From an uncultured Bacteroidales bacterium (GTDB taxonomy: Bacteria; Bacteroidota; Bacteroidia; Bacteroidales; P3), in NCBI GenBank assembly GCA_905234665.1, contig CAJOIV010000008.1, positions 1,799 through 65,798 of the forward strand: a stretch of 64,000 nucleotides of DNA, given 5' to 3'. The position numbers and the translations under genes were made by a program. This document shows, piece after piece, positions 1-64,000 of this stretch. Below the pieces are notes generated by a model. It saw only the letters and a list, made by a program, of their open reading frames with translations, was not told where the DNA came from and searched no databases. Position 1 is the first letter of the stretch. Each line of letters opens with the position of its first letter.

Positions 1-624
1 TGGCTTTTCTCGCAGTTGGTCGAGGGCATCGTTGAGGGCACCTATCTGGATGGCCATCTCCATATTGTTCTCATTCTGTTCATGGAGAATCTCGTCCACA
101 CGGGCATTGAGCGAGTCCACTTTGTGCGACAACTGTTCCACCTTTAAGTTGGTCTCCTGCCAAGCTGCCACCGCCTGCCGTATCATCACAAACGCCCGCA
201 TAATGTTAATGTTCACCTGTATAGCCGTTTCCGACCGCAGCACAGAACTCAACATCGCAATGCCCAGTTCAGTAAAAGCATAGGGAAGAGCTCTATCACC
301 ACCTCTGTTTGAAATCACAAATTGTGATTTCAAACTATCATCATTAGCATCAACATCTTTATTGTCAGCAGTAGTAGCATCATTATTTGAAATCACAATT
401 TGTGATTTCAAGAACGTCCACTCATTCTTATTCAGTCGAAACAGAAAGTCGTCAGGGAAACGGTCGATATTACGTTTGACTGCCTGATTCAAAGCACGAG
501 TCTCCACATTATACAAATCCGCCAAGTCGCGGTCAAGCATCACACGCAGTCCTCGAACCTCATAAATATGGTCTTTGATGACTTCAATATTGGACTCCTT
601 GCTTATGATTACTTTATCTGTCAT
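1..624 (-). CDS. ORF6N / KilA-N-type DNA-binding domain protein; the 3' end runs off the left edge, so it is absent from the ORF track (no stop in window)
   Basis: My own translation from the ATG at 624-622 gives MTDKVIISKESNIEVIKDHIYEVRGLRVMLDRDLADLYNVETRALNQAVKRNIDRFPDDFLFRLNKNEW...RGGDRALPYAFTELGIAMLSSVLRSETAIQVNINIMRAFV. This is the typical ORF6N signature. The frame stays open to position 1 (208 codons). Confidence 0.8.
   Translation of the reverse strand, partial: MTDKVIISKESNIEVIKDHIYEVRGLRVMLDRDLADLYNVETRALNQAVKRNIDRFPDDFLFRLNKNEWTFLKSQIVISNNDATTADNKDVDANDDSLKSQFVISNRGGDRALPYAFTELGIAMLSSVLRSETAIQVNINIMRAFVMIRQAVAAWQETNLKVEQLSHKVDSLNARVDEILHEQNENNMEMAIQIGALNDALDQLREKP
308..334. repeat. 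27-nt palindrome TTTGAAATCACAA-A-TTGTGATTTCAAA (13-bp arms) inside the ORF6N CDS
   Basis: Read directly; the arms are perfectly complementary. Encodes LKSQFVISN. Confidence 0.9.
387..411. repeat. Second copy of the same palindrome (12-bp arms), TTGAAATCACAA-T-TTGTGATTTCAA
   Basis: Read directly. Encodes a duplicated LKSQIVISN about 78 nt from the first copy, in frame. Confidence 0.9.
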
Positions 625-865
625 ATTGGTCTTTCTCCTTTCAGCAGTTTCCTTCCCCTCACTGCTTCCAGCGTGGTCAGTTGCGGCGACTTGTTTGTCT
701 TCTTTGTCTATTTGGTACTATAGATTAGTGTTTAATAGTTTATTAGTCATGTTCTTGCATGGCATTTTATATATAATGCCAATTTACAAAAATACAAAAA
801 TAAAATGGATTGACGAAAACTTTTTTCTATCTCTCCGGCGATGATGCCAGTTGAACTGGCGACAT

Positions 866-1018
866 TCATGATGCAAGGATTCCGAGAGAGTCTCTCTCGA
901 GGGCGTTGAAGCTCCCTGCGGAGCATTCTTTTACCTCGCGGATATTCACGGGCACCCTCACGTAGGCGGCATCCATGTCGCCGTTGCGCTCGATGAGGGC
1001 AGTGAAACAGTGTTCCAT
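866..1018 (-). pseudogene. Possible truncated DUF1905/YdeI-like remnant (50 codons)
   Basis: Small ORF below the track cutoff: MEHCFTALIERNGDMDAAYVRVPVNIREV..., then unrelated sequence and a stop. The N-terminus resembles DUF1905 starts from memory only. It begins 1 nt after the stop of the upstream gene. Confidence 0.3.
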
Positions 1019-1019
1019 A

Positions 1020-2054
1020 CTAATGCATCTTGTTGACGGTGCGTATTTTTGCCAACATGGTGGCGGCCCATGCGGAGTCGTTGGGCATCTGGTAGCGGCA
1101 GTTGCCGGAGGACGAAAGGGTGAAGGGGGTCTCGGCGCTGGGCAGGATGGTCACGGTGCCGCGTTCCGAGAGGATGAAAAGGCTGTCGCCCTCCACGGCG
1201 TTGATGACCGCCATAGGGTCCCACATCTTCTGGCCGGTATTGCAGTTGCAGGTCATGTACACCTGCTTGATGGGATGGATGTCAGTCCAGTCGATGTCGG
1301 CGATGACTTGCTCAGGCGTGTACTCGACCATTTGCCCCGTCTCCATGGGCGAGAAGACAATGTCCACCTCCGACGGCCACAGACGGAAGAGGCTCTGCGC
1401 GAAATCGATACCCTGCGCGAAGTTGTAGTCACCTTCGTCGGCCACGCCGAAGCGGCCGCCTTGGATATAGAGGCACTGTACCTTCTGGCGCACCAGCTCC
1501 ACGCCGCTGAGCGGCGAATACTCGTCACCCGGCGACTCCAGCAGCTGTGTCAGGCAGGTGACAAAGCCCACCGACACGATACGTACCGAATGGTCTGGTT
1601 CGGCGGCCAGCAGGCGGCGGTAGAGCTGCAATCCGTCGGGCAATGCAGAATAATCCTCCACGGAGTGCTGGAACATCGGGCTTCCATCGGCAAGGGTATA
1701 GCCTGGTAACCCCTTGTAGTCAATCCATACTGAGGGGTTCTCGATGCCGTTGCGTACCAGCGCAATGGGCAGGTCGCTGTGGCCGAAGTAAGTGTTCATC
1801 ACGTCGGCACAGGCGGCGCAGTCCTCGCCCATGCGGTCCACCACTATGCCCAGCAGGCGGCAGCGCCCCTGCTCGTGGTAACGGTAGAGCATTTCGAGGG
1901 CAAACAGGTCGTCGGTCGACGACCCCATATCGGTGTCATAGATAATGGCCGGAACGGTGGCAATCGGGTCTACGGCCTTGTTCTTGCAGCATGACATCAG
2001 TATCGAGCAACCGATGACCATCATGCAGCAGAGGTGGAGGAATCGTGAATGCAT
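1020..2054 (-). CDS. Nucleoside hydrolase family protein (inosine/uridine-preferring type) with a lipoprotein-like signal peptide
   Basis: Has the N-terminal IIYDTDMGSSTDDLFALEMLY motif (DxDxxxDD Ca/ribose-binding motif of the IUNH family). Hydrophobic leader with Cys (ILMSCC). Confidence 0.8.
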   Translation of the reverse strand: MHSRFLHLCCMMVIGCSILMSCCKNKAVDPIATVPAIIYDTDMGSSTDDLFALEMLYRYHEQGRCRLLGIVVDRMGEDCAACADVMNTYFGHSDLPIALVRNGIENPSVWIDYKGLPGYTLADGSPMFQHSVEDYSALPDGLQLYRRLLAAEPDHSVRIVSVGFVTCLTQLLESPGDEYSPLSGVELVRQKVQCLYIQGGRFGVADEGDYNFAQGIDFAQSLFRLWPSEVDIVFSPMETGQMVEYTPEQVIADIDWTDIHPIKQVYMTCNCNTGQKMWDPMAVINAVEGDSLFILSERGTVTILPSAETPFTLSSSGNCRYQMPNDSAWAATMLAKIRTVNKMH

Positions 2055-2133
2055 ATAAGCAGAATCTTTGAGGGGTCTCTATTGTCGTTTGTTCTTAATA
2101 TTACGCAGTATTTCGGATTTTATTGCCCGACGG

Positions 2134-2898
2134 CTATTTCAGATGCAGTTTCCTCTTGGCTGCGTCAATCTCTGACTGAATCTTCAGCACCGAGACCCGA
2201 AAGGACTCCTTGGACTTTCTTTTTTCATTCATTTCTTCGTCCAACTTCATCCTTTCTTCGCGGTAGGCCTCGATATCCTTGTCGCTGACGTTCATCATCT
2301 GTTTGCACTGTGCGTAGGTGTGCTGCATGTCCATCAGGATTTCATGGCTCAATATCACATCGAAACAGTATCCGAAATCCAGCAAAGCCTTTAAGTTTCT
2401 ATATGGCATTTCGTGGGAAAACCTGATTGTCGAAGAGTCGGACACCATCGTCTTGTATAGATTGCGTTCCTGGTAGAATCCAGCCACATTTTCTGTGAAG
2501 AGCACGTTGCCTACCGTATTGATGGTCTCAATGTTCGACGAGAAGATTTTTTCTGTCGTCTCGGTGTAATTCACTACCGGGGTCAGATAGACGAACTGAT
2601 ACTTCAGACTGTCGAAGAGTGTGGTGTCGTCGGCAATCTGCTTCTGAATCTGCAAGGCCCGGCAGACATTGTTGTCTGCTTTCTCGATTAACTCCAATGT
2701 ATTGTACATATCGTATATCACCATCATCACTATCTCCCGCTTCTCTTTTTTCTGCTTGTTGTGGTCGATAATGGCCGCGGTGCCGAAGGTAAGTGCGATG
2801 GAGATTGTGGTGGCCAGGAGCGACAGCAGGAACTGCTTCGTTGAGGACATCTCGCCGTCCGAGGAGTGCTTCTTCGTTGGTTGCGATTGCTTGGTCAT
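2134..2898 (-). CDS. Hypothetical protein with one N-terminal TM helix and a Lys/Glu-rich C-terminus
   Basis: 254-aa ORF in a visibly lower-GC patch. TM segment LLSLLATTISIALTFGTAAII. I recognise no family motif. Confidence 0.55.
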   Translation of the reverse strand: MTKQSQPTKKHSSDGEMSSTKQFLLSLLATTISIALTFGTAAIIDHNKQKKEKREIVMMVIYDMYNTLELIEKADNNVCRALQIQKQIADDTTLFDSLKYQFVYLTPVVNYTETTEKIFSSNIETINTVGNVLFTENVAGFYQERNLYKTMVSDSSTIRFSHEMPYRNLKALLDFGYCFDVILSHEILMDMQHTYAQCKQMMNVSDKDIEAYREERMKLDEEMNEKRKSKESFRVSVLKIQSEIDAAKRKLHLK

Positions 2899-2984
2899 TT
2901 CTCTTTTCTTGTTTGTTGGTCTGTCAAATAGTCATAATGCTCTTCGTCATTATGTTATGGCAGGACCGTTGGTGGGGCGATGAA

Positions 2985-3470
2985 TCATACGGTGAGGTCG
3001 GCCAGAGTGCCGTGGGCGGCGTTGACGAGGTCTTGCGGGGCGAGTCGGAATTGGAGGCCGCGCTGGCCGGCGCTGCAATAGACGGTGTCGTATTGCATGA
3101 CGCTCTCGTGGAACCAGGTGGGCAATGGCTTTTTCATGCCGATGGGCGAGCAGCCGCCACGGATGTAGCCCGTCAGCGGCTGCAGTTCCTTGACGTGGAT
3201 CATCTCCAGTTTCTTGTTGCCCGTGACCTTGGCGGCCTTTTTGAGGTCCACCTCCGCGGCTCCGGGGATGACGCAGACGACGAGACCCGTCTTGTCGCCA
3301 CGCAGCACGAGCGTCTTGAACAGCTGTTCGATGGGTTGCCCGAGCTGCTCGGCGATATGCTGAGCCCCGAGGTCGTTCTCGTCCACCTCGTAGGGGATGA
3401 GCTCGTAGGCAATCTTCAGCTGGTCGAGGAGCCTCGCGGCATTGGTTTTATTGATTTTCTTATCCGCCAT
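2985..3470 (-). CDS. ybaK: Cys-tRNA(Pro)/Cys-tRNA(Cys) deacylase YbaK
   Basis: From the internal ATG: MADKKINKTNAARLLDQLKIAYELIPYEVDE...VIPGAAEVDLKKAAKVTGNKKLEMIHVKELQPLTGYIRGGCSPIGMKK. This is YbaK-type. The ATG at 3470-3468 overlaps the upstream stop (TGATG). Confidence 0.8.
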   Translation of the reverse strand: MADKKINKTNAARLLDQLKIAYELIPYEVDENDLGAQHIAEQLGQPIEQLFKTLVLRGDKTGLVVCVIPGAAEVDLKKAAKVTGNKKLEMIHVKELQPLTGYIRGGCSPIGMKKPLPTWFHESVMQYDTVYCSAGQRGLQFRLAPQDLVNAAHGTLADLTV

Positions 3471-4186
3471 CACGCCTCCTGCCATTTGAAATTCTCTTTG
3501 CCGGCGGCTGTCTCGAAGTTGTACTTGACGATTCCGAGGTCGAGCTTGGCCCATCCCACCAAGGAGAATCGGGCTTGGGCGGCGACGGTGTGGTCGTCGA
3601 CGAGTTCGAACTCGAACCTCTGCTGGTGCACGGCTGTGGGGGCGAGGAGGGCGGCTTCCATACCACGACGGAACCAGTCGGGCATTGGGGTAGTGGATTT
3701 CACGAATCTCTCCATGGGGCGCATGGGGTGCTGGACGCCCTGGTTGGCACCGTAGCCGAAGGCTATGACGCAGTGCATCTTCTCGCCGGGGTCAATGGTG
3801 TAGCGGTCGGGTTCTTTGCCCACAGAGAGTCCCACCCAGCAGCTGTTCAATCCCAGCGTCTGCGCCAGCAGCACCAATCGCTCGCCGTAGTAGCCGATTG
3901 CCTCGTCAGCCCCTTTGGGACCAATCATGGCCAGATAGTTGCGCACACCGCTGAACTTGCCGTATTTGACCATGCCGCCGGTAAAGGCGTGCGGCTCGTT
4001 GGTGACCAGCTGGATGTGCAGTCCTCCTTCCTGATTGCAGAGGGCAATCTCCTCGTTGAGGCGGTTGATAATGTCGTCCTCGATGGCCTTTTCTCGATAC
4101 TGCCGCACCGAATGCCGTGCAGCGATGGCTTCGTTGAGTGTCATAATGGCTTGTTGAGTGTTATTTTCGGTAAATAACGCCGACAT
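3470..4186 (-). CDS. Nitroreductase family protein
   Basis: LNEAIAARHSVRQYREKAIEDDIINRLNEEI... is a typical nitroreductase N-terminus (RxSxRxY). The 238-aa length fits. Confidence 0.8.
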   Translation of the reverse strand: MSALFTENNTQQAIMTLNEAIAARHSVRQYREKAIEDDIINRLNEEIALCNQEGGLHIQLVTNEPHAFTGGMVKYGKFSGVRNYLAMIGPKGADEAIGYYGERLVLLAQTLGLNSCWVGLSVGKEPDRYTIDPGEKMHCVIAFGYGANQGVQHPMRPMERFVKSTTPMPDWFRRGMEAALLAPTAVHQQRFEFELVDDHTVAAQARFSLVGWAKLDLGIVKYNFETAAGKENFKWQEA

Positions 4187-4261
4187 GTATAATTTATTGT
4201 TTTGACGGGAGAAAACAATAAAAACAATTCGCCTGCGTTCTCAAGAGAGAAAACCACCCCG

Positions 4262-6988
4262 ATGATTGACACTTCTCCAAAACCTGCAAGACTCCCCGGC
4301 GAAAGCCGTTCCGCTGAACCTCATCTGGCCTTCAACGGCAAGTGGAGGAGCTATCAGCAGAGAATCCTGGACAGCCTCAGTTTCCATCTGCGGGACGAGA
4401 AACTCCATATCGTTGCCGCCCCTGGTGCTGGCAAGACAACCCTCGGCATCGAGGTCATTGCCCGGCTCCATCGGCCCACACTCATTCTCTGTCCCACCAA
4501 CACAATCAAGAACCAGTGGCGGGAGCGAATCTGCTCTTCTTTCCTTCAGGAGAAGGACTACGACAGAGTCTCCACCCTGATCAGGCAGCCCCAATACCTG
4601 ACGGTGACGACCTACCAGGCCCTGCTGGCAGCCTTCTGTGGCCGTTCCGAGGAGGAAGAGACACCTGCATCGGAGGCCTCCCCGGAACAGGAAGAAACGG
4701 ATAGTGAGAGCATCGTTTCGTCGGCACGATTCAACAAAGAAAAGGCCGATGAGACCATCGCCATCATCAAAGCGGCTAACATCTCGCTGCTCTGTTTCGA
4801 CGAGGCCCACCACCTGCGCAAAGAATGGTGGAAAGCACTTACCTACCTCAACGAACAGCTGAAGCCGGAGCAGACACTGGCCTTGACGGCCACGCCTCCC
4901 TACGATGCCGACTACGGTGAATGGAAGAGGTATCGCGAACTCTGTGGCGAGATAGACGAGGTCATCTCCATCCCAGAACTTGTCAAGAACGGAGACCTTT
5001 GCCCTCACCAGGACTTCCTCTGTTTCTCCCATCTGAAACAGCATGAACGTGACGCGCTCAACCAATACGGACAGCATGTCGAGGCGTTCGTCAAGATGAT
5101 TCAGGACGATTCGGAACTCTTGAAATGCTTCTCGAAGATGAAATTCTTTGAGGTCAAGGACTCCGATATCGAAATGATTCTCGAGACGCCGGAGTTCTAT
5201 GTGTCCATAGCATCGTTGCTGAACAGTCGGGGGTACCCTGTCCCCAAAAGATTCCTGGAGCTCTTTGATGCCAGGCAGGCCGACCTGCCGGCTTTCGACC
5301 TGAAGAGGGCCTCGGTATTCATCAAAGGGTTTATGGAAACCACGGCCGATTGTTTTGCACCCTTGGAATCAAAGAGGAACGACTATTTCGAGACCGCACG
5401 AAGGATGGGGCTTGTCGCCAACAAGAAAGTCATCCTTGCCGACAACCCGAAAATCAGGCGGCTGGTGGCAAACAGCACAGGGAAACTGGATTCCATCGTC
5501 CAGATTGTCAACCATGAGTTGGCACAGTTACAGCAGCGGCTGCGGATGGTCATCCTGACCGACTATATCCGAATGGACGACACTGCCTGCCAGAGTGTTG
5601 GAGTGGTGCCCATCTGGCGGACGCTGAAAGAGCATGCCGGAACGCAGGTGTCGATTGGAGTGCTCTGTGGCACACTTATCCTTTTGCCGCAAAACATCTT
5701 CGGAAGGTTGTACCGGTTGCTGTCGGACAACAAGATTCCGGAAGACGCTGTGTCCATTGGCCATTTCGACGACGACAGGAACTATGTCAAGGTCACCCCC
5801 AGGGAGAGCGTCCGCAACCATATCGTCGCGTTGATAACAGAGATGTTCTGTGCAGGCGACCTGACGATACTTATTGGCACACAAGCCCTGCTTGGCGAAG
5901 GGTGGGATGCTCCCGCCATCAACACACTCATACTCTCAAGCACAGTGAGTTCCTATATGCTTTCCAACCAGATGAGAGGGCGCGCCATCCGTATCGACAG
6001 GAACAACCCCGACAAGGTGTCGAACATCTGGCACCTGGCCACCATCGAGGATGCCGACAGCTCCGACCTCGATCAGCTGGCCGTAAGGTTCAAAGGATTT
6101 GAGGCACCGTCGTACTATGGCCAGCATGCCATTGTGTCGGGATTGGAAAGGATAACGGATGCCCCCGACGTGTCGCCATTGCTCTCCCCGAAAGATAGGA
6201 TTGCACGGCTTGAGGACACCACCGCCAGCCTCTCGACAAACAGGGAGCAGACACGTCAGTGGTGGAAGGATTCGTTGTACACGGGTTCCAACCATGCCCC
6301 CACGGGCATGTCGACAGGTGTCGAGGTGCCCCGGACGGTCACGAAGATGTTTCTCTTCACTGGGTACAAGTATAAGATAATCACCTTCTTGTCGATTGTT
6401 ATTCTCTTTCTTTGTTTCGCAAGTAACTTCATCCCGTCGCTGTTCTCTTTCTTCGTCGTCATGGCAGTGCTGGCGTCGGTTGTATTCTTTGGAATCATGG
6501 CAGTGAAATACCTCAAGACAGGAACGGTGGAAGGTGTGCTGAAACAAATCGCCTTGGCTCTATTGGAAACGCTGTCGTACCAAGGGATAGTCAAGTCGTC
6601 CATAAAGAATGTGGGGTTGCGCGTTTCCGACGAGAGTGGCCTGCTCTTCGTCAGTTGCACCAACCTCCCGGCCGAGGAGAACAACCTGTTCATCCAGTCC
6701 CTGCAGGAGCTGCTGGACCCGGTCGAGAATCCCCGCTACCTGCTTGTCAAGCATAGCACCCTCAAGGGGAAGGTCAAGCAGACCGACTATTTCTCCGTCC
6801 CAGCATTGTTGTCGGCCAACCGCAAGAGTGTCGATATGTTCCAGAAGCTGTGGGAACGGTATGTCGGGAAATGTGAGGTTGTCTATACCCGCAGCCTTGC
6901 TGGCCGCAAAGTGCTGTTGAAAGCCCGCAAGGATGCCTCCTCCGCCATGAATCGGGAGAGGAGCAAGCGGCTCTCTAAATGGCAATAG
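4262..6988 (+). CDS. SF2 (DEAH / type III restriction Res-like) helicase with a TM hairpin and an extra C-terminal domain
   Basis: Motif I AAPGAGKT, motif II FDEAHH, motif III LTATPP, GEGWDAP, motif VI QMRGRAIR. Two hydrophobic helices are encoded at about nt 6375-6510 (IITFLSIVILFLCFASNFIPSLFSFFVVMAVLASVVFFGIMAV). The track starts at a TTG at 4202; I prefer the ATG at 4262, which leaves room for a divergent promoter. Confidence 0.8.
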   Translation: MIDTSPKPARLPGESRSAEPHLAFNGKWRSYQQRILDSLSFHLRDEKLHIVAAPGAGKTTLGIEVIARLHRPTLILCPTNTIKNQWRERICSSFLQEKDYDRVSTLIRQPQYLTVTTYQALLAAFCGRSEEEETPASEASPEQEETDSESIVSSARFNKEKADETIAIIKAANISLLCFDEAHHLRKEWWKALTYLNEQLKPEQTLALTATPPYDADYGEWKRYRELCGEIDEVISIPELVKNGDLCPHQDFLCFSHLKQHERDALNQYGQHVEAFVKMIQDDSELLKCFSKMKFFEVKDSDIEMILETPEFYVSIASLLNSRGYPVPKRFLELFDARQADLPAFDLKRASVFIKGFMETTADCFAPLESKRNDYFETARRMGLVANKKVILADNPKIRRLVANSTGKLDSIVQIVNHELAQLQQRLRMVILTDYIRMDDTACQSVGVVPIWRTLKEHAGTQVSIGVLCGTLILLPQNIFGRLYRLLSDNKIPEDAVSIGHFDDDRNYVKVTPRESVRNHIVALITEMFCAGDLTILIGTQALLGEGWDAPAINTLILSSTVSSYMLSNQMRGRAIRIDRNNPDKVSNIWHLATIEDADSSDLDQLAVRFKGFEAPSYYGQHAIVSGLERITDAPDVSPLLSPKDRIARLEDTTASLSTNREQTRQWWKDSLYTGSNHAPTGMSTGVEVPRTVTKMFLFTGYKYKIITFLSIVILFLCFASNFIPSLFSFFVVMAVLASVVFFGIMAVKYLKTGTVEGVLKQIALALLETLSYQGIVKSSIKNVGLRVSDESGLLFVSCTNLPAEENNLFIQSLQELLDPVENPRYLLVKHSTLKGKVKQTDYFSVPALLSANRKSVDMFQKLWERYVGKCEVVYTRSLAGRKVLLKARKDASSAMNRERSKRLSKWQ

Positions 6989-6994
6989 CATACG

Positions 6995-7024
6995 TGCAGC
7001 CCCTCTCCTTTGCGGGGAGCTGCA
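6995..7024. terminator. Candidate bidirectional terminator hairpin between convergent genes
   Basis: TGCAGCCCC...GGGGAGCTGCA stem (about 9 bp with one bulge) in the 42-nt gap between the helicase stop and the giant gene stop. There is no strong U-tract. Confidence 0.4.
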
Positions 7025-7030
7025 TGACTA

Positions 7031-10000
7031 TTATCTTATCAAGGTGACGGTGCCGTATTGGTAGTTGACTTCCTTGCTGCCTTTTGGTGAGGTCCGGACA
7101 CGGTAGACGTATGTGGCCTGCGGACAGAGGATGCCTTTGCTGCGGCCGTCCCACCCCTCGTCGGGGTCGTCACTCTCATAGACTTTCAATCCGCGGCGGT
7201 TGAATATCTCGACGTGGAAGTTGGTCTTGTTGAGGGTGGGGACATAGAATCTGTTGTTTGTCTCCTCGTTGGGGGTGAAGACATTGGAGGTCCACACCTC
7301 GTCGTTGTAGAGGGTGACGGGGATATCGGCGGTGTCGGAACATCCGCTGCGGTAGGCCACCACCTGGATGAGGAAGGTGTCGGCGAGCCACGATGGCGGT
7401 ATCTGGTATTGGTAGTGGTCGCCGTAGTGCATACTGCTGTCAGGGAATAGCCAATAGAATCCTTCGGCGCTGATGCTCTGGTTGACAAGCTCGATATCGG
7501 CCTCGCCACGGCGCACTCGGCTGGGTAAGGCGGCGCCTTTGGCGCGTGGGATGATACCCGTGGTGACCTGGTGCTCAGCCGAACCCATGCAGAGGCCGCT
7601 ATAGCCTGTAATCATGTATCGTATGTCGTCCGTGGGGGAGACAATGATGGTGAACATGGAGGCCTGTGTGTCAAGCGCGGGGTCATAGGGTTCGGAATTC
7701 CAGATGACCGGGACATCGGAATGCGCCTCAAGGGTGACGGTACGTCCAATGCAGCCGCTGTCGCTGCCCGTGATAGTCATAATGGGGACGGTATCGACAA
7801 AGATGAAGATACTGTCCACGACCGAGCAAAGGGTGTCGTAGGTCGTGGCGAGTACGGGGAAGAATCCTGTGGCACGGGGTTTGTAGAGGATACTGTCTTG
7901 CGGGGTGTAGACGCCAGTGCCTGCAGGTAATCCCAGCCAGGAGTAGAGCTCGCCGCCCGTGGCGGTGAGGAGGACGGTGTCGCCTGTGCAGATGCGGTCG
8001 GCCGAGGTATGGAGCGCAAGGTCGGGATAGGGCACTATCTCCACCTGATGATCTATCTCGACGGCGCAGATATGACTCTTGCCGCGCAGGTGATAGAGGG
8101 TGCTTGCGGCCGGGTAGAGGTGCAGGGTGTCAGCGTGTTCCTGGCCTGCCAGCGATGCGTCGGCAGGTGTGGAGGTCCACCAGAGGGTGTCGGCGGGGTT
8201 CTCGACGGCGAGGGTGACTTCACTCCCCTCGCACCAGCGGGTGGCGCCGTGGATGGCCATATCGGGATAGGGATAGACGGTGATGCGGATGGTGTCTGAC
8301 GCGGCACAGAGGAGGTTGTCGGTGGCCCCGTTGAGGACAAAGGTGTGCGTGCCGACGGGAGGGACGATGTTGTATGTGCTGTCGGTTCCGAAGGTTGTGG
8401 CACCGGGCCAGAAGTAGCGGGGCGCCCCAGAGGCAAAGAGGTGCAGGGTGTCGCCGTCGCAGAGGAGTGTGTCGGCGGCCTGGAGGCTCACGGGTGGATA
8501 GAGGAACACCTCCACCTCCACGGTGGCAGTGTCGGGACAGCCATAATCCATGCTGCCTTCCACGGTGTAGACGCGGTTGGCCTTGGGGATGTCGTAGATG
8601 GGATTGGCGGTGCTGCCCATGTAGTCGAGCCAACGGTAGTGCTGTGCCCCCGAGCCTCTTACCGTAACGCTGTCGCCAAGGCATATCTGGCTGCGGTTGA
8701 CGGTTGCAGTCACTATGGGGTAGCGGTGGACGGCGACATGGTGGCCGTCGTGCTGGTAAGGCTGGAAGGGGGTGTGGAGGGTGATATAGACGCTGTCGCG
8801 GTTGATGCAGCCGTTGCTGTCGATGCCCCAGACATTGACGACGGTGTCGCTTTGCGGGGTAAGGGTCTGAGAAGTGACATTGCCGAAGGATGCTCCTGCA
8901 GGTGTGCTGTGTGTCCAGGCATAGGCGTCGGCTCCCGAGGCAGCGAGGGAAAGGCTCCCGCCGAGGCAGAACTCAGTGGTGTCGGGGGTGAGGGTCACGA
9001 TGGGCAGCGGGTTGACGATGATGGTGAGGTCTTGGGTGTCGGCACAGAGCATCATGCTGTCTGTGGCATAGACGATATAGGTGGTGGTCTGCGGCGGTGT
9101 GACAATCCGTTGGTCGCTGAGGGTGTAGTTGTTGCCCATCGTCCATGAGTATTGGTAGGCGCCTTCGGCAAAGAGGGTGGCGCTCTCGCCATAGCATAGC
9201 ACGCTGTCGTCGGCCGAGAGGGTCAGCACTGGCACAGGATGCACGTTCACCGTGACGGATGCACGCCCTGTGCAGTTGAGGGAATGCACGCGGGAGGCGA
9301 CATGATAGGTGAAGGCCCCGAGGGTGTCGGGCATGTCGTGTAAATAGCCCGAGGTGGTGTATTCTCCTCCTTGCCAGGCGTATCGTTCTCCACCCGAGGC
9401 GGTGAGGCGCACACTGTCGCCCAGACAGATATCTGTAGGCCCGTAGAATTGCACTATCGGTGTGTCGATGACAATCATCTCGATGGGGGCGGTGACCACG
9501 CACACGCCGCCAGGCATGCTGCCCGTGACGATATATGTCATGGTCTGCTGGGGCCGGTAGACATGATAGCCATTATGGAGACCGAATTCTGTCTCGTCCA
9601 TCCAGAGGTACTGCTCGCAGCCCGAGGCCGAGAGGATGATGCTGTCGCCCAGGCACACCGTGGTGGTCTCGGGGTCGACGTAGAGGTTGGGCCGCTGGTG
9701 GACATGGATGGGCAGGGTGTCGGCCACGCGGCAGACGCTGTCGCGTGGTGTGCCGCGGACGATGATGAGCGTGTCGTGCAAGGGTGTCACAAATCGGCCT
9801 GCCTCGGTGCCGAATGCCGTCTCACTCCCCCAGGCATAGAGGTTCGATCCGGTGGCCGAGATCCAGAGGCTGTCGCCCGAGCAGACGTTGGTGTCGCCGT
9901 GCAGATGGACGTTGTAGAATGGCTTCACTTCCACGAGAATGCTGTCGTAGGCGTAGCATCCGTTGGCGGCGCGGGTGGTGATATGATACCAGGTGCTGTC

Positions 10001-13000
10001 GTTGGGGGCCACATCGATGCCGGTCGAGCCATAAGGACCGTCGTCCCATGACCAGGTGCTCTCGCTGCATGAGGCTGTCAGGTGTGCCGTGTCGCCCCAG
10101 CAGATGGCGTTGCGGTCGGCCATAATCTGGACGGTGGGTACGGGCAGCACGGTGATGCGGAGGCTGTCGAGCGTCGCGCAGAGGCCGTTGAAGTTATTGC
10201 CCCACACATAGACCACCGTGTCGTGCATTGGACTGATGGTGATGCTGTTCTGGCTCACGTAGTTTATGTCGTGCGGATAGTCGCGCATCCAGGCATAGGC
10301 TGTGCCGCCCGTGACGGTGAGGGTGGTGGAGAACCCTTGGCAGATGGTGTCGGCCGAGGCGGTGAGGTGCACCTGCGGGAAGGGGAACGCCGTGACGGTG
10401 AGGGTGTCATAGTTGCGGCAGAGCTTCTGGTCTCGTCCCCACAGGAGGAACTGCATCGTCGTGTCGACAGCCACGGTACGGACAGTGTCGTCACCAAAGT
10501 TGCCAGGACCGAACCAGCTGTATCGCAATGCTCCCGAGGCGGCGAGGCGTACACTGTCACCCTCGCAGACCATGAGGCGCGAAGACGCGAGGCTTACGTC
10601 GGGTAGCGGGTTGACGATGATGGTCAATGAATCGTAGCCGCTGCACTGGTGGTTGAAGTTCTCGCCATAAAGCACATATACCGACGTGTCGGGTCCCGTG
10701 GGCTGAGGATGGTACAGACAACGCACAGGGCGTGTGGCCTCCGTCTGACCGGGGAATTGGTAGAAATATCCGCCCGTGGCGAAGAATGTCACACTGTCGC
10801 CCGCGCAGACCTCCCATGTGCGGGGGCCGATGGAGTCCACATCCTCGATAGTGAGGTGGATATTAGGACCTGGATATACCACGATGGAAATGGTGGTGTC
10901 TGCCTGGCAGAGGTGGTTGGCGGTCTCGCCAGCCACATGGATGAATGTCTGGCTGCTCACCGACCCGTTGCTGCTGAAGGTATAGGTGTGTGACGTACTG
11001 TCGGTGAAATCCCCATCGTCTGTCCAGCGGTAGCGGTCTGAGCCTGTGGCACTGATAATCAAGCTCCCGCCGTTGCATATCTCCCAGGCCTGCGGGTTGA
11101 GGCGCACGCGGGGGTCGTAGACGGTCACATGGATGCTGTCTTCATTGTAGCAGAGCCTGTTGGGGATGGTGCCTGAGAGGTGCAGTGTGCTGCTGTGGTA
11201 CATGGGCACACGCAAGGTGTCGGGTACCAGATGTGCGGTGTCGTCCAGCCATGCATAGTAGGCGGCTCCCGTGCCCGTGAGTGTCACGGTGTCGCCGTAG
11301 CAGAGTTCTGTGTCCGGGGCGGCGACATGCACGTCGGGGATGGGGAACACCTCGATGAGGAGGGTGGTGTCCGAGCCACAGAAGCGCGGGTTGCGCAGGT
11401 CGGCATGCAGGTGGTAGAGGGTGGTGGTGTCGGGATGCACCACGATGGAGGTGGCTGTGACGAGGCTCCCGCTGTGCTGGAAGTCGTAGAAGGGGGCGTT
11501 GCCGAAGGTCAGGAGCACCGAGTCGCCCTGGCACAGCTTGGTGCGCTCGGCGGTGAGGCTCACGGCGGGATGGCCAAACCAGTGGACAAAGGTGGTGTCG
11601 TAGTTGCGGCAGTGGTAGGTGTCTTCCTCTCCCCAGACGAGGTAGATGCTGTCTGCTGTGGGTACATCCGTGCGGGTGTTCCCGGGTTGATAGGTGCTTC
11701 CCTCAACCCACGAATATCTGTCGGCTCCCGTGGCTGTCAGCACGAGGGTATCGCCGTCGCAGATGTCGCGTTGGTCACCCGTCAGACCCACTGGGGGCAG
11801 GGGGTAGGCGATAATCTGGATGCTGTCGGTCGAGTGGCAGCGCAGGTTGCCCTCGATGCCTGTGACGGTGAACCAGGTGGTGTCTGTCACAAGGGCTGGA
11901 TGGGTGGAGTCTATGGTGGGCACAGGGCTGTCCCAGTGATAGATATACTCTCCTGCTCCCGAGGCAAGGATATTCACCGTGCCGCCCACACAGGTGCCGA
12001 GGGTGTCGGCGGCCAGCTGCAGGTGTGGGTTGGGATAGACATCCACGTGCAGGGTCTCCTCGCCGTGGCAGCCGTGCGAGTCGGTGCCGTAGACCGTGAA
12101 GTCGCTGCTTGTGTCCACGGTGAAGATATAGACGTTGTGGGTGTCAGGGATGGTGCTGCCGTTCCAATAGTAATATTGCATGCCCTGTGCGCTGACGGCC
12201 ACATGGCCGTGCTCGCAGACGATGGTGTCCTCGCAGAAGAGCTGGAAGCGTCCTGTCCACACCTCGATGCTGTGCTGCGTGGTGGCGAAGCAGTTGAACT
12301 GTGTGAGGCAGTCGACGATATAGGTCCTCGAGCTGTCGGGCTGCTCAACCCATTGCGATGTGGTGCTGTAGGTCGGGATGACAGTGTCGGTGGTCTGGTA
12401 GAGGCGGTAGCGTTCTCCACCCGTGGCCGTGAGGGTGATGACGCTGTCGATGCAGAAGGCGCTGTTCGAGACGCTCAGCTGCAGGTTGGGCAGTGGGTGC
12501 ACCTGTATGTTGATGTCTACAGGTGTCTGGCATCCAGGCCCCTCGCTGCGGCCTATCACTCTGTAGCTATGTGTCGTTGGGGTGGTGGGAACATAGCTGA
12601 CGGTGTTGCCGTCGCCCCAGGTCACGCCGTTGTCGAAACTGTACTGTATAGCCCCTGTGGCGGTGAGGTGGACCGTGTCGTTGAGGCATATCTGGTTGGT
12701 GTCGGCCACCCAGGTCATCACGGGATAGCTGTACACACGGATGCGCACGGAATCACGCACTTGGCACAGAGGACTCAGGTTATACCCCTCCACATAGAGG
12801 GTGATGCTGTCGTATAGGATGCGTGTCAGGGTGTCCACCCCTGTGGCGGGCTGGGCGTTGCGCCAGCTGGCGCCGCCGTCCCACGAGTAGTGCTGGGCGC
12901 CGCTGGCGGTGAGGGCCACGGTGCTTCCATGGCAGATGTCGTAGAGGTTGGAGACCAACTGCGTGGTCGGGTAGCCGTAGACGGTTATCTGCGTCGTGTC

Positions 13001-16000
13001 GACACTACGGCAGCCGTATACGTCATTGCCATAGAGGGTGTAGAGATGGCTGCCCACCGTGGGCGGGAACGCCTGCGTGCTTGTCTGTGTGAATGACAGT
13101 GTGTTGTCCCACGAGTAGGTGGCGGCGCCCGCGCCGGTGAGGTGCAAGGTGTCTCCGTCGCAGAGTTCATAGCGGTCGGGGGTGAGCGTCACATTGGGCA
13201 GGGGGCGCACCAGGACCTCCACCGTGTCCGTGATGCGGCACAGGCTGTCGGGTCCCGTCGAGGCGCTGATGACATATTGTTGTGTGCCCACATTGTCGGC
13301 GGCAAAGTTCCAGGTCACCATCTGGCCACTGCCCGTGGTCTGCTGTACGCCTGCGTGTCCATCGCCCCAGTAGCTGTAGCGGATGGGTGGGGTGCTGCTG
13401 GCGGCTGTGGCCTGCAGGGATAGGGTTTGGTGGTGACACAGGGCGGTGTCGTCCATCACCGTAAGGGTGGGACGCTGGAAGACTGTCACGGTGATGCTTC
13501 CGTTGTTCTGACACCGTACATTGCCTTCCGTGATGCCCGTCACGCGGTAGGTGGTGGTGGTCTGGGGGGCGAAATGCTGGGTGGCGTTGCTGTCGTTGGT
13601 CAGGGGGGTGTTGTCGCCCTGGATGTACCAACGGAATCCGCTGGAACCGCCGATGCCAGTGTTGGAAGCTGTAAGTGTGACGGTATCGCCTTGGCAGATG
13701 GCGAAGGCCGAGGGGGTCACCTGTATCTGCGGGAGGGGCAGGACATGGACGGTCACAGTGTCCGTGGCGTCGCATAGGCCGTTGGCGAGGCGACCGTGGA
13801 CAATGAACTGGGTGGTGGAGGTGAGGGTATAGGTGCGGATGGCAGAAGTGCTGAAGGCTTTGCCGTTGACGGAGTATTGTGCTGCGCCGCTGAGGGTGAG
13901 GGTCACCTCGTCGCCCGCGCAGATGGTGTCGGCCGAGGTCACGACATGCACCACGGGATAGCTGAACACCTCGATGCTCCTCTGCACATGGTTGTTGCAT
14001 GCATGACGGCTGTTGCTGCCCCACAGGTGGAGGGTGTCGCGCCCCACAATGGGGAGAGGTATGGTGCTGAGGTAGGCATTAGTGTAGGGACCCATCCACG
14101 AGGTATTGTCCCAGCTGTAGTAGCGCGCCCCTGTGGCAGTACGCAGCAGGCTGTCGCCCACGCAGAACTCCGTCTGCGGCAACTGGAGGTTGACTGTGGG
14201 TACACTATGCACCACGACAGCTTGTGAGGCTGTATTGTGGCATTGGTTGCTGTCGGTGGCAATGACGGTATAGGTCACCGTGGCGCTGTCGACATAGGCA
14301 TTGGTGGGGCGCACATGGGCCGCTCCGCCCGACTGTGCGACGATGTTACTCCCGCTCCATACATAGGATGAAGCCCCCATGGCTGTAAGCACTGCCGTGT
14401 CGCCACTGCAGATGACGGCGGGCGAGGCCGTCGTTGTCAGCACAGGCAGAGGGTAGCGGTCCACCTGCACGGTGTCAGCTACTTGGCAGAGGTAGCCAGG
14501 TCCCCTCGAGGCGTGGATGACGTACACTGCGCTGTCTGCAGGTGTCAGGGTCCATCGGGCTTGCGACCCCAGGCCAAGGGCCGTGCCGCTGCCGCCCTCC
14601 ACGGTGTACCAATAGGTGACTCCGGAGGCTGTGCGGGGCGTGGCGCGGAGCACGAGCTGGTCGCCGGCACACACTCCCGAGTCGGGCATAGCCGTCAGTG
14701 CGGGATAGTTATAGACGTTGATGTTCACCGTGCGACGGGTGCTGCAGGGCGAGTAGCCTGTCGACACACCCTCTACGGTGTATTGTGTCGTGCTTGTCGG
14801 CGTTACGATGAGGGTGTCGCCATGTTCTCCCAAGGGTGTTGTGCTACTGCCCACTGTCCAGTTGTAACTGCTTCCGCCAGTAGCCACGAGGGTGGCGCTC
14901 TGGCCGTTGCAGAGGTTGGTGTCCGAGGCCGTGAGAGTCACCGAGGGCAGCGCCAGCACGCCTATCCGGATGGTGTCGCTGCTGATGCAGATGTGGCTGG
15001 CCGTGCGGCCATAGACGGTATAGGTTGTCCCTGTCCCCGTGGGGGTTACGGTGCGGGTGGCCGAGGTGGTGAAATGTAGCGTGTCGCCCAGCGAGTACTC
15101 GGCAGCCCCGCTCAGGTGCAATGTGGTGCTGTCACCGGCACAGACGCTGTCGGCCTCGGCAGTGATGCTCACCACGGGATAAGCCAGCACGTTGACCTGT
15201 GCTTGTCCGCGGCTGTTGCAGCGTTCCAGGGTGTTGTACCCCCAAGCGTAGAGGGTGTTGAGGCCTACGCTGTCAAGAACGCGGTTGGTTGTTGCCGAAG
15301 TCTGCACTCCCGTCCATGTGGATTGGTCCCACGAGTAGCGGCGGGCTCCCGTGACCGTAAGATGCGCCATGCCACCCACGCAAAGAGGCGTCGGCGTGGC
15401 CGTCAGGGTGACTGTCGGGACACTGTGCACCTGTAGCGTTAGATTCTGCGTGTTGGTGCAACCATGGACATCTGTGCCTTGCAACTGATAGGTTACGTTA
15501 CTTGCAGTGGTGGCGTTGGTATTGGTGTTCGTCACAGTGGTGACAGCGGTGTTGGCTATCGTGGTGGAGCCTCGTTTCCAGGTATATGTTGAGGCCCCTC
15601 CGCCTGTGAGGGTCACCGTCTCGCCCGAACAGGCGGGCGAGGGGTTGGCATTGGTGGTCAATGTGGGCTTGGGCCATACGGTCACATGCACCGTGTCGGT
15701 CACCTCGCAGGTGACATAACTACCTCCTGTGGCGGCATGGATGATGTAGTCTGTGCTGGCCGTGGGTCTGAGGTTGGTCCATTCGCCTGTCGACCGACGC
15801 GAGGTGTTTCCGTTGTGCCAATATTGCACTCCCGAAGCCGAAGAGGGAACCGCCCGCAAGGTAAAAGTAGCCGTGGTGCATATTTCAACATCGGGCGAGG
15901 CCGACAGTGTGGGGTACTTGTACGAGTAGATGGTGACAGTCCTGTTGGTTAGGCAGTGGCGAGGGGCAGGCCCTTGAACATACAGCTGTACCGTGGTTGA

Positions 16001-17938
16001 AGAGGAAGACCCTGTCGTGGTAGCCTGGGTGGGCCAGACGCTGTGTGTATCAGGATCGCCAAAAGGCCCCGACGTCCCCCAGCGGAGGGTACTGGTCGAA
16101 GCATGGGCGGCACGCAGGTGCACGCGCTGGTCGTTGCATGTGTAGGTCGTCAAGTTGCCTGTCGAATTGCGGTTGTGGTCTTCGTCGTAGAGGGTCACTG
16201 TCGGCAAAGCCTCCACGTAGATGTAGTGCCGCCGCGTATTCATCCAAGTCATTCCCAACGTGTCGTGGTAGGCCACAAGGGTGTATATCCTGGTGCCGGT
16301 GATTGTCGGTGTAGTGAAGATAGGACCTGTGGCGACGGGCGAGGTGGAGGTGTTTGTGCCGTAATACCACTGGTATGTGGTGGCACCGCTGCAGGTGAGG
16401 GTGGCCGTGGAACCGTTGCACACGGTATCGTAGTGCGTGGCGGTGTCAATGAATATGGGCGTGGGGCCCACGGCGCAGGGGCTGCAGGTGGTGGTGCCGC
16501 AAGCGTCGGTGACGCAGATATTGTACTGCCTCAGGGGCTCCAGTGGCACGACGATGGACGACTGCCCTCCCGTGCCGGTGGTGTACACCGTGTCGCCCGT
16601 CAGCAGGTTGACCCACGTGTAGGTGTAGGGAGGCACGCCTCCGGTATTGTAGGCTATAATGGTGACGTTGGTTCCCGTCTCGCCGGGCAGGGGCGTGTTC
16701 AGCGACAAGGGTACGACATTGACGATGCCGAAAGTGTCAATCAAATAATTGCAGTCGTGTACCAACTTGTAGTGCAGCCGGAAATGCTCTAAAGCCTCGT
16801 AGATTTCGTCGGCCGTGCCGCACAGGTGGAACACCAGCGAGTCCACCCCTTCGGGGAAGGGTATCAACGATGGCCGTGCAGGCGTGGCAGACACCGCGGG
16901 TGTCAAGGTGTAGTCCCCGTTGCCAGCCCCCAGGTTGGTACGGTAGATACTCAGCGTATCGCCTTCCGGGTGGGAGATCAGTTTCTTCACTATTATGTCG
17001 ATGCAGCAAGTCTCCTTCACTTCGTGCGAGGTGGTCTCCGACGAGTCGCTGGTTCTGATTGAGAGCTCCAGCGACTTGGCCGAGAAACTCTCCGACTCAA
17101 GGAACACGCCGCTGTCCACGCTGGAGTCGTTCACATCGGAAATACTGATGCGGATATGGTACAACTGGCATGGGATAACCCTTATCGAGGCCGTCAGCAC
17201 CGACGTGAATCCGTCGTACTCCAATTGGGCGGTCGGCCACATCGTAGGGTCTCCATAGGGGGCGCCGAAATTGTCGACGAAGTAGGCGGAGTTGCGTATC
17301 TGGTTTACGTTGTGCACGCTGACGGGCATGTCCACCCCGGGTATCTTGGCGATATTGGTGTCCGAATAGGTACCGCCGCCCGGCTTGGGACCTGACACAA
17401 AGAAGGCGAAGATGTCGTTGTACTGCGAGTTGATATACTCCGGGTATTCCTCCGAGGCAAACACATAGCGGAATCCCACGCTGTCGGTCTGGGGGATGAA
17501 GTCGAACTCTAGCACCGAGGTGTTGTACAACCCTACAGATGCTCCCGCCATCGATTGCAATGAGGTGTCGGTATAAGAGCTGCAATGGTAGTTCGAGGTG
17601 ATACGCTCACTTGTGTTGGGGCCTGGCGCACCCGTGATGCTGCCGGTGGTCAGCAGGATGCCCTCGCGCAACCCCATATTGGTGGTGGCGGCATTGCTGT
17701 CGGTGTAGAATGTGCCGATGGCGTCGCAGCCTATGACGCCTGTCGCACCGTTGAACCTCACATTGCTCACCTGCACACCTTGCCCCACCAGGATGTTCTG
17801 CACAAGGTCGGTAGCCGTCCATGCGCGGCCTTGGGTGCAACTCTGCACATGCAGGCTGCTCTGGAACACCTGGCCGTGGCCCACGGCAGGCATGGCCAGG
17901 GCGGCAAGGAGCATCAGGTATCGGAGTGCGCGCCTCAA
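7031..17938 (-). CDS. Giant (3635 aa) cell-surface protein: signal peptide, choice-of-anchor-L-like N-domain, about three dozen Ig-like Cys-containing repeats, T9SS type-B C-terminal sorting domain
   Basis: N-terminal region: ...LEFDFIPQTDSVGFRYVFASEEYPEYINSQYNDIFAFFVSG...YDGFT...SDVNDSSVDSGVFLE. Reiterated unit: C-x-G-[DG]-[ST]-[VA]-x-L-x-A-x-G-[AG]-x-x-Y-x-W. C-terminus: VFTPNEETNNRFYVP...HVEIFNRRGLKVYESDDPDEGWDGR...ATYVYRV, the gliding-motility-associated / type-B CTD pattern. Confidence 0.9.
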   Translation of the reverse strand: MRRALRYLMLLAALAMPAVGHGQVFQSSLHVQSCTQGRAWTATDLVQNILVGQGVQVSNVRFNGATGVIGCDAIGTFYTDSNAATTNMGLREGILLTTGSITGAPGPNTSERITSNYHCSSYTDTSLQSMAGASVGLYNTSVLEFDFIPQTDSVGFRYVFASEEYPEYINSQYNDIFAFFVSGPKPGGGTYSDTNIAKIPGVDMPVSVHNVNQIRNSAYFVDNFGAPYGDPTMWPTAQLEYDGFTSVLTASIRVIPCQLYHIRISISDVNDSSVDSGVFLESESFSAKSLELSIRTSDSSETTSHEVKETCCIDIIVKKLISHPEGDTLSIYRTNLGAGNGDYTLTPAVSATPARPSLIPFPEGVDSLVFHLCGTADEIYEALEHFRLHYKLVHDCNYLIDTFGIVNVVPLSLNTPLPGETGTNVTIIAYNTGGVPPYTYTWVNLLTGDTVYTTGTGGQSSIVVPLEPLRQYNICVTDACGTTTCSPCAVGPTPIFIDTATHYDTVCNGSTATLTCSGATTYQWYYGTNTSTSPVATGPIFTTPTITGTRIYTLVAYHDTLGMTWMNTRRHYIYVEALPTVTLYDEDHNRNSTGNLTTYTCNDQRVHLRAAHASTSTLRWGTSGPFGDPDTHSVWPTQATTTGSSSSTTVQLYVQGPAPRHCLTNRTVTIYSYKYPTLSASPDVEICTTATFTLRAVPSSASGVQYWHNGNTSRRSTGEWTNLRPTASTDYIIHAATGGSYVTCEVTDTVHVTVWPKPTLTTNANPSPACSGETVTLTGGGASTYTWKRGSTTIANTAVTTVTNTNTNATTASNVTYQLQGTDVHGCTNTQNLTLQVHSVPTVTLTATPTPLCVGGMAHLTVTGARRYSWDQSTWTGVQTSATTNRVLDSVGLNTLYAWGYNTLERCNSRGQAQVNVLAYPVVSITAEADSVCAGDSTTLHLSGAAEYSLGDTLHFTTSATRTVTPTGTGTTYTVYGRTASHICISSDTIRIGVLALPSVTLTASDTNLCNGQSATLVATGGSSYNWTVGSSTTPLGEHGDTLIVTPTSTTQYTVEGVSTGYSPCSTRRTVNINVYNYPALTAMPDSGVCAGDQLVLRATPRTASGVTYWYTVEGGSGTALGLGSQARWTLTPADSAVYVIHASRGPGYLCQVADTVQVDRYPLPVLTTTASPAVICSGDTAVLTAMGASSYVWSGSNIVAQSGGAAHVRPTNAYVDSATVTYTVIATDSNQCHNTASQAVVVHSVPTVNLQLPQTEFCVGDSLLRTATGARYYSWDNTSWMGPYTNAYLSTIPLPIVGRDTLHLWGSNSRHACNNHVQRSIEVFSYPVVHVVTSADTICAGDEVTLTLSGAAQYSVNGKAFSTSAIRTYTLTSTTQFIVHGRLANGLCDATDTVTVHVLPLPQIQVTPSAFAICQGDTVTLTASNTGIGGSSGFRWYIQGDNTPLTNDSNATQHFAPQTTTTYRVTGITEGNVRCQNNGSITVTVFQRPTLTVMDDTALCHHQTLSLQATAASSTPPIRYSYWGDGHAGVQQTTGSGQMVTWNFAADNVGTQQYVISASTGPDSLCRITDTVEVLVRPLPNVTLTPDRYELCDGDTLHLTGAGAATYSWDNTLSFTQTSTQAFPPTVGSHLYTLYGNDVYGCRSVDTTQITVYGYPTTQLVSNLYDICHGSTVALTASGAQHYSWDGGASWRNAQPATGVDTLTRILYDSITLYVEGYNLSPLCQVRDSVRIRVYSYPVMTWVADTNQICLNDTVHLTATGAIQYSFDNGVTWGDGNTVSYVPTTPTTHSYRVIGRSEGPGCQTPVDINIQVHPLPNLQLSVSNSAFCIDSVITLTATGGERYRLYQTTDTVIPTYSTTSQWVEQPDSSRTYIVDCLTQFNCFATTQHSIEVWTGRFQLFCEDTIVCEHGHVAVSAQGMQYYYWNGSTIPDTHNVYIFTVDTSSDFTVYGTDSHGCHGEETLHVDVYPNPHLQLAADTLGTCVGGTVNILASGAGEYIYHWDSPVPTIDSTHPALVTDTTWFTVTGIEGNLRCHSTDSIQIIAYPLPPVGLTGDQRDICDGDTLVLTATGADRYSWVEGSTYQPGNTRTDVPTADSIYLVWGEEDTYHCRNYDTTFVHWFGHPAVSLTAERTKLCQGDSVLLTFGNAPFYDFQHSGSLVTATSIVVHPDTTTLYHLHADLRNPRFCGSDTTLLIEVFPIPDVHVAAPDTELCYGDTVTLTGTGAAYYAWLDDTAHLVPDTLRVPMYHSSTLHLSGTIPNRLCYNEDSIHVTVYDPRVRLNPQAWEICNGGSLIISATGSDRYRWTDDGDFTDSTSHTYTFSSNGSVSSQTFIHVAGETANHLCQADTTISIVVYPGPNIHLTIEDVDSIGPRTWEVCAGDSVTFFATGGYFYQFPGQTEATRPVRCLYHPQPTGPDTSVYVLYGENFNHQCSGYDSLTIIVNPLPDVSLASSRLMVCEGDSVRLAASGALRYSWFGPGNFGDDTVRTVAVDTTMQFLLWGRDQKLCRNYDTLTVTAFPFPQVHLTASADTICQGFSTTLTVTGGTAYAWMRDYPHDINYVSQNSITISPMHDTVVYVWGNNFNGLCATLDSLRITVLPVPTVQIMADRNAICWGDTAHLTASCSESTWSWDDGPYGSTGIDVAPNDSTWYHITTRAANGCYAYDSILVEVKPFYNVHLHGDTNVCSGDSLWISATGSNLYAWGSETAFGTEAGRFVTPLHDTLIIVRGTPRDSVCRVADTLPIHVHQRPNLYVDPETTTVCLGDSIILSASGCEQYLWMDETEFGLHNGYHVYRPQQTMTYIVTGSMPGGVCVVTAPIEMIVIDTPIVQFYGPTDICLGDSVRLTASGGERYAWQGGEYTTSGYLHDMPDTLGAFTYHVASRVHSLNCTGRASVTVNVHPVPVLTLSADDSVLCYGESATLFAEGAYQYSWTMGNNYTLSDQRIVTPPQTTTYIVYATDSMMLCADTQDLTIIVNPLPIVTLTPDTTEFCLGGSLSLAASGADAYAWTHSTPAGASFGNVTSQTLTPQSDTVVNVWGIDSNGCINRDSVYITLHTPFQPYQHDGHHVAVHRYPIVTATVNRSQICLGDSVTVRGSGAQHYRWLDYMGSTANPIYDIPKANRVYTVEGSMDYGCPDTATVEVEVFLYPPVSLQAADTLLCDGDTLHLFASGAPRYFWPGATTFGTDSTYNIVPPVGTHTFVLNGATDNLLCAASDTIRITVYPYPDMAIHGATRWCEGSEVTLAVENPADTLWWTSTPADASLAGQEHADTLHLYPAASTLYHLRGKSHICAVEIDHQVEIVPYPDLALHTSADRICTGDTVLLTATGGELYSWLGLPAGTGVYTPQDSILYKPRATGFFPVLATTYDTLCSVVDSIFIFVDTVPIMTITGSDSGCIGRTVTLEAHSDVPVIWNSEPYDPALDTQASMFTIIVSPTDDIRYMITGYSGLCMGSAEHQVTTGIIPRAKGAALPSRVRRGEADIELVNQSISAEGFYWLFPDSSMHYGDHYQYQIPPSWLADTFLIQVVAYRSGCSDTADIPVTLYNDEVWTSNVFTPNEETNNRFYVPTLNKTNFHVEIFNRRGLKVYESDDPDEGWDGRSKGILCPQATYVYRVRTSPKGSKEVNYQYGTVTLIR

Positions 17939-17950
17939 CGTCTTCGGGTC

Positions 17951-19447
17951 TTAGTTTTCAATTGTCCATGTGGCCCCGTCTTTGCCGTCCTTCACGCTGA
18001 TGCCGATGGCTTTCAGTTCGTCGCGCAGGCGGTCGCTGGTGGCCCAGTCCTTGTTGGCCTTGGCGGTGGCGCGGATGTCGAGGATGAGCTTCATCAAGCC
18101 GTCGAGCACTGCCCCCTGGGTGTTGCCGTCGGCGGCCAGCTCGTCGCGGAGACCCATCACGTCGAACAGGAAGGTCTCCATCACGCTGCGCAGCTCGTCA
18201 ATCTGCTCCTGGCTGAGGCTGGTCTTGTGGTCGGCGGCCGAGTTGACCACGCGGGCCAGGTCGAAGAGGTGGCTGATGACGATGGGCGTGTTCAGGTCGT
18301 CGTTCATGGCATCGTAGCACAGCTGGCGGTAGTCCTTGAGGGTCGGGTCGGCTGTCGCGCCGGGGGTCAGTTTTCTGGCGGTCTTCACTGCCTCCATCAG
18401 GCGGTTGTATCCTTTCTCGGCGGCCTGCAGGGCTTCGTTGCTGAAGTCCACCGTGCTGCGGTAGTGCGCCTGCAGGATGAAGAAACGGATGGTCATCGGG
18501 CCGTAGGCCTGTTCCAGCATCTCTTTGCCGTCCTTGTCTTTGTGGCTGCCCTTGAAGAATTCTTCGAGGGTGATGAAGTTGCCCAGGCTCTTGCCCATCT
18601 TCTGCCCGTTGATGGTGATCATGTTGTTGTGCATCCAATAGCGGCAGGGGCCGTGGCCGCATACCGAGGTCTGCTGCGCCAGCTCGCTCTCGTGGTGGGG
18701 GAACATGAGGTCCATGCCGCCCCCGTGGATGTCGAAGGTCTCGCCCAGGTACTTGGTGCCCATGGCGGTGCACTCGGTATGCCAGCCGGGGAAGCCGTCG
18801 CTCCAGGGCGAAGGCCAGCGCATGATATGCTCCGGCGAGGCTTTCTTCCACAGGGCGAAGTCGGCCGTGTCGCGCTTCTCCTCCTGCCCGTCGAGGGCGC
18901 GGGTGGTGGAGAGCATCTCGTCCACCTTGCGGCCACTCAGGCGGCCGTAGGTGTGGAAGTGCTCGTGGTATTTGCGCACGTCGAAGTAGACGCTCCCGTT
19001 GCTCACGTAGGCGAAGCCCGCGTCGAGGATTTTCTTCACCAGCTCTATCTGCTCGATGATGTGACCCGAGGCATGGGGCTCGATGCTGGGGGGCAGCACC
19101 CCGAGGGCTTCCATGGCCAGGTGGTAGCGGTTGGTGTAATACTGTGCCACCTCCATGGGCTCCAATTGCTCCAGACGGGCTTTCTTGGCAATCTTGTCCT
19201 CGCCTTCGTCGGCATCGTGTTCCAGATGGCCCACGTCGGTGATATTGCGCACATAGCGCACTTTATACCCTATGTGGCGCAGGTAGCGGAAGAGGATGTC
19301 GAAGGTGATGGCGGGGCGGGCATGACCCAGATGGGCGTCGCCGTACACCGTGGGGCCGCACACATACATGCCCACATATCCGGGTGTGATGGGCTTGAAA
19401 AGTTCTTTTTGGTGCGACAGTGTGTTGTATATCAGCAGTGGCTGCAT
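17951..19447 (-). CDS. cysS: Cysteine--tRNA ligase
   Basis: [18 protein letters not shown] (HIGH region), KMGKSLGN (KMSKS), length 498 aa. Confidence 0.95.
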
Positions 19448-19530
19448 AGTCTTGTGGTGTGTTTGGTGTTATTGATTGTTAGTTAATTGCATGCTCTCCC
19501 GCGCCCCTGCGGGGGCGGGAGTACACGCTG

Positions 19531-19538
19531 CAAATATA
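19531..19538 (-). promoter_or_regulatory. Candidate Bacteroidota -7 box (TATATTTG on the minus strand) for cysS
   Basis: Matches TAnnTTTG, 84 nt upstream of the cysS ATG. A GC hairpin (19496-19520) lies in the predicted leader. Confidence 0.35.
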
Positions 19539-19743
19539 CACAAAAGTTTTTGTTCCGCGCCTGTACGCGCGAAAATATTTTGTGTGGGGAAGGTCCGTGG
19601 ACGAGTATTTCGTCTGTGGATATCCACGCTTTCTGGCCGTTGCCGCGTGCGGCCCACATAGACGGTGCCCCGTTGCGGAGCCTCCGCACCCTGCAAAACT
19701 AATGCCAACTGAAGAAAAAAATTGCCAGATAAAGAAAAAAACG

Positions 19744-19751
19744 TATATTTG
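19744..19751 (+). promoter_or_regulatory. Candidate -7 box TATATTTG
   Basis: Matches TAnnTTTG, about 54 nt upstream of the ATG at 19805. Confidence 0.35.
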
Positions 19752-19804
19752 TACTTGGAAAGAAAAGCCACAGAATAATATAAATCACTAAATCACATAT
19801 AGAT

Positions 19805-20551
19805 ATGAATAGAAAAACTATTGTATTTGTCCTTGCCATGCTCCTCGTGGGGCCAGTCGTGGCACAGGATGTCATCACCCTGAGAAGCGGTGACGAAATT
19901 AACGGAAAGGTCACCAAGGTGACTCCCACGGAAATAGAGTACAGACTCGCTTCCAATCCTGACGGACCCATCTACACCAAACCCGTTTCCGAGATTTTCA
20001 TGGTAAAGTATGAGAACGGCCAAAAGGATGTCTTTGGCGATACTCCCGCCCCAGCCGCACAGCAACAGCAGGTGACCGTTGCCATTCCCGTCGGAGTGAC
20101 CCTGGAGCGCAGCCGTGGTGAGATTGTCGATGCCGCCACCGATAGGACTTTCTCCGATTTTGAGCTGCAGCAGATGCTCGGCAAGGATGCCTGGAACGAC
20201 TATGAGAAGGCTCGCGACAGTTACAAGTCGACGAGCAACGGATTGGTCTGGGCCTACCTGTTTTTCTTCCTCGGGCCTCCGTTGTACTATGGTGGTGTAT
20301 ATCTTGAGAACGGCACCAACAACGGCCTTGCCATGCGTATTATAGGTATCGTATGGACTATCGGCGGCAATATCATGATACCTGCCAACTATATCACCCG
20401 CGGCGTGGCGGCAGGCAAAATCAGCCGTATTGCTGAAGGGTACAACGCCCAGCACAGCAGTCTTGGAATGAATCTGTCGGGAGGATTCACTCTGATGCCT
20501 ACGGCACAGGGTTCCGTAGCCCCCGGTGTCGGTCTCTCGCTACACTTCTAA
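19805..20551 (+). CDS. Hypothetical secreted/membrane protein
   Basis: Signal peptide MNRKTIVFVLAMLLVGPVVAQ, then hydrophobic segments in the C-terminal half. No family recognised. Confidence 0.55.
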   Translation: MNRKTIVFVLAMLLVGPVVAQDVITLRSGDEINGKVTKVTPTEIEYRLASNPDGPIYTKPVSEIFMVKYENGQKDVFGDTPAPAAQQQQVTVAIPVGVTLERSRGEIVDAATDRTFSDFELQQMLGKDAWNDYEKARDSYKSTSNGLVWAYLFFFLGPPLYYGGVYLENGTNNGLAMRIIGIVWTIGGNIMIPANYITRGVAAGKISRIAEGYNAQHSSLGMNLSGGFTLMPTAQGSVAPGVGLSLHF

Positions 20552-20579
20552 TTACATAATGCCGCAGTCGTAGGGGACG

Positions 20580-21413
20580 ATGATACGCGACGAGGAAACG
20601 GGATACGGATATTTCGGTGCACGCTATATGGACCACGAGCTGATGACAATGTGGCTCTCCGTCGACCCGATGGCAGACAAGTACCCAAGTATAAGTCCGT
20701 ATGCCTATTGCGCCTGGAATCCAGTGAAGCTGGTGGATCCGGATGGGAGAGACTGGTATGAACCTGAAGGAGGTGGTGAAGCTATATGGAGAAAGGGTAA
20801 CTCTAAAGAAATAACACAGGATGGTGTTAAATATCAAAATGTTGGACGATACTACACAAAAGTTAATGGAAAGATATTGACACATTATGACCAGAACAAC
20901 ATACTTGGCACAACAGACTTAAATAGTGATATCGGAAAGAAATTTAGCATGTTGGCAGCTGAAGGTGGGTGGGTAAAAGATAAGAACGGGAAAACAGTAC
21001 GTGAGTCTCAGTATGGTTTATACATTATTGGTGCTTCTATGGAAAACCGGTTGAAGAATCCTAAATTCTTTAAGAATAATGGCACTTACGAAAGTTTATT
21101 TACTTCAAAACAATACAATGGGGCAAATAATAGCACGTATAAAAATTTGCCATCAAAAATAAGTCAATGGAAGCAGTGGTATGGAACCAAGGATGTCATG
21201 AACTATCTCAATGCTGTATACAATGCTGCACATGGTAATTGTGTTGACATATTAAGCAAACAATATGGTTTCTCTGATGCCTACAAAATCTTAGGATATG
21301 CCCACAGCGAAGCCAATCTGTTTGGAAAGAAATCAATCAACCTGAATTTTGATAAGGGGAACACTCTTATCAAGACTGTTCAATCAAGTTTGTATGTTTT
21401 TCCAAATAATTAA
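20580..21413 (+). CDS. Orphan Rhs C-terminal cassette 1: end of the Rhs core plus a variable toxin domain (possibly SleB-like cell-wall hydrolase)
   Basis: Starts MIRDEETGYGYFGARYMDHELMTMWLSVDPMADKYPSISPYAYCAWNPVKLVDPDGR, the Rhs-associated core end with its DPxG demarcation, followed by unrelated sequence. There is an in-frame TAG two codons upstream of the ATG, so no Rhs shell is attached. Confidence 0.75.
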   Translation: MIRDEETGYGYFGARYMDHELMTMWLSVDPMADKYPSISPYAYCAWNPVKLVDPDGRDWYEPEGGGEAIWRKGNSKEITQDGVKYQNVGRYYTKVNGKILTHYDQNNILGTTDLNSDIGKKFSMLAAEGGWVKDKNGKTVRESQYGLYIIGASMENRLKNPKFFKNNGTYESLFTSKQYNGANNSTYKNLPSKISQWKQWYGTKDVMNYLNAVYNAAHGNCVDILSKQYGFSDAYKILGYAHSEANLFGKKSINLNFDKGNTLIKTVQSSLYVFPNN

Positions 21414-21418
21414 ATGAT

Positions 21419-22147
21419 ATGAAAAAAATATTGTTTATAACTTCTATCTTTCACTCAATCATTGTTTTATTGAGTTGCACCTCAAGTCCTACCCTCACTT
21501 GTAGATATGCAAAATATGTATCAAATGAAGAACTCTCGAAGTATGAATTTATCAAACAATTCAATAAAGATATTTATGCATTAACGTTCAAAGAAGACAC
21601 CTTGCCATATCTCATAAGCACTGATAGTTTGTTTAAGATTGACTTGGGAGGTGATTCATTTTGTTTGTACTACAACAACAGTCTGCAAAAGAATACCGGG
21701 TGTGTTTTATGGGGCGAATTCCAAGGAGACAAGATGCACATCCTAACATTCAATCATATTTCTTCCATTGACGCTTTTGTCGCCCACGATTATAATATCC
21801 TTAGAGTGGAAGAGGAAAATATTTCTTTTGGCGCACCACGGACAGTCAAAACAAATTATCTGTTGTTCTCTAAAAGCAATGACACTGTTAAAGCCTTGAC
21901 TCTATTAGCAAATACATACACATTGTTAGACACGTCAAAAATTGTACTAGAGGACGAGTTTCGCTTTCCCCAAATAATCGTTCATGGCGTAATTGATACT
22001 TTATCAGTAGAATTTGCAATTACTATTACTGGGGATTTCACAATTCCCAGTAATGATTGTCCCAAAATTTGGAATTTGCGACCCATTGTAGAAAAAAAAT
22101 ATTTGATTCCAAAAGTATATAATTACGAAATTAAACAAAGAGAATAG
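21419..22147 (+). CDS. Candidate immunity protein for cassette 1 (lipoprotein)
   Basis: Lies 5 nt downstream of the toxin ORF and is AT-rich. Lipobox-like leader MKKILFITSIFHSIIVLLSC. Assigned by position only. Confidence 0.5.
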   Translation: MKKILFITSIFHSIIVLLSCTSSPTLTCRYAKYVSNEELSKYEFIKQFNKDIYALTFKEDTLPYLISTDSLFKIDLGGDSFCLYYNNSLQKNTGCVLWGEFQGDKMHILTFNHISSIDAFVAHDYNILRVEEENISFGAPRTVKTNYLLFSKSNDTVKALTLLANTYTLLDTSKIVLEDEFRFPQIIVHGVIDTLSVEFAITITGDFTIPSNDCPKIWNLRPIVEKKYLIPKVYNYEIKQRE

Positions 22148-22212
22148 TATACTACTTCAGATTATTAGGAGGAATTAATGATTAGCATATGTTATAGGGT
22201 AAAGTAATCTGA

Positions 22213-23085
22213 TTGATGAGCCAACAAGGACATAAAACAGAGGGGGTGAAACGCATTCAAACCATGTGGTTTTATTCCTTTATTTTCACCGGCAAAGAAC
22301 GCGACGAGGAGACGGGGTATGGGTATTTCGGAGCGAGGTACATGGACCACGAGCTGATGACCATGTGGCTGTCGGTTGATCCGATGGCGGATAAATATCT
22401 GGGGGTTAGTCCGTATGCCTATTGTGCGTGGAACCCAGTGAAGCTGGTGGATCCGGATGGGAGGGAGATATGGAAACCTGAAATGTATCGCAATGGTGAC
22501 ATTTATTACAGACAAGAGCATGGCGATAACATATCAACACTCCAAAAACAATATGGGCTGTCCGAGGATCAAGCAAAGAAATTATATGGAGCAAAGAAAA
22601 ATGGGAGAATCTCAGGTGAAAGTGTTAATAGAACCATCGGAAGCCCTATCTTAAAGGTTGATTGGAACCATGCTAATGATGAACAAAAAATCTATCAGGC
22701 CTTTTTTGCAATTCTACATGGAATATCGATAAGACGTGGTGCAAAAGCAGATATGAATAATTTTTTTTCAAACCTACCGCATATAAATGGTTACAAACGC
22801 ACAACAAGAGGATGGATGGGCATTTCGGATAATGTCATAGATATACGGGGAAACTTTCTTATACCATTAATGGATGGGAATGAGGTGGTTGCGAAATATG
22901 CTTCATTGACAATATCTCAAGAGTCATCTGTAGTCGCCAATCCACAACCACCTAGTCAAATTGAAGTTCTTAATTCTAAGTCCGATTGGAAACAAGTATT
23001 TTGCACGGGTTCAGGCAACTATCCTAAGATAACAATAATACTAAGCGATGATAATATTGAGGATTATCTCAATAGCTACTATTAA
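22213..23085 (+). CDS. Orphan Rhs C-terminal cassette 2 with a different variable toxin domain
   Basis: ...FIFTGKERDEETGYGYFGARYMDHELMTMWLSVDPMADKYLGVSPYAYCAWNPVKLVDPDGRE, then novel sequence. No YD repeats upstream. Confidence 0.75.
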   Translation: MMSQQGHKTEGVKRIQTMWFYSFIFTGKERDEETGYGYFGARYMDHELMTMWLSVDPMADKYLGVSPYAYCAWNPVKLVDPDGREIWKPEMYRNGDIYYRQEHGDNISTLQKQYGLSEDQAKKLYGAKKNGRISGESVNRTIGSPILKVDWNHANDEQKIYQAFFAILHGISIRRGAKADMNNFFSNLPHINGYKRTTRGWMGISDNVIDIRGNFLIPLMDGNEVVAKYASLTISQESSVVANPQPPSQIEVLNSKSDWKQVFCTGSGNYPKITIILSDDNIEDYLNSYY

Positions 23086-23150
23086 TCAGCGTATTATTCT
23101 CTAATGATACTTTGTTAACATTGCATACAAACATTAACAGATAGCCCCAT

Positions 23151-23756
23151 ATGAAAAGATCATTTCGTTCTGTTGTAATAACAATTGTTATTCTGATAAT
23201 GATTACATCATGCAAAATGCAAGAAAATATACCCTCAACAATATCTATACGGGAATTCTCATCTATTGATTACCCTATCATTTGTAGCCTTGATTCATTA
23301 GTGAGTTTACTTGGAATGCCTGATTCTTCATTTACTTATCAAAACAAAAAAATTATATTCGATTCTTTGGGGAGAGTTCTCGGTTGTTACCCATTCACCG
23401 TGTATCGTTACCCAGATAGCTATAGGTCATATACGGTATGTAATGACTCTGCCGAATTATTTTATATCAACCTCAGGCATAATGATAACAGTATTCGTTT
23501 TAGGAATGCTCTTTTGGATGGGAATACAACAATGCGGCAGATAAACAAGCTATTGAATGTATGCGATGACGACTATGGCCGTATAGAGGATAAGGAAACA
23601 TTGTTGGGTTATAGTGATTATGGCTATTTATTAATGTATTTTGGGGAAGAATATCCCCTCTTAGGTAGTGTTTCATTCTTTTTTGACAATGAGAGGAAGT
23701 TGATTTATATTGAGCTTTCTTGCCCTCCTGGTAGTATCGTTTATCATTTCCAATAG
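23151..23756 (+). CDS. Candidate immunity protein for cassette 2 (lipoprotein)
   Basis: Directly downstream of the toxin ORF. Leader MKRSFRSVVITIVILIMITSC. Assigned by position only. Confidence 0.5.
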   Translation: MKRSFRSVVITIVILIMITSCKMQENIPSTISIREFSSIDYPIICSLDSLVSLLGMPDSSFTYQNKKIIFDSLGRVLGCYPFTVYRYPDSYRSYTVCNDSAELFYINLRHNDNSIRFRNALLDGNTTMRQINKLLNVCDDDYGRIEDKETLLGYSDYGYLLMYFGEEYPLLGSVSFFFDNERKLIYIELSCPPGSIVYHFQ

Positions 23757-24243
23757 AAACGTTCATATTTTCATGTTCAACAAGGTGATATACACCATTT
23801 ATAACAAAACCCATAGTGAAGTCGATTATTCACCATTTTCTCGATTGTTTTCCCTCTTCCCCTTCACCGGGAAAGGCCCCCGCAAGGGGTGGCGAACACC
23901 GCTGAATAGAATCAAATATAGTGAGCAACGCGACGAGGAAACGGGGTATGGGTATTTCGGAGCGAGGTACATGGACTACGAACTGATGCCGATGTGGCTG
24001 AGTGTCGACCCGATGGCGGACAAATACCCCAATGTTAGTCCATACAATTACTGCATGTGGAATCCGGTTATGCTGTTGGACCCAAACGGAGATAGTGTTG
24101 CTGTATTATTAGCAAGAGGAGGCACCTATGGTGTAGGACATATGGCAATACTCATACAGAATTCAGATAATAAATGGGAATTATGGTCTGAAAATGGTGG
24201 TGAGATGCCTTTACTTGGTAAGATATCTGGCCGTCCCATGTAA
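23710..24243 (+). pseudogene. Orphan Rhs cassette 3, truncated
   Basis: Rhs homology begins near 23858: PFTGK, then an 18-aa insert, then RDEETGYGYFGARYMDYELMPMWLSVDPMADKYPNVSPYNYCMWNPVMLLDPNGD. Only about 50 aa of variable region follow before a stop at the AT-rich/GC-rich boundary. There is no immunity ORF. The first about 50 codons of the track ORF overlap the previous gene and are probably not coding. Confidence 0.6.
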
Positions 24244-24277
24244 TAAATTATATAACACAACAATAAGATAACTGAAT

Positions 24278-25159
24278 ATGGCAACCATCACCAACGACGT
24301 CGCATTATTGAAGGCGAGGCTCAAGGGCCTCGGGGTCACCGTCTACACACGCAACGGCGTGACGGTGGTCCGCACCGCGACACGCCGCACCCCCCAAAAG
24401 CAGTCACTCAAACAGTTCAAGCATCGCCAGCGGGTGCGCCACGCCATCGCCCTCTGGAACGCCTTTCCCCTCTGGGCCAAACCCCACATGTTCAGTCCCG
24501 ACAGGAAGATTGCCTACAATGTCTTCGTGCGTTGCAACACCCCGCTGGACCATGTCTACCTCACCCGCCGGCAGTCCATGCACGGATGCGCCCTGCTCCT
24601 CCCGGGCATGCGTGTCTCCGAGGGGTCTGTCCCTCCGGTGGAATACCATTTCGAGCAGCTGGAGGACGGCCGCCGCATCCTCCTCACCAACCTGCGCACC
24701 GGCATCGACGAGTCGGTGACGCGCCCCCTCGTGGCCCGGACCGGCCGCGAGTGGTACGACCTCTTGGTCAAGGGGCGGCGCAATCCCGACCTCAAGCCCG
24801 GCACCGTGCTCTCTGTCTATGCCATCACCCAGCAGAAAGACCTCGACGGCCCCCGCCTGAGTGTGACCCGCCACGAGGTGCCGTTGTTGCGCGAGGACCA
24901 TCCGGCCAAAGGCTTCGACGGCCTGACGTTCTACACCCACAAGGGCTTCCTCGCCCTCTACGGTGTGGACGACGAAGACGGTGGCTGGGCGGTCTCCCTC
25001 TACCGGCAGGACAAGGGCGACGCCTCGCCGCAGACGGTGGCCACCACCTGCACCCTCTATCGCCGCTATACCACCGACAGGGCCCTGCGGGCCGCCGTCA
25101 AGAGCTTCGGCAAGATAGAGGATTCCGCCCCCAACACCTCACCCGACCCCTCCCTGTGA
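24278..25159 (+). CDS. Hypothetical protein (GC-rich, basic N-terminus)
   Basis: 293-aa ORF with a normal amino-acid mix. The overlapping alternative frames are Pro/Arg/Gly junk. No family confidently recognised. Confidence 0.55.
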   Translation: MATITNDVALLKARLKGLGVTVYTRNGVTVVRTATRRTPQKQSLKQFKHRQRVRHAIALWNAFPLWAKPHMFSPDRKIAYNVFVRCNTPLDHVYLTRRQSMHGCALLLPGMRVSEGSVPPVEYHFEQLEDGRRILLTNLRTGIDESVTRPLVARTGREWYDLLVKGRRNPDLKPGTVLSVYAITQQKDLDGPRLSVTRHEVPLLREDHPAKGFDGLTFYTHKGFLALYGVDDEDGGWAVSLYRQDKGDASPQTVATTCTLYRRYTTDRALRAAVKSFGKIEDSAPNTSPDPSL

Positions 25160-25195
25160 CTTCCCCCGCGGCAGCCCCCTCCCGCCGTAGCCTCT

Positions 25196-25384
25196 CATCC
25201 GTATCAAAAACGGATGAAACCCGCATCAAATTCGCTTCAATTACGCCTCAAACCCAGTTCATTTACGCCATTTATATTATTGTTGTCTTATTGTCCATAA
25301 TATAAATGGCGGGTTTGATGCTTCTCAAAAGCGTTTCAAGTCCCTTTCAAATCCGCGTCAAATGTTTCTTAACATCGGGTGAAA
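25196..25384. repeat. 11-bp phased T(C/G)AAA..CG repeat array flanking a 15-bp inverted repeat
   Basis: T[CG]A motifs at 25204, 25215, 25226, 25237, 25248, 25259, then 25325, 25336, 25347, 25358 and 25380, all in one 11-nt phase. Inverted repeat 25266-25280 / 25297-25311 in the centre. Small hairpin at 25196-25216. Confidence 0.7.
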
Positions 25385-25391
25385 GGCAACG

Positions 25392-25601
25392 TTGCAGACG
25401 GCCTCGGGACAGGCGGTGCTGTACTCCTCGTTTCCCATCCGGCAGGTGACGGTGTATGACCCCGCGGGCCGCCGTGTCCTGCACCGGCGCGTGGACGACA
25501 GGACCTTCCGCCTCGACCTCTCGGGATATGCCAAAGGCACCTACCTTGTCGTTGTCCGCACCCCGGCAGGCCGCACCGTGAAACGCCTCGTGGTGCAGTA
25601 G
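25392..25601 (+). pseudogene. Orphan T9SS type-A C-terminal sorting domain (remnant of a cargo gene)
   Basis: VLYSSFPIRQVTVYDPAGRRVLHRRVDDRTFRLDLSGYAKGTYLVVVRTPAGRTVKRLVVQ resembles the CTDs of the 1734-aa and 814-aa proteins. There is an in-frame stop at 25380 and only a TTG start, so there is no cargo part. Confidence 0.6.
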
Positions 25602-25610
25602 GGAAGATTG

Positions 25611-26663
25611 TCAGAGTTTGAGGAGGGCGGTGCGGAGTTCGGGCTCGGCGACGGGGAGGTCGACGACCGGGGCTCCGGGGGCCTGGAGGAGGACGCAGCG
25701 GATGTCGCCGCCGGCGTTTTTCTTGTCCTGCCGCATGTAGCCGAGGAGGGCCTCGGTGTCGCGCAGGGTGTAGCGCGGAATGTCGACCAACCGGCTGACA
25801 GCCTGGCGGCAGCGAGTCAGTTCCGATGCGTCGAGGCCGAGTTTCTGCACCGAGAGGTAGAGGGCTGCCACCAGGCCGATGCCCACAGCCTTGCCGTGGG
25901 AGAGGGGGCGTTGCCCTTGGGTATGGCTGAAGGCCTCGATGGCATGGCCAAAGGTATGGCCGAGGTTGAGGATGCGGCGCACGCCCTGGTCGTAGGGGTC
26001 GGCCTTGACGATGGCGTTCTTGATGTCGACGCACGAGGCTATCATGCTGTCGGGCAGGTCGACGTTGCCGTCGATGAGCATGTTGCAGAGGGACGTATAC
26101 TGGTCCGGGTCGCCGATGAGGAGGGTCTTGAGCATCTCGCACAGGCCGCTTTTCATCTCGTCGGCGGGGAGGGTGTCGAGGAACGCGGGTTCGATGCACA
26201 CCGCCTCGGGCTGGTGGAAGAAGCCCACCTGGTTCTTGCTGCCCGCGAGGTTGACGGCTGTCTTGCCGCCGATGGCGGCGTCGACCATGCCCACGAGGGT
26301 GGTGGGGATGTTGATGTGGCGGATGCCGCGTTTGTAGCCTGCCGCCACGAAGCCGCCGAGGTCGCTGACACAGCCGCCGCCGAGGTTGACGAGCACCGTG
26401 TCGCGGTCGGCGTCCCCTTCGAGGAGCGACTCCCAGAGCTGCTGTGCGATGGCCAGGTCCTTGCACTCCTCGCCTACGGGGACTTCGAGGAGTTCGGCCT
26501 CCTGCAGCCGCGCCACCGTCGACACCAGCGGCACGAGGCAGTGGGCGTAGGTGTTCTCATCCACGAGGATGACGAACTGGGCCCCGGCGTAGGCTTTGCT
26601 TCCGAGGGTGCGGTTCAGTCGGGCGAGTGCCGACAGGCGGGGGGAGGGGAGGAGGGTTTTCAT
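25611..26663 (-). CDS. aroB: 3-dehydroquinate synthase
   Basis: LGGGCVSDLGGFVAAGYKRGIRHINIPTTLVGMVDAAIGGKTAVN, NLGHTFGHAIE, HGKAVGIG. Start moved to the ATG at 26663 (MKTLLPS...); the longer track ORF overlaps the upstream gene. Confidence 0.9.
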   Translation of the reverse strand: MKTLLPSPRLSALARLNRTLGSKAYAGAQFVILVDENTYAHCLVPLVSTVARLQEAELLEVPVGEECKDLAIAQQLWESLLEGDADRDTVLVNLGGGCVSDLGGFVAAGYKRGIRHINIPTTLVGMVDAAIGGKTAVNLAGSKNQVGFFHQPEAVCIEPAFLDTLPADEMKSGLCEMLKTLLIGDPDQYTSLCNMLIDGNVDLPDSMIASCVDIKNAIVKADPYDQGVRRILNLGHTFGHAIEAFSHTQGQRPLSHGKAVGIGLVAALYLSVQKLGLDASELTRCRQAVSRLVDIPRYTLRDTEALLGYMRQDKKNAGGDIRCVLLQAPGAPVVDLPVAEPELRTALLKL

Positions 26664-26679
26664 CGCTGAGGGGTGTTGG

Positions 26680-27936
26680 CTATTGCTGCACAAGGAGTTG
26701 AGTGGTGAGGCGGGAACGCTGCTGGAGCAGGACGGGGCGGCCCGCGACGATGCGGTCGATAATCTCTTGGGTGTAGTAACGGATGGTGATGAGCTGGAGG
26801 CCACGGTTGTAGCGCAGTTGGAACTGGGGGGAGATGCGCTGTCGCAGGAGGTCGAGAAGCACGGCGTTGTCGTCGATGCAGAGAGAGAAGCTCAGGGCCG
26901 AGTTCTGCATCATGTTGGCCTTGATGTTCAGCTCGGCGAGGACGGCGAAGATGGCCTGCATGTTGTCCTCGGCGATGAAGCTGAAGTCCTTGGGCTGGAT
27001 GGAGATGAGCACCTGGTTGTTCTTGAAGATGTAGAGGGGCGTGAGCGGCCGTATGCCGCGGAAGGGGCCGATGGCCGAGCCCTCGGCCTGCGGGTCGAGG
27101 AAGGAGCGGATGAAGAGGGGGATGCCCTTGTTCTGGATGGGCTTGACGGTCTTGGGGTGGATGACGCTGGCGCCGTAGTAGGCCAGCTCGATGGCCTCGT
27201 TGTAGGGTATCTGCTCAATCTTCACCGTGTTGGGGAAGAATTTGGGGTCGGCGTTGAGGAATCCCGGCACGTCCTTCCAGATGGTCATGCTCTCGGCCCC
27301 GAGGCAGTAGGAGAGGATGGAGGCGGAGTAGTCGCTGCCCTCGCGCCCGAGGGTGGTGGTGTGGCCGTCGCCGGTGCCGGCGATGAAGCCCTGCGTGACC
27401 ACCAAGGGGCACTCCTTCAGCGCCTCCGCGACCTGTGTGGCGCGTTCCTGCGTGGCGGCGAAGTCGACGATGCCCTCGCGGTAGTGGCGGTCGGTGCGGA
27501 GCACCTTGCGCACGTCCATCCACCGGTTCGTGAGCCCGATGGAGTTGAGATAGTGGCTGACGATGGTGGTGGAGACCAGCTCGCCGAAGGAGACCGTCTG
27601 GTCGTAGTCGTAGTTGTAGTCGGTCGGCGCGGTGGAGACCTGCCGCTCCAACTGGGTGAAGAGTTGGCCGACAGCCGTGTAGACAGGGTGCTGCGGGTCG
27701 GGGAAGAGCTCGCGGACCATCTGCCAATGGTAGTCCTTCACCTCCTCCAGCAGGAGGGGATGCTCGGCCGCGGGGCGCACGCCGGGCACCAGCTGCTCGA
27801 GTTTGTTGGTGGTCTTGCCCATGGCCGAGACCACAATCACCAGAGGGCCGTCGGCGTGGCTGCCGACGATATCCGCCATGTTGCGCACCGCCTGGGTGCT
27901 GTTGACGGACGCGCCGCCGAACTTGAATACTTTCAT
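26680..27936 (-). CDS. lysC: Aspartate kinase
   Basis: MKVFKFGGASVNS...VVSAMGKTTNKL...GREGSDYSASIL, with ACT-like C-terminal part. Confidence 0.9.
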   Translation of the reverse strand: MKVFKFGGASVNSTQAVRNMADIVGSHADGPLVIVVSAMGKTTNKLEQLVPGVRPAAEHPLLLEEVKDYHWQMVRELFPDPQHPVYTAVGQLFTQLERQVSTAPTDYNYDYDQTVSFGELVSTTIVSHYLNSIGLTNRWMDVRKVLRTDRHYREGIVDFAATQERATQVAEALKECPLVVTQGFIAGTGDGHTTTLGREGSDYSASILSYCLGAESMTIWKDVPGFLNADPKFFPNTVKIEQIPYNEAIELAYYGASVIHPKTVKPIQNKGIPLFIRSFLDPQAEGSAIGPFRGIRPLTPLYIFKNNQVLISIQPKDFSFIAEDNMQAIFAVLAELNIKANMMQNSALSFSLCIDDNAVLLDLLRQRISPQFQLRYNRGLQLITIRYYTQEIIDRIVAGRPVLLQQRSRLTTQLLVQQ

Positions 27937-27953
27937 CTTCTGTCTTCTATATC

Positions 27954-27976
27954 CAATAACCTATAATCAATAACCT
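27954..27976. repeat. CAATAACCT x2 (14-nt spacing), a member of the GGTTAT/ATAACC junction-repeat family
   Basis: Read directly. Fills the gap between the lysC start and the smpB stop. Confidence 0.7.
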
Positions 27977-28429
27977 CTACCGCAGCACGCGCTGGAGGTC
28001 GCGCTTGGAGTCTTTCTCCTTGATACTCTCGCGTTTGTCGTAGAATTTCTTGCCGCGAGCCAGCGAGATGAGCAGTTTGGCGCGCCCCTGAGGGTTGACG
28101 AAGAGTTTCACGGGGATGATGGTGAATCCGCGTTCCTTGATTTTGTGTTGCAGCTTGATGAGTTCGCGCTTGTTGAGGAGCAGTTTGCGGTCGCGCTTGG
28201 CGGCGTGGCCCCAGTAGGAGCCGAAGCGGTACTCCGAGATATGCATCTGGCGGACAAAGAGCTCGTTGCCGATGAAGGTGCAGTAGGCGTCGGTGAGGTT
28301 GGCCTTGCCGTCGCGGATCGACTTTATCTCCGAGCCCATCAGCACCAGCCCCGCGGTGTAGTCGTCCAGCAGGAAGTACTCGTATTCCGCCCGCTTGTTC
28401 TTGATTTCTATGATGTTCTTTTCTTCCAT
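27977..28429 (-). CDS. smpB: SsrA-binding protein
   Basis: NKRAEYEYFLLDDYTAGLVLMGSEIKSIRDGKANLTDAYC...GFTIIPVKLFVNPQGRAKLLISLARGKKFYDKRE. Confidence 0.95.
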   Translation of the reverse strand: MEEKNIIEIKNKRAEYEYFLLDDYTAGLVLMGSEIKSIRDGKANLTDAYCTFIGNELFVRQMHISEYRFGSYWGHAAKRDRKLLLNKRELIKLQHKIKERGFTIIPVKLFVNPQGRAKLLISLARGKKFYDKRESIKEKDSKRDLQRVLR

Positions 28430-28509
28430 TTTGTTCTATAACGCGCCCTTTACTTTTTTATTGTGGGGTATTGTAGGCGCATAGATTCAATCGTCAAATA
28501 TTAAGGCCA

Positions 28510-28806
28510 TCATGATTCCACATCACCAACCTCCTTTGTCCCTTGATCTTTTTTGTCAGTTCTCGTAGTTCTGTTCTTTCTATCCCTTGCGAACTCACAA
28601 ATCAGATACACTACCAGTATCAATAGAAAGACGAAATGCAGGTTCAGGTATCTGAAGTAGGTATCAAGGGCTTCGGGAGAAAACCATGTCACATTGTATT
28701 TTATATCTACACCTACTTCGAGAATGAATCCAATATGGAATAATATGCTCAGAAGAGCAGCAACAATGAGTACAACCCTCGTGACTTTAAGAATACGGTC
28801 AATCAT
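28510..28806 (-). CDS. Small hypothetical membrane protein (3 predicted TM helices)
   Basis: 98-aa AT-rich ORF, hydrophobic. A candidate -7 box lies upstream. Confidence 0.45.
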   Translation of the reverse strand: MIDRILKVTRVVLIVAALLSILFHIGFILEVGVDIKYNVTWFSPEALDTYFRYLNLHFVFLLILVVYLICEFARDRKNRTTRTDKKDQGTKEVGDVES

Positions 28807-28882
28807 ATAGCATGGTCAGTTATTTGGTGAAAGAGAAGAGTATTAGACATTTGTGCACACTTGGAACAATTGCGGTGTTTTG

Positions 28883-28890
28883 CAAAGATA
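28883..28890 (-). promoter_or_regulatory. Candidate -7 box (TATCTTTG on the minus strand)
   Basis: Matches TAnnTTTG, 77 nt upstream of the ATG at 28806. Confidence 0.35.
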
Positions 28891-29005
28891 CACAAATTCC
28901 TCGACATAAAGAATAGGGACTATAGAGCTGTAGTGGCTGTAGGTGGGATAGAGAGGATCGAGAGACTGAATTCAGATTATTTCTTCTCATGTCGGGGAAA
29001 AATCG

Positions 29006-29013
29006 TATCTTTG
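29006..29013 (+). promoter_or_regulatory. Candidate -7 box TATCTTTG
   Basis: Context GGGGAAAAATCGTATCTTTGCAG, 53 nt upstream of the ATG at 29066. Nearly the same string recurs at 36747-36770. Confidence 0.4.
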
Positions 29014-29065
29014 CAGTGTATTTGTTATGGGAAAATAGGAATAATAACATTAAAACCAATATAAT

Positions 29066-32000
29066 ATGAAAAAACAGTTACTTTTTTTGGTGGCTTTAAC
29101 AGTCTTTTCTTCATCGTTTCACGCACAAGTTTGGGTGGACTGTGACTTCCGATTACTGGCAGAAAACGATTATAAATGTGCCGTAGAGACCACCGTGGCT
29201 GATGATATTGCGGTATTGCGGGCATGCCGGAGGAACACTGTGTGCTTTTTCATTCATGGAGGGACAGCCCAGTCTTATGTATGGGAGGCTGCAGGCGGTG
29301 AGGTCATCCCTGACCCCAACGACCCTATGCGGTGTTGCGTGGCGTGGGGAGAAGGCGACAATGGTTATGTACAGGTCACCGCTACATACGCAGACGGCAG
29401 CCGATGTCAGAAAAGCCTGATGGTCATTCTTGGAGAGAGCCCTGTTGCACGATGCACCACTCAACCGAACTACACGGTGAATATAGCCACCCCGGAAATA
29501 AAAACACTCAGAGTATGTGTTGGCGACACTATCTCACTGACGGATGCCAGTCTCCCTGGGATGAGTCCGATTACGGCTTACTACTGGGAATATCCCGGAG
29601 GTTCATCCACTATTCCGACAACGGGTTTTGTGCCCATGGCTCCAGGAGCATACACAATAGTGCACCGAGTGTATAACGAATGCGGATGCTACGGAGAAGA
29701 GTCCATCCAACTACAGGTAGACAACAAATGCCCATTCAATCTTTCGTGCCACGGGACAGTCTGTGGGGGGCGTTTGGAAACATATAGTGCATTGAATATT
29801 AACTGTTCAGACTATGTGTGGGATGTGACCGGAGGGGAAATACTGTCGGGGCAGCACAGTTCGGAAATAACAATCCAGTGGGGCGAGCCATCCAGTGGCT
29901 ACGGCGTGGTATACCTTGACGGCGGCCCGTGCGATTGCCAGTGCAAGTCGCGCAAGAGTGTCAGGATTCCTATCATCTCTGGCAATGTGGGAATAGAGGG
30001 TCCCGACATGTGCTGTGAGGATGAAGACTATGTTTTCTCCCTGCCCCTGTGGGGTGCGACAGAATACACATGGAGTGTGACCCCGTCGACAAACGTGGTG
30101 CAGTCTATATTTGGAACCCCCAACAAGGTGAGATGCATGTTCAACGAGCCAGGCACCTACACCATCAAGGCAGTATTTGAATGTCCATTCCTTGATTGCG
30201 GACCTTTCTCAGTGACCAAGCAAGTGACCGTGAGAAAGAAACTGGCAATCACACCGGCGTCGCCTTCCGATGTGTGCTGTGGTGCAGATCTCGTTTTCTC
30301 GTCGTCGGCGGGAACGGCAACCAGATGGAGAGTATTGTATGGAGGTGTGGCACTGGAACTCGACGACTCTTTGGGGGCGACCTTCTCCCATCGTTTTGAC
30401 GAACCGGGATACTATACCATAGAAGCACGATGCGATGACTATTGCAGGGCGGGGAGTTCCATGCTGCATGTCCTTCCCCGCACCCCACAGCCATTGGATG
30501 TTCAAGGCCCCCATTTGGTGTGCCCGAACACGGGCGCGAGGTTCGATGCCACGCCCCTCGGCGCCGACTATCTTATAGAGTGGGCATGGGTTGACGACAA
30601 CGGGGATACTCAGCGCTACTGGGGCAGTTCTGTGACCATACCGTTCGGCAACACGGCACACGACATCATCCTGTGGCAAGTGGACCGTCGTACCGGATGC
30701 AGGTCTCTGCCATTGACCTATGCGGTCAGCCTGTTCTCATTGCAACCTTGGCCGTATCCGAGCGAGCTTCATGTATGCGAAGGGCAAACACTGGTGCTTG
30801 ACCGGGTGGAGGACCAGTCGGACGTGGTGCTGTACAGGTGGTGGATAGAGGATTGGCAGGAGGCTCCTCTCTTCTCAATCCAGGGCGACCATCTTGAACC
30901 GGCAGTCACGGGCAAAATCAACTACACCTACCCGCCGCACATCAACTACGCATATTTGAAACACGAGCGGCGCTACTGCGGGCAGACGGAAACCAAGATT
31001 CTCAAGATTGTTGCTGACGGAGTTCTCGCTCCACCCGAGATTTCCATTCCCGACCCCATGTGTGCCAATATCAGGGCGGCATGGGTGATTGCGGATGCCA
31101 CTGCCCAAGCGAATATCGACTTGTCGCAGTCGTATTGGCTGCTCGACAATCATGAGCAAGTGCCTCTTCTTGCGCCGGACACGACATACTATACATTCAC
31201 GTCGTCGCAGACAGGGCAGCACACATTGCGCCTGCACTACGTCTCACGCTATGGCGGATGCACCGTCGAGACACAGGATTTAACAGTGTATGTCAATGAC
31301 TTTCCCGTTGTCTGGATTGATGCTTCCTCCCCGGGACAACTTTGCATCCACGTGTCGGAGGGATATAACGGCACTACTTACCATTGGTCCACGGGTGAAA
31401 CAACCCGTTGTATTGAGCATAGTTCCGGCGATTGCTCATGTGTCGTTTCCTATGGAGGGTGCTCTCGGACTTTGGAGTTCAGAGACGGTGGAGTCAACGT
31501 GGGGTGCGTGGCGGTTCCTGGTGCTTTTTCTGTAAATTATAAATGCATGAACACTTATGAGGTAACCATCAACCCAAGCATTTCGCTGCCTGCTTCTTTG
31601 GCCGTGACAAACCCGTCGGGCGACGAGGTGGTATACTATGCCATCACAGCCAGCCCCAGCCCACAAGAAATCGTTATCCCATTCCAAGGCACTGTGTATA
31701 TGAGACTAACCTGGGATAATGGAGACGAATGCTATTATTGTGAGATGAACAAACTGATATCCTGTGTATATAAGTTAGACATTACGCACGACTGCTCAAC
31801 CGGCGAGATGATTGTGAAGAACGTGAGTACCTGCACGACGGCGAACAATATCGTGTGTAAAGTATTGGATGGAAATAATAATTTTATTGATTCAGGCGTT
31901 TTCACCGCATCAATCACCACACTGCACTTCAACCCCCAGCCAGACGGAAGCCTCTACCACGTACGCATATATGACGCGAGTGATCCCTCGTGTTACTACG

Positions 32001-34270
32001 AGGTAGATGTTGAGCATGGCCCAAATCCGTCGGTGGCTTCTATCAATACACTATCGGACATCTGCGAAGACGTGTCGCTGCTCTGCACGGCAACCGCCAC
32101 GGGAGACATTGTTGACTATACGTGGGACTTTGGCGACGGGTCCTATAACTACGGGGAAAAAATCGGCCATGTGTATAAGTATGGCAATTATACCATCACA
32201 CTGACGGTGACCGACAGGTCGGGCTGCACGGCAACATGCAGCACAGGAGTGATAGTTCATAAAAATCTTCTTCAAGGGGGAGCCATACAGTTACATTCTT
32301 CTATTCCTTCTTGCCCGGGGAATAATATTCAACTAGAATATAACTCGAAACTCCCTAACAATAACTTTAATGACCAGTATGGGCAATACTCTACAACCTA
32401 TCGGTGGTTTCCGTCCGAATGGAACTTGGGGAACCTCAATATCGCGTACGTCAACCAAGGAGGGCGGATTCTTGTGGAAGAAACCTCCCACTTAGGGGGC
32501 TGCACCTACTGGGCGGACATATATGTGGACTACCCCAACCGGGTGACGGCCGACATTTCCTGCGAGACCCTGTACTGCAAGGGAGCGGAGGTGACCCTCT
32601 ACGGCTATTCCGGCCCCAACAGGCAATACCAATGGGTTGTGACAGACCCAGACAATGTGCCGCACACTTCCTCGCAACCGGACTATACCTTCACCGCGTA
32701 TGTGGGAGGGCAATACACCGCACAACTGACAGTGATACACGGAGCTTGTACGAATTCTGCCACTGCAACGTTTGCCGTTCAAGAAGTACCAGTCCCGAAT
32801 ATTGGATTCAGCGGAAACCGTTGTATAGGCAATGGTCCGGTCAGTCTGAGTTCCGCCAGTGGCAGCAACCTGAACTGGAGCAACGGAGTTTACGGGACAA
32901 ACGCGCTCTATTACTATGCCGGCCATGTAGGGGCCTACTATCGTGACCCCACGACAGGCTGCCGGTCGGAGCTATCCATTGTCAATATCATCCAGCCGCC
33001 CGACATGGGCGCTTTGCTCACAGGATGCTACAATCGCTGCAAGAAAGAGATAACTGAAGGATTGGATATCCCCATATACGACTGCACAATGCTTTCCAGC
33101 GGGCCTTGGAAATGGTGGGGCAATGGAATCACGATAAAGAGTGGTAGCAGTTGCTTGCTTTACCCTGAACTGCTGCCAATACCTTCAGCAGGGATTTACA
33201 ACCTTGCATTGGATGTCTGTGACAACCCCAATTATTGCTGCACATTCCAGTCTCCTTCTCTGGAAATCAATGCCGTCGATTGTGGAAACTACACCTCACA
33301 ACAAGAATACTTCGACAATCTACCCATCACCGTCAAATATGTCGAAGTCACCTGCACAACGGAGAATTGTAGTCTTATGGTGATTGCAACCATGTCTTTG
33401 ATGAATACGTCAGGACATGACTTGACCATCGGTAGTGTCGGAGGGTGTTCCATTGCGGGAGTCTCACCGAGTCTTCCCTCCATCCTGTTGAATGGAAACA
33501 GTATGAACCTCTCGCTGGTTCTGGGATTTGTTCCGACAGGTAGTTACAGCATCAACCTCTATGCCCCAGACGGAAGTTTGCTGGGACGTGCCGTCGTAGA
33601 TGTTCCCAACTGGGGAAAATGCATTGAGTCCGACGAGTGCGACCTCGATATCGGGGTTAGTATGTCGCTAAATACAACAAGGACAACCCCAGGACAGACA
33701 GTTTATATGGACTATTTACTCGCCATGCCGTCCGTGGTGTCGAATGTTGTAGCAGTGTGGAGCGATGAGGGGCAGGTGCTATGGAATACGTTCTCAGCAC
33801 CCACTGTCACAGGAACACTGGTATTGGATTATGGATGGTTGACACAGGCTGTGGTGGGGGACGATTCAGTATGCCTTTATGTCCTTAGTTGCCAAGATGG
33901 GGATGCTTGGTGTACGACAAAGATATGTTTCTCAGCCGAATGTTTGTACCATGTAGTTGAAGGCGATGACTGTGCAGAGGTGCAGCAGGTGTGGAGAAAA
34001 TCAGCATCCGAGGGCAGTTCCCGCATCATTCCAAATATGATGCTCCGTCCCAACCCCACGACGGGGAAGGCAGAGGTGACAGATGCCGTCACGGGAGTGC
34101 CTGTGCGGAATGTGAAGACGATTGTCGTGATGTCGGTGCTGGGGCAGCCGCTGCTGCACGTTGAGCAGACCCATTCCATTGACCTTGCCAACCTTCCTTC
34201 CGGAACCTATATTGTGACCGTCTACACCTCCGACGGAAACATAGAACATATGAAGTTAACCAAGAAATGA
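29066..34270 (+). CDS. Large Cys-rich secreted protein with a PKD domain and a T9SS type-A sorting domain
   Basis: Signal peptide MKKQLLFLVALTVFSSSFHAQ. PKD signature YTWDFGDGSYNYGEKIGHVYKYGNYTITLTVTDRSGC (about nt 32115-32230). C-terminus ...RPNPTTGKAEV...LANLPSGTYIVTVYTSDGNIEHMKLTKK. Confidence 0.85.
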   Translation: MKKQLLFLVALTVFSSSFHAQVWVDCDFRLLAENDYKCAVETTVADDIAVLRACRRNTVCFFIHGGTAQSYVWEAAGGEVIPDPNDPMRCCVAWGEGDNGYVQVTATYADGSRCQKSLMVILGESPVARCTTQPNYTVNIATPEIKTLRVCVGDTISLTDASLPGMSPITAYYWEYPGGSSTIPTTGFVPMAPGAYTIVHRVYNECGCYGEESIQLQVDNKCPFNLSCHGTVCGGRLETYSALNINCSDYVWDVTGGEILSGQHSSEITIQWGEPSSGYGVVYLDGGPCDCQCKSRKSVRIPIISGNVGIEGPDMCCEDEDYVFSLPLWGATEYTWSVTPSTNVVQSIFGTPNKVRCMFNEPGTYTIKAVFECPFLDCGPFSVTKQVTVRKKLAITPASPSDVCCGADLVFSSSAGTATRWRVLYGGVALELDDSLGATFSHRFDEPGYYTIEARCDDYCRAGSSMLHVLPRTPQPLDVQGPHLVCPNTGARFDATPLGADYLIEWAWVDDNGDTQRYWGSSVTIPFGNTAHDIILWQVDRRTGCRSLPLTYAVSLFSLQPWPYPSELHVCEGQTLVLDRVEDQSDVVLYRWWIEDWQEAPLFSIQGDHLEPAVTGKINYTYPPHINYAYLKHERRYCGQTETKILKIVADGVLAPPEISIPDPMCANIRAAWVIADATAQANIDLSQSYWLLDNHEQVPLLAPDTTYYTFTSSQTGQHTLRLHYVSRYGGCTVETQDLTVYVNDFPVVWIDASSPGQLCIHVSEGYNGTTYHWSTGETTRCIEHSSGDCSCVVSYGGCSRTLEFRDGGVNVGCVAVPGAFSVNYKCMNTYEVTINPSISLPASLAVTNPSGDEVVYYAITASPSPQEIVIPFQGTVYMRLTWDNGDECYYCEMNKLISCVYKLDITHDCSTGEMIVKNVSTCTTANNIVCKVLDGNNNFIDSGVFTASITTLHFNPQPDGSLYHVRIYDASDPSCYYEVDVEHGPNPSVASINTLSDICEDVSLLCTATATGDIVDYTWDFGDGSYNYGEKIGHVYKYGNYTITLTVTDRSGCTATCSTGVIVHKNLLQGGAIQLHSSIPSCPGNNIQLEYNSKLPNNNFNDQYGQYSTTYRWFPSEWNLGNLNIAYVNQGGRILVEETSHLGGCTYWADIYVDYPNRVTADISCETLYCKGAEVTLYGYSGPNRQYQWVVTDPDNVPHTSSQPDYTFTAYVGGQYTAQLTVIHGACTNSATATFAVQEVPVPNIGFSGNRCIGNGPVSLSSASGSNLNWSNGVYGTNALYYYAGHVGAYYRDPTTGCRSELSIVNIIQPPDMGALLTGCYNRCKKEITEGLDIPIYDCTMLSSGPWKWWGNGITIKSGSSCLLYPELLPIPSAGIYNLALDVCDNPNYCCTFQSPSLEINAVDCGNYTSQQEYFDNLPITVKYVEVTCTTENCSLMVIATMSLMNTSGHDLTIGSVGGCSIAGVSPSLPSILLNGNSMNLSLVLGFVPTGSYSINLYAPDGSLLGRAVVDVPNWGKCIESDECDLDIGVSMSLNTTRTTPGQTVYMDYLLAMPSVVSNVVAVWSDEGQVLWNTFSAPTVTGTLVLDYGWLTQAVVGDDSVCLYVLSCQDGDAWCTTKICFSAECLYHVVEGDDCAEVQQVWRKSASEGSSRIIPNMMLRPNPTTGKAEVTDAVTGVPVRNVKTIVVMSVLGQPLLHVEQTHSIDLANLPSGTYIVTVYTSDGNIEHMKLTKK

Positions 34271-34277
34271 CACTGCC

Positions 34278-36722
34278 ATGAAACACTATCAATACAAAGC
34301 CATCGCCTTATTCTTCACCCTGCTGCTTGCGGGGCGTGCCGGTGCGCAGGAGACCTCCGAGTTCCGCTGGGCGCGGTCATTCCGGGGGGAGTCTTGCGAC
34401 TCTTATAACGTAGAGAGCATCTTCAGGACCATGTGGGATAGTGCCGGGAACCTGTATGTGTACGGTGCGGCAGCCCCGGGAGCGGAATGGAACGGGAAGA
34501 GAATGCTGGACTCGGACACCCTCACGTGGCAGCACTGCAAGACTTCGCTGTTTGTGGCTAAAATCGACACCTGCGGCAATATGGTCTGGTGTAAGTCGGC
34601 GCGCGAGTCGTGCAGGAATCATTCAATGACAACCTCAACCAAACACTTCATGTGTGACATGGACATGCGGAATGGGAAGATATATATATTCGGAAAACTA
34701 CCCTTCTCGCCTGACTACGAATGGAGAAGAGACTCGGCATGGCTGTTTTTCTTCGATACCCTGTATAAAGGAATTATCGACTATTCCGACCCCTGGTATT
34801 ATGATATACATGGCTATCCCTTTGATGCTTCCGAAGTGAGGCGGTTCCAATCTTATTGGCATTTTTTCGCCGTGTTCGACATGGACGGGAACCTGATAGA
34901 CCGGCATACTTTCTTTATATCAGCGGCGGATAATACGCATACCGATTACAATAGAGGTGCTGGTGCAGGATCTGTCAGTGGGGCACGGTTCCGTGTGGAC
35001 TCCGAGGGCAATGTCTGCATGTTTGCCAGTGTCCTTCCCTACATAGAATGGGATTCTGTAAATCGCCCCTATATGGTGGTGGCAGAAGATACAGCGGGAA
35101 CTTTCATTCCCTTGTTCCTCCCCGAGGAAAGCAGCCCTCAGGGATCACTATTCTTAAAATTCGACACTAATTGGAATCTTATTGGACGAAAAATCCTCAT
35201 GGGGGACCAAAAGGGGTACTCTCCGGGTGGGGTTGATGTCCGAGCCGCAATTAACTATAACAACATTGATATGGATGAGGATGACAATATATACTTGTCG
35301 GGTATAGCACATGACCTAATTTGCAGGTACCATTATCCGCAAGACAGTTTCCCAACATATCTCTATATAGATTCACTGCATAGCTTGAAGTTCGAATGTA
35401 GAATGGTGCAAAACTCACAAACCCCGTGGGTGGCAAAATACGACAACAACGGCAATCTCCTTTGGCTGACACAGGCGGCCTATACGGACTGGTCTATAGA
35501 TTCCAGTTATATGAGAATTTCTATGGGGCCGTGCCACCACGACTCAACCTCAGTATACGCTACACTCACAGTATTCCCTGGAATTAACCATAGCGGTGGT
35601 GCCTACCCTGACGAACCGGATATGCACCTCTTCTATTTCGACTCGGCCCATACCGACACATTCCCCGACCTGCGCCGGCAGAACGGTGGCAGCGCATTCT
35701 ATTTTGTCGACCAGATGCTGGCTTTCGACAAGGAGACCGGAGAACTGACCCGACACTGGCTGTTGGACTCGGTGTCGGCAGTATCATCCGCTACCAGTAT
35801 TGAGAATCAATATGCCGTGCAAGTCCTCCCAGGGGACAATAGTGTGGCGACTGTCAAATTCAGCCGGGTGGAGTACGGAGCCTTCGACCTTGTGAAGGTG
35901 AACCTGGACAACGACAGCGTGACGCAGGGGCAGCGTATCTGGTGGTCAGGCGGCAACGTCAACGTACACCCCGAAGGATGGGTGCTGAGGGAATCACAGG
36001 TTGTCGCAGGCGGAGGACGCCCCGAATGGATGTTCACCGGGTCGGACACGGTGGTGAGAGGGAACCACATCGTCTCGCTCTACTACGACTCGACCCTTGA
36101 CCTGCGCCGACGGCTCAGATGCCCCGCCCCCACAGGGCTGACAGTCACGCGCACCACGGACAGCACCGCACTGTTGACGTGGGAGGCCACCGAAGGTAAC
36201 GCCCTCTGGGTGGTGAGCCACGGGCCAGAAGGGACACCGCCCGAAGAGGGAACTATCGACACCGTGGCGGGAGTGCCGGAGATAACCTTGACAGGGCTTG
36301 ACGGCAACACCCGATACGAAGTCTTTGTCAAGGCGATATGCGAGTACACGCCGCGCCGCTTCCCCGGCTACCAAGGCAGTTATCCCACCCGTCCACCCCA
36401 GTCGGGCTGGGAGGGTCCAGAGGGAGTGGACACCCTGACGGCAGGCATCGGGGATGTGGACAGAGACGCGTTTTATACACTCCGACCCAACCCCACCGAC
36501 GGCCGGGTGGTCGTGGAAATGAGAAGTGAAAAGTTAAATGTGAAGAATGGGGCGGCGACCGTCGCTGTCTGCAATTCGGCGGGACACGAGGTGCTGAAAC
36601 AGCCGGTGCCCGCAGGGCAGAAAACCATAGAGTTAGACCTTTCGGGTCTCACCAGAGGCACCTACTTCGTCACCCTCACAACCAAAGACCGCTCCGCCAC
36701 CCGGCGGCTGGTGCTAAAGTAA
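34278..36722 (+). CDS. Secreted protein with an FN3-like domain and a T9SS type-A sorting domain
   Basis: Signal peptide; CPAPTGLTVTRTTDSTALLTWEATEG...TRYEVFVKAIC (FN3-like). C-terminus FYTLRPNPTDGRVVVEM...LDLSGLTRGTYFVTLTTKDRSATRRLVLK. Confidence 0.85.
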   Translation: MKHYQYKAIALFFTLLLAGRAGAQETSEFRWARSFRGESCDSYNVESIFRTMWDSAGNLYVYGAAAPGAEWNGKRMLDSDTLTWQHCKTSLFVAKIDTCGNMVWCKSARESCRNHSMTTSTKHFMCDMDMRNGKIYIFGKLPFSPDYEWRRDSAWLFFFDTLYKGIIDYSDPWYYDIHGYPFDASEVRRFQSYWHFFAVFDMDGNLIDRHTFFISAADNTHTDYNRGAGAGSVSGARFRVDSEGNVCMFASVLPYIEWDSVNRPYMVVAEDTAGTFIPLFLPEESSPQGSLFLKFDTNWNLIGRKILMGDQKGYSPGGVDVRAAINYNNIDMDEDDNIYLSGIAHDLICRYHYPQDSFPTYLYIDSLHSLKFECRMVQNSQTPWVAKYDNNGNLLWLTQAAYTDWSIDSSYMRISMGPCHHDSTSVYATLTVFPGINHSGGAYPDEPDMHLFYFDSAHTDTFPDLRRQNGGSAFYFVDQMLAFDKETGELTRHWLLDSVSAVSSATSIENQYAVQVLPGDNSVATVKFSRVEYGAFDLVKVNLDNDSVTQGQRIWWSGGNVNVHPEGWVLRESQVVAGGGRPEWMFTGSDTVVRGNHIVSLYYDSTLDLRRRLRCPAPTGLTVTRTTDSTALLTWEATEGNALWVVSHGPEGTPPEEGTIDTVAGVPEITLTGLDGNTRYEVFVKAICEYTPRRFPGYQGSYPTRPPQSGWEGPEGVDTLTAGIGDVDRDAFYTLRPNPTDGRVVVEMRSEKLNVKNGAATVAVCNSAGHEVLKQPVPAGQKTIELDLSGLTRGTYFVTLTTKDRSATRRLVLK

Positions 36723-36759
36723 GAAAGAAGAAAGTTTCTGCCTTATCGGGGAAAAGTCG

Positions 36760-36767
36760 TATCTTTG
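36760..36767 (+). promoter_or_regulatory. Candidate -7 box TATCTTTG for pth
   Basis: Context GGGGAAAAGTCGTATCTTTGCAG. It overlaps the first codons of the track ORF, which argues for a downstream start. Confidence 0.4.
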
Positions 36768-36785
36768 CAGCCTGAAAAGAGCACT

Positions 36786-37406
36786 ATGGACTGGATAAAG
36801 AAGTTGTTTTCGCGCTGCAAGACAGACGATAAGATAGATTATACGATGAAATACCTGATAGTAGGATTGGGAAATGTGGGCGCCGAATACGAGGGTACGC
36901 GCCACAACGTGGGGTTCCGCGTGGTGGAGGCCCTGGCGCGCGAGGCGGAGGTGAAATGGTCGCTGGAGCGCCGTGCCTACCGCACCGAGATGCGCCTGAA
37001 GGGGCGCACGGTGGTAATGATAAAACCCACGACCTACATGAACCTCAGCGGCGAGGCGGTGCGCTACTGGCTGCAACAGGAGAAGGTGCCGCGCGAGAAC
37101 CTGCTGGTGGTGGTGGACGACATCGCCCTGCCCGTGGGAACGCTGCGCATGAAGAAGCAAGGCAGCGGCGGCGGCCATAACGGCTTGGCCAACATCGAGC
37201 AGCTGCTGGGCGACACCAACTACTGCCGTCTGCGTGTCGGCGTGGGCAACAACTTCAGCCGCGGACGTCAGATAGACTACGTCCTCGGTCGCTTCACCGA
37301 TGAGGAGGAGGCCGAGCTGGCACCCCGCATCGAGAAAGCCACCGAGGCGGTGAAATGCTTCGTCTGCCAAGGGGCCGACAGAGCCATGAACATGTACAAT
37401 GGATAA
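36786..37406 (+). CDS. pth: Peptidyl-tRNA hydrolase
   Basis: MKYLIVGLGNVGAEYEGTRHNVGF...GGGHNGL. The start is ambiguous. I chose 36786 (MDWIKK...) as the first ATG after the -7 box; 36846 (MKYLIVGLGN) is the conserved core start. Confidence 0.9.
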   Translation: MDWIKKLFSRCKTDDKIDYTMKYLIVGLGNVGAEYEGTRHNVGFRVVEALAREAEVKWSLERRAYRTEMRLKGRTVVMIKPTTYMNLSGEAVRYWLQQEKVPRENLLVVVDDIALPVGTLRMKKQGSGGGHNGLANIEQLLGDTNYCRLRVGVGNNFSRGRQIDYVLGRFTDEEEAELAPRIEKATEAVKCFVCQGADRAMNMYNG

Positions 37407-37407
37407 A

Positions 37408-37421
37408 GGTTATAGGTTATA
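37408..37421. repeat. GGTTATA x2 junction repeat
   Basis: Starts 2 nt after the pth TAA and precedes the coaX GTG start. Confidence 0.7.
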
Positions 37422-37428
37422 GAAAAGG

Positions 37429-38118
37429 GTGAATCTGACGGTTGACATAGGGAACACACGGAGCAAATGGGCACTCTTTGACGGCGACAGGCTGGTGGAG
37501 AAGGGTGTCGGACTTCCGTTGCCCACCGCCGACCGCACCGTCTACTGCGCCACGGGCGCGATAGACTCCGGGTTGCGGCGCGCGATGGGGGAGGAGGCCG
37601 TGGACTTCGCAGCCCTTGTCCGTGAGGGATGTCTGCCCATACGCATTGACTATGCCACGCCGCAGACGCTGGGACCCGACAGGGTGGCGGCGGCCTGCGG
37701 GGCATGGAAGATTTCGGGAGGCAAGGCGTGTGTGGTCATCGATGCCGGAACATGCATAACCATAGACTATTTAGATGCCTCGGGCACCTACCATGGCGGG
37801 GCCATCCTGCCGGGAATTTCGATGAAGTTTCGTGCCTTGCATACTTTTACGGCGAAATTGCCGTTATTGGAGATGAAAAGTGAAGAGGAAGAGCAGGAAG
37901 TATCACCCACCGGCCGCACGACAGAGGAGTCGATGCGGGCGGGTGTAATGGCTGCAACACGCTTTGCCATAGAGGGATTCGTGGCACACTACCGCCAGCA
38001 GGAACCCGGGGTGGAGGTGTTGGTGACGGGCGGCGATGCCGGCCGGATAGCCGTGCCGGGATGCCGTGTGGTGCCGGACCTGGTGATGGTGGGGATGAAT
38101 GGGAGTTTAGAAAACTAA
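37429..38118 (+). CDS. coaX: Type III pantothenate kinase
   Basis: NLTVDIGNTRSKWALF..., VIDAGTCITIDY..., GG at the C-terminus. GTG start. Confidence 0.88.
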   Translation: MNLTVDIGNTRSKWALFDGDRLVEKGVGLPLPTADRTVYCATGAIDSGLRRAMGEEAVDFAALVREGCLPIRIDYATPQTLGPDRVAAACGAWKISGGKACVVIDAGTCITIDYLDASGTYHGGAILPGISMKFRALHTFTAKLPLLEMKSEEEEQEVSPTGRTTEESMRAGVMAATRFAIEGFVAHYRQQEPGVEVLVTGGDAGRIAVPGCRVVPDLVMVGMNGSLEN

Positions 38119-38139
38119 ACAGTAAACAATAGACATAAG

Positions 38140-39474
38140 ATGAAGAGATATTTGCTGATAATGATAAGCCTGCTGGTGGCAGGAGTCGCTGAAGGGCAGA
38201 ACGGGTTCAACGTGCCGTTCTCGCAATTCGGCATCGGCGAGAGTGAACTGCCTTACAATATGCCGTCGGTGTACGGCATGGGTGGTGTGGTGTACAGCCG
38301 CGCGGCGCGCAACACCGTCAACCCCTTCAACCCTGCGTCGTATGCCGCCATCGAGGAGGAGAGTTTTGTCTTCGACATCGGTGTGAACATCCAGCAGAGC
38401 ACCCTGCGCAAAGGCGACGCCAAGCTGGCCGATGCCGCCGGCGACATCGCCTATCTGGCCATTGCCTTCCCCCTGACCAAATGGTGGAAGACGTCGGTGG
38501 GCATCATGCCCTTCAGCAAGGTGAACTATGAGTCGGTGGACTCGACGTTCGACCCGTTGAGCGGGAGCAGCGTCGAAACCATCTATTCGGGTGGTGGCGG
38601 CGTGACTCAGGTCTACTGGGGCAACGCCTTCAACATCACCAAGAACCTGTCGGCCGGCTTCAACATCAACTACCTGTTCGGCAACATTACACGCGCCATC
38701 ACCTACAACTTCGTAGGCAACGACACCTCATACATGATGGACAAGCGCAGCCAGAAGAACACCCAGGTGAGCAACCTGCTGGTGGACCTGGGCGTGCAGT
38801 ACCGTCAGCCACTGAACGAGAGATACACACTGAACACAGGCTTCACCTGCCGACTGCCACGCAACATGAAGGTCAAGGACCAGTCGCTGGTGTACACCCT
38901 GGTGGAGACCACTACCGATGAGTATCTGATTGACACCATCTTCCCTGCCCGCGGGGCCGATGACATCTACAACAGCAGCCTCGAGCAGCCCTTCACTCTG
39001 GGGTTGGGGCTGGCTCTGGAACGCAACGAGTTGTGGCAGGTGGCCGTGGATGCCTATTACGCACCCTGGAGCGGTCTGAAATACACAGAGAACAGCGACT
39101 ACAGCATCTTCGGCCAGAGCGCACTGGACTATGCCCCCAACTGGCGTGTGGCCTTGGGCGGCGAATGGATGGGTGACAAGAACGCAACGAGCTATTGGAA
39201 ACGCATCGGCGTGCGCGCCGGAGTCTACTACAACAAAGGGCGTCTGGCACTGGACATGACCATGAACCCGACAGTCGGACAGAAGACCGCCCTCGACGAG
39301 GTGGGCTGTGGCCTGGGCCTTGCCCTCCCCATGCGCAAGGGGCGCTCGGTGCTGAATATCAGCCTGGGTTACTCCAGTTTCGGCGACATCGACCTGCTGA
39401 GAAGAAACTGCTTCACGGTGGGCCTGTCGGTGGGCTCGTGCGAGCGCTGGTTCATGAAGAGAAAATACAATTAA
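38140..39474 (+). CDS. Outer-membrane beta-barrel-like protein of unknown function
   Basis: Signal peptide, alternating beta-strand-like pattern, aromatic-rich C-terminus. Sits in the coaX...lptC neighbourhood. Confidence 0.55.
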   Translation: MKRYLLIMISLLVAGVAEGQNGFNVPFSQFGIGESELPYNMPSVYGMGGVVYSRAARNTVNPFNPASYAAIEEESFVFDIGVNIQQSTLRKGDAKLADAAGDIAYLAIAFPLTKWWKTSVGIMPFSKVNYESVDSTFDPLSGSSVETIYSGGGGVTQVYWGNAFNITKNLSAGFNINYLFGNITRAITYNFVGNDTSYMMDKRSQKNTQVSNLLVDLGVQYRQPLNERYTLNTGFTCRLPRNMKVKDQSLVYTLVETTTDEYLIDTIFPARGADDIYNSSLEQPFTLGLGLALERNELWQVAVDAYYAPWSGLKYTENSDYSIFGQSALDYAPNWRVALGGEWMGDKNATSYWKRIGVRAGVYYNKGRLALDMTMNPTVGQKTALDEVGCGLGLALPMRKGRSVLNISLGYSSFGDIDLLRRNCFTVGLSVGSCERWFMKRKYN

Positions 39475-39479
39475 CGTAA

Positions 39480-39501
39480 GGGCGTACCCCCGTGTACGTC
39501 C
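39480..39501. repeat. Single copy of the hairpin element GGGCGTAC-N6-GTACG(T/C)CC
   Basis: Same element as the inverted pair at 51813-51884. Located just after a stop codon. Confidence 0.6.
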
Positions 39502-39576
39502 AATTGGGGTGAAAGAAAACCCCGACAAACGATACTAAAAGGAAACCGGAATATAAACACTTAAAAGTATACCACT

Positions 39577-40902
39577 ATGAAGAAACTGAAAATCGTGATT
39601 GTGGCCGTGATGGTCCTGATGGCAGGCCACACGGCAAACGCTCAAAGCAAGTATGGTGACACCCCCGAGGACAGTGTTGCATGTCTCAGCAATGTGTCTC
39701 TGTACCAAGAGTTCTTCAAACAGAAGAGCTATGAACAGTGCTACGAGCCGTGGCGTGAGGTGCTGAAACACTGCCCCCGCTTCAGCAAGAGCATCTATCA
39801 GCGCGGCGTGACCATCATGAAGACCATGATCAACAAAGCAGAGAACGCAGAACAGCGCAACGCCTACATCGACGAGCTGATGGCCATGTACGACCAGCGT
39901 ATCCAGTACTTCGGCGAAGAGGCCGTGGTGAAGTGCATGAAGGCCTACGACCTGAGCCTGCTGCGCAAGGATGCCGTCAAGGAGGTCTATGAGATCTACG
40001 CTGACGCCATCCGCGTGGGAGCCCACCAGATTGACGAGAACTATGTGACGCTCTACTTCAAGGCCACCGTCGAGTATGTCCGTGCCGGCCATGCCGACCC
40101 GACGCTCATCATCGACAACTACGACATCGCCAGCGACCTGCTCGACTCGCTGCTGACGCTCAATGTCGACGACAGCGTCAACGCCGCCAAAATCCGCGGC
40201 TATATCGCCAACGTCGAGTCGGTGTTCTCGCCCTACGCCTCGTGCGACCAGCTGAACGAAATCTACCAGAAGAAGTTTGAGGCCGACCCCAACAATGTCG
40301 CCCTGCTGAAGAAGATGACGGACATCATGATGAAGAAAGGCTGCACCGATGACAACCAGCTCTTCTTCTCGGCCACTGAGAACCTCCACAAGCTGGAACC
40401 CTCGCCCTCCACGGCCATGCGCATGGGCACGATGTGCCTCGGTAAGAAGCAGTATGGAAAGGCCGTCGAGTATCTGCAGGATGCCCTGAAAGGCCTCACC
40501 GAGAAGAAAGACCGGTATAAGGCCTACATCTTCCTGGGCCGTTCCTATGCCGGCCAGGGCAGCTACAGTGCCGCTCGCACGGCCTACCTCAACGCCGCTG
40601 AGATTGACCGCACCAAGGGTGAGCCCTACTACCTCCTGGCCGTTGCTTACGCCAGCAGCTACCGCACCATCGACGACGGCATGGGTGGTCGCTCGGCCTA
40701 CTGGGCCTGCGTCGACGAGCTGCGCCACGCCAAGCAGGTAGAGCCCACGGAGGAGTTTACCGCCGCCATGGACAAACTGATTAGCAGCTACTCGGCCTTC
40801 TTCCCCAAGAAGAACGACGCCTTCATGCTCGACCTCATCGACGGTAAGAGCTACGTCGTCCCCGGCTGGATTGGTAAATCAACCATCATCCGCACACGAT
40901 AA
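39577..40902 (+). CDS. Tetratricopeptide-repeat protein with signal peptide
   Basis: TPR-like A/Y/L periodicity (e.g. GKAVEYLQDALK, AARTAYLNAAEID). Signal peptide MKKLKIVIVAVMVLMAGHTANA. Confidence 0.7.
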   Translation: MKKLKIVIVAVMVLMAGHTANAQSKYGDTPEDSVACLSNVSLYQEFFKQKSYEQCYEPWREVLKHCPRFSKSIYQRGVTIMKTMINKAENAEQRNAYIDELMAMYDQRIQYFGEEAVVKCMKAYDLSLLRKDAVKEVYEIYADAIRVGAHQIDENYVTLYFKATVEYVRAGHADPTLIIDNYDIASDLLDSLLTLNVDDSVNAAKIRGYIANVESVFSPYASCDQLNEIYQKKFEADPNNVALLKKMTDIMMKKGCTDDNQLFFSATENLHKLEPSPSTAMRMGTMCLGKKQYGKAVEYLQDALKGLTEKKDRYKAYIFLGRSYAGQGSYSAARTAYLNAAEIDRTKGEPYYLLAVAYASSYRTIDDGMGGRSAYWACVDELRHAKQVEPTEEFTAAMDKLISSYSAFFPKKNDAFMLDLIDGKSYVVPGWIGKSTIIRTR

Positions 40903-40904
40903 GA

Positions 40905-41480
40905 GTGTTCAGACACTATCCATCGACCACGGTAAGAGGCGGGAGGGTGCTCCCGCTTCTTGCCGTTTTCATTCTTCTGGTCAGCGCCTGCGGCAACGAC
41001 ATGGAGAAAATCAAACTCTTCGACGACCACCAGGCCCCGCCCGACAATGTACTCAAGGAGGCCCGCGTGCAACGCAGCGAGTCGGCCAGCCTGCAGATGC
41101 AGATGGAAGCGCCCAGGATAGAACGATACAGCACTCCCGAGCCACGGACACTCTATCCCCAGGGAGTCCGGGTGACCTTTTTCAGCGGGGCGGACAGCCC
41201 TACGGCCATCCTCACCGCCAAGCGGGCCGTACAGTACGAAAAGCGCAACCTCACGGAAGTGCGCGACAGCGTGGTGATTATCGACCTCCGCTCGGGCGAC
41301 ACCACCTATCTCGACGAACTCACCTGGGATGCCGGACAGCACCGCATCTATTCGGAGAAACCCATCCGTTCGGTCAATGGGCAGAGAGTGACGATAGGCG
41401 ACGGATTTGAGTCGGACGACGGTATGCAGTCGCCCCAGATTATTCACCAAAGAGGAACCGTGGAATGGAAGGAGGATTGA
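40905..41480 (+). CDS. lptC: LptC-like LPS export periplasmic protein
   Basis: 191 aa with an N-terminal anchor. OstA/LptC-like beta-jellyroll pattern (LTAKRAVQYEKRNLTEVRDSVVIIDL...LTWDAGQHRIYSEKPIR). Context next to lpxD. GTG start. Confidence 0.55.
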   Translation: MFRHYPSTTVRGGRVLPLLAVFILLVSACGNDMEKIKLFDDHQAPPDNVLKEARVQRSESASLQMQMEAPRIERYSTPEPRTLYPQGVRVTFFSGADSPTAILTAKRAVQYEKRNLTEVRDSVVIIDLRSGDTTYLDELTWDAGQHRIYSEKPIRSVNGQRVTIGDGFESDDGMQSPQIIHQRGTVEWKED

Positions 41481-42178
41481 GCCGCAAACGGGGATACACA
41501 GTGCTGGTGGTGCTGCTGGCGGCAGCCTTGCTGGCATTGTTTCTGTGGCGCAGTTGCCACTATGAGAGGCCAACAACCGAGACCGTTTCCATCGACACCA
41601 CGATGCTCGCCGAACTGGATAACCAGGGACACACTCCTACCTCGCCTAACTTAAGGGAGCAGCCGGAGATACAGTATGCTTCTGACCGCGGCAGCAACTC
41701 CTCCCCTAAGTTAGGGGAGGTGGCCCAACGGGCCGGAGGAGTGTGTCAAACCCGCAAAACCTCCCGGACGATAGAACTGAACACCGCCGACACCGCTGAA
41801 CTCCAGCGCCTATGGGGCATTGGACCAGTGCTCTCGGCCCGCATTGTGCGCTATCGCGACCTGCTGGGAGGATTCACCCGCAAGGAACAGCTCCGCGAGG
41901 TCTACGGCTTTGGCGCCAGCGTCTATGACCGCATAGCCCCACGGGTGACGGTCGACACCACCCGCCTCCAACATCTGGACATCAACACAGCCACCTACGG
42001 GCAGCTGCTGCGCCACCCTTATCTCGACAAGCACCAGGTGGCAGCCATCGTGCGCCTTCGCGAGAAGCAGGGCGCCTTCCAGTCGCTCGACGACCTGCAC
42101 CAAATACCCATCATTGAACAAGAGACATACACCAAAATAACACCCTACCTGTCATGCAATTCACAGCAAAAGAGATAG
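41465..42178 (+). CDS. ComEA-family helix-hairpin-helix DNA-binding protein
   Basis: N-terminal TM, then two HhH modules: LNTADTAELQRLWGIGPVLSARIVRYRD and DINTATYGQLLRHPYLDKHQVAAIVRLRE. Confidence 0.75.
   Translation: MEGGLSRKRGYTVLVVLLAAALLALFLWRSCHYERPTTETVSIDTTMLAELDNQGHTPTSPNLREQPEIQYASDRGSNSSPKLGEVAQRAGGVCQTRKTSRTIELNTADTAELQRLWGIGPVLSARIVRYRDLLGGFTRKEQLREVYGFGASVYDRIAPRVTVDTTRLQHLDINTATYGQLLRHPYLDKHQVAAIVRLREKQGAFQSLDDLHQIPIIEQETYTKITPYLSCNSQQKR
41682..41753. repeat. 72-bp structured dispersed repeat, copy 1 (in frame inside the ComEA-like CDS)
   Basis: 68/72 identical to 49909-49980. Contains CCTCCCCTAA-G-TTAGGGGAGG and a GGCCC-AAC-GGGCC hairpin. Confidence 0.85.
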
Positions 42179-43185
42179 CAAAGAAGCTGGGCGGATTCGT
42201 CGAAGGCGACGAGAATGTGATGATATACAAGCCCTGCCGCATCGAAGAGGTCGACGAGCACGGCATCACCTTTCTGGCCAACCCCAAATATACGCACTAT
42301 ATCTACGAGCGTAAGGCTGCGGCCATCCTTATCGCCAAAGACTTTGTGCTGGAGCATCCTGTCGACGCCACCCTCATCCGTGTCGACAACCCCTATATCT
42401 GTGTGGCCCGCGTGCTGCACATGTTCAACACCGCCAATGGCCCCAAACGTGGCCGTTCGTTCCGCAGCAGTGTCCGTTGCTCGGCACGTGTGGGCAAAGG
42501 ATGCTATATCGGCGACTTCGCCTATGTGGGCAAGAAAGCCAAGATAGGCAACAACGTGCAGATATACCCCCAGGTGTATGTGGGTGACTACTGCGAGGTG
42601 GGCGACAACACCATCCTGTACCCGGGTGTGAAAATCTACCGCGAGTGCAAGGTGGGTGCCAACTGCATCCTCCATGCCGGCGTGGTGGTGGGAGGCGACG
42701 GATTTGGCTTCGCACCAACCCCCGACGGCAGCTACAGCAAGATAGACCAGCTGGGCAATGTGGTCATCGAGGACGACGTGGAAATCGGTGCCAACACCTG
42801 CATCGACCGCGCCACCATGGGCTCCACCATCATCCACAAGGGAGTGAAGCTCGACAACCTCTGTCAGATAGCCCACAACGTCGTCATCGGCAAGAACACC
42901 GTCATGGCCTCCCAGTCGGGCTGTGCCGGCAGCGGCAAAGTGGGTGAGCATTGTGTCATCGCCGGACAGGTGGGCATCGTGGGGCACATCACCGTGGGCG
43001 ACAACGTGACCATCGCTGCCCAGGCAGGTGTGACCAACAACGTCAAGGATGGCTCTATTATGCTGGGTTCCCCCGCCATGGACGGCGCCAAGCAGAAGAA
43101 AATCTTCGTCCTTATGCGCAAGCTGGAGGAGATGTATTCACGCCTCAATGCCTTGGAGAAGAAGGTCGAGGGGGAGAGGTTATAG
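42154..43185 (+). CDS. lpxD: UDP-3-O-(3-hydroxyacyl)glucosamine N-acyltransferase
   Basis: Hexapeptide-repeat body (IGDNTILYPGVKIY..., IGANTCIDRATMGSTII, IAHNVVIGKNTV), typical N-terminus and length (343 aa). Confidence 0.9.
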   Translation: MQFTAKEIAKKLGGFVEGDENVMIYKPCRIEEVDEHGITFLANPKYTHYIYERKAAAILIAKDFVLEHPVDATLIRVDNPYICVARVLHMFNTANGPKRGRSFRSSVRCSARVGKGCYIGDFAYVGKKAKIGNNVQIYPQVYVGDYCEVGDNTILYPGVKIYRECKVGANCILHAGVVVGGDGFGFAPTPDGSYSKIDQLGNVVIEDDVEIGANTCIDRATMGSTIIHKGVKLDNLCQIAHNVVIGKNTVMASQSGCAGSGKVGEHCVIAGQVGIVGHITVGDNVTIAAQAGVTNNVKDGSIMLGSPAMDGAKQKKIFVLMRKLEEMYSRLNALEKKVEGERL

Positions 43186-43212
43186 GTTATGGGTTATAGG
43201 TTATAGGTTATT
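43178..43212. repeat. GGTTAT(A/G/T) x5 tandem heptamer array
   Basis: Read directly. Includes the lpxD TAG stop and ends 3 nt before the next ORF start. Confidence 0.9.
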
Positions 43213-43215
43213 GCT

Positions 43216-44904
43216 TTGGGGCTGAAGGAACATAATTGGTCGCGGGCGCTCACGCCCAACCAGCTGGTGGCGGTGCTGCTGGCGTTGTGGTGGGCGCTGA
43301 ACGTCATCGCCGGTGCCCTCCTCGAGCTGGCCAACGACGAGGCCTATTATTGGTTCTACTCGTGGCATCTGGACTGGGGCTATTATGACCACCCTCCCAT
43401 GGTGGCTCTTCTGGTGAAACTGGGCACATGGATTTGTGGGGGCGAGTTGGGTGTGAGGCTCTTCAGCACACTCCTGCAGCCTCTTTATCTCTACCTCTTC
43501 TGGACGCTCATCCGGCCACAGGACGCCACCCGCCGCGATGCCATGCTCTATTGTCTCGTCTGTTTCGCGATGCCCATGTTGCAGCTCTACGGCTTGCTGG
43601 CCCTGCCAGACGCACCGCTGCTCTTCTTCACGGTGGTCTTTCTCTGGGCCTACAAACGCTTCGCCGAGCGCGACAGTTGGCTGAACGCCGCCTTGATGGG
43701 CGCGTCGATGGCGCTGCTGATGTACAGCAAGTACCATGGCCTGCTGGTCATCGTCTTCGTCCTCTGCTCCCGTTGGCGCAACTTCCGTTCCCCCAGACTC
43801 TACGCAGCCGTCCTGATGGGTGTCCTGCTCTATCTCCCGCACCTCTGGTGGCAGTATAGCCACGACTTCCCCTCTGTGCGATACCATCTCTCAGGCAGGG
43901 TGACAAGTGGCCTGACATTGAAGTACCTGGGTCCCACAATCCTTAATCTGCTGGTGGTCTTCAACCCCCTCTTCCTCTTCCATTATGGCCGAGGCTTGGC
44001 AAGCCAGATTCGGGAACGCCGCAATGCCGCCTACAGCTGGCTGCTGTTGGGATTCGTCGTCTTCTTCACACTCAGTGCCTTCCGCTATGCCACACAACCC
44101 CAATGGATGCTGCCGGCAGTCTTCGCCTTTATCGTCCTGCTGATGGCCGAGTCGCGCCGCAGCGACAGGGCCTACCGTTACATCCGCACCGTGGCCATCG
44201 TCACCGGCGCACTCTTCCTGCTGGCGAGGCTGGCGATGCTGGTGCTCCCCTTGCCGGGGCAGCTATGGAACAACAAATCCTCCAACGAGGAGATTGCCCG
44301 ACTGGCCGACGGGCGTCCTGTGGTGTTCATGAACAACTACACCGCCTCGGCCAAATACACCTTCTACACGGGTCAGCCCGCCTACACCCTGCCCATCTAT
44401 TTTATGCGTCAGAGCCAGTGGCAGTATTCCGACCTCGACGACTCCTTTGCAGGCCAGGAGGTCCTTGTGGCGCAGACCGAGGACGGCCGGCCGGACAACG
44501 GCATCTGGATAAATGGGAAGCTATTTTGGTACAGCGTGGTGCACGACTTCCACTCTTTGCGTAAAGTGCAGATTACCCCCCTTACCCCCTTGCAGAGGAT
44601 GGGGGGAGACACGGTGGCGGTCGACCTGCTTCTCTATAACCCCTATCCCTATCCACTCTTCCCGACAGAGGATACACCCCTGTCGCTGGCAATCACCTTC
44701 CGCATAGAACAGCGTGTCCAACCCTGCATCTATGTGCCATTCACCGACACGCTGGCTCCAGGCGACAGCCTCATCCTGCATCCACGTTTCACCCTGCCCA
44801 AACAACTTGAGAAAGGCAAGGAATACTCCTATGCCTTCCTCCTCCGCAACCCCCATTACCTCCCTGGCGACAATAGCCCCCGTTACAGGTTCAAAGTAGA
44901 ATAG
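43216..44904 (+). CDS. ArnT/GT39-like (GT-C fold) glycosyltransferase, polytopic membrane protein
   Basis: NDEAYYWFYSWHLDWGYYDHPPMVALLVKLG... motif and multiple TM segments. TTG start in the track; the true start is uncertain. Confidence 0.75.
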   Translation: MGLKEHNWSRALTPNQLVAVLLALWWALNVIAGALLELANDEAYYWFYSWHLDWGYYDHPPMVALLVKLGTWICGGELGVRLFSTLLQPLYLYLFWTLIRPQDATRRDAMLYCLVCFAMPMLQLYGLLALPDAPLLFFTVVFLWAYKRFAERDSWLNAALMGASMALLMYSKYHGLLVIVFVLCSRWRNFRSPRLYAAVLMGVLLYLPHLWWQYSHDFPSVRYHLSGRVTSGLTLKYLGPTILNLLVVFNPLFLFHYGRGLASQIRERRNAAYSWLLLGFVVFFTLSAFRYATQPQWMLPAVFAFIVLLMAESRRSDRAYRYIRTVAIVTGALFLLARLAMLVLPLPGQLWNNKSSNEEIARLADGRPVVFMNNYTASAKYTFYTGQPAYTLPIYFMRQSQWQYSDLDDSFAGQEVLVAQTEDGRPDNGIWINGKLFWYSVVHDFHSLRKVQITPLTPLQRMGGDTVAVDLLLYNPYPYPLFPTEDTPLSLAITFRIEQRVQPCIYVPFTDTLAPGDSLILHPRFTLPKQLEKGKEYSYAFLLRNPHYLPGDNSPRYRFKVE

Positions 44905-44912
44905 CCCAGCCT

Positions 44913-46319
44913 ATGAAGTCCTCCAAGATACTCCTCTTCCTTGCCACGGCCATTGCCATGTTAGCAATCCTTTGTGCCGCCTTCCCGGCCGAGGGTGTCT
45001 CCGTGGCGGGCACCACGCTGCACTTCCCCGCCCTTACCCGTATCCTCAATCCGCAGAGGCAGATGGATGTCGAGGCCTACCTCGCCGAGCAGGACTCGCT
45101 GGCCGAGGTGGCTGCCACCCGGCAGGACTCTATCGTCCATCTGCGCCATCAGATAGACAGCAGCGACATCCGTTTCTGGTTCCCTGGCGACGATGACACC
45201 TTCTTCGACCCACTCTTTGCCCAGATGGAGCAGGCCGAAGCACAGGGACGTGTCCTCCGCGTGCTGCACTATGGCGACTCGCAGATTGAGATGGACCGTA
45301 TGACCAACAGATTGCGCGCCTATCTGCAAGGCCTCTTTGGTGGCGGCGGCCCGGGCATGACCTCCTATGCCACCATCATCCCCTCCTATTCGCTAACCCT
45401 CAGTGCCAGTGGCTCCCTGCGCCGCCAGTCGTCGTTTGGCGACAGCAACGTGTCGCGCGCCAATGGCAACTATGGCCCCATGTTGCAGGACTTCCGCGTC
45501 ACGGGCAATGCCGTCACCAATATCTTGGCCACCACCAACCGCATGGCCGACGACCGGGTGCGCCGGTTCTCGCGTTTCACCCTCCTCTTCAACAACCGCC
45601 CAGGTCCCCTGCATGTCACCTTCACCGACCGCGAAGGCGGCTATACCGACGAGCAGGACTGTCCCCTCGAAGGAGTCCAGGTACTGCGCTGGCGGCTCGA
45701 CAGTGCCTCCACCTCAGTGCGTATCGCAGTCAGCGGCACAGCCGACCTCTATGGCGTGCTGGTGGACGACGGTCCGGGAGTGGCAGTCGACAATATCCCC
45801 CTGCGCGGCTCATCAGGCCAGCAGTTCAGGCAAGTCAACGAAGACCAATTGGCAGAGGCTTATAGTCAGATGGACGTGGGACTGGTCATCCTTCAGTTCG
45901 GCGGCAACGCCGTGCCGTACCTCAAGGGCGAGCGCGGCATGTCGTCCTACTGCAAGACCGTGGCCTACATGATTGACTGTGTCCACCGTTGCTGCCCAGG
46001 GGCCAAGGTGCTTTTTGTGGGTCCCTCCGACATGAGCACCCGCGAGGGGGGCATCATGCAGAGCTACCCCTACCTGCCCACCATCGTCGACAGTCTCCGC
46101 GCCTGTGCCAACGCCCACGGGGCCGCCTATTGGAGCATCTACCACGCCATGGGAGGGCACAACTCCATGACGGCGTGGGTCGACCAGGGTCTTGGGGGTG
46201 CCGACTACCTGCACTTCTCGCAGCGCGGTGCCGACATCATGGGCGACCGGCTGGCCCGTGCCTTCGACAATATGTATCAACTCTATCTCATCCGCCGCCG
46301 CTCCCATAATAACCAATAA
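44913..46319 (+). CDS. SGNH/GDSL-type hydrolase or acyltransferase family protein
   Basis: Block I HYGDSQ, block II/III LQFGGNA, block V DYLHF. Signal/anchor at the N-terminus. Confidence 0.7.
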   Translation: MKSSKILLFLATAIAMLAILCAAFPAEGVSVAGTTLHFPALTRILNPQRQMDVEAYLAEQDSLAEVAATRQDSIVHLRHQIDSSDIRFWFPGDDDTFFDPLFAQMEQAEAQGRVLRVLHYGDSQIEMDRMTNRLRAYLQGLFGGGGPGMTSYATIIPSYSLTLSASGSLRRQSSFGDSNVSRANGNYGPMLQDFRVTGNAVTNILATTNRMADDRVRRFSRFTLLFNNRPGPLHVTFTDREGGYTDEQDCPLEGVQVLRWRLDSASTSVRIAVSGTADLYGVLVDDGPGVAVDNIPLRGSSGQQFRQVNEDQLAEAYSQMDVGLVILQFGGNAVPYLKGERGMSSYCKTVAYMIDCVHRCCPGAKVLFVGPSDMSTREGGIMQSYPYLPTIVDSLRACANAHGAAYWSIYHAMGGHNSMTAWVDQGLGGADYLHFSQRGADIMGDRLARAFDNMYQLYLIRRRSHNNQ

Positions 46320-46335
46320 CCTATAACCAATAGCC
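46308..46335. repeat. (A/T)ATA(A/G)CC x4 tandem heptamers (complement orientation of GGTTATA)
   Basis: Read directly. Contains the stop of the upstream SGNH gene and ends 2 nt before the next ATG. Confidence 0.9.
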
Positions 46336-46337
46336 TG

Positions 46338-47810
46338 ATGAAAAAGTCCCTCCTTCTCCTCTTCCTAATTCTCAATTGTCAATTCTCAATTGTCAATTCC
46401 CAGGAGTACCCCTTCATCCGTTATGAAGCCAACAAGGTGCAGTACGACACAGCCTCGGAGAGTATGCAGGCTTTCTTTGCCAAATGGCAGCGGGTGAACC
46501 AGATAGGGCAAGGGACCATCAATATTGTGCATATCGGTGGCTCGCATGTGCAGGCGGGGACTTTCCCCCACCGCGTGCGTTCCCGTATGCTGACAGACAA
46601 CCCCTCCCTCGTGGGTGGGCGTGGCATGGTGTTCCCCTATTCGGCGGCGGCCAAATGCAACAACCCGCCCGACTACAAGGTGCACTGTGCCGAGCCGGTG
46701 CAGCTCACGCGCAACGTCTATAAGACTATTGACCATCCCCTGGGGCTCTGTGGCATCGCCGTCACGGCCCACGACACCCCCACGCGGATACAGATTATCA
46801 ACAACGAGAGCCGCTTCAACTACGCCTCGTCGCACATCACCGTGCTGGGCTATTCGCCCGAGGGGGTCGTGCCGCGCCTGAGCTATGACGGGCGCGAGGT
46901 GCAGCCTTCCTATATCGACAGTGCCTCCCGCCGTTTCGTCTTCAACCTGCGGCAGGAAGTCGACTCCTTCGACATCGTGCTGCCCTGTCTGGAAGGTGAG
47001 TCCTTCACCCTTACGGGCGTGAGTCTCGGCAACCGCCGTCCAGGCATCTCCTACCACTCTATCGGCGTCAACGGCGCCGCCGTGCCCGACTACCTCAAGT
47101 GCGACTACCTGACTACCGACCTGCGTCTCGTGCATCCCGACCTGGTGGTCTTTGGCATCGGCATCAACGATGCCGCAGGCCCCAATTTCGACACCCTCGT
47201 CTTCAAGGAGAACTACCTGCGCCTGTGCGACTCCATCCGGCAGGCGAATCCCCGTTGTGCCTTTATCTTCATCACCAACAACGACAGCTACCGTCGCGTG
47301 GGTCGGAGGAAATACGCCGTCAACCACAACGGCCTTCTGGTCCGCGAGGTATGCTACCGGCTGGCCGCCGCGACAGGAGGTGCCGTGTGGGACCAGTTCG
47401 AGATTATGGGAGGGCTGAAGTCGATGGAAAAATGGCAGAAGGCAGGGCTGGCGCAGCGCGACAAGGTGCATTTCACCCGCGCAGGATACCTGCTCATGGG
47501 AGACCTGTTTTACGAGGCCTTCTGCCGTATGATTAAGGAGGCCAAAGTCTCCACCCCGGCCCAGGCTGCCCCGGCCCAGCCCCAGCAGGTGAACCCCAAA
47601 GCCCTCTACAGAAAGCCCTCGGCACCCGCCATTGCCAAGCCCGACACCACCCCGAAGCAGCAATCTGCCGACTCGACCAAGCCTGCAGCCCAAGCCAAAC
47701 CCGCCAAACGCACGCGCCCCAAGCATGCCACCATCCAACCCCCGGAACCCAAAGAAGATAACACTCCCTTCAGCATAGACGATGACAGATCTCCTTACAT
47801 ATCTCACTAA
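46338..47810 (+). CDS. SGNH-like hydrolase/acyltransferase family protein with a Pro/Ala/Lys-rich C-terminal tail
   Basis: VHIGGSH, FGIGINDA and DKVHF blocks. The signal peptide partly coincides with a 14-nt tandem repeat. The 3' end overlaps the MBOAT start by 29 nt. Confidence 0.65.
   Translation: MKKSLLLLFLILNCQFSIVNSQEYPFIRYEANKVQYDTASESMQAFFAKWQRVNQIGQGTINIVHIGGSHVQAGTFPHRVRSRMLTDNPSLVGGRGMVFPYSAAAKCNNPPDYKVHCAEPVQLTRNVYKTIDHPLGLCGIAVTAHDTPTRIQIINNESRFNYASSHITVLGYSPEGVVPRLSYDGREVQPSYIDSASRRFVFNLRQEVDSFDIVLPCLEGESFTLTGVSLGNRRPGISYHSIGVNGAAVPDYLKCDYLTTDLRLVHPDLVVFGIGINDAAGPNFDTLVFKENYLRLCDSIRQANPRCAFIFITNNDSYRRVGRRKYAVNHNGLLVREVCYRLAAATGGAVWDQFEIMGGLKSMEKWQKAGLAQRDKVHFTRAGYLLMGDLFYEAFCRMIKEAKVSTPAQAAPAQPQQVNPKALYRKPSAPAIAKPDTTPKQQSADSTKPAAQAKPAKRTRPKHATIQPPEPKEDNTPFSIDDDRSPYISH
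46367..46400. repeat. AATTCTCAATTGTC x2.4 tandem repeat inside the 5' end of a CDS
   Basis: Read directly. Encodes LILNCQFSIVNS. Complement orientation of the AATTGAR family. Confidence 0.9.
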
Positions 47811-49689
47811 CCTCTTCACCTACGACCAGGAGCACCCGCTGCTCTTCACCCAGTTCCACTTCTGGGCCTTCTTCTTCATTGTCTATGCCGGATTCTGCCT
47901 CATCGTCTCGTTCCGCGAACAACGGGAACGCGCCAAGCTCACCCACCTCCCGACGGGGCAGCGCATCAGCCGCGCCCGCCGCCTCTGGCGCAACGGCTAC
48001 CTCTTCTTCGTCAGCCTCCTCTTCTACTACAAGACCCAGGGGCAGTATGTGTGGCTGCTCATCTTCTCCACCGTCGTGGGCTACCTGCTGGGCATCCTCT
48101 TCGACCGGCTGGCGCAGCGGCAGGAGGAGTCGGGCAAGTCCACCCGGGGAATCCGCAAGGCACTGATGGTTGCGGGCGTGGTGGTCAACCTCGGCGTGCT
48201 CTGCTACTTCAAGTATGCCTACTTCTTCACCGACATCTTCAACACCATCACCCACCAGCACTACTCCATCGTCGAAGCCATCTGGCTCCCCGTGGGCATC
48301 AGCTTCTTCACCTTCCAGAACATCAGCTATATCGTCGATGTCTACAAAGGCAAAGTGCGCCATGCCGGCAACATCCTCGACTTCGGCTTCTACACCACCT
48401 TCTTCCCCCAACTCGTGGCAGGCCCCATCGTGCGCGCCGACCAGTTCGTGCCGCAGCTCTACAAACCCTACCACCTCTCGCGCCGCCAGTTCGGCATCGC
48501 CGTGTTCTGGATTCTCAACGGCCTCTTCAAGAAGCTCATCCTGAGCGACTACCTCGCCGTCTCCTTCGTCGACCGCGTCTTCGACAACCCGCTGCTCTTC
48601 ACCTCCTTCGAGAACTTCTCCGCCCTGCTGGTCTACTCGCTGCAGGTCTATGCCGACTTCTCGGGCTACACCGACATCGCCATCGGCGTGGCCATGCTCA
48701 TGGGCTTCTACCTGCCCAAGAACTTCAACTCGCCCTACAAGGCCACCAACGCCGCAGGCTTCTGGAAACGGTGGCATATCTCCCTCAGCAACTGGCTCAA
48801 GGACTACCTCTACATCCCCCTCGGCGGCAATCGCAACGCCACCCTCGGCACCTACCTCATCCTCGGCGTCATGCTCGTCGTCGTGGCCCTCATGGCGCAG
48901 ACTACCTGGGTCACGGTCACCGTCATCGCCGTCATCGCAATCCTCGCGGCGGTGTGGTATTTCTTCCCCAAGCACCGCAAGGAGTTCAACACCAACCTCA
49001 ACAACTTCGACACCATGCTCCTCGGCGGCATGTGGCACGGGGCTTCCTTCAACTTCATCACCTGGGGTGCCCTCAACGGTGGCGGCATCCTGGTCTACAA
49101 ATGGTGGAAGAAACTCGGCCCCAAGGCCCGCATCGCCTACAGCATAGGACTCTTCGTCGTCACCCACATCGCCTACCGCATCTACCCCTGCCCGGCCCTC
49201 AGCATGTTCCGCTACGCCTTCATGGTCATCGCCGCCGCCATCTTCATCCTCAACGTGGTGCCGTACCTCCGCGGCGACGCCTACCGCCCTTCGCGCTTCA
49301 AGAACGGCCTCACCCTGGTGTGGAACACCTTCCTGACCTTCATCTTCATCAGCTTCACGCGCCTCTTCTTCCGCAGCGGATCCAACCTCGACCCCGCCGA
49401 GGCCAACGAGGTGGCCTGGCGCACGGCCACCCAGATGGTCGAGCGCATCGGCGGCCAGTGGAACTGGCAGCAGGTGCCCGCCATCCTCGACAACTACAAG
49501 GCCGTCTTCCTCGTCTTCCTCGCCGGCATGGTCATCCACTGGCTCCCTGAGCGTTTCAAGCGCCGCTACCGTCTCTGGTTCGCCGGCATGCCCCTGTGGC
49601 TGATGCTCCTCGCCGTGGTGGCCGGCGTGGTGGTGCTATACCAGTTCATCTCGGCCGACCTGCAGCCGTTCATCTATTTCCAATTCTGA
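47782..49689 (+). CDS. MBOAT-family membrane-bound O-acyltransferase (AlgI/PatA/DltB-like)
   Basis: Polytopic. FWKRWHISLSNWLKDYLYIPLGGN carries the conserved MBOAT His region. Confidence 0.88.
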   Translation: MTDLLTYLTNLFTYDQEHPLLFTQFHFWAFFFIVYAGFCLIVSFREQRERAKLTHLPTGQRISRARRLWRNGYLFFVSLLFYYKTQGQYVWLLIFSTVVGYLLGILFDRLAQRQEESGKSTRGIRKALMVAGVVVNLGVLCYFKYAYFFTDIFNTITHQHYSIVEAIWLPVGISFFTFQNISYIVDVYKGKVRHAGNILDFGFYTTFFPQLVAGPIVRADQFVPQLYKPYHLSRRQFGIAVFWILNGLFKKLILSDYLAVSFVDRVFDNPLLFTSFENFSALLVYSLQVYADFSGYTDIAIGVAMLMGFYLPKNFNSPYKATNAAGFWKRWHISLSNWLKDYLYIPLGGNRNATLGTYLILGVMLVVVALMAQTTWVTVTVIAVIAILAAVWYFFPKHRKEFNTNLNNFDTMLLGGMWHGASFNFITWGALNGGGILVYKWWKKLGPKARIAYSIGLFVVTHIAYRIYPCPALSMFRYAFMVIAAAIFILNVVPYLRGDAYRPSRFKNGLTLVWNTFLTFIFISFTRLFFRSGSNLDPAEANEVAWRTATQMVERIGGQWNWQQVPAILDNYKAVFLVFLAGMVIHWLPERFKRRYRLWFAGMPLWLMLLAVVAGVVVLYQFISADLQPFIYFQF

Positions 49690-49908
49690 CGCCATGGCCA
49701 TGACCCGCCTGCACTATTGGCTGCACGCCCAGACCCAATACAACCTCCATTCGCCCTTCCTCTTCGACATGTACCGCGAGGTCCTCTTCGCCCGCCTCAC
49801 CCCCGAAGAGCGCCGTCGCCACGGCATCCCCCGTGGCGACCGCTACCGCGAACTCCTCTACAAATGCTGCAACCACTACCACCTCCAGCCCGCAACCCCC
49901 AACAGCCC

Positions 49909-49980
49909 CTGACCGCGCCAGCCACTCCTCCCCTAAGTTAGGGGAGGTGCCCCAACGGGGCGGAGGAGTGTGTCAAACCC
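49909..49980. repeat. 72-bp structured dispersed repeat, copy 2
   Basis: See 41682-41753. Its inner hairpin is GCCCC-AAC-GGGGC. Confidence 0.85.
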
Positions 49981-49994
49981 TCCTGACCCCCACC

Positions 49995-50029
49995 CAATTT
50001 TCAATTCTCAATTCTCCATTCTCAATTCT
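49995..50029. repeat. C(A/C)ATT(C/T)T x5 tandem heptamers (complement orientation of AATTGAR)
   Basis: Read directly. Confidence 0.9.
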
Positions 50030-50195
50030 CCTCCTCTCCCGTCCCCACGCCACCCCCGCCGCCGAGCGGCAATGGGAGACCCTCAAGGCCGACCCCACCT
50101 ACCAAGTCAGCCTCGACCTCTACGACGTCGCCCTCCTCATCCGCAACCCCCACCTCACCCCCCAGCACCTCCTGCTGCGGTAGTGGAAGAGGGTG

Positions 50196-51412
50196 TATAG
50201 TAGCGTGCCTCCGGCACGCAGGTGAGGGGTGCCCTCACCTAACCCCACACTGCGCCAGAAGCACGTGACCGCGCCCTGCGGCCGCGCCCCCGCGCTTCTG
50301 TCTTAGTGCGGGGTTAATAGGATAATGTGCCTCCGGCACATGTCAGATACCTGTCATACCGGCCTGGTGAGGGTAGTATCTGCCACCCATGCCTGGGCTA
50401 GCGCGGTGTCCATACCTATGGCTGCCGTGCGTGCCGAAGGCACGCCATCCTATTAACCCCTCACAAGCGGCAGAGCCGCGCAGTGTGGGGCAGCGCAGTG
50501 TGGGGTATGGAAGCCTCCTCCCCTCCGCGTGCCGGAGGCACAAAACCCATTGTCTCACGTTATCCCTCCATGAGTTACACCACCTCCTACTACCATATTG
50601 TCTTCCGCACCTACCGCAGCGAGCCCACCATCGTCGCCGACCACGAGCGCGAACTCTACGCCTACCTCTACGGCATCGCCAGGAACCTCCGCTGCCAGAC
50701 CTACCGCATCGGCGGCATGTCCGACCATGTCCACCTGTTCGTCTCCCTGCCCTCCACGCTGCCGCTGGCGGAGTTCGTGCAACGCCTCAAGACAGACTCC
50801 AGCAAGTGGCTGAAGGCCAACCCCGACTTCCCCCACTTCCGGGGCTGGGGGCATGAGTATGCGGGATTCAGCTACAGCCTGCGCGACAAGGACATGATTG
50901 TGGGCTACATCATGCGACAGAAGGAGCATCACCGGCGGGTCACCTTTGCTGAGGAGTATCGTGCCTTCCTCGAGGAGAACGGCATCGCGGTGGACGAGCG
51001 GTACTTCCTCAAGGACGAGTAATGACGCAGAGATATAGTAGCGTGCCTCCGGCACGCGGGTGAGGGGAGGACCTCACCTAACCCCACACTGCGCCAGAAG
51101 CCCTTGACCGCGCCCTGCGGTCGCGCCCCCGCGCTTCTGTCTTAGTGCGGGGTTAATAGGATAATGTGCCTCCGGCACATGCTGAAGCCATCACAGTGTC
51201 TATACCTATGTCTACCCCGCGTGCCAAAGGCACGCCATCCCATTAACCCCTCACAAGCGGCAAAGCCGCGCAGTGTGGGGTATAGCAGCCTCTCCTCTCC
51301 CTGCGTGCCGGAGGCACGCCATCCTATTAACCCCTCACTAAGCGGCAGAGCCGCGCAGTGTGGGGTATAGCAGTGACCATATCTATGTCCACCCCGCGTG
51401 CCGAAGGCACGC
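50196..51412. mobile_element. REPtron-like unit: RAYT gene flanked by clustered REP hairpins and two about 147-bp direct repeats
   Basis: Direct repeats 50196-50342 and 51034-51182. Nine copies of a 17-nt hairpin (G/A)(C/T)GTGCC-NNN-GGCAC(G/A)(C/T) at 50203, 50325, 50429, 50527, 51041, 51164, 51219, 51303 and 51396. Inverted partial copies containing GCGCAGTGTGGGG. Confidence 0.75.
50570..51022 (+). CDS. REP-associated tyrosine transposase (IS200/IS605-type Y1 HUH enzyme)
   Basis: MSYTTSYYHIVFRTYRSEP..., HUH motif DHVHLFV, catalytic Tyr region YIMRQKEHH. About 150 aa from the ATG at 50570. Confidence 0.85.
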   Translation: MSYTTSYYHIVFRTYRSEPTIVADHERELYAYLYGIARNLRCQTYRIGGMSDHVHLFVSLPSTLPLAEFVQRLKTDSSKWLKANPDFPHFRGWGHEYAGFSYSLRDKDMIVGYIMRQKEHHRRVTFAEEYRAFLEENGIAVDERYFLKDE

Positions 51413-51447
51413 TACCCTCAGGGCGCTCTCCGTGCGCCCTGTGTATT

Positions 51448-51545
51448 TAGATTGTAGTTATATTGAACTTATATTGTAGTTATATTATAGTTATACCAAT
51501 ACTTCACGTATAACTATAATATAACTACAATATAACTGTAATATA
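51448..51545. repeat. Inverted arrays of an AT-rich 11-mer TATATTNNAGT (4 units, 11-nt loop, 3 units), including a perfect 28-bp stem
   Basis: Left units at 51448, 51459, 51470 and 51481. Right units (complement) at 51513, 51524 and 51535. Perfect pairing between 51469-51496 and 51508-51535. Confidence 0.9.
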
Positions 51546-51812
51546 AGTGCCGAGGGAGATGGTAGGGGGCTGGGAGAGAGTGGGGGAGGAGTGGGATGGG
51601 GGCTACAGGGGAAGACAAAGCCAAGAATTAGCAGTTGTAGACAATAATATAGTGAAAGATGCGTTATTGTGGCCAAAAGTAGAATAGTGATGCTTGTTTT
51701 GCTTGATAATACACAGATGGAGTGTTCCTCGGCGTGGATGCCGGAGGGCGATATGCCCACGATGGTAAACGAAGCCGTGACATTCCACGAGGTGCTGAGG
51801 GCACCGTGACAA

Positions 51813-51884
51813 TTGTAGGGGCGTACCCCTGTGTACGCCCACTGCACAGATAGTTCGGGCGTACACAGGAGTACGCCCCTACAA
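51813..51884. repeat. Inverted pair of GGGCGTAC-N6-GTACGCCC hairpin elements (28-bp arms, 1 mismatch, 16-nt loop)
   Basis: TTGTAGGGGCGTACCCCTGTGTACGCCC ... GGGCGTACACAGGAGTACGCCCCTACAA, read directly. Confidence 0.85.
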
Positions 51885-51915
51885 GGTTTCGTTATCAACC
51901 AATCTCATCAATCCA

Positions 51916-52314
51916 ATGCTGAAAAGACTTTTCGTGGTCATGCTTGCACTTTGCATGACCAGTGCCATAACGGCACAAAACATATGTTCCCTACGCGGGC
52001 AACTCTTCGCCAATGCCGTCTACCGCAGCCGCACACAGACACTCCTTGCCGAGGTAGACCCCTACTTCACGCTCGACTGCGGTGTCAGCACCGACCTCTT
52101 CGACAAACGATTGTCACTCTTTTTGAACGTCAACGACCTCTTCAACACCGTCCGCACCGGCGGCGAGAGCGTCAACCCCTACAACCCCTCCACTTCGGAG
52201 AGCGTACATACCTCACGTTACGTCTCTTTCGGTCTCACCTGGCGACTTGGACGCACTGAGATGGAAGGCCAGCAGACCCGTGACAAGAAAGGCTCCCGCC
52301 ACAAAGGACGGTAG
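51916..52314 (+). pseudogene. Signal peptide fused to only the last beta-strands of an outer-membrane beta-barrel (TonB-dependent-receptor-like) protein
   Basis: MLKRLFVVMLALCMTSAITAQ, then ...LSLFLNVNDLFNTVR...RYVSFGLTWRLG, which looks like a C-terminal barrel end. 132 aa is far too short for a barrel. Confidence 0.45.
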
Positions 52315-52359
52315 CGAATATTCCAGGGGGTGACACAATAATACGGCGGGGGGTGCGTT

Positions 52360-53130
52360 ATGGAAAGGAGAAAAGCAGTGTACACTATGAAACTGGAAGA
52401 TATCGACAAGAGCTGCGTGCCGGTGCATGTGGCCATCATCATGGACGGCAACGGACGCTGGGCTCAGAAGCAGTCCCACAAACGCATCTTCGGGCATCAG
52501 CATGCCATGACCGCCGTGCGGCAGGCTGTGGAGGCCGCTGTGGCCTCCGGTGTGAAATACCTGACCCTTTACACCTTCAGCACCGAGAACTGGAACCGTC
52601 CGCAGGACGAAATCGACGGCCTCATGGAGCTCCTTATCAAGGCAGTGAACGACGAGACGAAGACCCTCATGGACAACAATGTGCGCCTCCAGACCATCGG
52701 CGACATCGGGCGCATCCCCGAGCGGTCGCGCAAGACCCTTTTGGGTTGCATCGAGACCACCGCGCACAACACCGCCATGACCCTCGTCCTGGCCCTCAGC
52801 TACAGTGCCCGCTGGGAGACCGCCGAGGCCCTCCGAACCATCGCCAAAGAGGCTGCTGAAGGCCGCCTCGCCCCGAAGGATATAACCGAAGACACTTTGC
52901 GCAACTACCTTGCTACCAAGGACTACCCCGACCCCGACCTGCTTATCCGCACCGGCGGAGAACTCCGCATCAGCAATTTCCTTCTTTGGCAGATGGCCTA
53001 TACCGAGTTTTACTTCACCGACCTCCTCTGGCCCGATTTCCGGCACGAGCACTTTTACGAGGCCATCGTCGACTACCAGCACCGCCAGCGCCGCTTTGGC
53101 AAGACGGGTGACCAGGTCCAATCCCGATGA
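52360..53130 (+). CDS. uppS: Isoprenyl transferase (undecaprenyl-diphosphate synthase)
   Basis: HVAIIMDGNGRWA, TLYTFSTENWNRP, IRTGGELRISNFLLWQMAYTEFYF. Confidence 0.92.
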   Translation: MERRKAVYTMKLEDIDKSCVPVHVAIIMDGNGRWAQKQSHKRIFGHQHAMTAVRQAVEAAVASGVKYLTLYTFSTENWNRPQDEIDGLMELLIKAVNDETKTLMDNNVRLQTIGDIGRIPERSRKTLLGCIETTAHNTAMTLVLALSYSARWETAEALRTIAKEAAEGRLAPKDITEDTLRNYLATKDYPDPDLLIRTGGELRISNFLLWQMAYTEFYFTDLLWPDFRHEHFYEAIVDYQHRQRRFGKTGDQVQSR

Positions 53131-53263
53131 TGAGAAAAAAAATGTCGCTTTGTATAATAAAAAGGACAATTTGGAGTTACTAATGCATTATAGGTACAAG
53201 TGTGCATTGCCACTTGTGCACTGCATACGTTAGACATAAAGACACATAAAGCATAGATACTGA

Positions 53264-55813
53264 ATGAAGAAGACGCTCCTGCTCCTATCGTTGACCTTCC
53301 TGTTCTGCCTGCCATGGGCGGGACAGGCACAGGTGACTATCGGCGACTACGATATAGACTACCTCACCCCCAAGCAGTATGAGATTGGCGGCATCACCTT
53401 CGAGGGTGCCGAGAACTACGACACCCGAATGATCCTCCTTGTGGCCGGCCTGCAGGTGGGCGACAAGATACAGGTGCCGGGCGACAAAATCTCCACCGCC
53501 ATCGACCGCCTCTGGAAGCAGGGACTCTTCGAGGATATCCAGATTTATGTCACCCGCATCCAAGGCAACAACATCTTCTTGGAGATCGCCCTGAAAAGCC
53601 GTCCCAAGATGTCGCGCTTCGAAATCCTCGGCGTGAAGAAGAGCGACGTGGACAAACTGCGTGAGGAGATGAAGATCGCGGCTGGCGACGTGGTCACCGA
53701 GAATATGCTCACCACCTCGCGCAACCGTATCCGTGCCTACTTCATCGAGAAAGGTTACACCAATGTCGATGTCACCACCTCGACCCGTGTGGATACCCTT
53801 GGAGGCGCCAAAGACGGCCGTGTCTATGTCTCTTTCGACGTGAAACGGGGCAAACGCGTGAAGATCGACTCCGTCATTATCGAGGGCAACAAGCAGGTGA
53901 GCACCAACAAGCTACTCCAGCAGATGAAGAACACCCACGACGTGAACTACTTCAAGAAAGGCTACTTCTGGACCTCGGCGTTCTGGAAACGCTCGAAATA
54001 CCAAGAGGCCAAGTTCGCCGAAGACAAAGAGAGCATCCTTACCTACTATAACGAGAATGGTTTCCGCGATGCCCGCATCACCTTCGACACCGTCTACCAG
54101 GTGGCTTCCGACGACCTCAACATCAGCGAGAGCAAGAAGGAAAAACAGGACCGTCTGATAGTCCGTCTGAAAATCCATGAGGGCAACAAGTTCTCCTTCC
54201 GCAACATCTCGTTCACGGGCAACACCGTATACCCCTCCGACATGCTGTCGCGTCACCTGCGCATCGAGAAGGGCGACCCCTACAACCGCACCCTGTTGGA
54301 CCAGAACCTGAAATACAATCCCTCGGGAACCGACATCACCTCGCTCTACATGGACAACGGCTACCTCTTCTTCTCGGCCACCCCTGTCGAGGTGGGCGTG
54401 GAGAACGACTCGATAGACATCGAGATACGCATCGTCGAGGGCAAGCAGGCCCGCGTCCGCAACGTCATCGTGGAGGGCAACACCATCACCAACGACCGCG
54501 TCATCATGCGTGAGTTGCACACCCGTCCCGGCGACCTCTTCAGCCGCGACGCCATCATGCGCAGCCGCCGCGAACTCGTCACCCTCGGCTACTTCAAGGA
54601 GGAGAAGGTCATCCCCGATGCCAAGCCCAACCCGCAGGACGGCACCGTCGACATCATCTACAAGGTCGAGGAGGGCTCCACCAGCCAGATACAGTTGCAA
54701 GGCGGCTACGGCAGCGGCATGCTTATTGGTCAAGTGGGACTCACGCTGAACAACTTCTCGGCCCGCAACATCTTCAAGAAGAGTGCCTGGCAGCCCCTCC
54801 CCGCGGGCGACGGACAGAAACTCTCCATCAACGCGGTGACCAACGGCACCTACTACTACGCTATCAGCGGCTCTTTCACCGAGCCCTGGCTGGGTGGCAA
54901 ACGTCCCCAATCGCTCAGCGTGGCGCTTTACCATAACCTCTTCAGCAATGGCTACTGGGCCAAGCAAGGCTCCTCCAATTACTACAGTCTCCGCCTGACG
55001 GGTGGATCTGTCTCCCTCACCCGTCGCCTGAAGTGGCCCGACGACTACTTCATCATCTCCCACAGCCTCTCCTACAAGCATTACCTGCTCGACAACTACT
55101 CCTATCTGGCGGGCAACCTCTTCACCACCGGCAAAGCCAACGATGTCTCCTACGGCTTGACGCTCAGCCGCAACTCCGTCGACTCGCCCATCTATCCGCG
55201 CAACGGTTCCGAGTTCTCCATCGCGGGCTATTTCACGCCGCCCTATTCCACCCTCAACGGCAAAGACTATTCCAACGCCTCGGCGCAGGACAAATTCCGG
55301 TGGGTTGAGTACTACAAGGTCAACATGCGAGGCTCATGGATGATGAATCTCGTGGGCGACGTGGTGCTCAACACCCGATTCCGTTTTGGCTGGATGGGAT
55401 ACTACGACAAGAACATCGGCCTCTCGCCCTTCGGCCGTTACTACCTGGGCGGCGACGGCCTCACCACTTGGACTATCAACGGCAACGAGGTCATCCCGCT
55501 GCGCGGTTATGAGAACAACTCACTCAATCCCAGTGACGGCGGTGCCGTGTTTGACCGGTTCACTGTAGAGTTGCGCCAGCCTATCATCGAGAGCAACAAC
55601 ATGACCATTTACGTCCTTGGGTTCCTCGAAGGCGGTAACTGTTGGGGCGACATCAAAGAATTCCAGCCCTTCCAGATGTACAGTTCGGCCGGTGCAGGCG
55701 TGCGCTTCTTCATGCCCATGCTCGGCCAGTTCGGCATCGACTGGGGCTATGGATTCAATGGAACCCGTGGCGGCTCCCACTTCCATTTCAGCATAGGACA
55801 AAGCATAGACTAA
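53264..55813 (+). CDS. bamA: Outer membrane protein assembly factor BamA
   Basis: 849 aa. Signal peptide, POTRA-like repeats, C-terminal barrel ending ...HFHFSIGQSID. Lies in uppS-bamA-ompH synteny. Confidence 0.93.
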   Translation: MKKTLLLLSLTFLFCLPWAGQAQVTIGDYDIDYLTPKQYEIGGITFEGAENYDTRMILLVAGLQVGDKIQVPGDKISTAIDRLWKQGLFEDIQIYVTRIQGNNIFLEIALKSRPKMSRFEILGVKKSDVDKLREEMKIAAGDVVTENMLTTSRNRIRAYFIEKGYTNVDVTTSTRVDTLGGAKDGRVYVSFDVKRGKRVKIDSVIIEGNKQVSTNKLLQQMKNTHDVNYFKKGYFWTSAFWKRSKYQEAKFAEDKESILTYYNENGFRDARITFDTVYQVASDDLNISESKKEKQDRLIVRLKIHEGNKFSFRNISFTGNTVYPSDMLSRHLRIEKGDPYNRTLLDQNLKYNPSGTDITSLYMDNGYLFFSATPVEVGVENDSIDIEIRIVEGKQARVRNVIVEGNTITNDRVIMRELHTRPGDLFSRDAIMRSRRELVTLGYFKEEKVIPDAKPNPQDGTVDIIYKVEEGSTSQIQLQGGYGSGMLIGQVGLTLNNFSARNIFKKSAWQPLPAGDGQKLSINAVTNGTYYYAISGSFTEPWLGGKRPQSLSVALYHNLFSNGYWAKQGSSNYYSLRLTGGSVSLTRRLKWPDDYFIISHSLSYKHYLLDNYSYLAGNLFTTGKANDVSYGLTLSRNSVDSPIYPRNGSEFSIAGYFTPPYSTLNGKDYSNASAQDKFRWVEYYKVNMRGSWMMNLVGDVVLNTRFRFGWMGYYDKNIGLSPFGRYYLGGDGLTTWTINGNEVIPLRGYENNSLNPSDGGAVFDRFTVELRQPIIESNNMTIYVLGFLEGGNCWGDIKEFQPFQMYSSAGAGVRFFMPMLGQFGIDWGYGFNGTRGGSHFHFSIGQSID

Positions 55814-55839
55814 TTGAGAATTGAAAATTGAAAATTGAG
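55812..55839. repeat. AATTGA(G/A) x4 tandem heptamers exactly filling the bamA-stop to ompH-ATG gap
   Basis: Read directly. TGA at 55815, 55822, 55829 and 55836. Confidence 0.9.
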
Positions 55840-56490
55840 ATGAGAAAACTCCTGTTCCTCTTGGTTCTTGCCTTTGGCCTCTTGCCTCAACAGGCGCGGG
55901 CGCAGAAGTACGCCTGTGTCAATACCGACTATATCCTGAAGAATATCCCCGATTATGTGACGGCCATGAACAAGTTGGCCAAGTTCACCGAGGAATGGCA
56001 GACAGAACTTGCAGGGAAGCAGCAAGAGGTCGATGAACTGCGCGAGCAATACCAGCAAGAGGCCTACCTACTGCCCGACAACCTCAAGCAGCGCCGACAG
56101 GACGAGATACGCGCCAAGGATGCTGAGTTGCGTGCCTTGCAGCGCCAGCGTTTCGGCGCGGGCGGCGACCTCGACAAGAAGCGTGCCGAACTCATGCGTC
56201 CCGTGCAGGAACGCCTCTACAATGCCATCGAGCGTGTGGCACGCGAGAAGAACTATGCCTTTGTCTTCGACAAGGCCTCCGGGTCGACGGTCGTCTATGT
56301 CTCCGAGAAGTATGACATCAGCAACCAAGTGCTGGAGATGCTGGGGGTGAAACCCGGTCAGGCGCAACAGTCTGGTGCCAGTTCCCCGTCGGGCGGCGGC
56401 AAGTCCAACGCCTCTGCCACCCCGTCGGGCAGCAAACCCTCGGGAGATGTCGCCCCGGCAAAGAAATCAGAAGAAGAGAAGAAAAGATAA
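55840..56490 (+). CDS. OmpH/Skp-family periplasmic chaperone
   Basis: MRKLLFLLVLAFGLLPQQARAQKYACVNTDYILKNIPDY..., coiled-coil middle, position after bamA. ATG at 55840 preferred over the TTG at 55828, which lies inside the repeat. Confidence 0.85.
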   Translation: MRKLLFLLVLAFGLLPQQARAQKYACVNTDYILKNIPDYVTAMNKLAKFTEEWQTELAGKQQEVDELREQYQQEAYLLPDNLKQRRQDEIRAKDAELRALQRQRFGAGGDLDKKRAELMRPVQERLYNAIERVAREKNYAFVFDKASGSTVVYVSEKYDISNQVLEMLGVKPGQAQQSGASSPSGGGKSNASATPSGSKPSGDVAPAKKSEEEKKR

Positions 56491-56521
56491 TCACACAATA
56501 AACAAACAAGAAACTACCACA

Positions 56522-57034
56522 ATGAAAAAAGCATTTATCGTAGCACTCGTGGCGATGCTGGCCTTTGGCGGCAATGCCATGGCTCAGAAGACCATCAAAC
56601 TGGGACACATCAACTCCAATGAACTGATGCAGATCATGCCCGGCCGCGACTCGGCCCAGGCTGCCCTCCAGAAAGAGGTCGAGGACCTCCAGGCCGACAT
56701 GGAGGCCATGAAGAAAGAGTACGAGACCAAGGTCAACGACTATATGGCCAAGCGCGACCAGCTCTCGGAACTCATCCGCAAGAGCAAGGAAAGCGACCTG
56801 CAGGCCATGGCCTCCCGCATCGAGGAGTTCCAGGCCAACGCCCAGAAGCTGCTCGAAGAACGTCAGGAAGCTCTCCTGAAGCCCATCGTCGACCGTGCCA
56901 AGAAGGCTATCGAAGAGGTCGGCAGGGAGAACGGCTACACCTATATCTTCGATGCCGGTGTGGGTGCCGTCCTCTATTCGCAAGACAGCGACGACATCAT
57001 GCCCCTCGTCAAGAAGAAACTGGGCCTGAAGTAA
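56522..57034 (+). CDS. OmpH/Skp-family periplasmic chaperone (second copy)
   Basis: MKKAFIVALVAMLAFGGNAMAQKTIKLGHINSNELMQIMP... The track ORF extends upstream into the previous gene. Confidence 0.85.
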   Translation: MKKAFIVALVAMLAFGGNAMAQKTIKLGHINSNELMQIMPGRDSAQAALQKEVEDLQADMEAMKKEYETKVNDYMAKRDQLSELIRKSKESDLQAMASRIEEFQANAQKLLEERQEALLKPIVDRAKKAIEEVGRENGYTYIFDAGVGAVLYSQDSDDIMPLVKKKLGLK

Positions 57035-57062
57035 GCCGTTGTTATTGCGGTCGGCTCACAAT

Positions 57063-58799
57063 ATGATGCGCCCCAAAGCCATCTTACTGCTCTCCGTCAC
57101 TGCGCTGATTGCCGGCGTGGTGGCGGGGTGTGCCAAACAGGGATACCCATCGGGCGGCCCGGTAGACCGCACGCCTCCCCGCGTATTGTCGGCCACCCCT
57201 CCCAATGGAACCAACAACTTCAAAACAAACACGTTCACCCTCCAGGTGGATGAGTATGTGTCCATCAAGGATGCCGACAACAACATCCTGGTGTCGCCAC
57301 CTATGAAAGTGAAGCCAGAATATACCGTGCGTGGCCATAAAGTCATTGTACGCATGGAAGATACCCTTCTGGACAATACCACCTATCTGTTCCAGTTCAA
57401 GGGTGCCATTGTCGACTTCACCGAGGGCAACGCCCTGCAGTCTTTCGAGTATGTCTTCTCGACAGGCGAAAGCATTGACAGCATGACTCTTCGGGGTCGT
57501 GTTGTGGACGCCTTGACGCTGAAGCCCTCCAAAGAGACCATCAGCGTTTTGGCCTATGACGAAAAGGCGGCAGACTCGGCTGTGGTCCTGGAGCAGCCGC
57601 GTTACTTTACGCGGTGCGACACTGGCGGATACTTTACGTTCAACCACATAACGGCAGGCAGGTATCGACTCCTCGCCCTTGTGGATGGCGACCGCAATCT
57701 GCGCCTCAATCCCGGCGAGACTATGGCATTCCTCGACTCAGCGGTCACCGCTGTGCCGATGCCCAAGCCCCAAGACACTACGGCAAAAGACTCTACCCTG
57801 TTGGATAGCACAGCACACTATGATTATATCAAGCCTGACGGCATCCCTGTGCATTTTATGCGCGCCTCTCTTCTGAAGGTGGAACAACAACGTGTGACCG
57901 GGAGCAAAGCCCTTTCGTCAGGTCACTTCCAGATTGTCACCAAGAACCCCCTCTCGCCACGGTACAGTCTTACCCTGATGTCAGACACTACGTCGAGTCT
58001 TTTTGTCGCCATGAGCCCTAAGGCCGACAGCCTCGATGTGTGGACTGCCACGCAGAAACTCGACTCTGTCGTGCTGCTGTTGACGGACGACACTCTGTTG
58101 CGTGACACGCTCACCCTGCAATACCACAGACGAGCCTCAGCCAAACGTGCTGCCACCACAGAGCCTGAACGGTTGAAGGTGCAAAGCCTGGTGGCGCAGA
58201 ACCATCCCTATTACGACACCCTGCGTCTGCGTCTGGGTACTCCCGTGGTGGCTGCGGACACGGCACCTGTTGTCACAGTGATGGACCTTGGCGACAGTAC
58301 CGTGTGCCGATGCCCACTGCAACTCCTGTACGACCCTCGGGGCGACTCCTCGTTTGCCATGACAGCCATGATTGACTTCCATGGAGTGGCAGGAGGTCGC
58401 TACAAGATAACGATTCCGGAGGCGATGACAGACATCTATGGCAGTACCAACGACTCACTCGTCATCAACACTACCTACACCAAACCCGAGAACTATGGCG
58501 GCATCACGCTGACTGTGGATACCAAACGCATCGCCCCGGGCGGCTTGCTGTTGGTGCAGTTGCTGAACGAGAAAGGCGACATGGTGCGCCAGGTCACTCT
58601 TGCTGCGTCGGGGACAGCGGAATTCCCTCATCTCAAGGGGGGAAAATACACTATCCGTCTGGTGAATGATGCCGATGGCGACGGACAATGGACCCCTGGC
58701 GACTACTGGTCGGGACGACAGCCCGAAGAGGTGGTCTATACGGGCAAAGTGCTCGAGTTGCGCGAGAATTGGGAGATGACGGAGCGATTCCACTGGTAG
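57063..58799 (+). CDS. Ig-like (SbsA-type) domain lipoprotein
   Basis: Lipobox LIAGVVAGC, then PPRVLSATPPNGTNNF... (Big_5-like N-domain). Start at the ATG at 57063. Confidence 0.6.
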   Translation: MMRPKAILLLSVTALIAGVVAGCAKQGYPSGGPVDRTPPRVLSATPPNGTNNFKTNTFTLQVDEYVSIKDADNNILVSPPMKVKPEYTVRGHKVIVRMEDTLLDNTTYLFQFKGAIVDFTEGNALQSFEYVFSTGESIDSMTLRGRVVDALTLKPSKETISVLAYDEKAADSAVVLEQPRYFTRCDTGGYFTFNHITAGRYRLLALVDGDRNLRLNPGETMAFLDSAVTAVPMPKPQDTTAKDSTLLDSTAHYDYIKPDGIPVHFMRASLLKVEQQRVTGSKALSSGHFQIVTKNPLSPRYSLTLMSDTTSSLFVAMSPKADSLDVWTATQKLDSVVLLLTDDTLLRDTLTLQYHRRASAKRAATTEPERLKVQSLVAQNHPYYDTLRLRLGTPVVAADTAPVVTVMDLGDSTVCRCPLQLLYDPRGDSSFAMTAMIDFHGVAGGRYKITIPEAMTDIYGSTNDSLVINTTYTKPENYGGITLTVDTKRIAPGGLLLVQLLNEKGDMVRQVTLAASGTAEFPHLKGGKYTIRLVNDADGDGQWTPGDYWSGRQPEEVVYTGKVLELRENWEMTERFHW

Positions 58800-58809
58800 A
58801 CTTGGACCC

Positions 58810-60273
58810 ATGCCTATGCTGCAAAAGAAACTTGTCTCTGGACTCTTCTGGGTATTGCTTCTCAATCTCATCGTCAAGCCCTTCTGGATATTGGGCATTG
58901 AGGTGGGTGTCCAGAATGCTGTAGGGGCTACGGCATACGGATTCTACTTTGCCATATTCAACCTTGCCTACATCTTCAATATCCTGCTTGATGTAGGCAT
59001 CACCAACTATAACACCCGCAACATCGCCCGCCACCCCCAGCTGATAGAGAAACACCTGTCGGGAATCCTGACGGTAAAACTCATGTTATTAGCGCTGTAC
59101 GCGGTGGTCACCTTCAGCGTCGGACTGCTGTTGGGCTACGGCTCGGTGCAGTTCCGTCTGCTGGCGGTCCTGTGCTTTAACCAGTTCCTTAACTCGTTGA
59201 TTCTATACCTCCGCAGCAACTTCGAGGGCCTCCTGCTCTTCCGTTGGGACAGTGTCATCAGTGTCCTCGACCGCGTCTTGATGATTCTCATCTGTGGCGC
59301 GATGCTCTGGTGGCCGGAGGCCACTCTCGGCAGCACACCGTTCACCGTCTTCCATTTCGCCTACGCCCAGACGGCGGCCTATCTGGCCACGGCGCTGGTG
59401 GCCTTGGCCGTTCTGGTGCGGCGCACGGGACTGCGGAGGCTGCGCTTCAACCGACTCTTCTCGTTGGCGGTGCTGAAGCAGTCGCTGCCTTTCGCCTTGC
59501 TGGTGTTGCTCATGGCTTCCTACAACCGTATAGACCCCCTACTGCTACAACAGTTGCTGCCTGATTCCATGGCAGATACCGAGGTGGGTGTCTATGCCAG
59601 TGCTTTCCGCCTGCTGGATGGATTGACGATGATAGCCTATCTGGTGAGTATACCCTTGCTGCCTGTATATGCCCGTCTTACAAAAGATGGGGACAAGACC
59701 GAGTTGGCCGATACCACGCGATGGGTATTCTCGTTGATGATGGTCTTTGCTGTGACTGCCGCCGTCACCCTTTCCTGCAAGGCAGAGCCGCTGATGGAAC
59801 TCCTCTACGACGAGCATCAGGGAGCCTCGGCGCAGGTCTTCCGTGTGCTGGTATATGGTATCATCCCTATTGGGACCACCTATGTCTTCGGCACCCTGCT
59901 GACGGCTGCCGGAAGGCTCAAGGTGCTGAACTTGTTGGCTTGTGGCGCATTGGTGGTGGGAGTGGTGGCCAACCTGCTGCTCATCCCCCGCCACGGGGCA
60001 CTGGGATCGGCTTGGGCCAGTCTCACAGCCCAGAGTCTCATGGCTGTAGCCCAAGTCGTTGCCGCCCTGCACATCTTCCGCATGAGAATTATGCTCTCGT
60101 ATATACTAAAACTATTCCTTTTTACGTTATGGACAATAGCCGTCAACATGATTCTTCCCGCAATGCCGTGGTGGGGAACCTTGCTGGTGGCCGGTGTGGC
60201 AGCACTGGCGGCAGCCATCCTCTTGGGATTGCTGGACATACGCCATCTGCGCGCCTTGTTGCGAAACGAATAA
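58810..60273 (+). CDS. MOP-superfamily oligosaccharide/polysaccharide flippase (Wzx/MurJ-like)
   Basis: 487 aa with about 12-14 hydrophobic segments. Typical N-terminus LVSGLFWVLLLNLIVKPFWILGIE. Confidence 0.75.
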   Translation: MPMLQKKLVSGLFWVLLLNLIVKPFWILGIEVGVQNAVGATAYGFYFAIFNLAYIFNILLDVGITNYNTRNIARHPQLIEKHLSGILTVKLMLLALYAVVTFSVGLLLGYGSVQFRLLAVLCFNQFLNSLILYLRSNFEGLLLFRWDSVISVLDRVLMILICGAMLWWPEATLGSTPFTVFHFAYAQTAAYLATALVALAVLVRRTGLRRLRFNRLFSLAVLKQSLPFALLVLLMASYNRIDPLLLQQLLPDSMADTEVGVYASAFRLLDGLTMIAYLVSIPLLPVYARLTKDGDKTELADTTRWVFSLMMVFAVTAAVTLSCKAEPLMELLYDEHQGASAQVFRVLVYGIIPIGTTYVFGTLLTAAGRLKVLNLLACGALVVGVVANLLLIPRHGALGSAWASLTAQSLMAVAQVVAALHIFRMRIMLSYILKLFLFTLWTIAVNMILPAMPWWGTLLVAGVAALAAAILLGLLDIRHLRALLRNE

Positions 60274-60284
60274 ACCGAGATATA

Positions 60285-60995
60285 ATGAAAAGACTCTTTA
60301 TCCTCTTCCTCACCCTCTGCAGTCTGGCACTGCCGGCGGCACGGGCACAACTGTACATAGGTCTGCACGGCGGCGCGACATTGCCCACGGGCTATTATGC
60401 CGACTCGAAACTGGCCGACGGCGAGTGGATGCTGCAGGGCACCAACCAGATGAAAGTGGGGGCCGGGGCAGGATTCTCCGCAGGTCTCGACGTGGCTTAC
60501 GCCATGCCCTTCCTCACCGACCTCAGCGTGATTGTCGAAGCCGAATTCATGCAGAGCGAACCCAACAAAGACGTGAAGGAATGGCACAGCAAGCACGGGA
60601 CAGAGGACGAATACACCCTGCCGAAATACAGGAACATCCCCATCCTGGCGGGTGTGCGCTACAGTTACCCCATCGGCAAGTACTACGACCTCTTTGGCGA
60701 GGTGTTGGGGGGCGTCAACATTCGCACCATCACGCCCTACGTCTGGGGTGCCAGGACCAATACCTACGACAACGCCACGACCATGGCGTTCCGCATCGGT
60801 GCCGGCATCGTGGTACGCGACATGGTAACGCTGGGTGCCGGATTCACCAGCCTGGGCAAGGCACCGCTGACGGGCGACTACTACAGCGCGGCCGATCAGA
60901 AGTACAACATCGTCAAGGCCACGATGGTGACCGTCTCACTCGGATTCCGCATCAACGTCATGAAGGGTCTCACCCGCAACGTTCAGGACTATTGA
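60285..60995 (+). CDS. Small outer-membrane beta-barrel (OmpW/porin_4-like) protein
   Basis: MKRLFILFLTLCSLALPAARAQ, followed by alternating strands. The first 188 codons of the track ORF 59721..60995 overlap the flippase gene off-frame. Confidence 0.7.
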   Translation: MKRLFILFLTLCSLALPAARAQLYIGLHGGATLPTGYYADSKLADGEWMLQGTNQMKVGAGAGFSAGLDVAYAMPFLTDLSVIVEAEFMQSEPNKDVKEWHSKHGTEDEYTLPKYRNIPILAGVRYSYPIGKYYDLFGEVLGGVNIRTITPYVWGARTNTYDNATTMAFRIGAGIVVRDMVTLGAGFTSLGKAPLTGDYYSAADQKYNIVKATMVTVSLGFRINVMKGLTRNVQDY

Positions 60996-61047
60996 AAATT
61001 GAAAATTGAAAACTCAAACATTCACACATTGAAACATTCACACATTT
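60991..61047. repeat. ATTGAAA x3 (+ACTCAAA) heptamers, followed by AAACATTCACACATT(G/T) x2
   Basis: Read directly. TGA at 60993 (the upstream gene's stop), 61000 and 61007. Confidence 0.9.
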
Positions 61048-62729
61048 ACCCCCTCGCTTCCGCCGTCCTGGCACTCCTCCTCTGCTGGACAGTGCCGGCA
61101 ACGGCCTGCACCAACCTCATCGTCAGCAAAGGAGCCTCAGCCGACGGCAGTACCTTCATCACATACGCCGCCGACAGCCACACCCGATACGGACAACTGC
61201 GTTATCATGCCGGCGGGAGCCACCCGATGGGCGAGACCGTCAAGCTCTATAACTACGGCAGTCTCAAGTTTCAGATTGAGATTCCGCAGGTGCCGTATAC
61301 CTACCGCGTGGTGGGCTTCATCAACGAGCATCAGCTGGCCATCGGCGAGACCACCTGGGGCGGCATCAAGCCCCTCGACAAGGGCAACGCCGAGGGCATC
61401 GACTACGGCAACCTCATCTACCTCGCCCTGCAGCGCGCCCGCGACTGCCGCGAGGCCATCCAGGTGATGGCCCAGCTGGTGGAGACTTTTGGCTACAGCG
61501 ACGGTGGCGAGAGTTTCTCCCTGGCCGACCCCAACGAGGTGTGGATCTTCGAGATTACCAGCAAGGGCCACTTCGAGAAGGGCGCTGTGTGGGTGGCACG
61601 CCGCGTGCCCGACGGCTATATCTGCGGCCACGCCAACCAGGCCCGTATCACCACCTTCCCGCAGGAGCCCGCCAAATGGAAGAAGAATGCGCCGCATCCC
61701 GCCATCAGCAGCAAGCATCTGGAGTATATCTTCAGTCCCGAGGTGGAATGCGTCTACAGCGCGGATGTGGCCACCTTCGCCCGCAAGCAGGGCCTCTTTG
61801 ATGGCAAGGATGCCGACTTCTCCTACGCCGACACCTACAACCCCTTAACCTTCTCGGGTCTCCGTGCCTGCGAGGCCCGCGTGTATGCCATGTTCAACCG
61901 CTGTGCCGACGGGATGAAGAAATACGAGGCTTTCGCCATGGGCGACAAGAACGCCGAGCGGCTGCCCCTGTGGGTGAAGCCCAACAGGAAACTCGCGGTA
62001 CACGACGTGATGGAGCTGATGCGCGACCACTTCGAGGGGACCCCCATGGACATGACACAGGATGTGGGCGCAGGCCCCTTCCATTGTCCCTATCGTTGGC
62101 GGCCCATGGACTTTGAGGTCGACGGCAAGAAGTACGTCCATGAGCGCGCCATCAGCACCCAGCAGACGGGATTCTCCTTCGTGGCCCAGTGCCGCTCGTG
62201 GCTGCCCAATCACGTGGGCGGCATCCTCTGGTTCGGCGTCGACGACACCTACAGCACCTGCTACTGCCCCATGTTCTGTGCCATCGACAGCGTACCCCTC
62301 TGCTTCCGCGAAGGCAATGGCTCGATGAGCAAGTACTCACCCACAGCGGCATTCTGGCTCTTCAACCGCGTGAGCAATTTCTGTTACCTGCGCTACGATG
62401 CCATGATTCAGGATGTCCGCCGGGTGCAGCAATCCTACGAGAACTATTTCATCTCCCGCGTGGAATGGCTGAAGGGAGATTATACAAAGGAACAGGCCAC
62501 GGCCCTCAGCAACCGCCTTGCACAAGAGATGATGGACGGATGGAACGCCCTCGACCAGCTGCTGCTGACGAAGTACATCGACGGCAACATCAAGCACACC
62601 GACAAGGACGGCAATATCGAGACCACCGAGACAGGCGTTGTCCGCTACCCCAGCCAGCCCAAATACCCCGACTGGTTCTACCGCCAGATAGTCAACGACC
62701 ACGGCACCGTGCTGGAAGTGAAAGAATAA
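60999..62729 (+). CDS. C69-family dipeptidase
   Basis: Signal peptide ending ...PATA, followed by CTNLIVSKGASADGSTFITYAADSH (N-terminal Cys nucleophile of C69/Ntn dipeptidases). There is no upstream ATG, so the start is uncertain (TTG at 60999 or at 61029). Confidence 0.85.
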   Translation: MKIENSNIHTLKHSHIYPLASAVLALLLCWTVPATACTNLIVSKGASADGSTFITYAADSHTRYGQLRYHAGGSHPMGETVKLYNYGSLKFQIEIPQVPYTYRVVGFINEHQLAIGETTWGGIKPLDKGNAEGIDYGNLIYLALQRARDCREAIQVMAQLVETFGYSDGGESFSLADPNEVWIFEITSKGHFEKGAVWVARRVPDGYICGHANQARITTFPQEPAKWKKNAPHPAISSKHLEYIFSPEVECVYSADVATFARKQGLFDGKDADFSYADTYNPLTFSGLRACEARVYAMFNRCADGMKKYEAFAMGDKNAERLPLWVKPNRKLAVHDVMELMRDHFEGTPMDMTQDVGAGPFHCPYRWRPMDFEVDGKKYVHERAISTQQTGFSFVAQCRSWLPNHVGGILWFGVDDTYSTCYCPMFCAIDSVPLCFREGNGSMSKYSPTAAFWLFNRVSNFCYLRYDAMIQDVRRVQQSYENYFISRVEWLKGDYTKEQATALSNRLAQEMMDGWNALDQLLLTKYIDGNIKHTDKDGNIETTETGVVRYPSQPKYPDWFYRQIVNDHGTVLEVKE

Positions 62730-62742
62730 CCCGCGTCAGCCA

Positions 62743-62787
62743 CTATAGACTCTATAGTCACTATAGATTCTATAGTTCCTATATCCC
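62743..62787. repeat. CTATAGNNN x5 tandem 9-mers in an intergenic gap
   Basis: CTATAG at 62743, 62752, 62761 and 62770; CTATAT at 62779. Confidence 0.85.
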
Positions 62788-62806
62788 ATAAAACCCCTCA
62801 AATAAC

Positions 62807-64000
62807 ATGAAAAGAATATCCACCCTCCTGCTTGCTGCAGCACTCATCCTCTCTGCCGCCAGCTGCAAGAAAAACAACAACACCATGAGCAATATCGACG
62901 AGTCTTGCGTCAAGAGCACGCTGGATGCTTTCCACGACAAATACGGCGACCGTCCCGACCTGCAGGACCGCCTCACACGCGGCGTGCAGCAGGCTGCCGC
63001 CCTCTGGACTGCCGAGGACGGCACCCCCGCAGAGTTCCAGGAGTTCTGCCTCAACCACTTCGTGGCCGACAGTGCCGCGCTGCAGGCCATGGCCGACCAG
63101 CTGGAGCGCAACATGGAGAGCCTCTGGGGCTGTTTCAACAAGATGACTGTCGACCTCAACCTGCCCATCCATGTCGACGGCCCCGCACCCACCGAGCTGG
63201 ACGAGTTGTTCGGCGCCTACGACCCCTCGGCGCATTTTTCTGCCGACATGTTCCAGCAAAAGATTGCCTTCATCGTGGTGCTCAATTTTCCCTTCTATAC
63301 CCTCGAGGAGAAGAACACCCTCGGCAAGGATTGGAGCCGCCAACAGTGGGCCTACGCCCGCCTCGGCGACCTCTTCACCGCCCGCGTGCCCGCCGACGTG
63401 CAGCAGCAGCTGACGGCACAGCTCTCGGGAGCCGACAACTATATCTCGAACTATAACATCATGATGGGACACCTGCTCGACGAGCAGGGCAACAAGATTT
63501 TCCCCGACATGGCGCTCATCACCCATTGGGGCCTCCGCGACGAGCTGAAGACCCACTATAACGAGGGCGACGAGGGCCTCGCCAAGCAGCGCATGATCTA
63601 CCAGGTGATGCGCCGCATCATCGACCAGAGCATCCCCGCCTGCGTCATCAACAACGCCGACTACGACTGGAACCCCTTCAGCAACACCATCGTCGGCAAG
63701 GAAGGCAAGAAGGACGACAGCCCCGCCCGCGAGCAGGATGTGCGCTACCAGACGTTCCTCGACAACTTCCACGCCATGCAGCAGGTGGACAAGTACAACC
63801 CCGGCTACCCCACCGCCATCGCCCGCGCCTTCGACGAGGGCATGGAGGTGAGCTACGAGGAGATTGAACGCCTCTTCGACGAGTTCTGCAGCTCGGAGCA
63901 GGTGGGCGAGGTCGCCAAGCTCATCGAGGCCCGCCTGGGCCGCAAATTGGAACCCTTTGACATCTGGTACGACGGCTTCAAGAGCCGCAGCACCCTCAAC
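62807..64000 (+). CDS. Hypothetical lipoprotein, 3'-partial (open to the right edge; absent from the ORF track)
   Basis: My own translation: MKRISTLLLAAALILSAASCKKNNN...DESCVKSTLDAFHDKYGDRPDLQDRLTRGVQQAAALW... It stays open for 398 codons to position 64000. The antisense track ORF 62798..63772 is a shadow. Confidence 0.65.
   Translation, partial: MKRISTLLLAAALILSAASCKKNNNTMSNIDESCVKSTLDAFHDKYGDRPDLQDRLTRGVQQAAALWTAEDGTPAEFQEFCLNHFVADSAALQAMADQLERNMESLWGCFNKMTVDLNLPIHVDGPAPTELDELFGAYDPSAHFSADMFQQKIAFIVVLNFPFYTLEEKNTLGKDWSRQQWAYARLGDLFTARVPADVQQQLTAQLSGADNYISNYNIMMGHLLDEQGNKIFPDMALITHWGLRDELKTHYNEGDEGLAKQRMIYQVMRRIIDQSIPACVINNADYDWNPFSNTIVGKEGKKDDSPAREQDVRYQTFLDNFHAMQQVDKYNPGYPTAIARAFDEGMEVSYEEIERLFDEFCSSEQVGEVAKLIEARLGRKLEPFDIWYDGFKSRSTLN

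Follow-up and report, generated by a model that had tools for sequence, protein, structure and literature searches.

The Rhs elements of E. coli possess an AT-rich tip beside GC-richer conserved DNA. The closest described counterparts of the locus analyzed here are the orphan rhs-CT/rhsI modules of Enterobacteriaceae (Salmonella LT2, E. coli, and Dickeya), in which a core fragment runs to DPxG, with a variable toxin and then a small immunity gene behind it (PMC3967940, PMC3150448). The Salmonella orphans have no conserved start (PMC3967940), and Rhs toxins of Salmonella have been shown to be expressed internally as type II toxin-antitoxin (TA) modules (PMC7043789). The present study concerns a 3.7-kb AT-rich block (20580-24243) of an uncultured rumen Bacteroidales metagenome-assembled genome, located in a 64-kb stretch of DNA, the whole of which is called the window hereafter. 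We consider it likely that this block represents silent reserve cassettes of an Rhs/Tc-type toxin, with immunity genes that are possibly useful to the host. Since the layout is common in the lineage, the array is a well-documented case of an already known kind and not a new system.

Three co-oriented ORFs (20580-21413, 277 aa; 22213-23085, 290 aa; 23710-24243, 177 aa) lie in the block. Its GC content is 0.33 to 0.41 (500-nt windows, 21000-24000) against 0.58 to 0.66 in the flanks, which agrees with the original prediction, made from the sequence alone, of an AT-rich block between GC-rich flanks. That prediction had also placed the block between cysS and decayed DNA. The cysS gene indeed lies upstream, but a gene for a 248-aa signal-peptide protein (called as 237 aa; 19805..20551, + strand) intervenes, ending 29 nt before cassette 1; it is 98.8% identical to its sister-strain copy. 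This protein is unrelated to the T9SS-tailed partner of the full-length genes. The downstream side is not decayed: the ORF at 24278..25159 (+ strand, 293 aa) is GC-rich, intact, conserved, and outside the AT-rich block. In other species, relatives with 31 to 35% identity immediately follow arrays of this kind on the 3′ side, and a Pfam search of this ORF gave no match. The sole Bacteroidetes-type −7 motif on the + strand, TATATTTG (19744-19751), lies upstream of the 248-aa gene, and none was found on this strand inside the array. Transcription reading through from the 248-aa gene might cover cassette 1 and its immunity gene.

Each of the three ORFs begins in the end of an Rhs-associated core and becomes unrelated to the others after DPxG, as had been predicted. 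The TIGR03696 (Rhs_assc_core) profile matched all three shared segments significantly, with 43.9, 53.5, and 43.1 bits (cutoff 32.5), the coverage being partial, from about positions 10-24 to 75 of 76 (the C-terminal 52 to 66 or so). Similarity is gone right after the G of the demarcation NPVKLVDPDG(R) or NPVMLLDPNG(D). The residue that follows DPxG is R or D, not the L of the PxxxxDPxGL pattern, and the same is observed elsewhere in the lineage. At the DNA level, ACGCGACGAGGA is the sharp left limit of the homology, which extends as far as the DPxG codons. The direct repeats of about 163 nt that had been noticed earlier were located as a family at 20585-20768, 22299-22482, and 23928-24111. Their shared core end comprises 162 nt, i.e., 54 codons (RDEETG...DPxG), the last of the Rhs-associated core; the retained piece spans 54 to 60 codons. 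The copies are 75 to 83% identical over the 162 nt, with almost all differences synonymous (pN/pS 0.05 to 0.18, pS 0.64 to 0.81 between the three). The core ends have therefore diverged under coding constraint and are separate acquisitions rather than products of local duplication. Perfect identity between the repeats extends over no more than 17 to 36 nt, a borderline length for RecA-dependent exchange inside the array.

The claim that the 64 kb holds no YD-repeat shell was borne out, and no shell debris was detected either. PF05593 matched neither the cassettes nor the large ORFs of the window, as expected of a shell-less fragment, and the four largest ORFs encode T9SS cargo or helicase. When two full-length relatives (2,994 and 2,966 aa) served as tblastn queries, the three core ends were recovered from the window and nothing else at E<1. 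Thus, no shell ORF is fused upstream of the cassettes or present elsewhere in the window.

Among the three predicted cassettes, the first two are intact toxin-immunity pairs, but the third is a truncated stub. Cassette 1 (20580..20747, + strand) starts with ATG ATA, followed by core end 1 (20586-20747, RDEETG...DPDG), and the TAG described two codons ahead of its ATG is present. It is cut at its 5′ side exactly at ACGCGACGAGGA and lacks a leader, while other copies of toxin 1 carry FTGKE and the leader. In the sister strain, the left junction is the same up to about 20602, beyond which identity is only about 80%; the ATG is conserved there. Toxin domain 1 (20748..21413, + strand, 220 aa) belongs to a small family, nine clusters among 5.8 billion proteins. 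Pfam and PDB sequence searches found no match for it, and its AF2 model (pLDDT 69) no fold match. One relative of toxin 1 (P0198) has acquired a signal peptide. Immunity gene 1 (I1; 21419..22147, + strand, 242 aa) starts 5 nt past the toxin stop and encodes a lipoprotein-type signal (…VLLSC); family searches gave no match. I1 accompanies toxin 1 in an unrelated context, locus L005 (98% identity), where the pair (97 to 98% amino acid identity) is joined to a far more diverged core end (pS 0.30 versus 0.046). Toxin 1 compared with this copy shows a pN/pS of 0.24.

In cassette 2, core end 2 (22300..22461, + strand, RDEETG...DPDG) is followed by toxin domain 2 (22462..23085, + strand), which is intact, about 207 aa long, and has a weak LysM-like N-terminal motif (weak match to a LytE LysM repeat, E 0.07). 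Its homologues are 280 to 430 aa long, with 92% coverage. The AF2 model has a pLDDT of 91.2, and the fold matches no solved structure (best PDB fold match E 0.047, TM 0.15). Immunity gene 2 (I2; 23151..23756, + strand, 201 aa) also encodes a lipoprotein-type signal (…MITSC), and a relative with 60% identity lies beside a toxin-2 homologue in L013. Cassette 3 comprises core end 3 (23929..24090, + strand, RDEETG...DPNG) and a 3′-truncated toxin stub of 50 aa (24091..24243, + strand), with no immunity gene. The stub aligns with residues 1 to 36 of a roughly 190-aa toxin domain in L155, the only homologue found; there, a 250-aa lipoprotein gene follows.

The two toxin genes (T1, T2) and I1 and I2 are intact and frameshift-free in several independent assemblies. 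The toxin genes show pN/pS values of 0.24 to 0.44, i.e., purifying selection similar to that on the immunity genes, which could also mean a stand-alone function. Judged by sequence, the toxins of the window carry no signal peptides. In view of the lack of a shell, a signal peptide, or an export domain, the toxins would not be packaged or delivered from this locus. The lipoprotein signals on the immunity proteins, together with a Peptidase_M23 toxin in the sister strain, hint at the cell wall, and we infer the periplasm or cell wall as the toxin target.

Cassettes 2 and 3 are preceded by leader B, a conserved non-coding element derived from a hairpin. In cassette 2 (22210..22299, + strand), it runs from stop-TTG through CATAAAAC, the hairpin, and a T-tract, and ends in the FTGKE junction; the copy of cassette 3 (23773..23874, + strand) is diverged and has an FTGK junction. 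The leader is near neutral (pN/pS 0.88 versus 0.15 for the core end), so it is non-coding, and the orphans, like those of Salmonella, would have no conserved start. The apparent N-terminal 25 residues evolve neutrally, a stop codon directly precedes TTG in 18 of 40 leader-B copies, and 11 of the 40 have no ATG in frame ahead of the FTGKE junction. Silent sites show stronger conservation in the leader than in the core end. In the hairpin, 74% of cells are paired against 38 to 50% when the pairing is slid; covariation support is modest to weak, and RNAalifold returned no consensus. The hairpin of the cassette-2 leader is partly decayed (−15 kcal/mol, z −1.8; best copy −31.2, z −6.3), and the fold of the cassette-3 leader is not significant (z −0.27). 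No description of such a conserved non-coding leader was found in the literature searched.

The full-length relatives (L052, L057) are fused TcB/TcC-like proteins of about 3,000 aa with SpvB, FG-GAP, TcdB_toxin_midN, RHS, Rhs core, and toxin domains. A T9SS-tailed protein of 455 to 481 aa is encoded upstream of the full-length genes, and no TcA-like gene was seen. Among 51 assessable arrays, 32 are shell-less, the commonest state, and seven have a full-length gene, each followed by one to three orphans; related loci also form a continuum of 5′-truncated rhs genes. At the orthologous locus of another species, linked to aroB, AK (aspartokinase), and SmpB (L041), the array starts with a full-length gene (≥2,235 aa). 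For this reason, the shell has probably been lost at the window locus. The aroB-linked locus of a further species (L056) retains a 5′-truncated remnant of 510 aa, and the synteny thus backs the proposal that the donor locus is distant or lost. The sister strain has the same flanks (96% identity) but different cassettes, including the M23 peptidase toxin; near-identity breaks off after the first 18 nt of the core end, and homology resumes at 24241. This break and the occurrence of the T1/I1 pair on another core-end lineage in L005 indirectly support the idea that recombination uses the core-end repeat.

Taken as a model, the block may be the tail part of a polymorphic-toxin locus of the rhs type, with no main gene. 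The delivery protein of the lineage would be a TcB/TcC-like cocoon of about 3,000 aa, in which the last 54 core codons precede a variable toxin and an immunity gene. Homologous recombination in the core-end repeat would swap in new toxin/immunity modules, and the displaced ones would pile up downstream as orphans, each behind a hairpin-derived non-coding leader, up to a terminal pseudo-cassette with a 52-nt junction element. At its aroB-linked locus, this strain has a 5′-cut cassette 1, an intact cassette 2, a terminal stub as cassette 3, and no shell gene. The toxins would serve as spare parts, of use only once joined by recombination to a full-length gene at another place in the genome or in the population. 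If transcribed, I1 and I2 could still protect against neighbors that deploy these toxins.

This last point leads to a reading that partly overlaps with ours, in which the block is kept since I1 and I2 guard against toxins of neighboring Bacteroidales and the toxin parts are passengers, by analogy with acquired interbacterial defense clusters. The excess of shell-less over full-length arrays, the intactness of I1 and I2 and their company with the toxins across genomes, and the low GC and co-orientation resembling the rAID-1 criteria (10.1101/471110) all suit it; the stub without an immunity gene is also a cassette without a toxin. However, pure immunity islands usually shed their toxins, and in both intact cassettes the toxin domain is full length and under purifying selection similar to that on the immunity genes. 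Moreover, no XerD-like recombinase is listed in the Pfam table of called genes within ±10 kb, and no promoter-like motif precedes I2. We regard this reading as possible but doubtful. Far less probable is that the short ORFs are translated and act as intracellular TA-like pairs, as reported for the Salmonella orphans, or are exported without a shell. Internal expression has the Salmonella precedent, the cassette-1 ATG is conserved in both strains, ORFs of about 290 aa are called throughout the family, and the toxin-1 relative with a signal peptide fits shell-free export. Against this, the neutral N terminus, the stop-TTG copies, and the missing ATGs of leader B all speak, as does the absence of signal peptides from the window toxins; a lipoprotein immunity protein would sit in the wrong compartment for a cytoplasmic toxin, and an M23 peptidase has no cytoplasmic target. 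It also appears unlikely that the block is the inert, decaying remnant of a former rhs locus. The missing shell, the cuts in cassettes 1 and 3, the decayed window hairpins, and the continuum of truncated genes would suit such a remnant, but four intact genes in independent assemblies, a pN/pS below 0.5 among close relatives, and a locus that turns over between strains rather than eroding would not.

The 52-nt junction element (GGCCCCCGCAAGGGGTGGCGAACACCGCTGAATAGAATCAAATATAGTGAGCA; 23875..23928, limits ±2 nt, + strand), lying in frame between FTGK and RDEETG, raises a different prospect: that it and the hairpin are att- or attC-like sites at which a recombinase acting in trans moves units, homologous recombination alone not being the mechanism. 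The element is single copy in the window, strictly array-associated (67 of 74 metagenome copies lie behind the FTG junction), and, by manual tally, is the mark of the final unit in about 18 of 22 arrays. An 85-nt island holding it is 97.6% identical to the sister strain between diverged sides, the 3′ edge of the element is the exact cut point of cassette 1, the CCCC/GGGG stem of the element is kept with a variable loop, and the conserved silent sites of the leader point the same way. But no integrase or recombinase was found beside the window array or other arrays with inspected gene tables, nor any recombinase domain in the neighbors. The element is missing from most cassettes, is always in frame, and is present in an apparently full-length core (L084), so that it may simply be an insertion that is tolerated; the predicted fold lacks significance (z −0.96), it has no Rfam match, and covariation in the hairpin is weak. 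We therefore judge site-specific capture improbable. Only slightly better are the prospects of a dedicated Tc/Rhs cassette system of rumen Bacteroidales, with self-insulating mobile units (core end, toxin, immunity gene, hairpin leader) and the 52-nt element, of which no description was found in the literature searched, as the recombination or landing site of an unlinked enzyme. If true, an integron-like logic without an adjacent integrase would spread toxin and immunity modules across species.

Reserve cassettes remain our preferred reading, and they compare with known systems as follows. The likeness to the Enterobacteriaceae orphans in core fragment, toxin, and immunity gene holds for cassettes 1 and 2 only; shared further are arrays of displaced modules, core homology as a recombination substrate, and probably the absence of a conserved start and export signal. 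As in E. coli Rhs elements, an AT-rich tip adjoins GC-richer DNA. Unlike in those orphans, the main rhs gene is not adjacent in the window (it is in L041 and seven other arrays), cassettes of the lineage are separated by the hairpin-derived leader, and arrays end with the 52-nt element. The core piece is short and uniform (54 to 60 codons), whereas the stretch common to the Salmonella orphans and the main gene is 522 bp, and the parent protein is a TcB/TcC fusion, in contrast to the PAAR/VgrG-linked T6SS Rhs proteins of enterobacteria.

The recombinase-associated defense clusters (rAID-1) of Bacteroidales (10.1101/471110; PMC12247911) likewise have co-oriented short genes with GC ≤41%, immunity genes, and conserved intergenic sequences, and the window has five co-oriented ORFs in this GC range (rAID-1 calls for ≥2). 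In contrast to rAID-1, the window toxins come from the Rhs/Tc family and not from T6SS effector loci, there is no XerD-like recombinase, and full toxin genes are retained in the cassettes along with the Rhs core ends. Integron cassettes (ORF plus attC hairpin) also form promoterless co-oriented arrays of repeated units ending in an imperfect hairpin. However, the integrase and attI are absent here, the units share about 160 nt of coding homology, enough for homologous recombination, and the hairpin of the lineage, unlike attC, resembles an A-tract/stem/T-tract terminator. The domain order of the full-length relatives, from SpvB to the variable toxin, is that of the Tc-toxin BC cocoon and the “TcdB/TcaC-type” polymorphic toxins (Zhang et al. 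2012, PMC3482391), and the window cassettes are the counterpart of the TcC core end and hypervariable region. In contrast to Tc BC, a single ORF of about 3,000 aa combines B and C, a T9SS-tailed protein instead of a TcA-like gene was seen upstream, and the window has no shell. Furthermore, the payloads are paired with immunity genes, which, unlike Tc BC, points to antibacterial use.

The block at 20580-24243 is a shell-less orphan array of a Rhs/Tc-type polymorphic toxin locus, with two intact modules and, at its end, a stub; the original prediction of an orphan Rhs array was right. Three co-oriented toxin-like ORFs on the forward strand (20580-21413, 22213-23085, and 23710-24243) open with the end of an Rhs-associated core. 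The first two are followed by small ORFs in the same orientation (I1, 21419-22147, and I2, 23151-23756, both on the forward strand). All three toxin-like ORFs score above the curated cutoff of TIGR03696 (Rhs_assc_core, NCBIfam), covering the last ~52 to 66 of its 76 positions; Pfam gave no match for any ORF of the array. At their 5′ ends, the toxin-like ORFs share a three-member direct repeat, with core ends at 20586-20747, 22300-22461, and 23929-24090; DNA similarity among copies 1 to 3 sets in sharply at ACGCGACGAGGA and ends at the DPxG codons. Thus, both the repeat search and the DNA alignment bear out the predicted repeats and the unrelated sequence past DPxG. The anticipated TAG two codons 5′ of the cassette 1 ATG is present, and the block is indeed AT-rich (GC 0.33 to 0.41) between GC-rich flanks (0.58 to 0.66). 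The 64 kb also lacks a YD-repeat shell, as expected. Its four largest ORFs are unrelated (a CHU_C/Ig T9SS giant, two PKD/fn3 T9SS cargo proteins, and a helicase), and tblastn with full-length relatives of 2,994 and 2,966 aa returned the three core ends only and nothing else at E < 1. The prediction erred on the downstream flank, which it took for decayed DNA; an intact, conserved, GC-rich gene lies there (24278-25159, forward strand), whose 293-aa protein has no Pfam match.

When the core ends from 75 genome loci were sorted, 90 arrays resulted. Of these, 32 consist of orphans alone, with no shell in 3 kb or more of DNA on the 5′ side; a 5′-truncated rhs gene (150 to 999 codons) heads 12, a full-length gene is found in seven, and 39 are not assessable owing to contig ends. 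On metagenome contigs, shell-less arrays occupy unrelated chromosomal settings, beside sufCD, ileS, and grpE/dnaJ. Therefore, considering the array-state counts together with these unrelated contexts, the layout of the window is the commonest state in the lineage. The array toxins most likely serve as silent reserve cassettes, and the immunity genes I1 and I2 may still be useful.

The cassettes belong to a large family. The protein collection contains 3,790 relatives of cassette 2. The best 120 of them are all short (161 to 457 aa, mostly 275 to 310 aa), have ~85 N-terminal residues in common, and vary at the C terminus (Toxin-JAB1, Peptidase_M91, M23, and unknown domains). Species-representative genomes (one genome per species) hold 293 cassette sites, and the best 75 of these lie almost entirely in Bacteroidales/Bacteroidetes MAGs from the rumen and other herbivore guts. 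The window gene order itself recurs in several metagenome assemblies. Carriage of the cassettes by phages was rejected, as no relatives were found in viral contigs. Rhs/Tc-type cassettes thus appear as a large, actively exchanged gene pool of uncultured rumen Bacteroidales, with most copies parked away from any delivery gene.

What a delivery gene looks like can be seen at related loci. A core-end motif scan of 75 genome and 13 metagenome loci (L001-L088) gave 186 matches, and at seven genome loci the frame stays open for 1,921 to >2,770 codons 5′ of the motif. The complete genes at L052 and L057 encode fused TcB/TcC-like cocoon proteins that combine SpvB, FG-GAP, TcdB_toxin_midN, RHS/YD repeats, the entire Rhs core, and a Peptidase_M91 toxin; this architecture corresponds to the "TcdB/TcaC" class of polymorphic toxins (PMC3482391). 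Full-length genes are usually trailed by one to three short cassettes, and GC at these loci falls from host-like to ~0.37 directly past the core end. Directly 5′ of the full-length gene, L052 (362-1729), L057 (415-1860), and five other loci encode a conserved 455- to 481-aa protein bearing a T9SS sorting domain, which may act as a surface partner instead of a TcA component. The 248-aa gene upstream of the window array was considered as a remnant of this partner and dismissed, having no similarity to it.

In seven other species (L031, L032, L034, L040, L041, L056, and L068), an array adjoins aroB, and at some of these sites aspartokinase and smpB come next. At the head of the L041 array lies an ORF of 2,235 aa or more, which shares 55% identity with a full-length gene over 2,088 residues, and the L056 site retains a 510-aa 5′-truncated rhs remnant. 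The simplest reading is that the window locus once had a main gene and then lost it. A sister strain (L089, 188-kb contig) has flanks 96% identical and a different array content, namely, an M23-peptidase cassette, a 169-aa secreted immunity protein, and a 108-aa terminal stub; the strain-variable segment corresponds to 20747-24240 of the window. On the left side, the two strains are near-identical across the 29-nt spacer, the ATG, and ACGCGACGAGGAAACGGG. Past ACGCGACGAGGAAACGGG, identity drops to ~80%, with mainly synonymous differences, which places a crossover inside the first ~18 nt of the core end.

Pairwise, the three core ends of the window differ by pS 0.64 to 0.81 and pN 0.035 to 0.117, values that point to a long divergence under protein-coding constraint and to independent acquisitions rather than local duplications. 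Exact matches among the three repeats span 17 to 36 nt, which is marginal for within-array exchange. T1 and I1, the toxin region and immunity gene of cassette 1, are 97 to 98% identical at the amino acid level between the window and L005 (toxin pS 0.046), and the core ends next to T1 differ by pS 0.30. The pair thus sits on a different core-end lineage in L005, which amounts to mosaicism at the core/toxin boundary. Against their nearest homologues, T1, I1, T2 (the cassette 2 toxin region), and I2 show pN/pS of 0.24, 0.35, 0.44, and 0.33, respectively. Since toxin and immunity genes are both constrained, they are not pseudogene-like.

Cassette 1 lacks everything 5′ of RDEETG; other T1 copies (at least 89% identical) have FTGKE and various leaders. 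The T1 domain family comprises nine clusters, and no match to the domain was found in Pfam, PDB sequences, or a fold search. Its motif AAEGGW...ASMENRL...QYN raised the possibility of a SleB/CwlJ-like cell-wall hydrolase; we rejected this assignment in view of a mediocre model and the lack of any Pfam, PDB-sequence, or fold match. A 341-aa relative of toxin 1 (P0198, on a 14-kb JGI contig) begins with a signal peptide and retains just the final ~35 residues of the core end; it looks like a cassette turned into a stand-alone secreted toxin. Cassette 2 is intact when set against its homologues. The AlphaFold2 model of the T2 domain (22462-23082) is confident (pLDDT 91, pTM 0.88) and has no significant match among solved structures, so T2 may represent a new toxin fold. 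Any assignment to a known fold was dropped, as the best PDB matches were noise and a LysM-like motif at the T2 N terminus was weakly supported (E 0.07). Cassette 3 keeps 50 residues past DPNG. A search of the protein database gave no homologue of this stub; the only one came from a local tblastn search of a metagenome locus. It aligns to the first 36 residues of a ~190-aa toxin domain in L155, where a 250-aa lipoprotein gene follows; therefore, cassette 3 is 3′-truncated and its immunity gene has been lost. The lipoprotein-type signals that open I1 and I2 end in LLSC and ITSC, respectively. Along with the M23 toxin found in the sister strain, these signals suggest cell-envelope targets for the toxins, and T2 and the lipoprotein immunity partners make a candidate for a new toxin/antidote pair of the cell envelope. 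PADLOC defence-system models gave no match.

The sequence 5′ of the FTGKE junction falls into recurrent classes: true Rhs core, class B, and at least two others. Class B is very common and is read by gene callers as (M/L)xxxxHKTEGVNRTQTMRFYPFVF; in the window, cassette 2 has a class B leader and cassette 3 a diverged copy. Forty class B copies align gap-free to a consensus of A-tract, 21-bp interrupted stem, 9-nt loop, and T-tract. The best copy (L006, 1845-1905) folds at -31.2 kcal/mol (z -6.3), and paired cells over 39 copies reach 74% versus 38 to 50% when slid. A conserved RNA was rejected, as RNAalifold found no consensus and the covariation was modest (its score reached by 6 of 500 shuffles); the window copies fold with z -1.8 (cassette 2) and -0.27 (cassette 3). 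We thus claim a decayed ancestral hairpin, short of a proven structured RNA. Treated as codons, the leader gives pN/pS 0.88 and pS 0.37 versus 0.15 and 0.75 for the adjoining core end, which identifies it as non-coding DNA whose conservation is at the nucleotide level. The N termini of annotated ~290-aa proteins are probably artefacts; these pipeline-called "RHS repeat-associated core domain-containing proteins" start in non-coding DNA and are probably not stand-alone. From its shape, the leader may serve as a terminator for the toxin-immunity unit before it; each displaced cassette would then be insulated.

The Bacteroidetes-type -7 promoter motif is TAnnTTTG. It does not occur on the forward strand within the array; the nearest copy, at 19744, lies 5′ of the upstream 248-aa gene, from which cassette 1 and I1 could, tentatively, be read through. 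A sigma-70 style promoter/terminator scan was uninformative for Bacteroidetes.

Cassette 3 has a net gain of 51 nt between FTGK and RDEETG, a 52-nt junction element (23875-23928, limits ±2 nt) standing in place of one base. The element is single-copy in the window, and Rfam over 19400-25400, at E up to 1, gave no match there or elsewhere in that range. At the genome loci, the element again lies behind this junction, in the last unit of ~18 of 22 arrays (manual tally); what follows is either a core end or just ACGCGACG before unrelated sequence begins. JGI metagenomes hold 74 exact-pattern copies, 67 behind an FTG junction and 54 behind the leader hairpin; 29 run on into a core end, and 28 have ACGCGACG (RDEE) but no recognisable core end. 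This placement makes it an array-specific element. A genome-wide mobile repeat (REP/RPE-like) was rejected, as nearly all JGI copies sit at the cassette junction and the window has one. Between window and sister strain, an 85-nt island with the element is 97.6% identical, both sides having diverged. Its 3′ edge coincides with the 5′ cut of cassette 1, and it is always in frame, once inside an apparently full-length core (L084). The junction element may be a recombination or landing site, or it may be a tolerated insertion that an old terminal pseudo-cassette has kept.

Further insertions and neighbours were noted at related arrays. In L005, direct repeats with a variant of the 52-nt element (16689-16740 and 18170-18221) flank an ATPase gene, and ATPase genes (ATPase_2, or AAA_14 with DUF4143) recurrently adjoin arrays (L005; L155, 2040-3359; L011, 5491-6600). 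Terminal pseudo-cassettes carry other small conserved insertions in the core end (L006, 3667-3730; L039; L042; L155, 1650-1720; L096; L112; L151). One lies past RDEE and reads AAAGAA(G/A)...GGGTCC.CGGACCC TTCGCCAGCGAGCGAGG; another is a 30-nt block between GYGY and FGARY.

Relatives of the 293-aa downstream protein (31 to 35% identity) occur 3′ of AT-rich arrays, in the same orientation, in four other species (L040, 5989-6747; L056, 8751-9509; L053, 13193-13909; L022, ~4125-4823). L053, where a MurF-like ORF follows, and L022, where aroB, aspartokinase, and smpB were not detected, look non-syntenic. Identification of the 293-aa gene as DUF6266 was unsupported; in L041 and L068, a different array-adjacent gene, at the equivalent spot on the other strand, matches DUF6266. 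A 69-aa ORF (25392-25601, forward strand) encodes a T9SS Por_Secre_tail sorting domain and nothing else; it shows 100% conservation in the sister strain and looks like the orphaned C terminus of a lost T9SS cargo gene. A second strain-variable site lies 3′ of smpB, <10 kb from the array, with 810- and 817-aa genes in L089 (14906-19799) versus 1,734- and 814-aa genes in the window (29066-36722). The latter (29066-34270 and 34278-36722, forward strand) are adjacent large T9SS cargo genes with PKD, fn3, and Por_Secre_tail domains, a pair that starts in a lower-GC stretch (0.40 to 0.47, 28500-29500). Beside cysS, 7031-17938 (reverse strand) encodes a 3,635-aa protein with repeated Ig-like (CHU_C-associated) domains and a CHU_C type IX signal.

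The literature searched holds no description of these rumen Bacteroidales arrays. Low GC and co-orientation are common to the window array and rAID-1; however, rAID-1 needs a XerD-like recombinase (10.1101/471110; PMC12247911), which is absent among the neighbouring genes here. In anatomy, the window cassettes match the orphan rhs-CT/rhsI modules of Salmonella, which are described as having a partial core and no initiation or export signals and as being activated by recombination with the main gene (PMC3967940). Toxin-antitoxin-like internal expression has been documented for the Salmonella orphans (PMC7043789), but this fits poorly with the periplasmic immunity proteins here. Only the leader hairpin and the junction element could set the array apart from known orphan modules, and both provide concrete handles on how such arrays are built.
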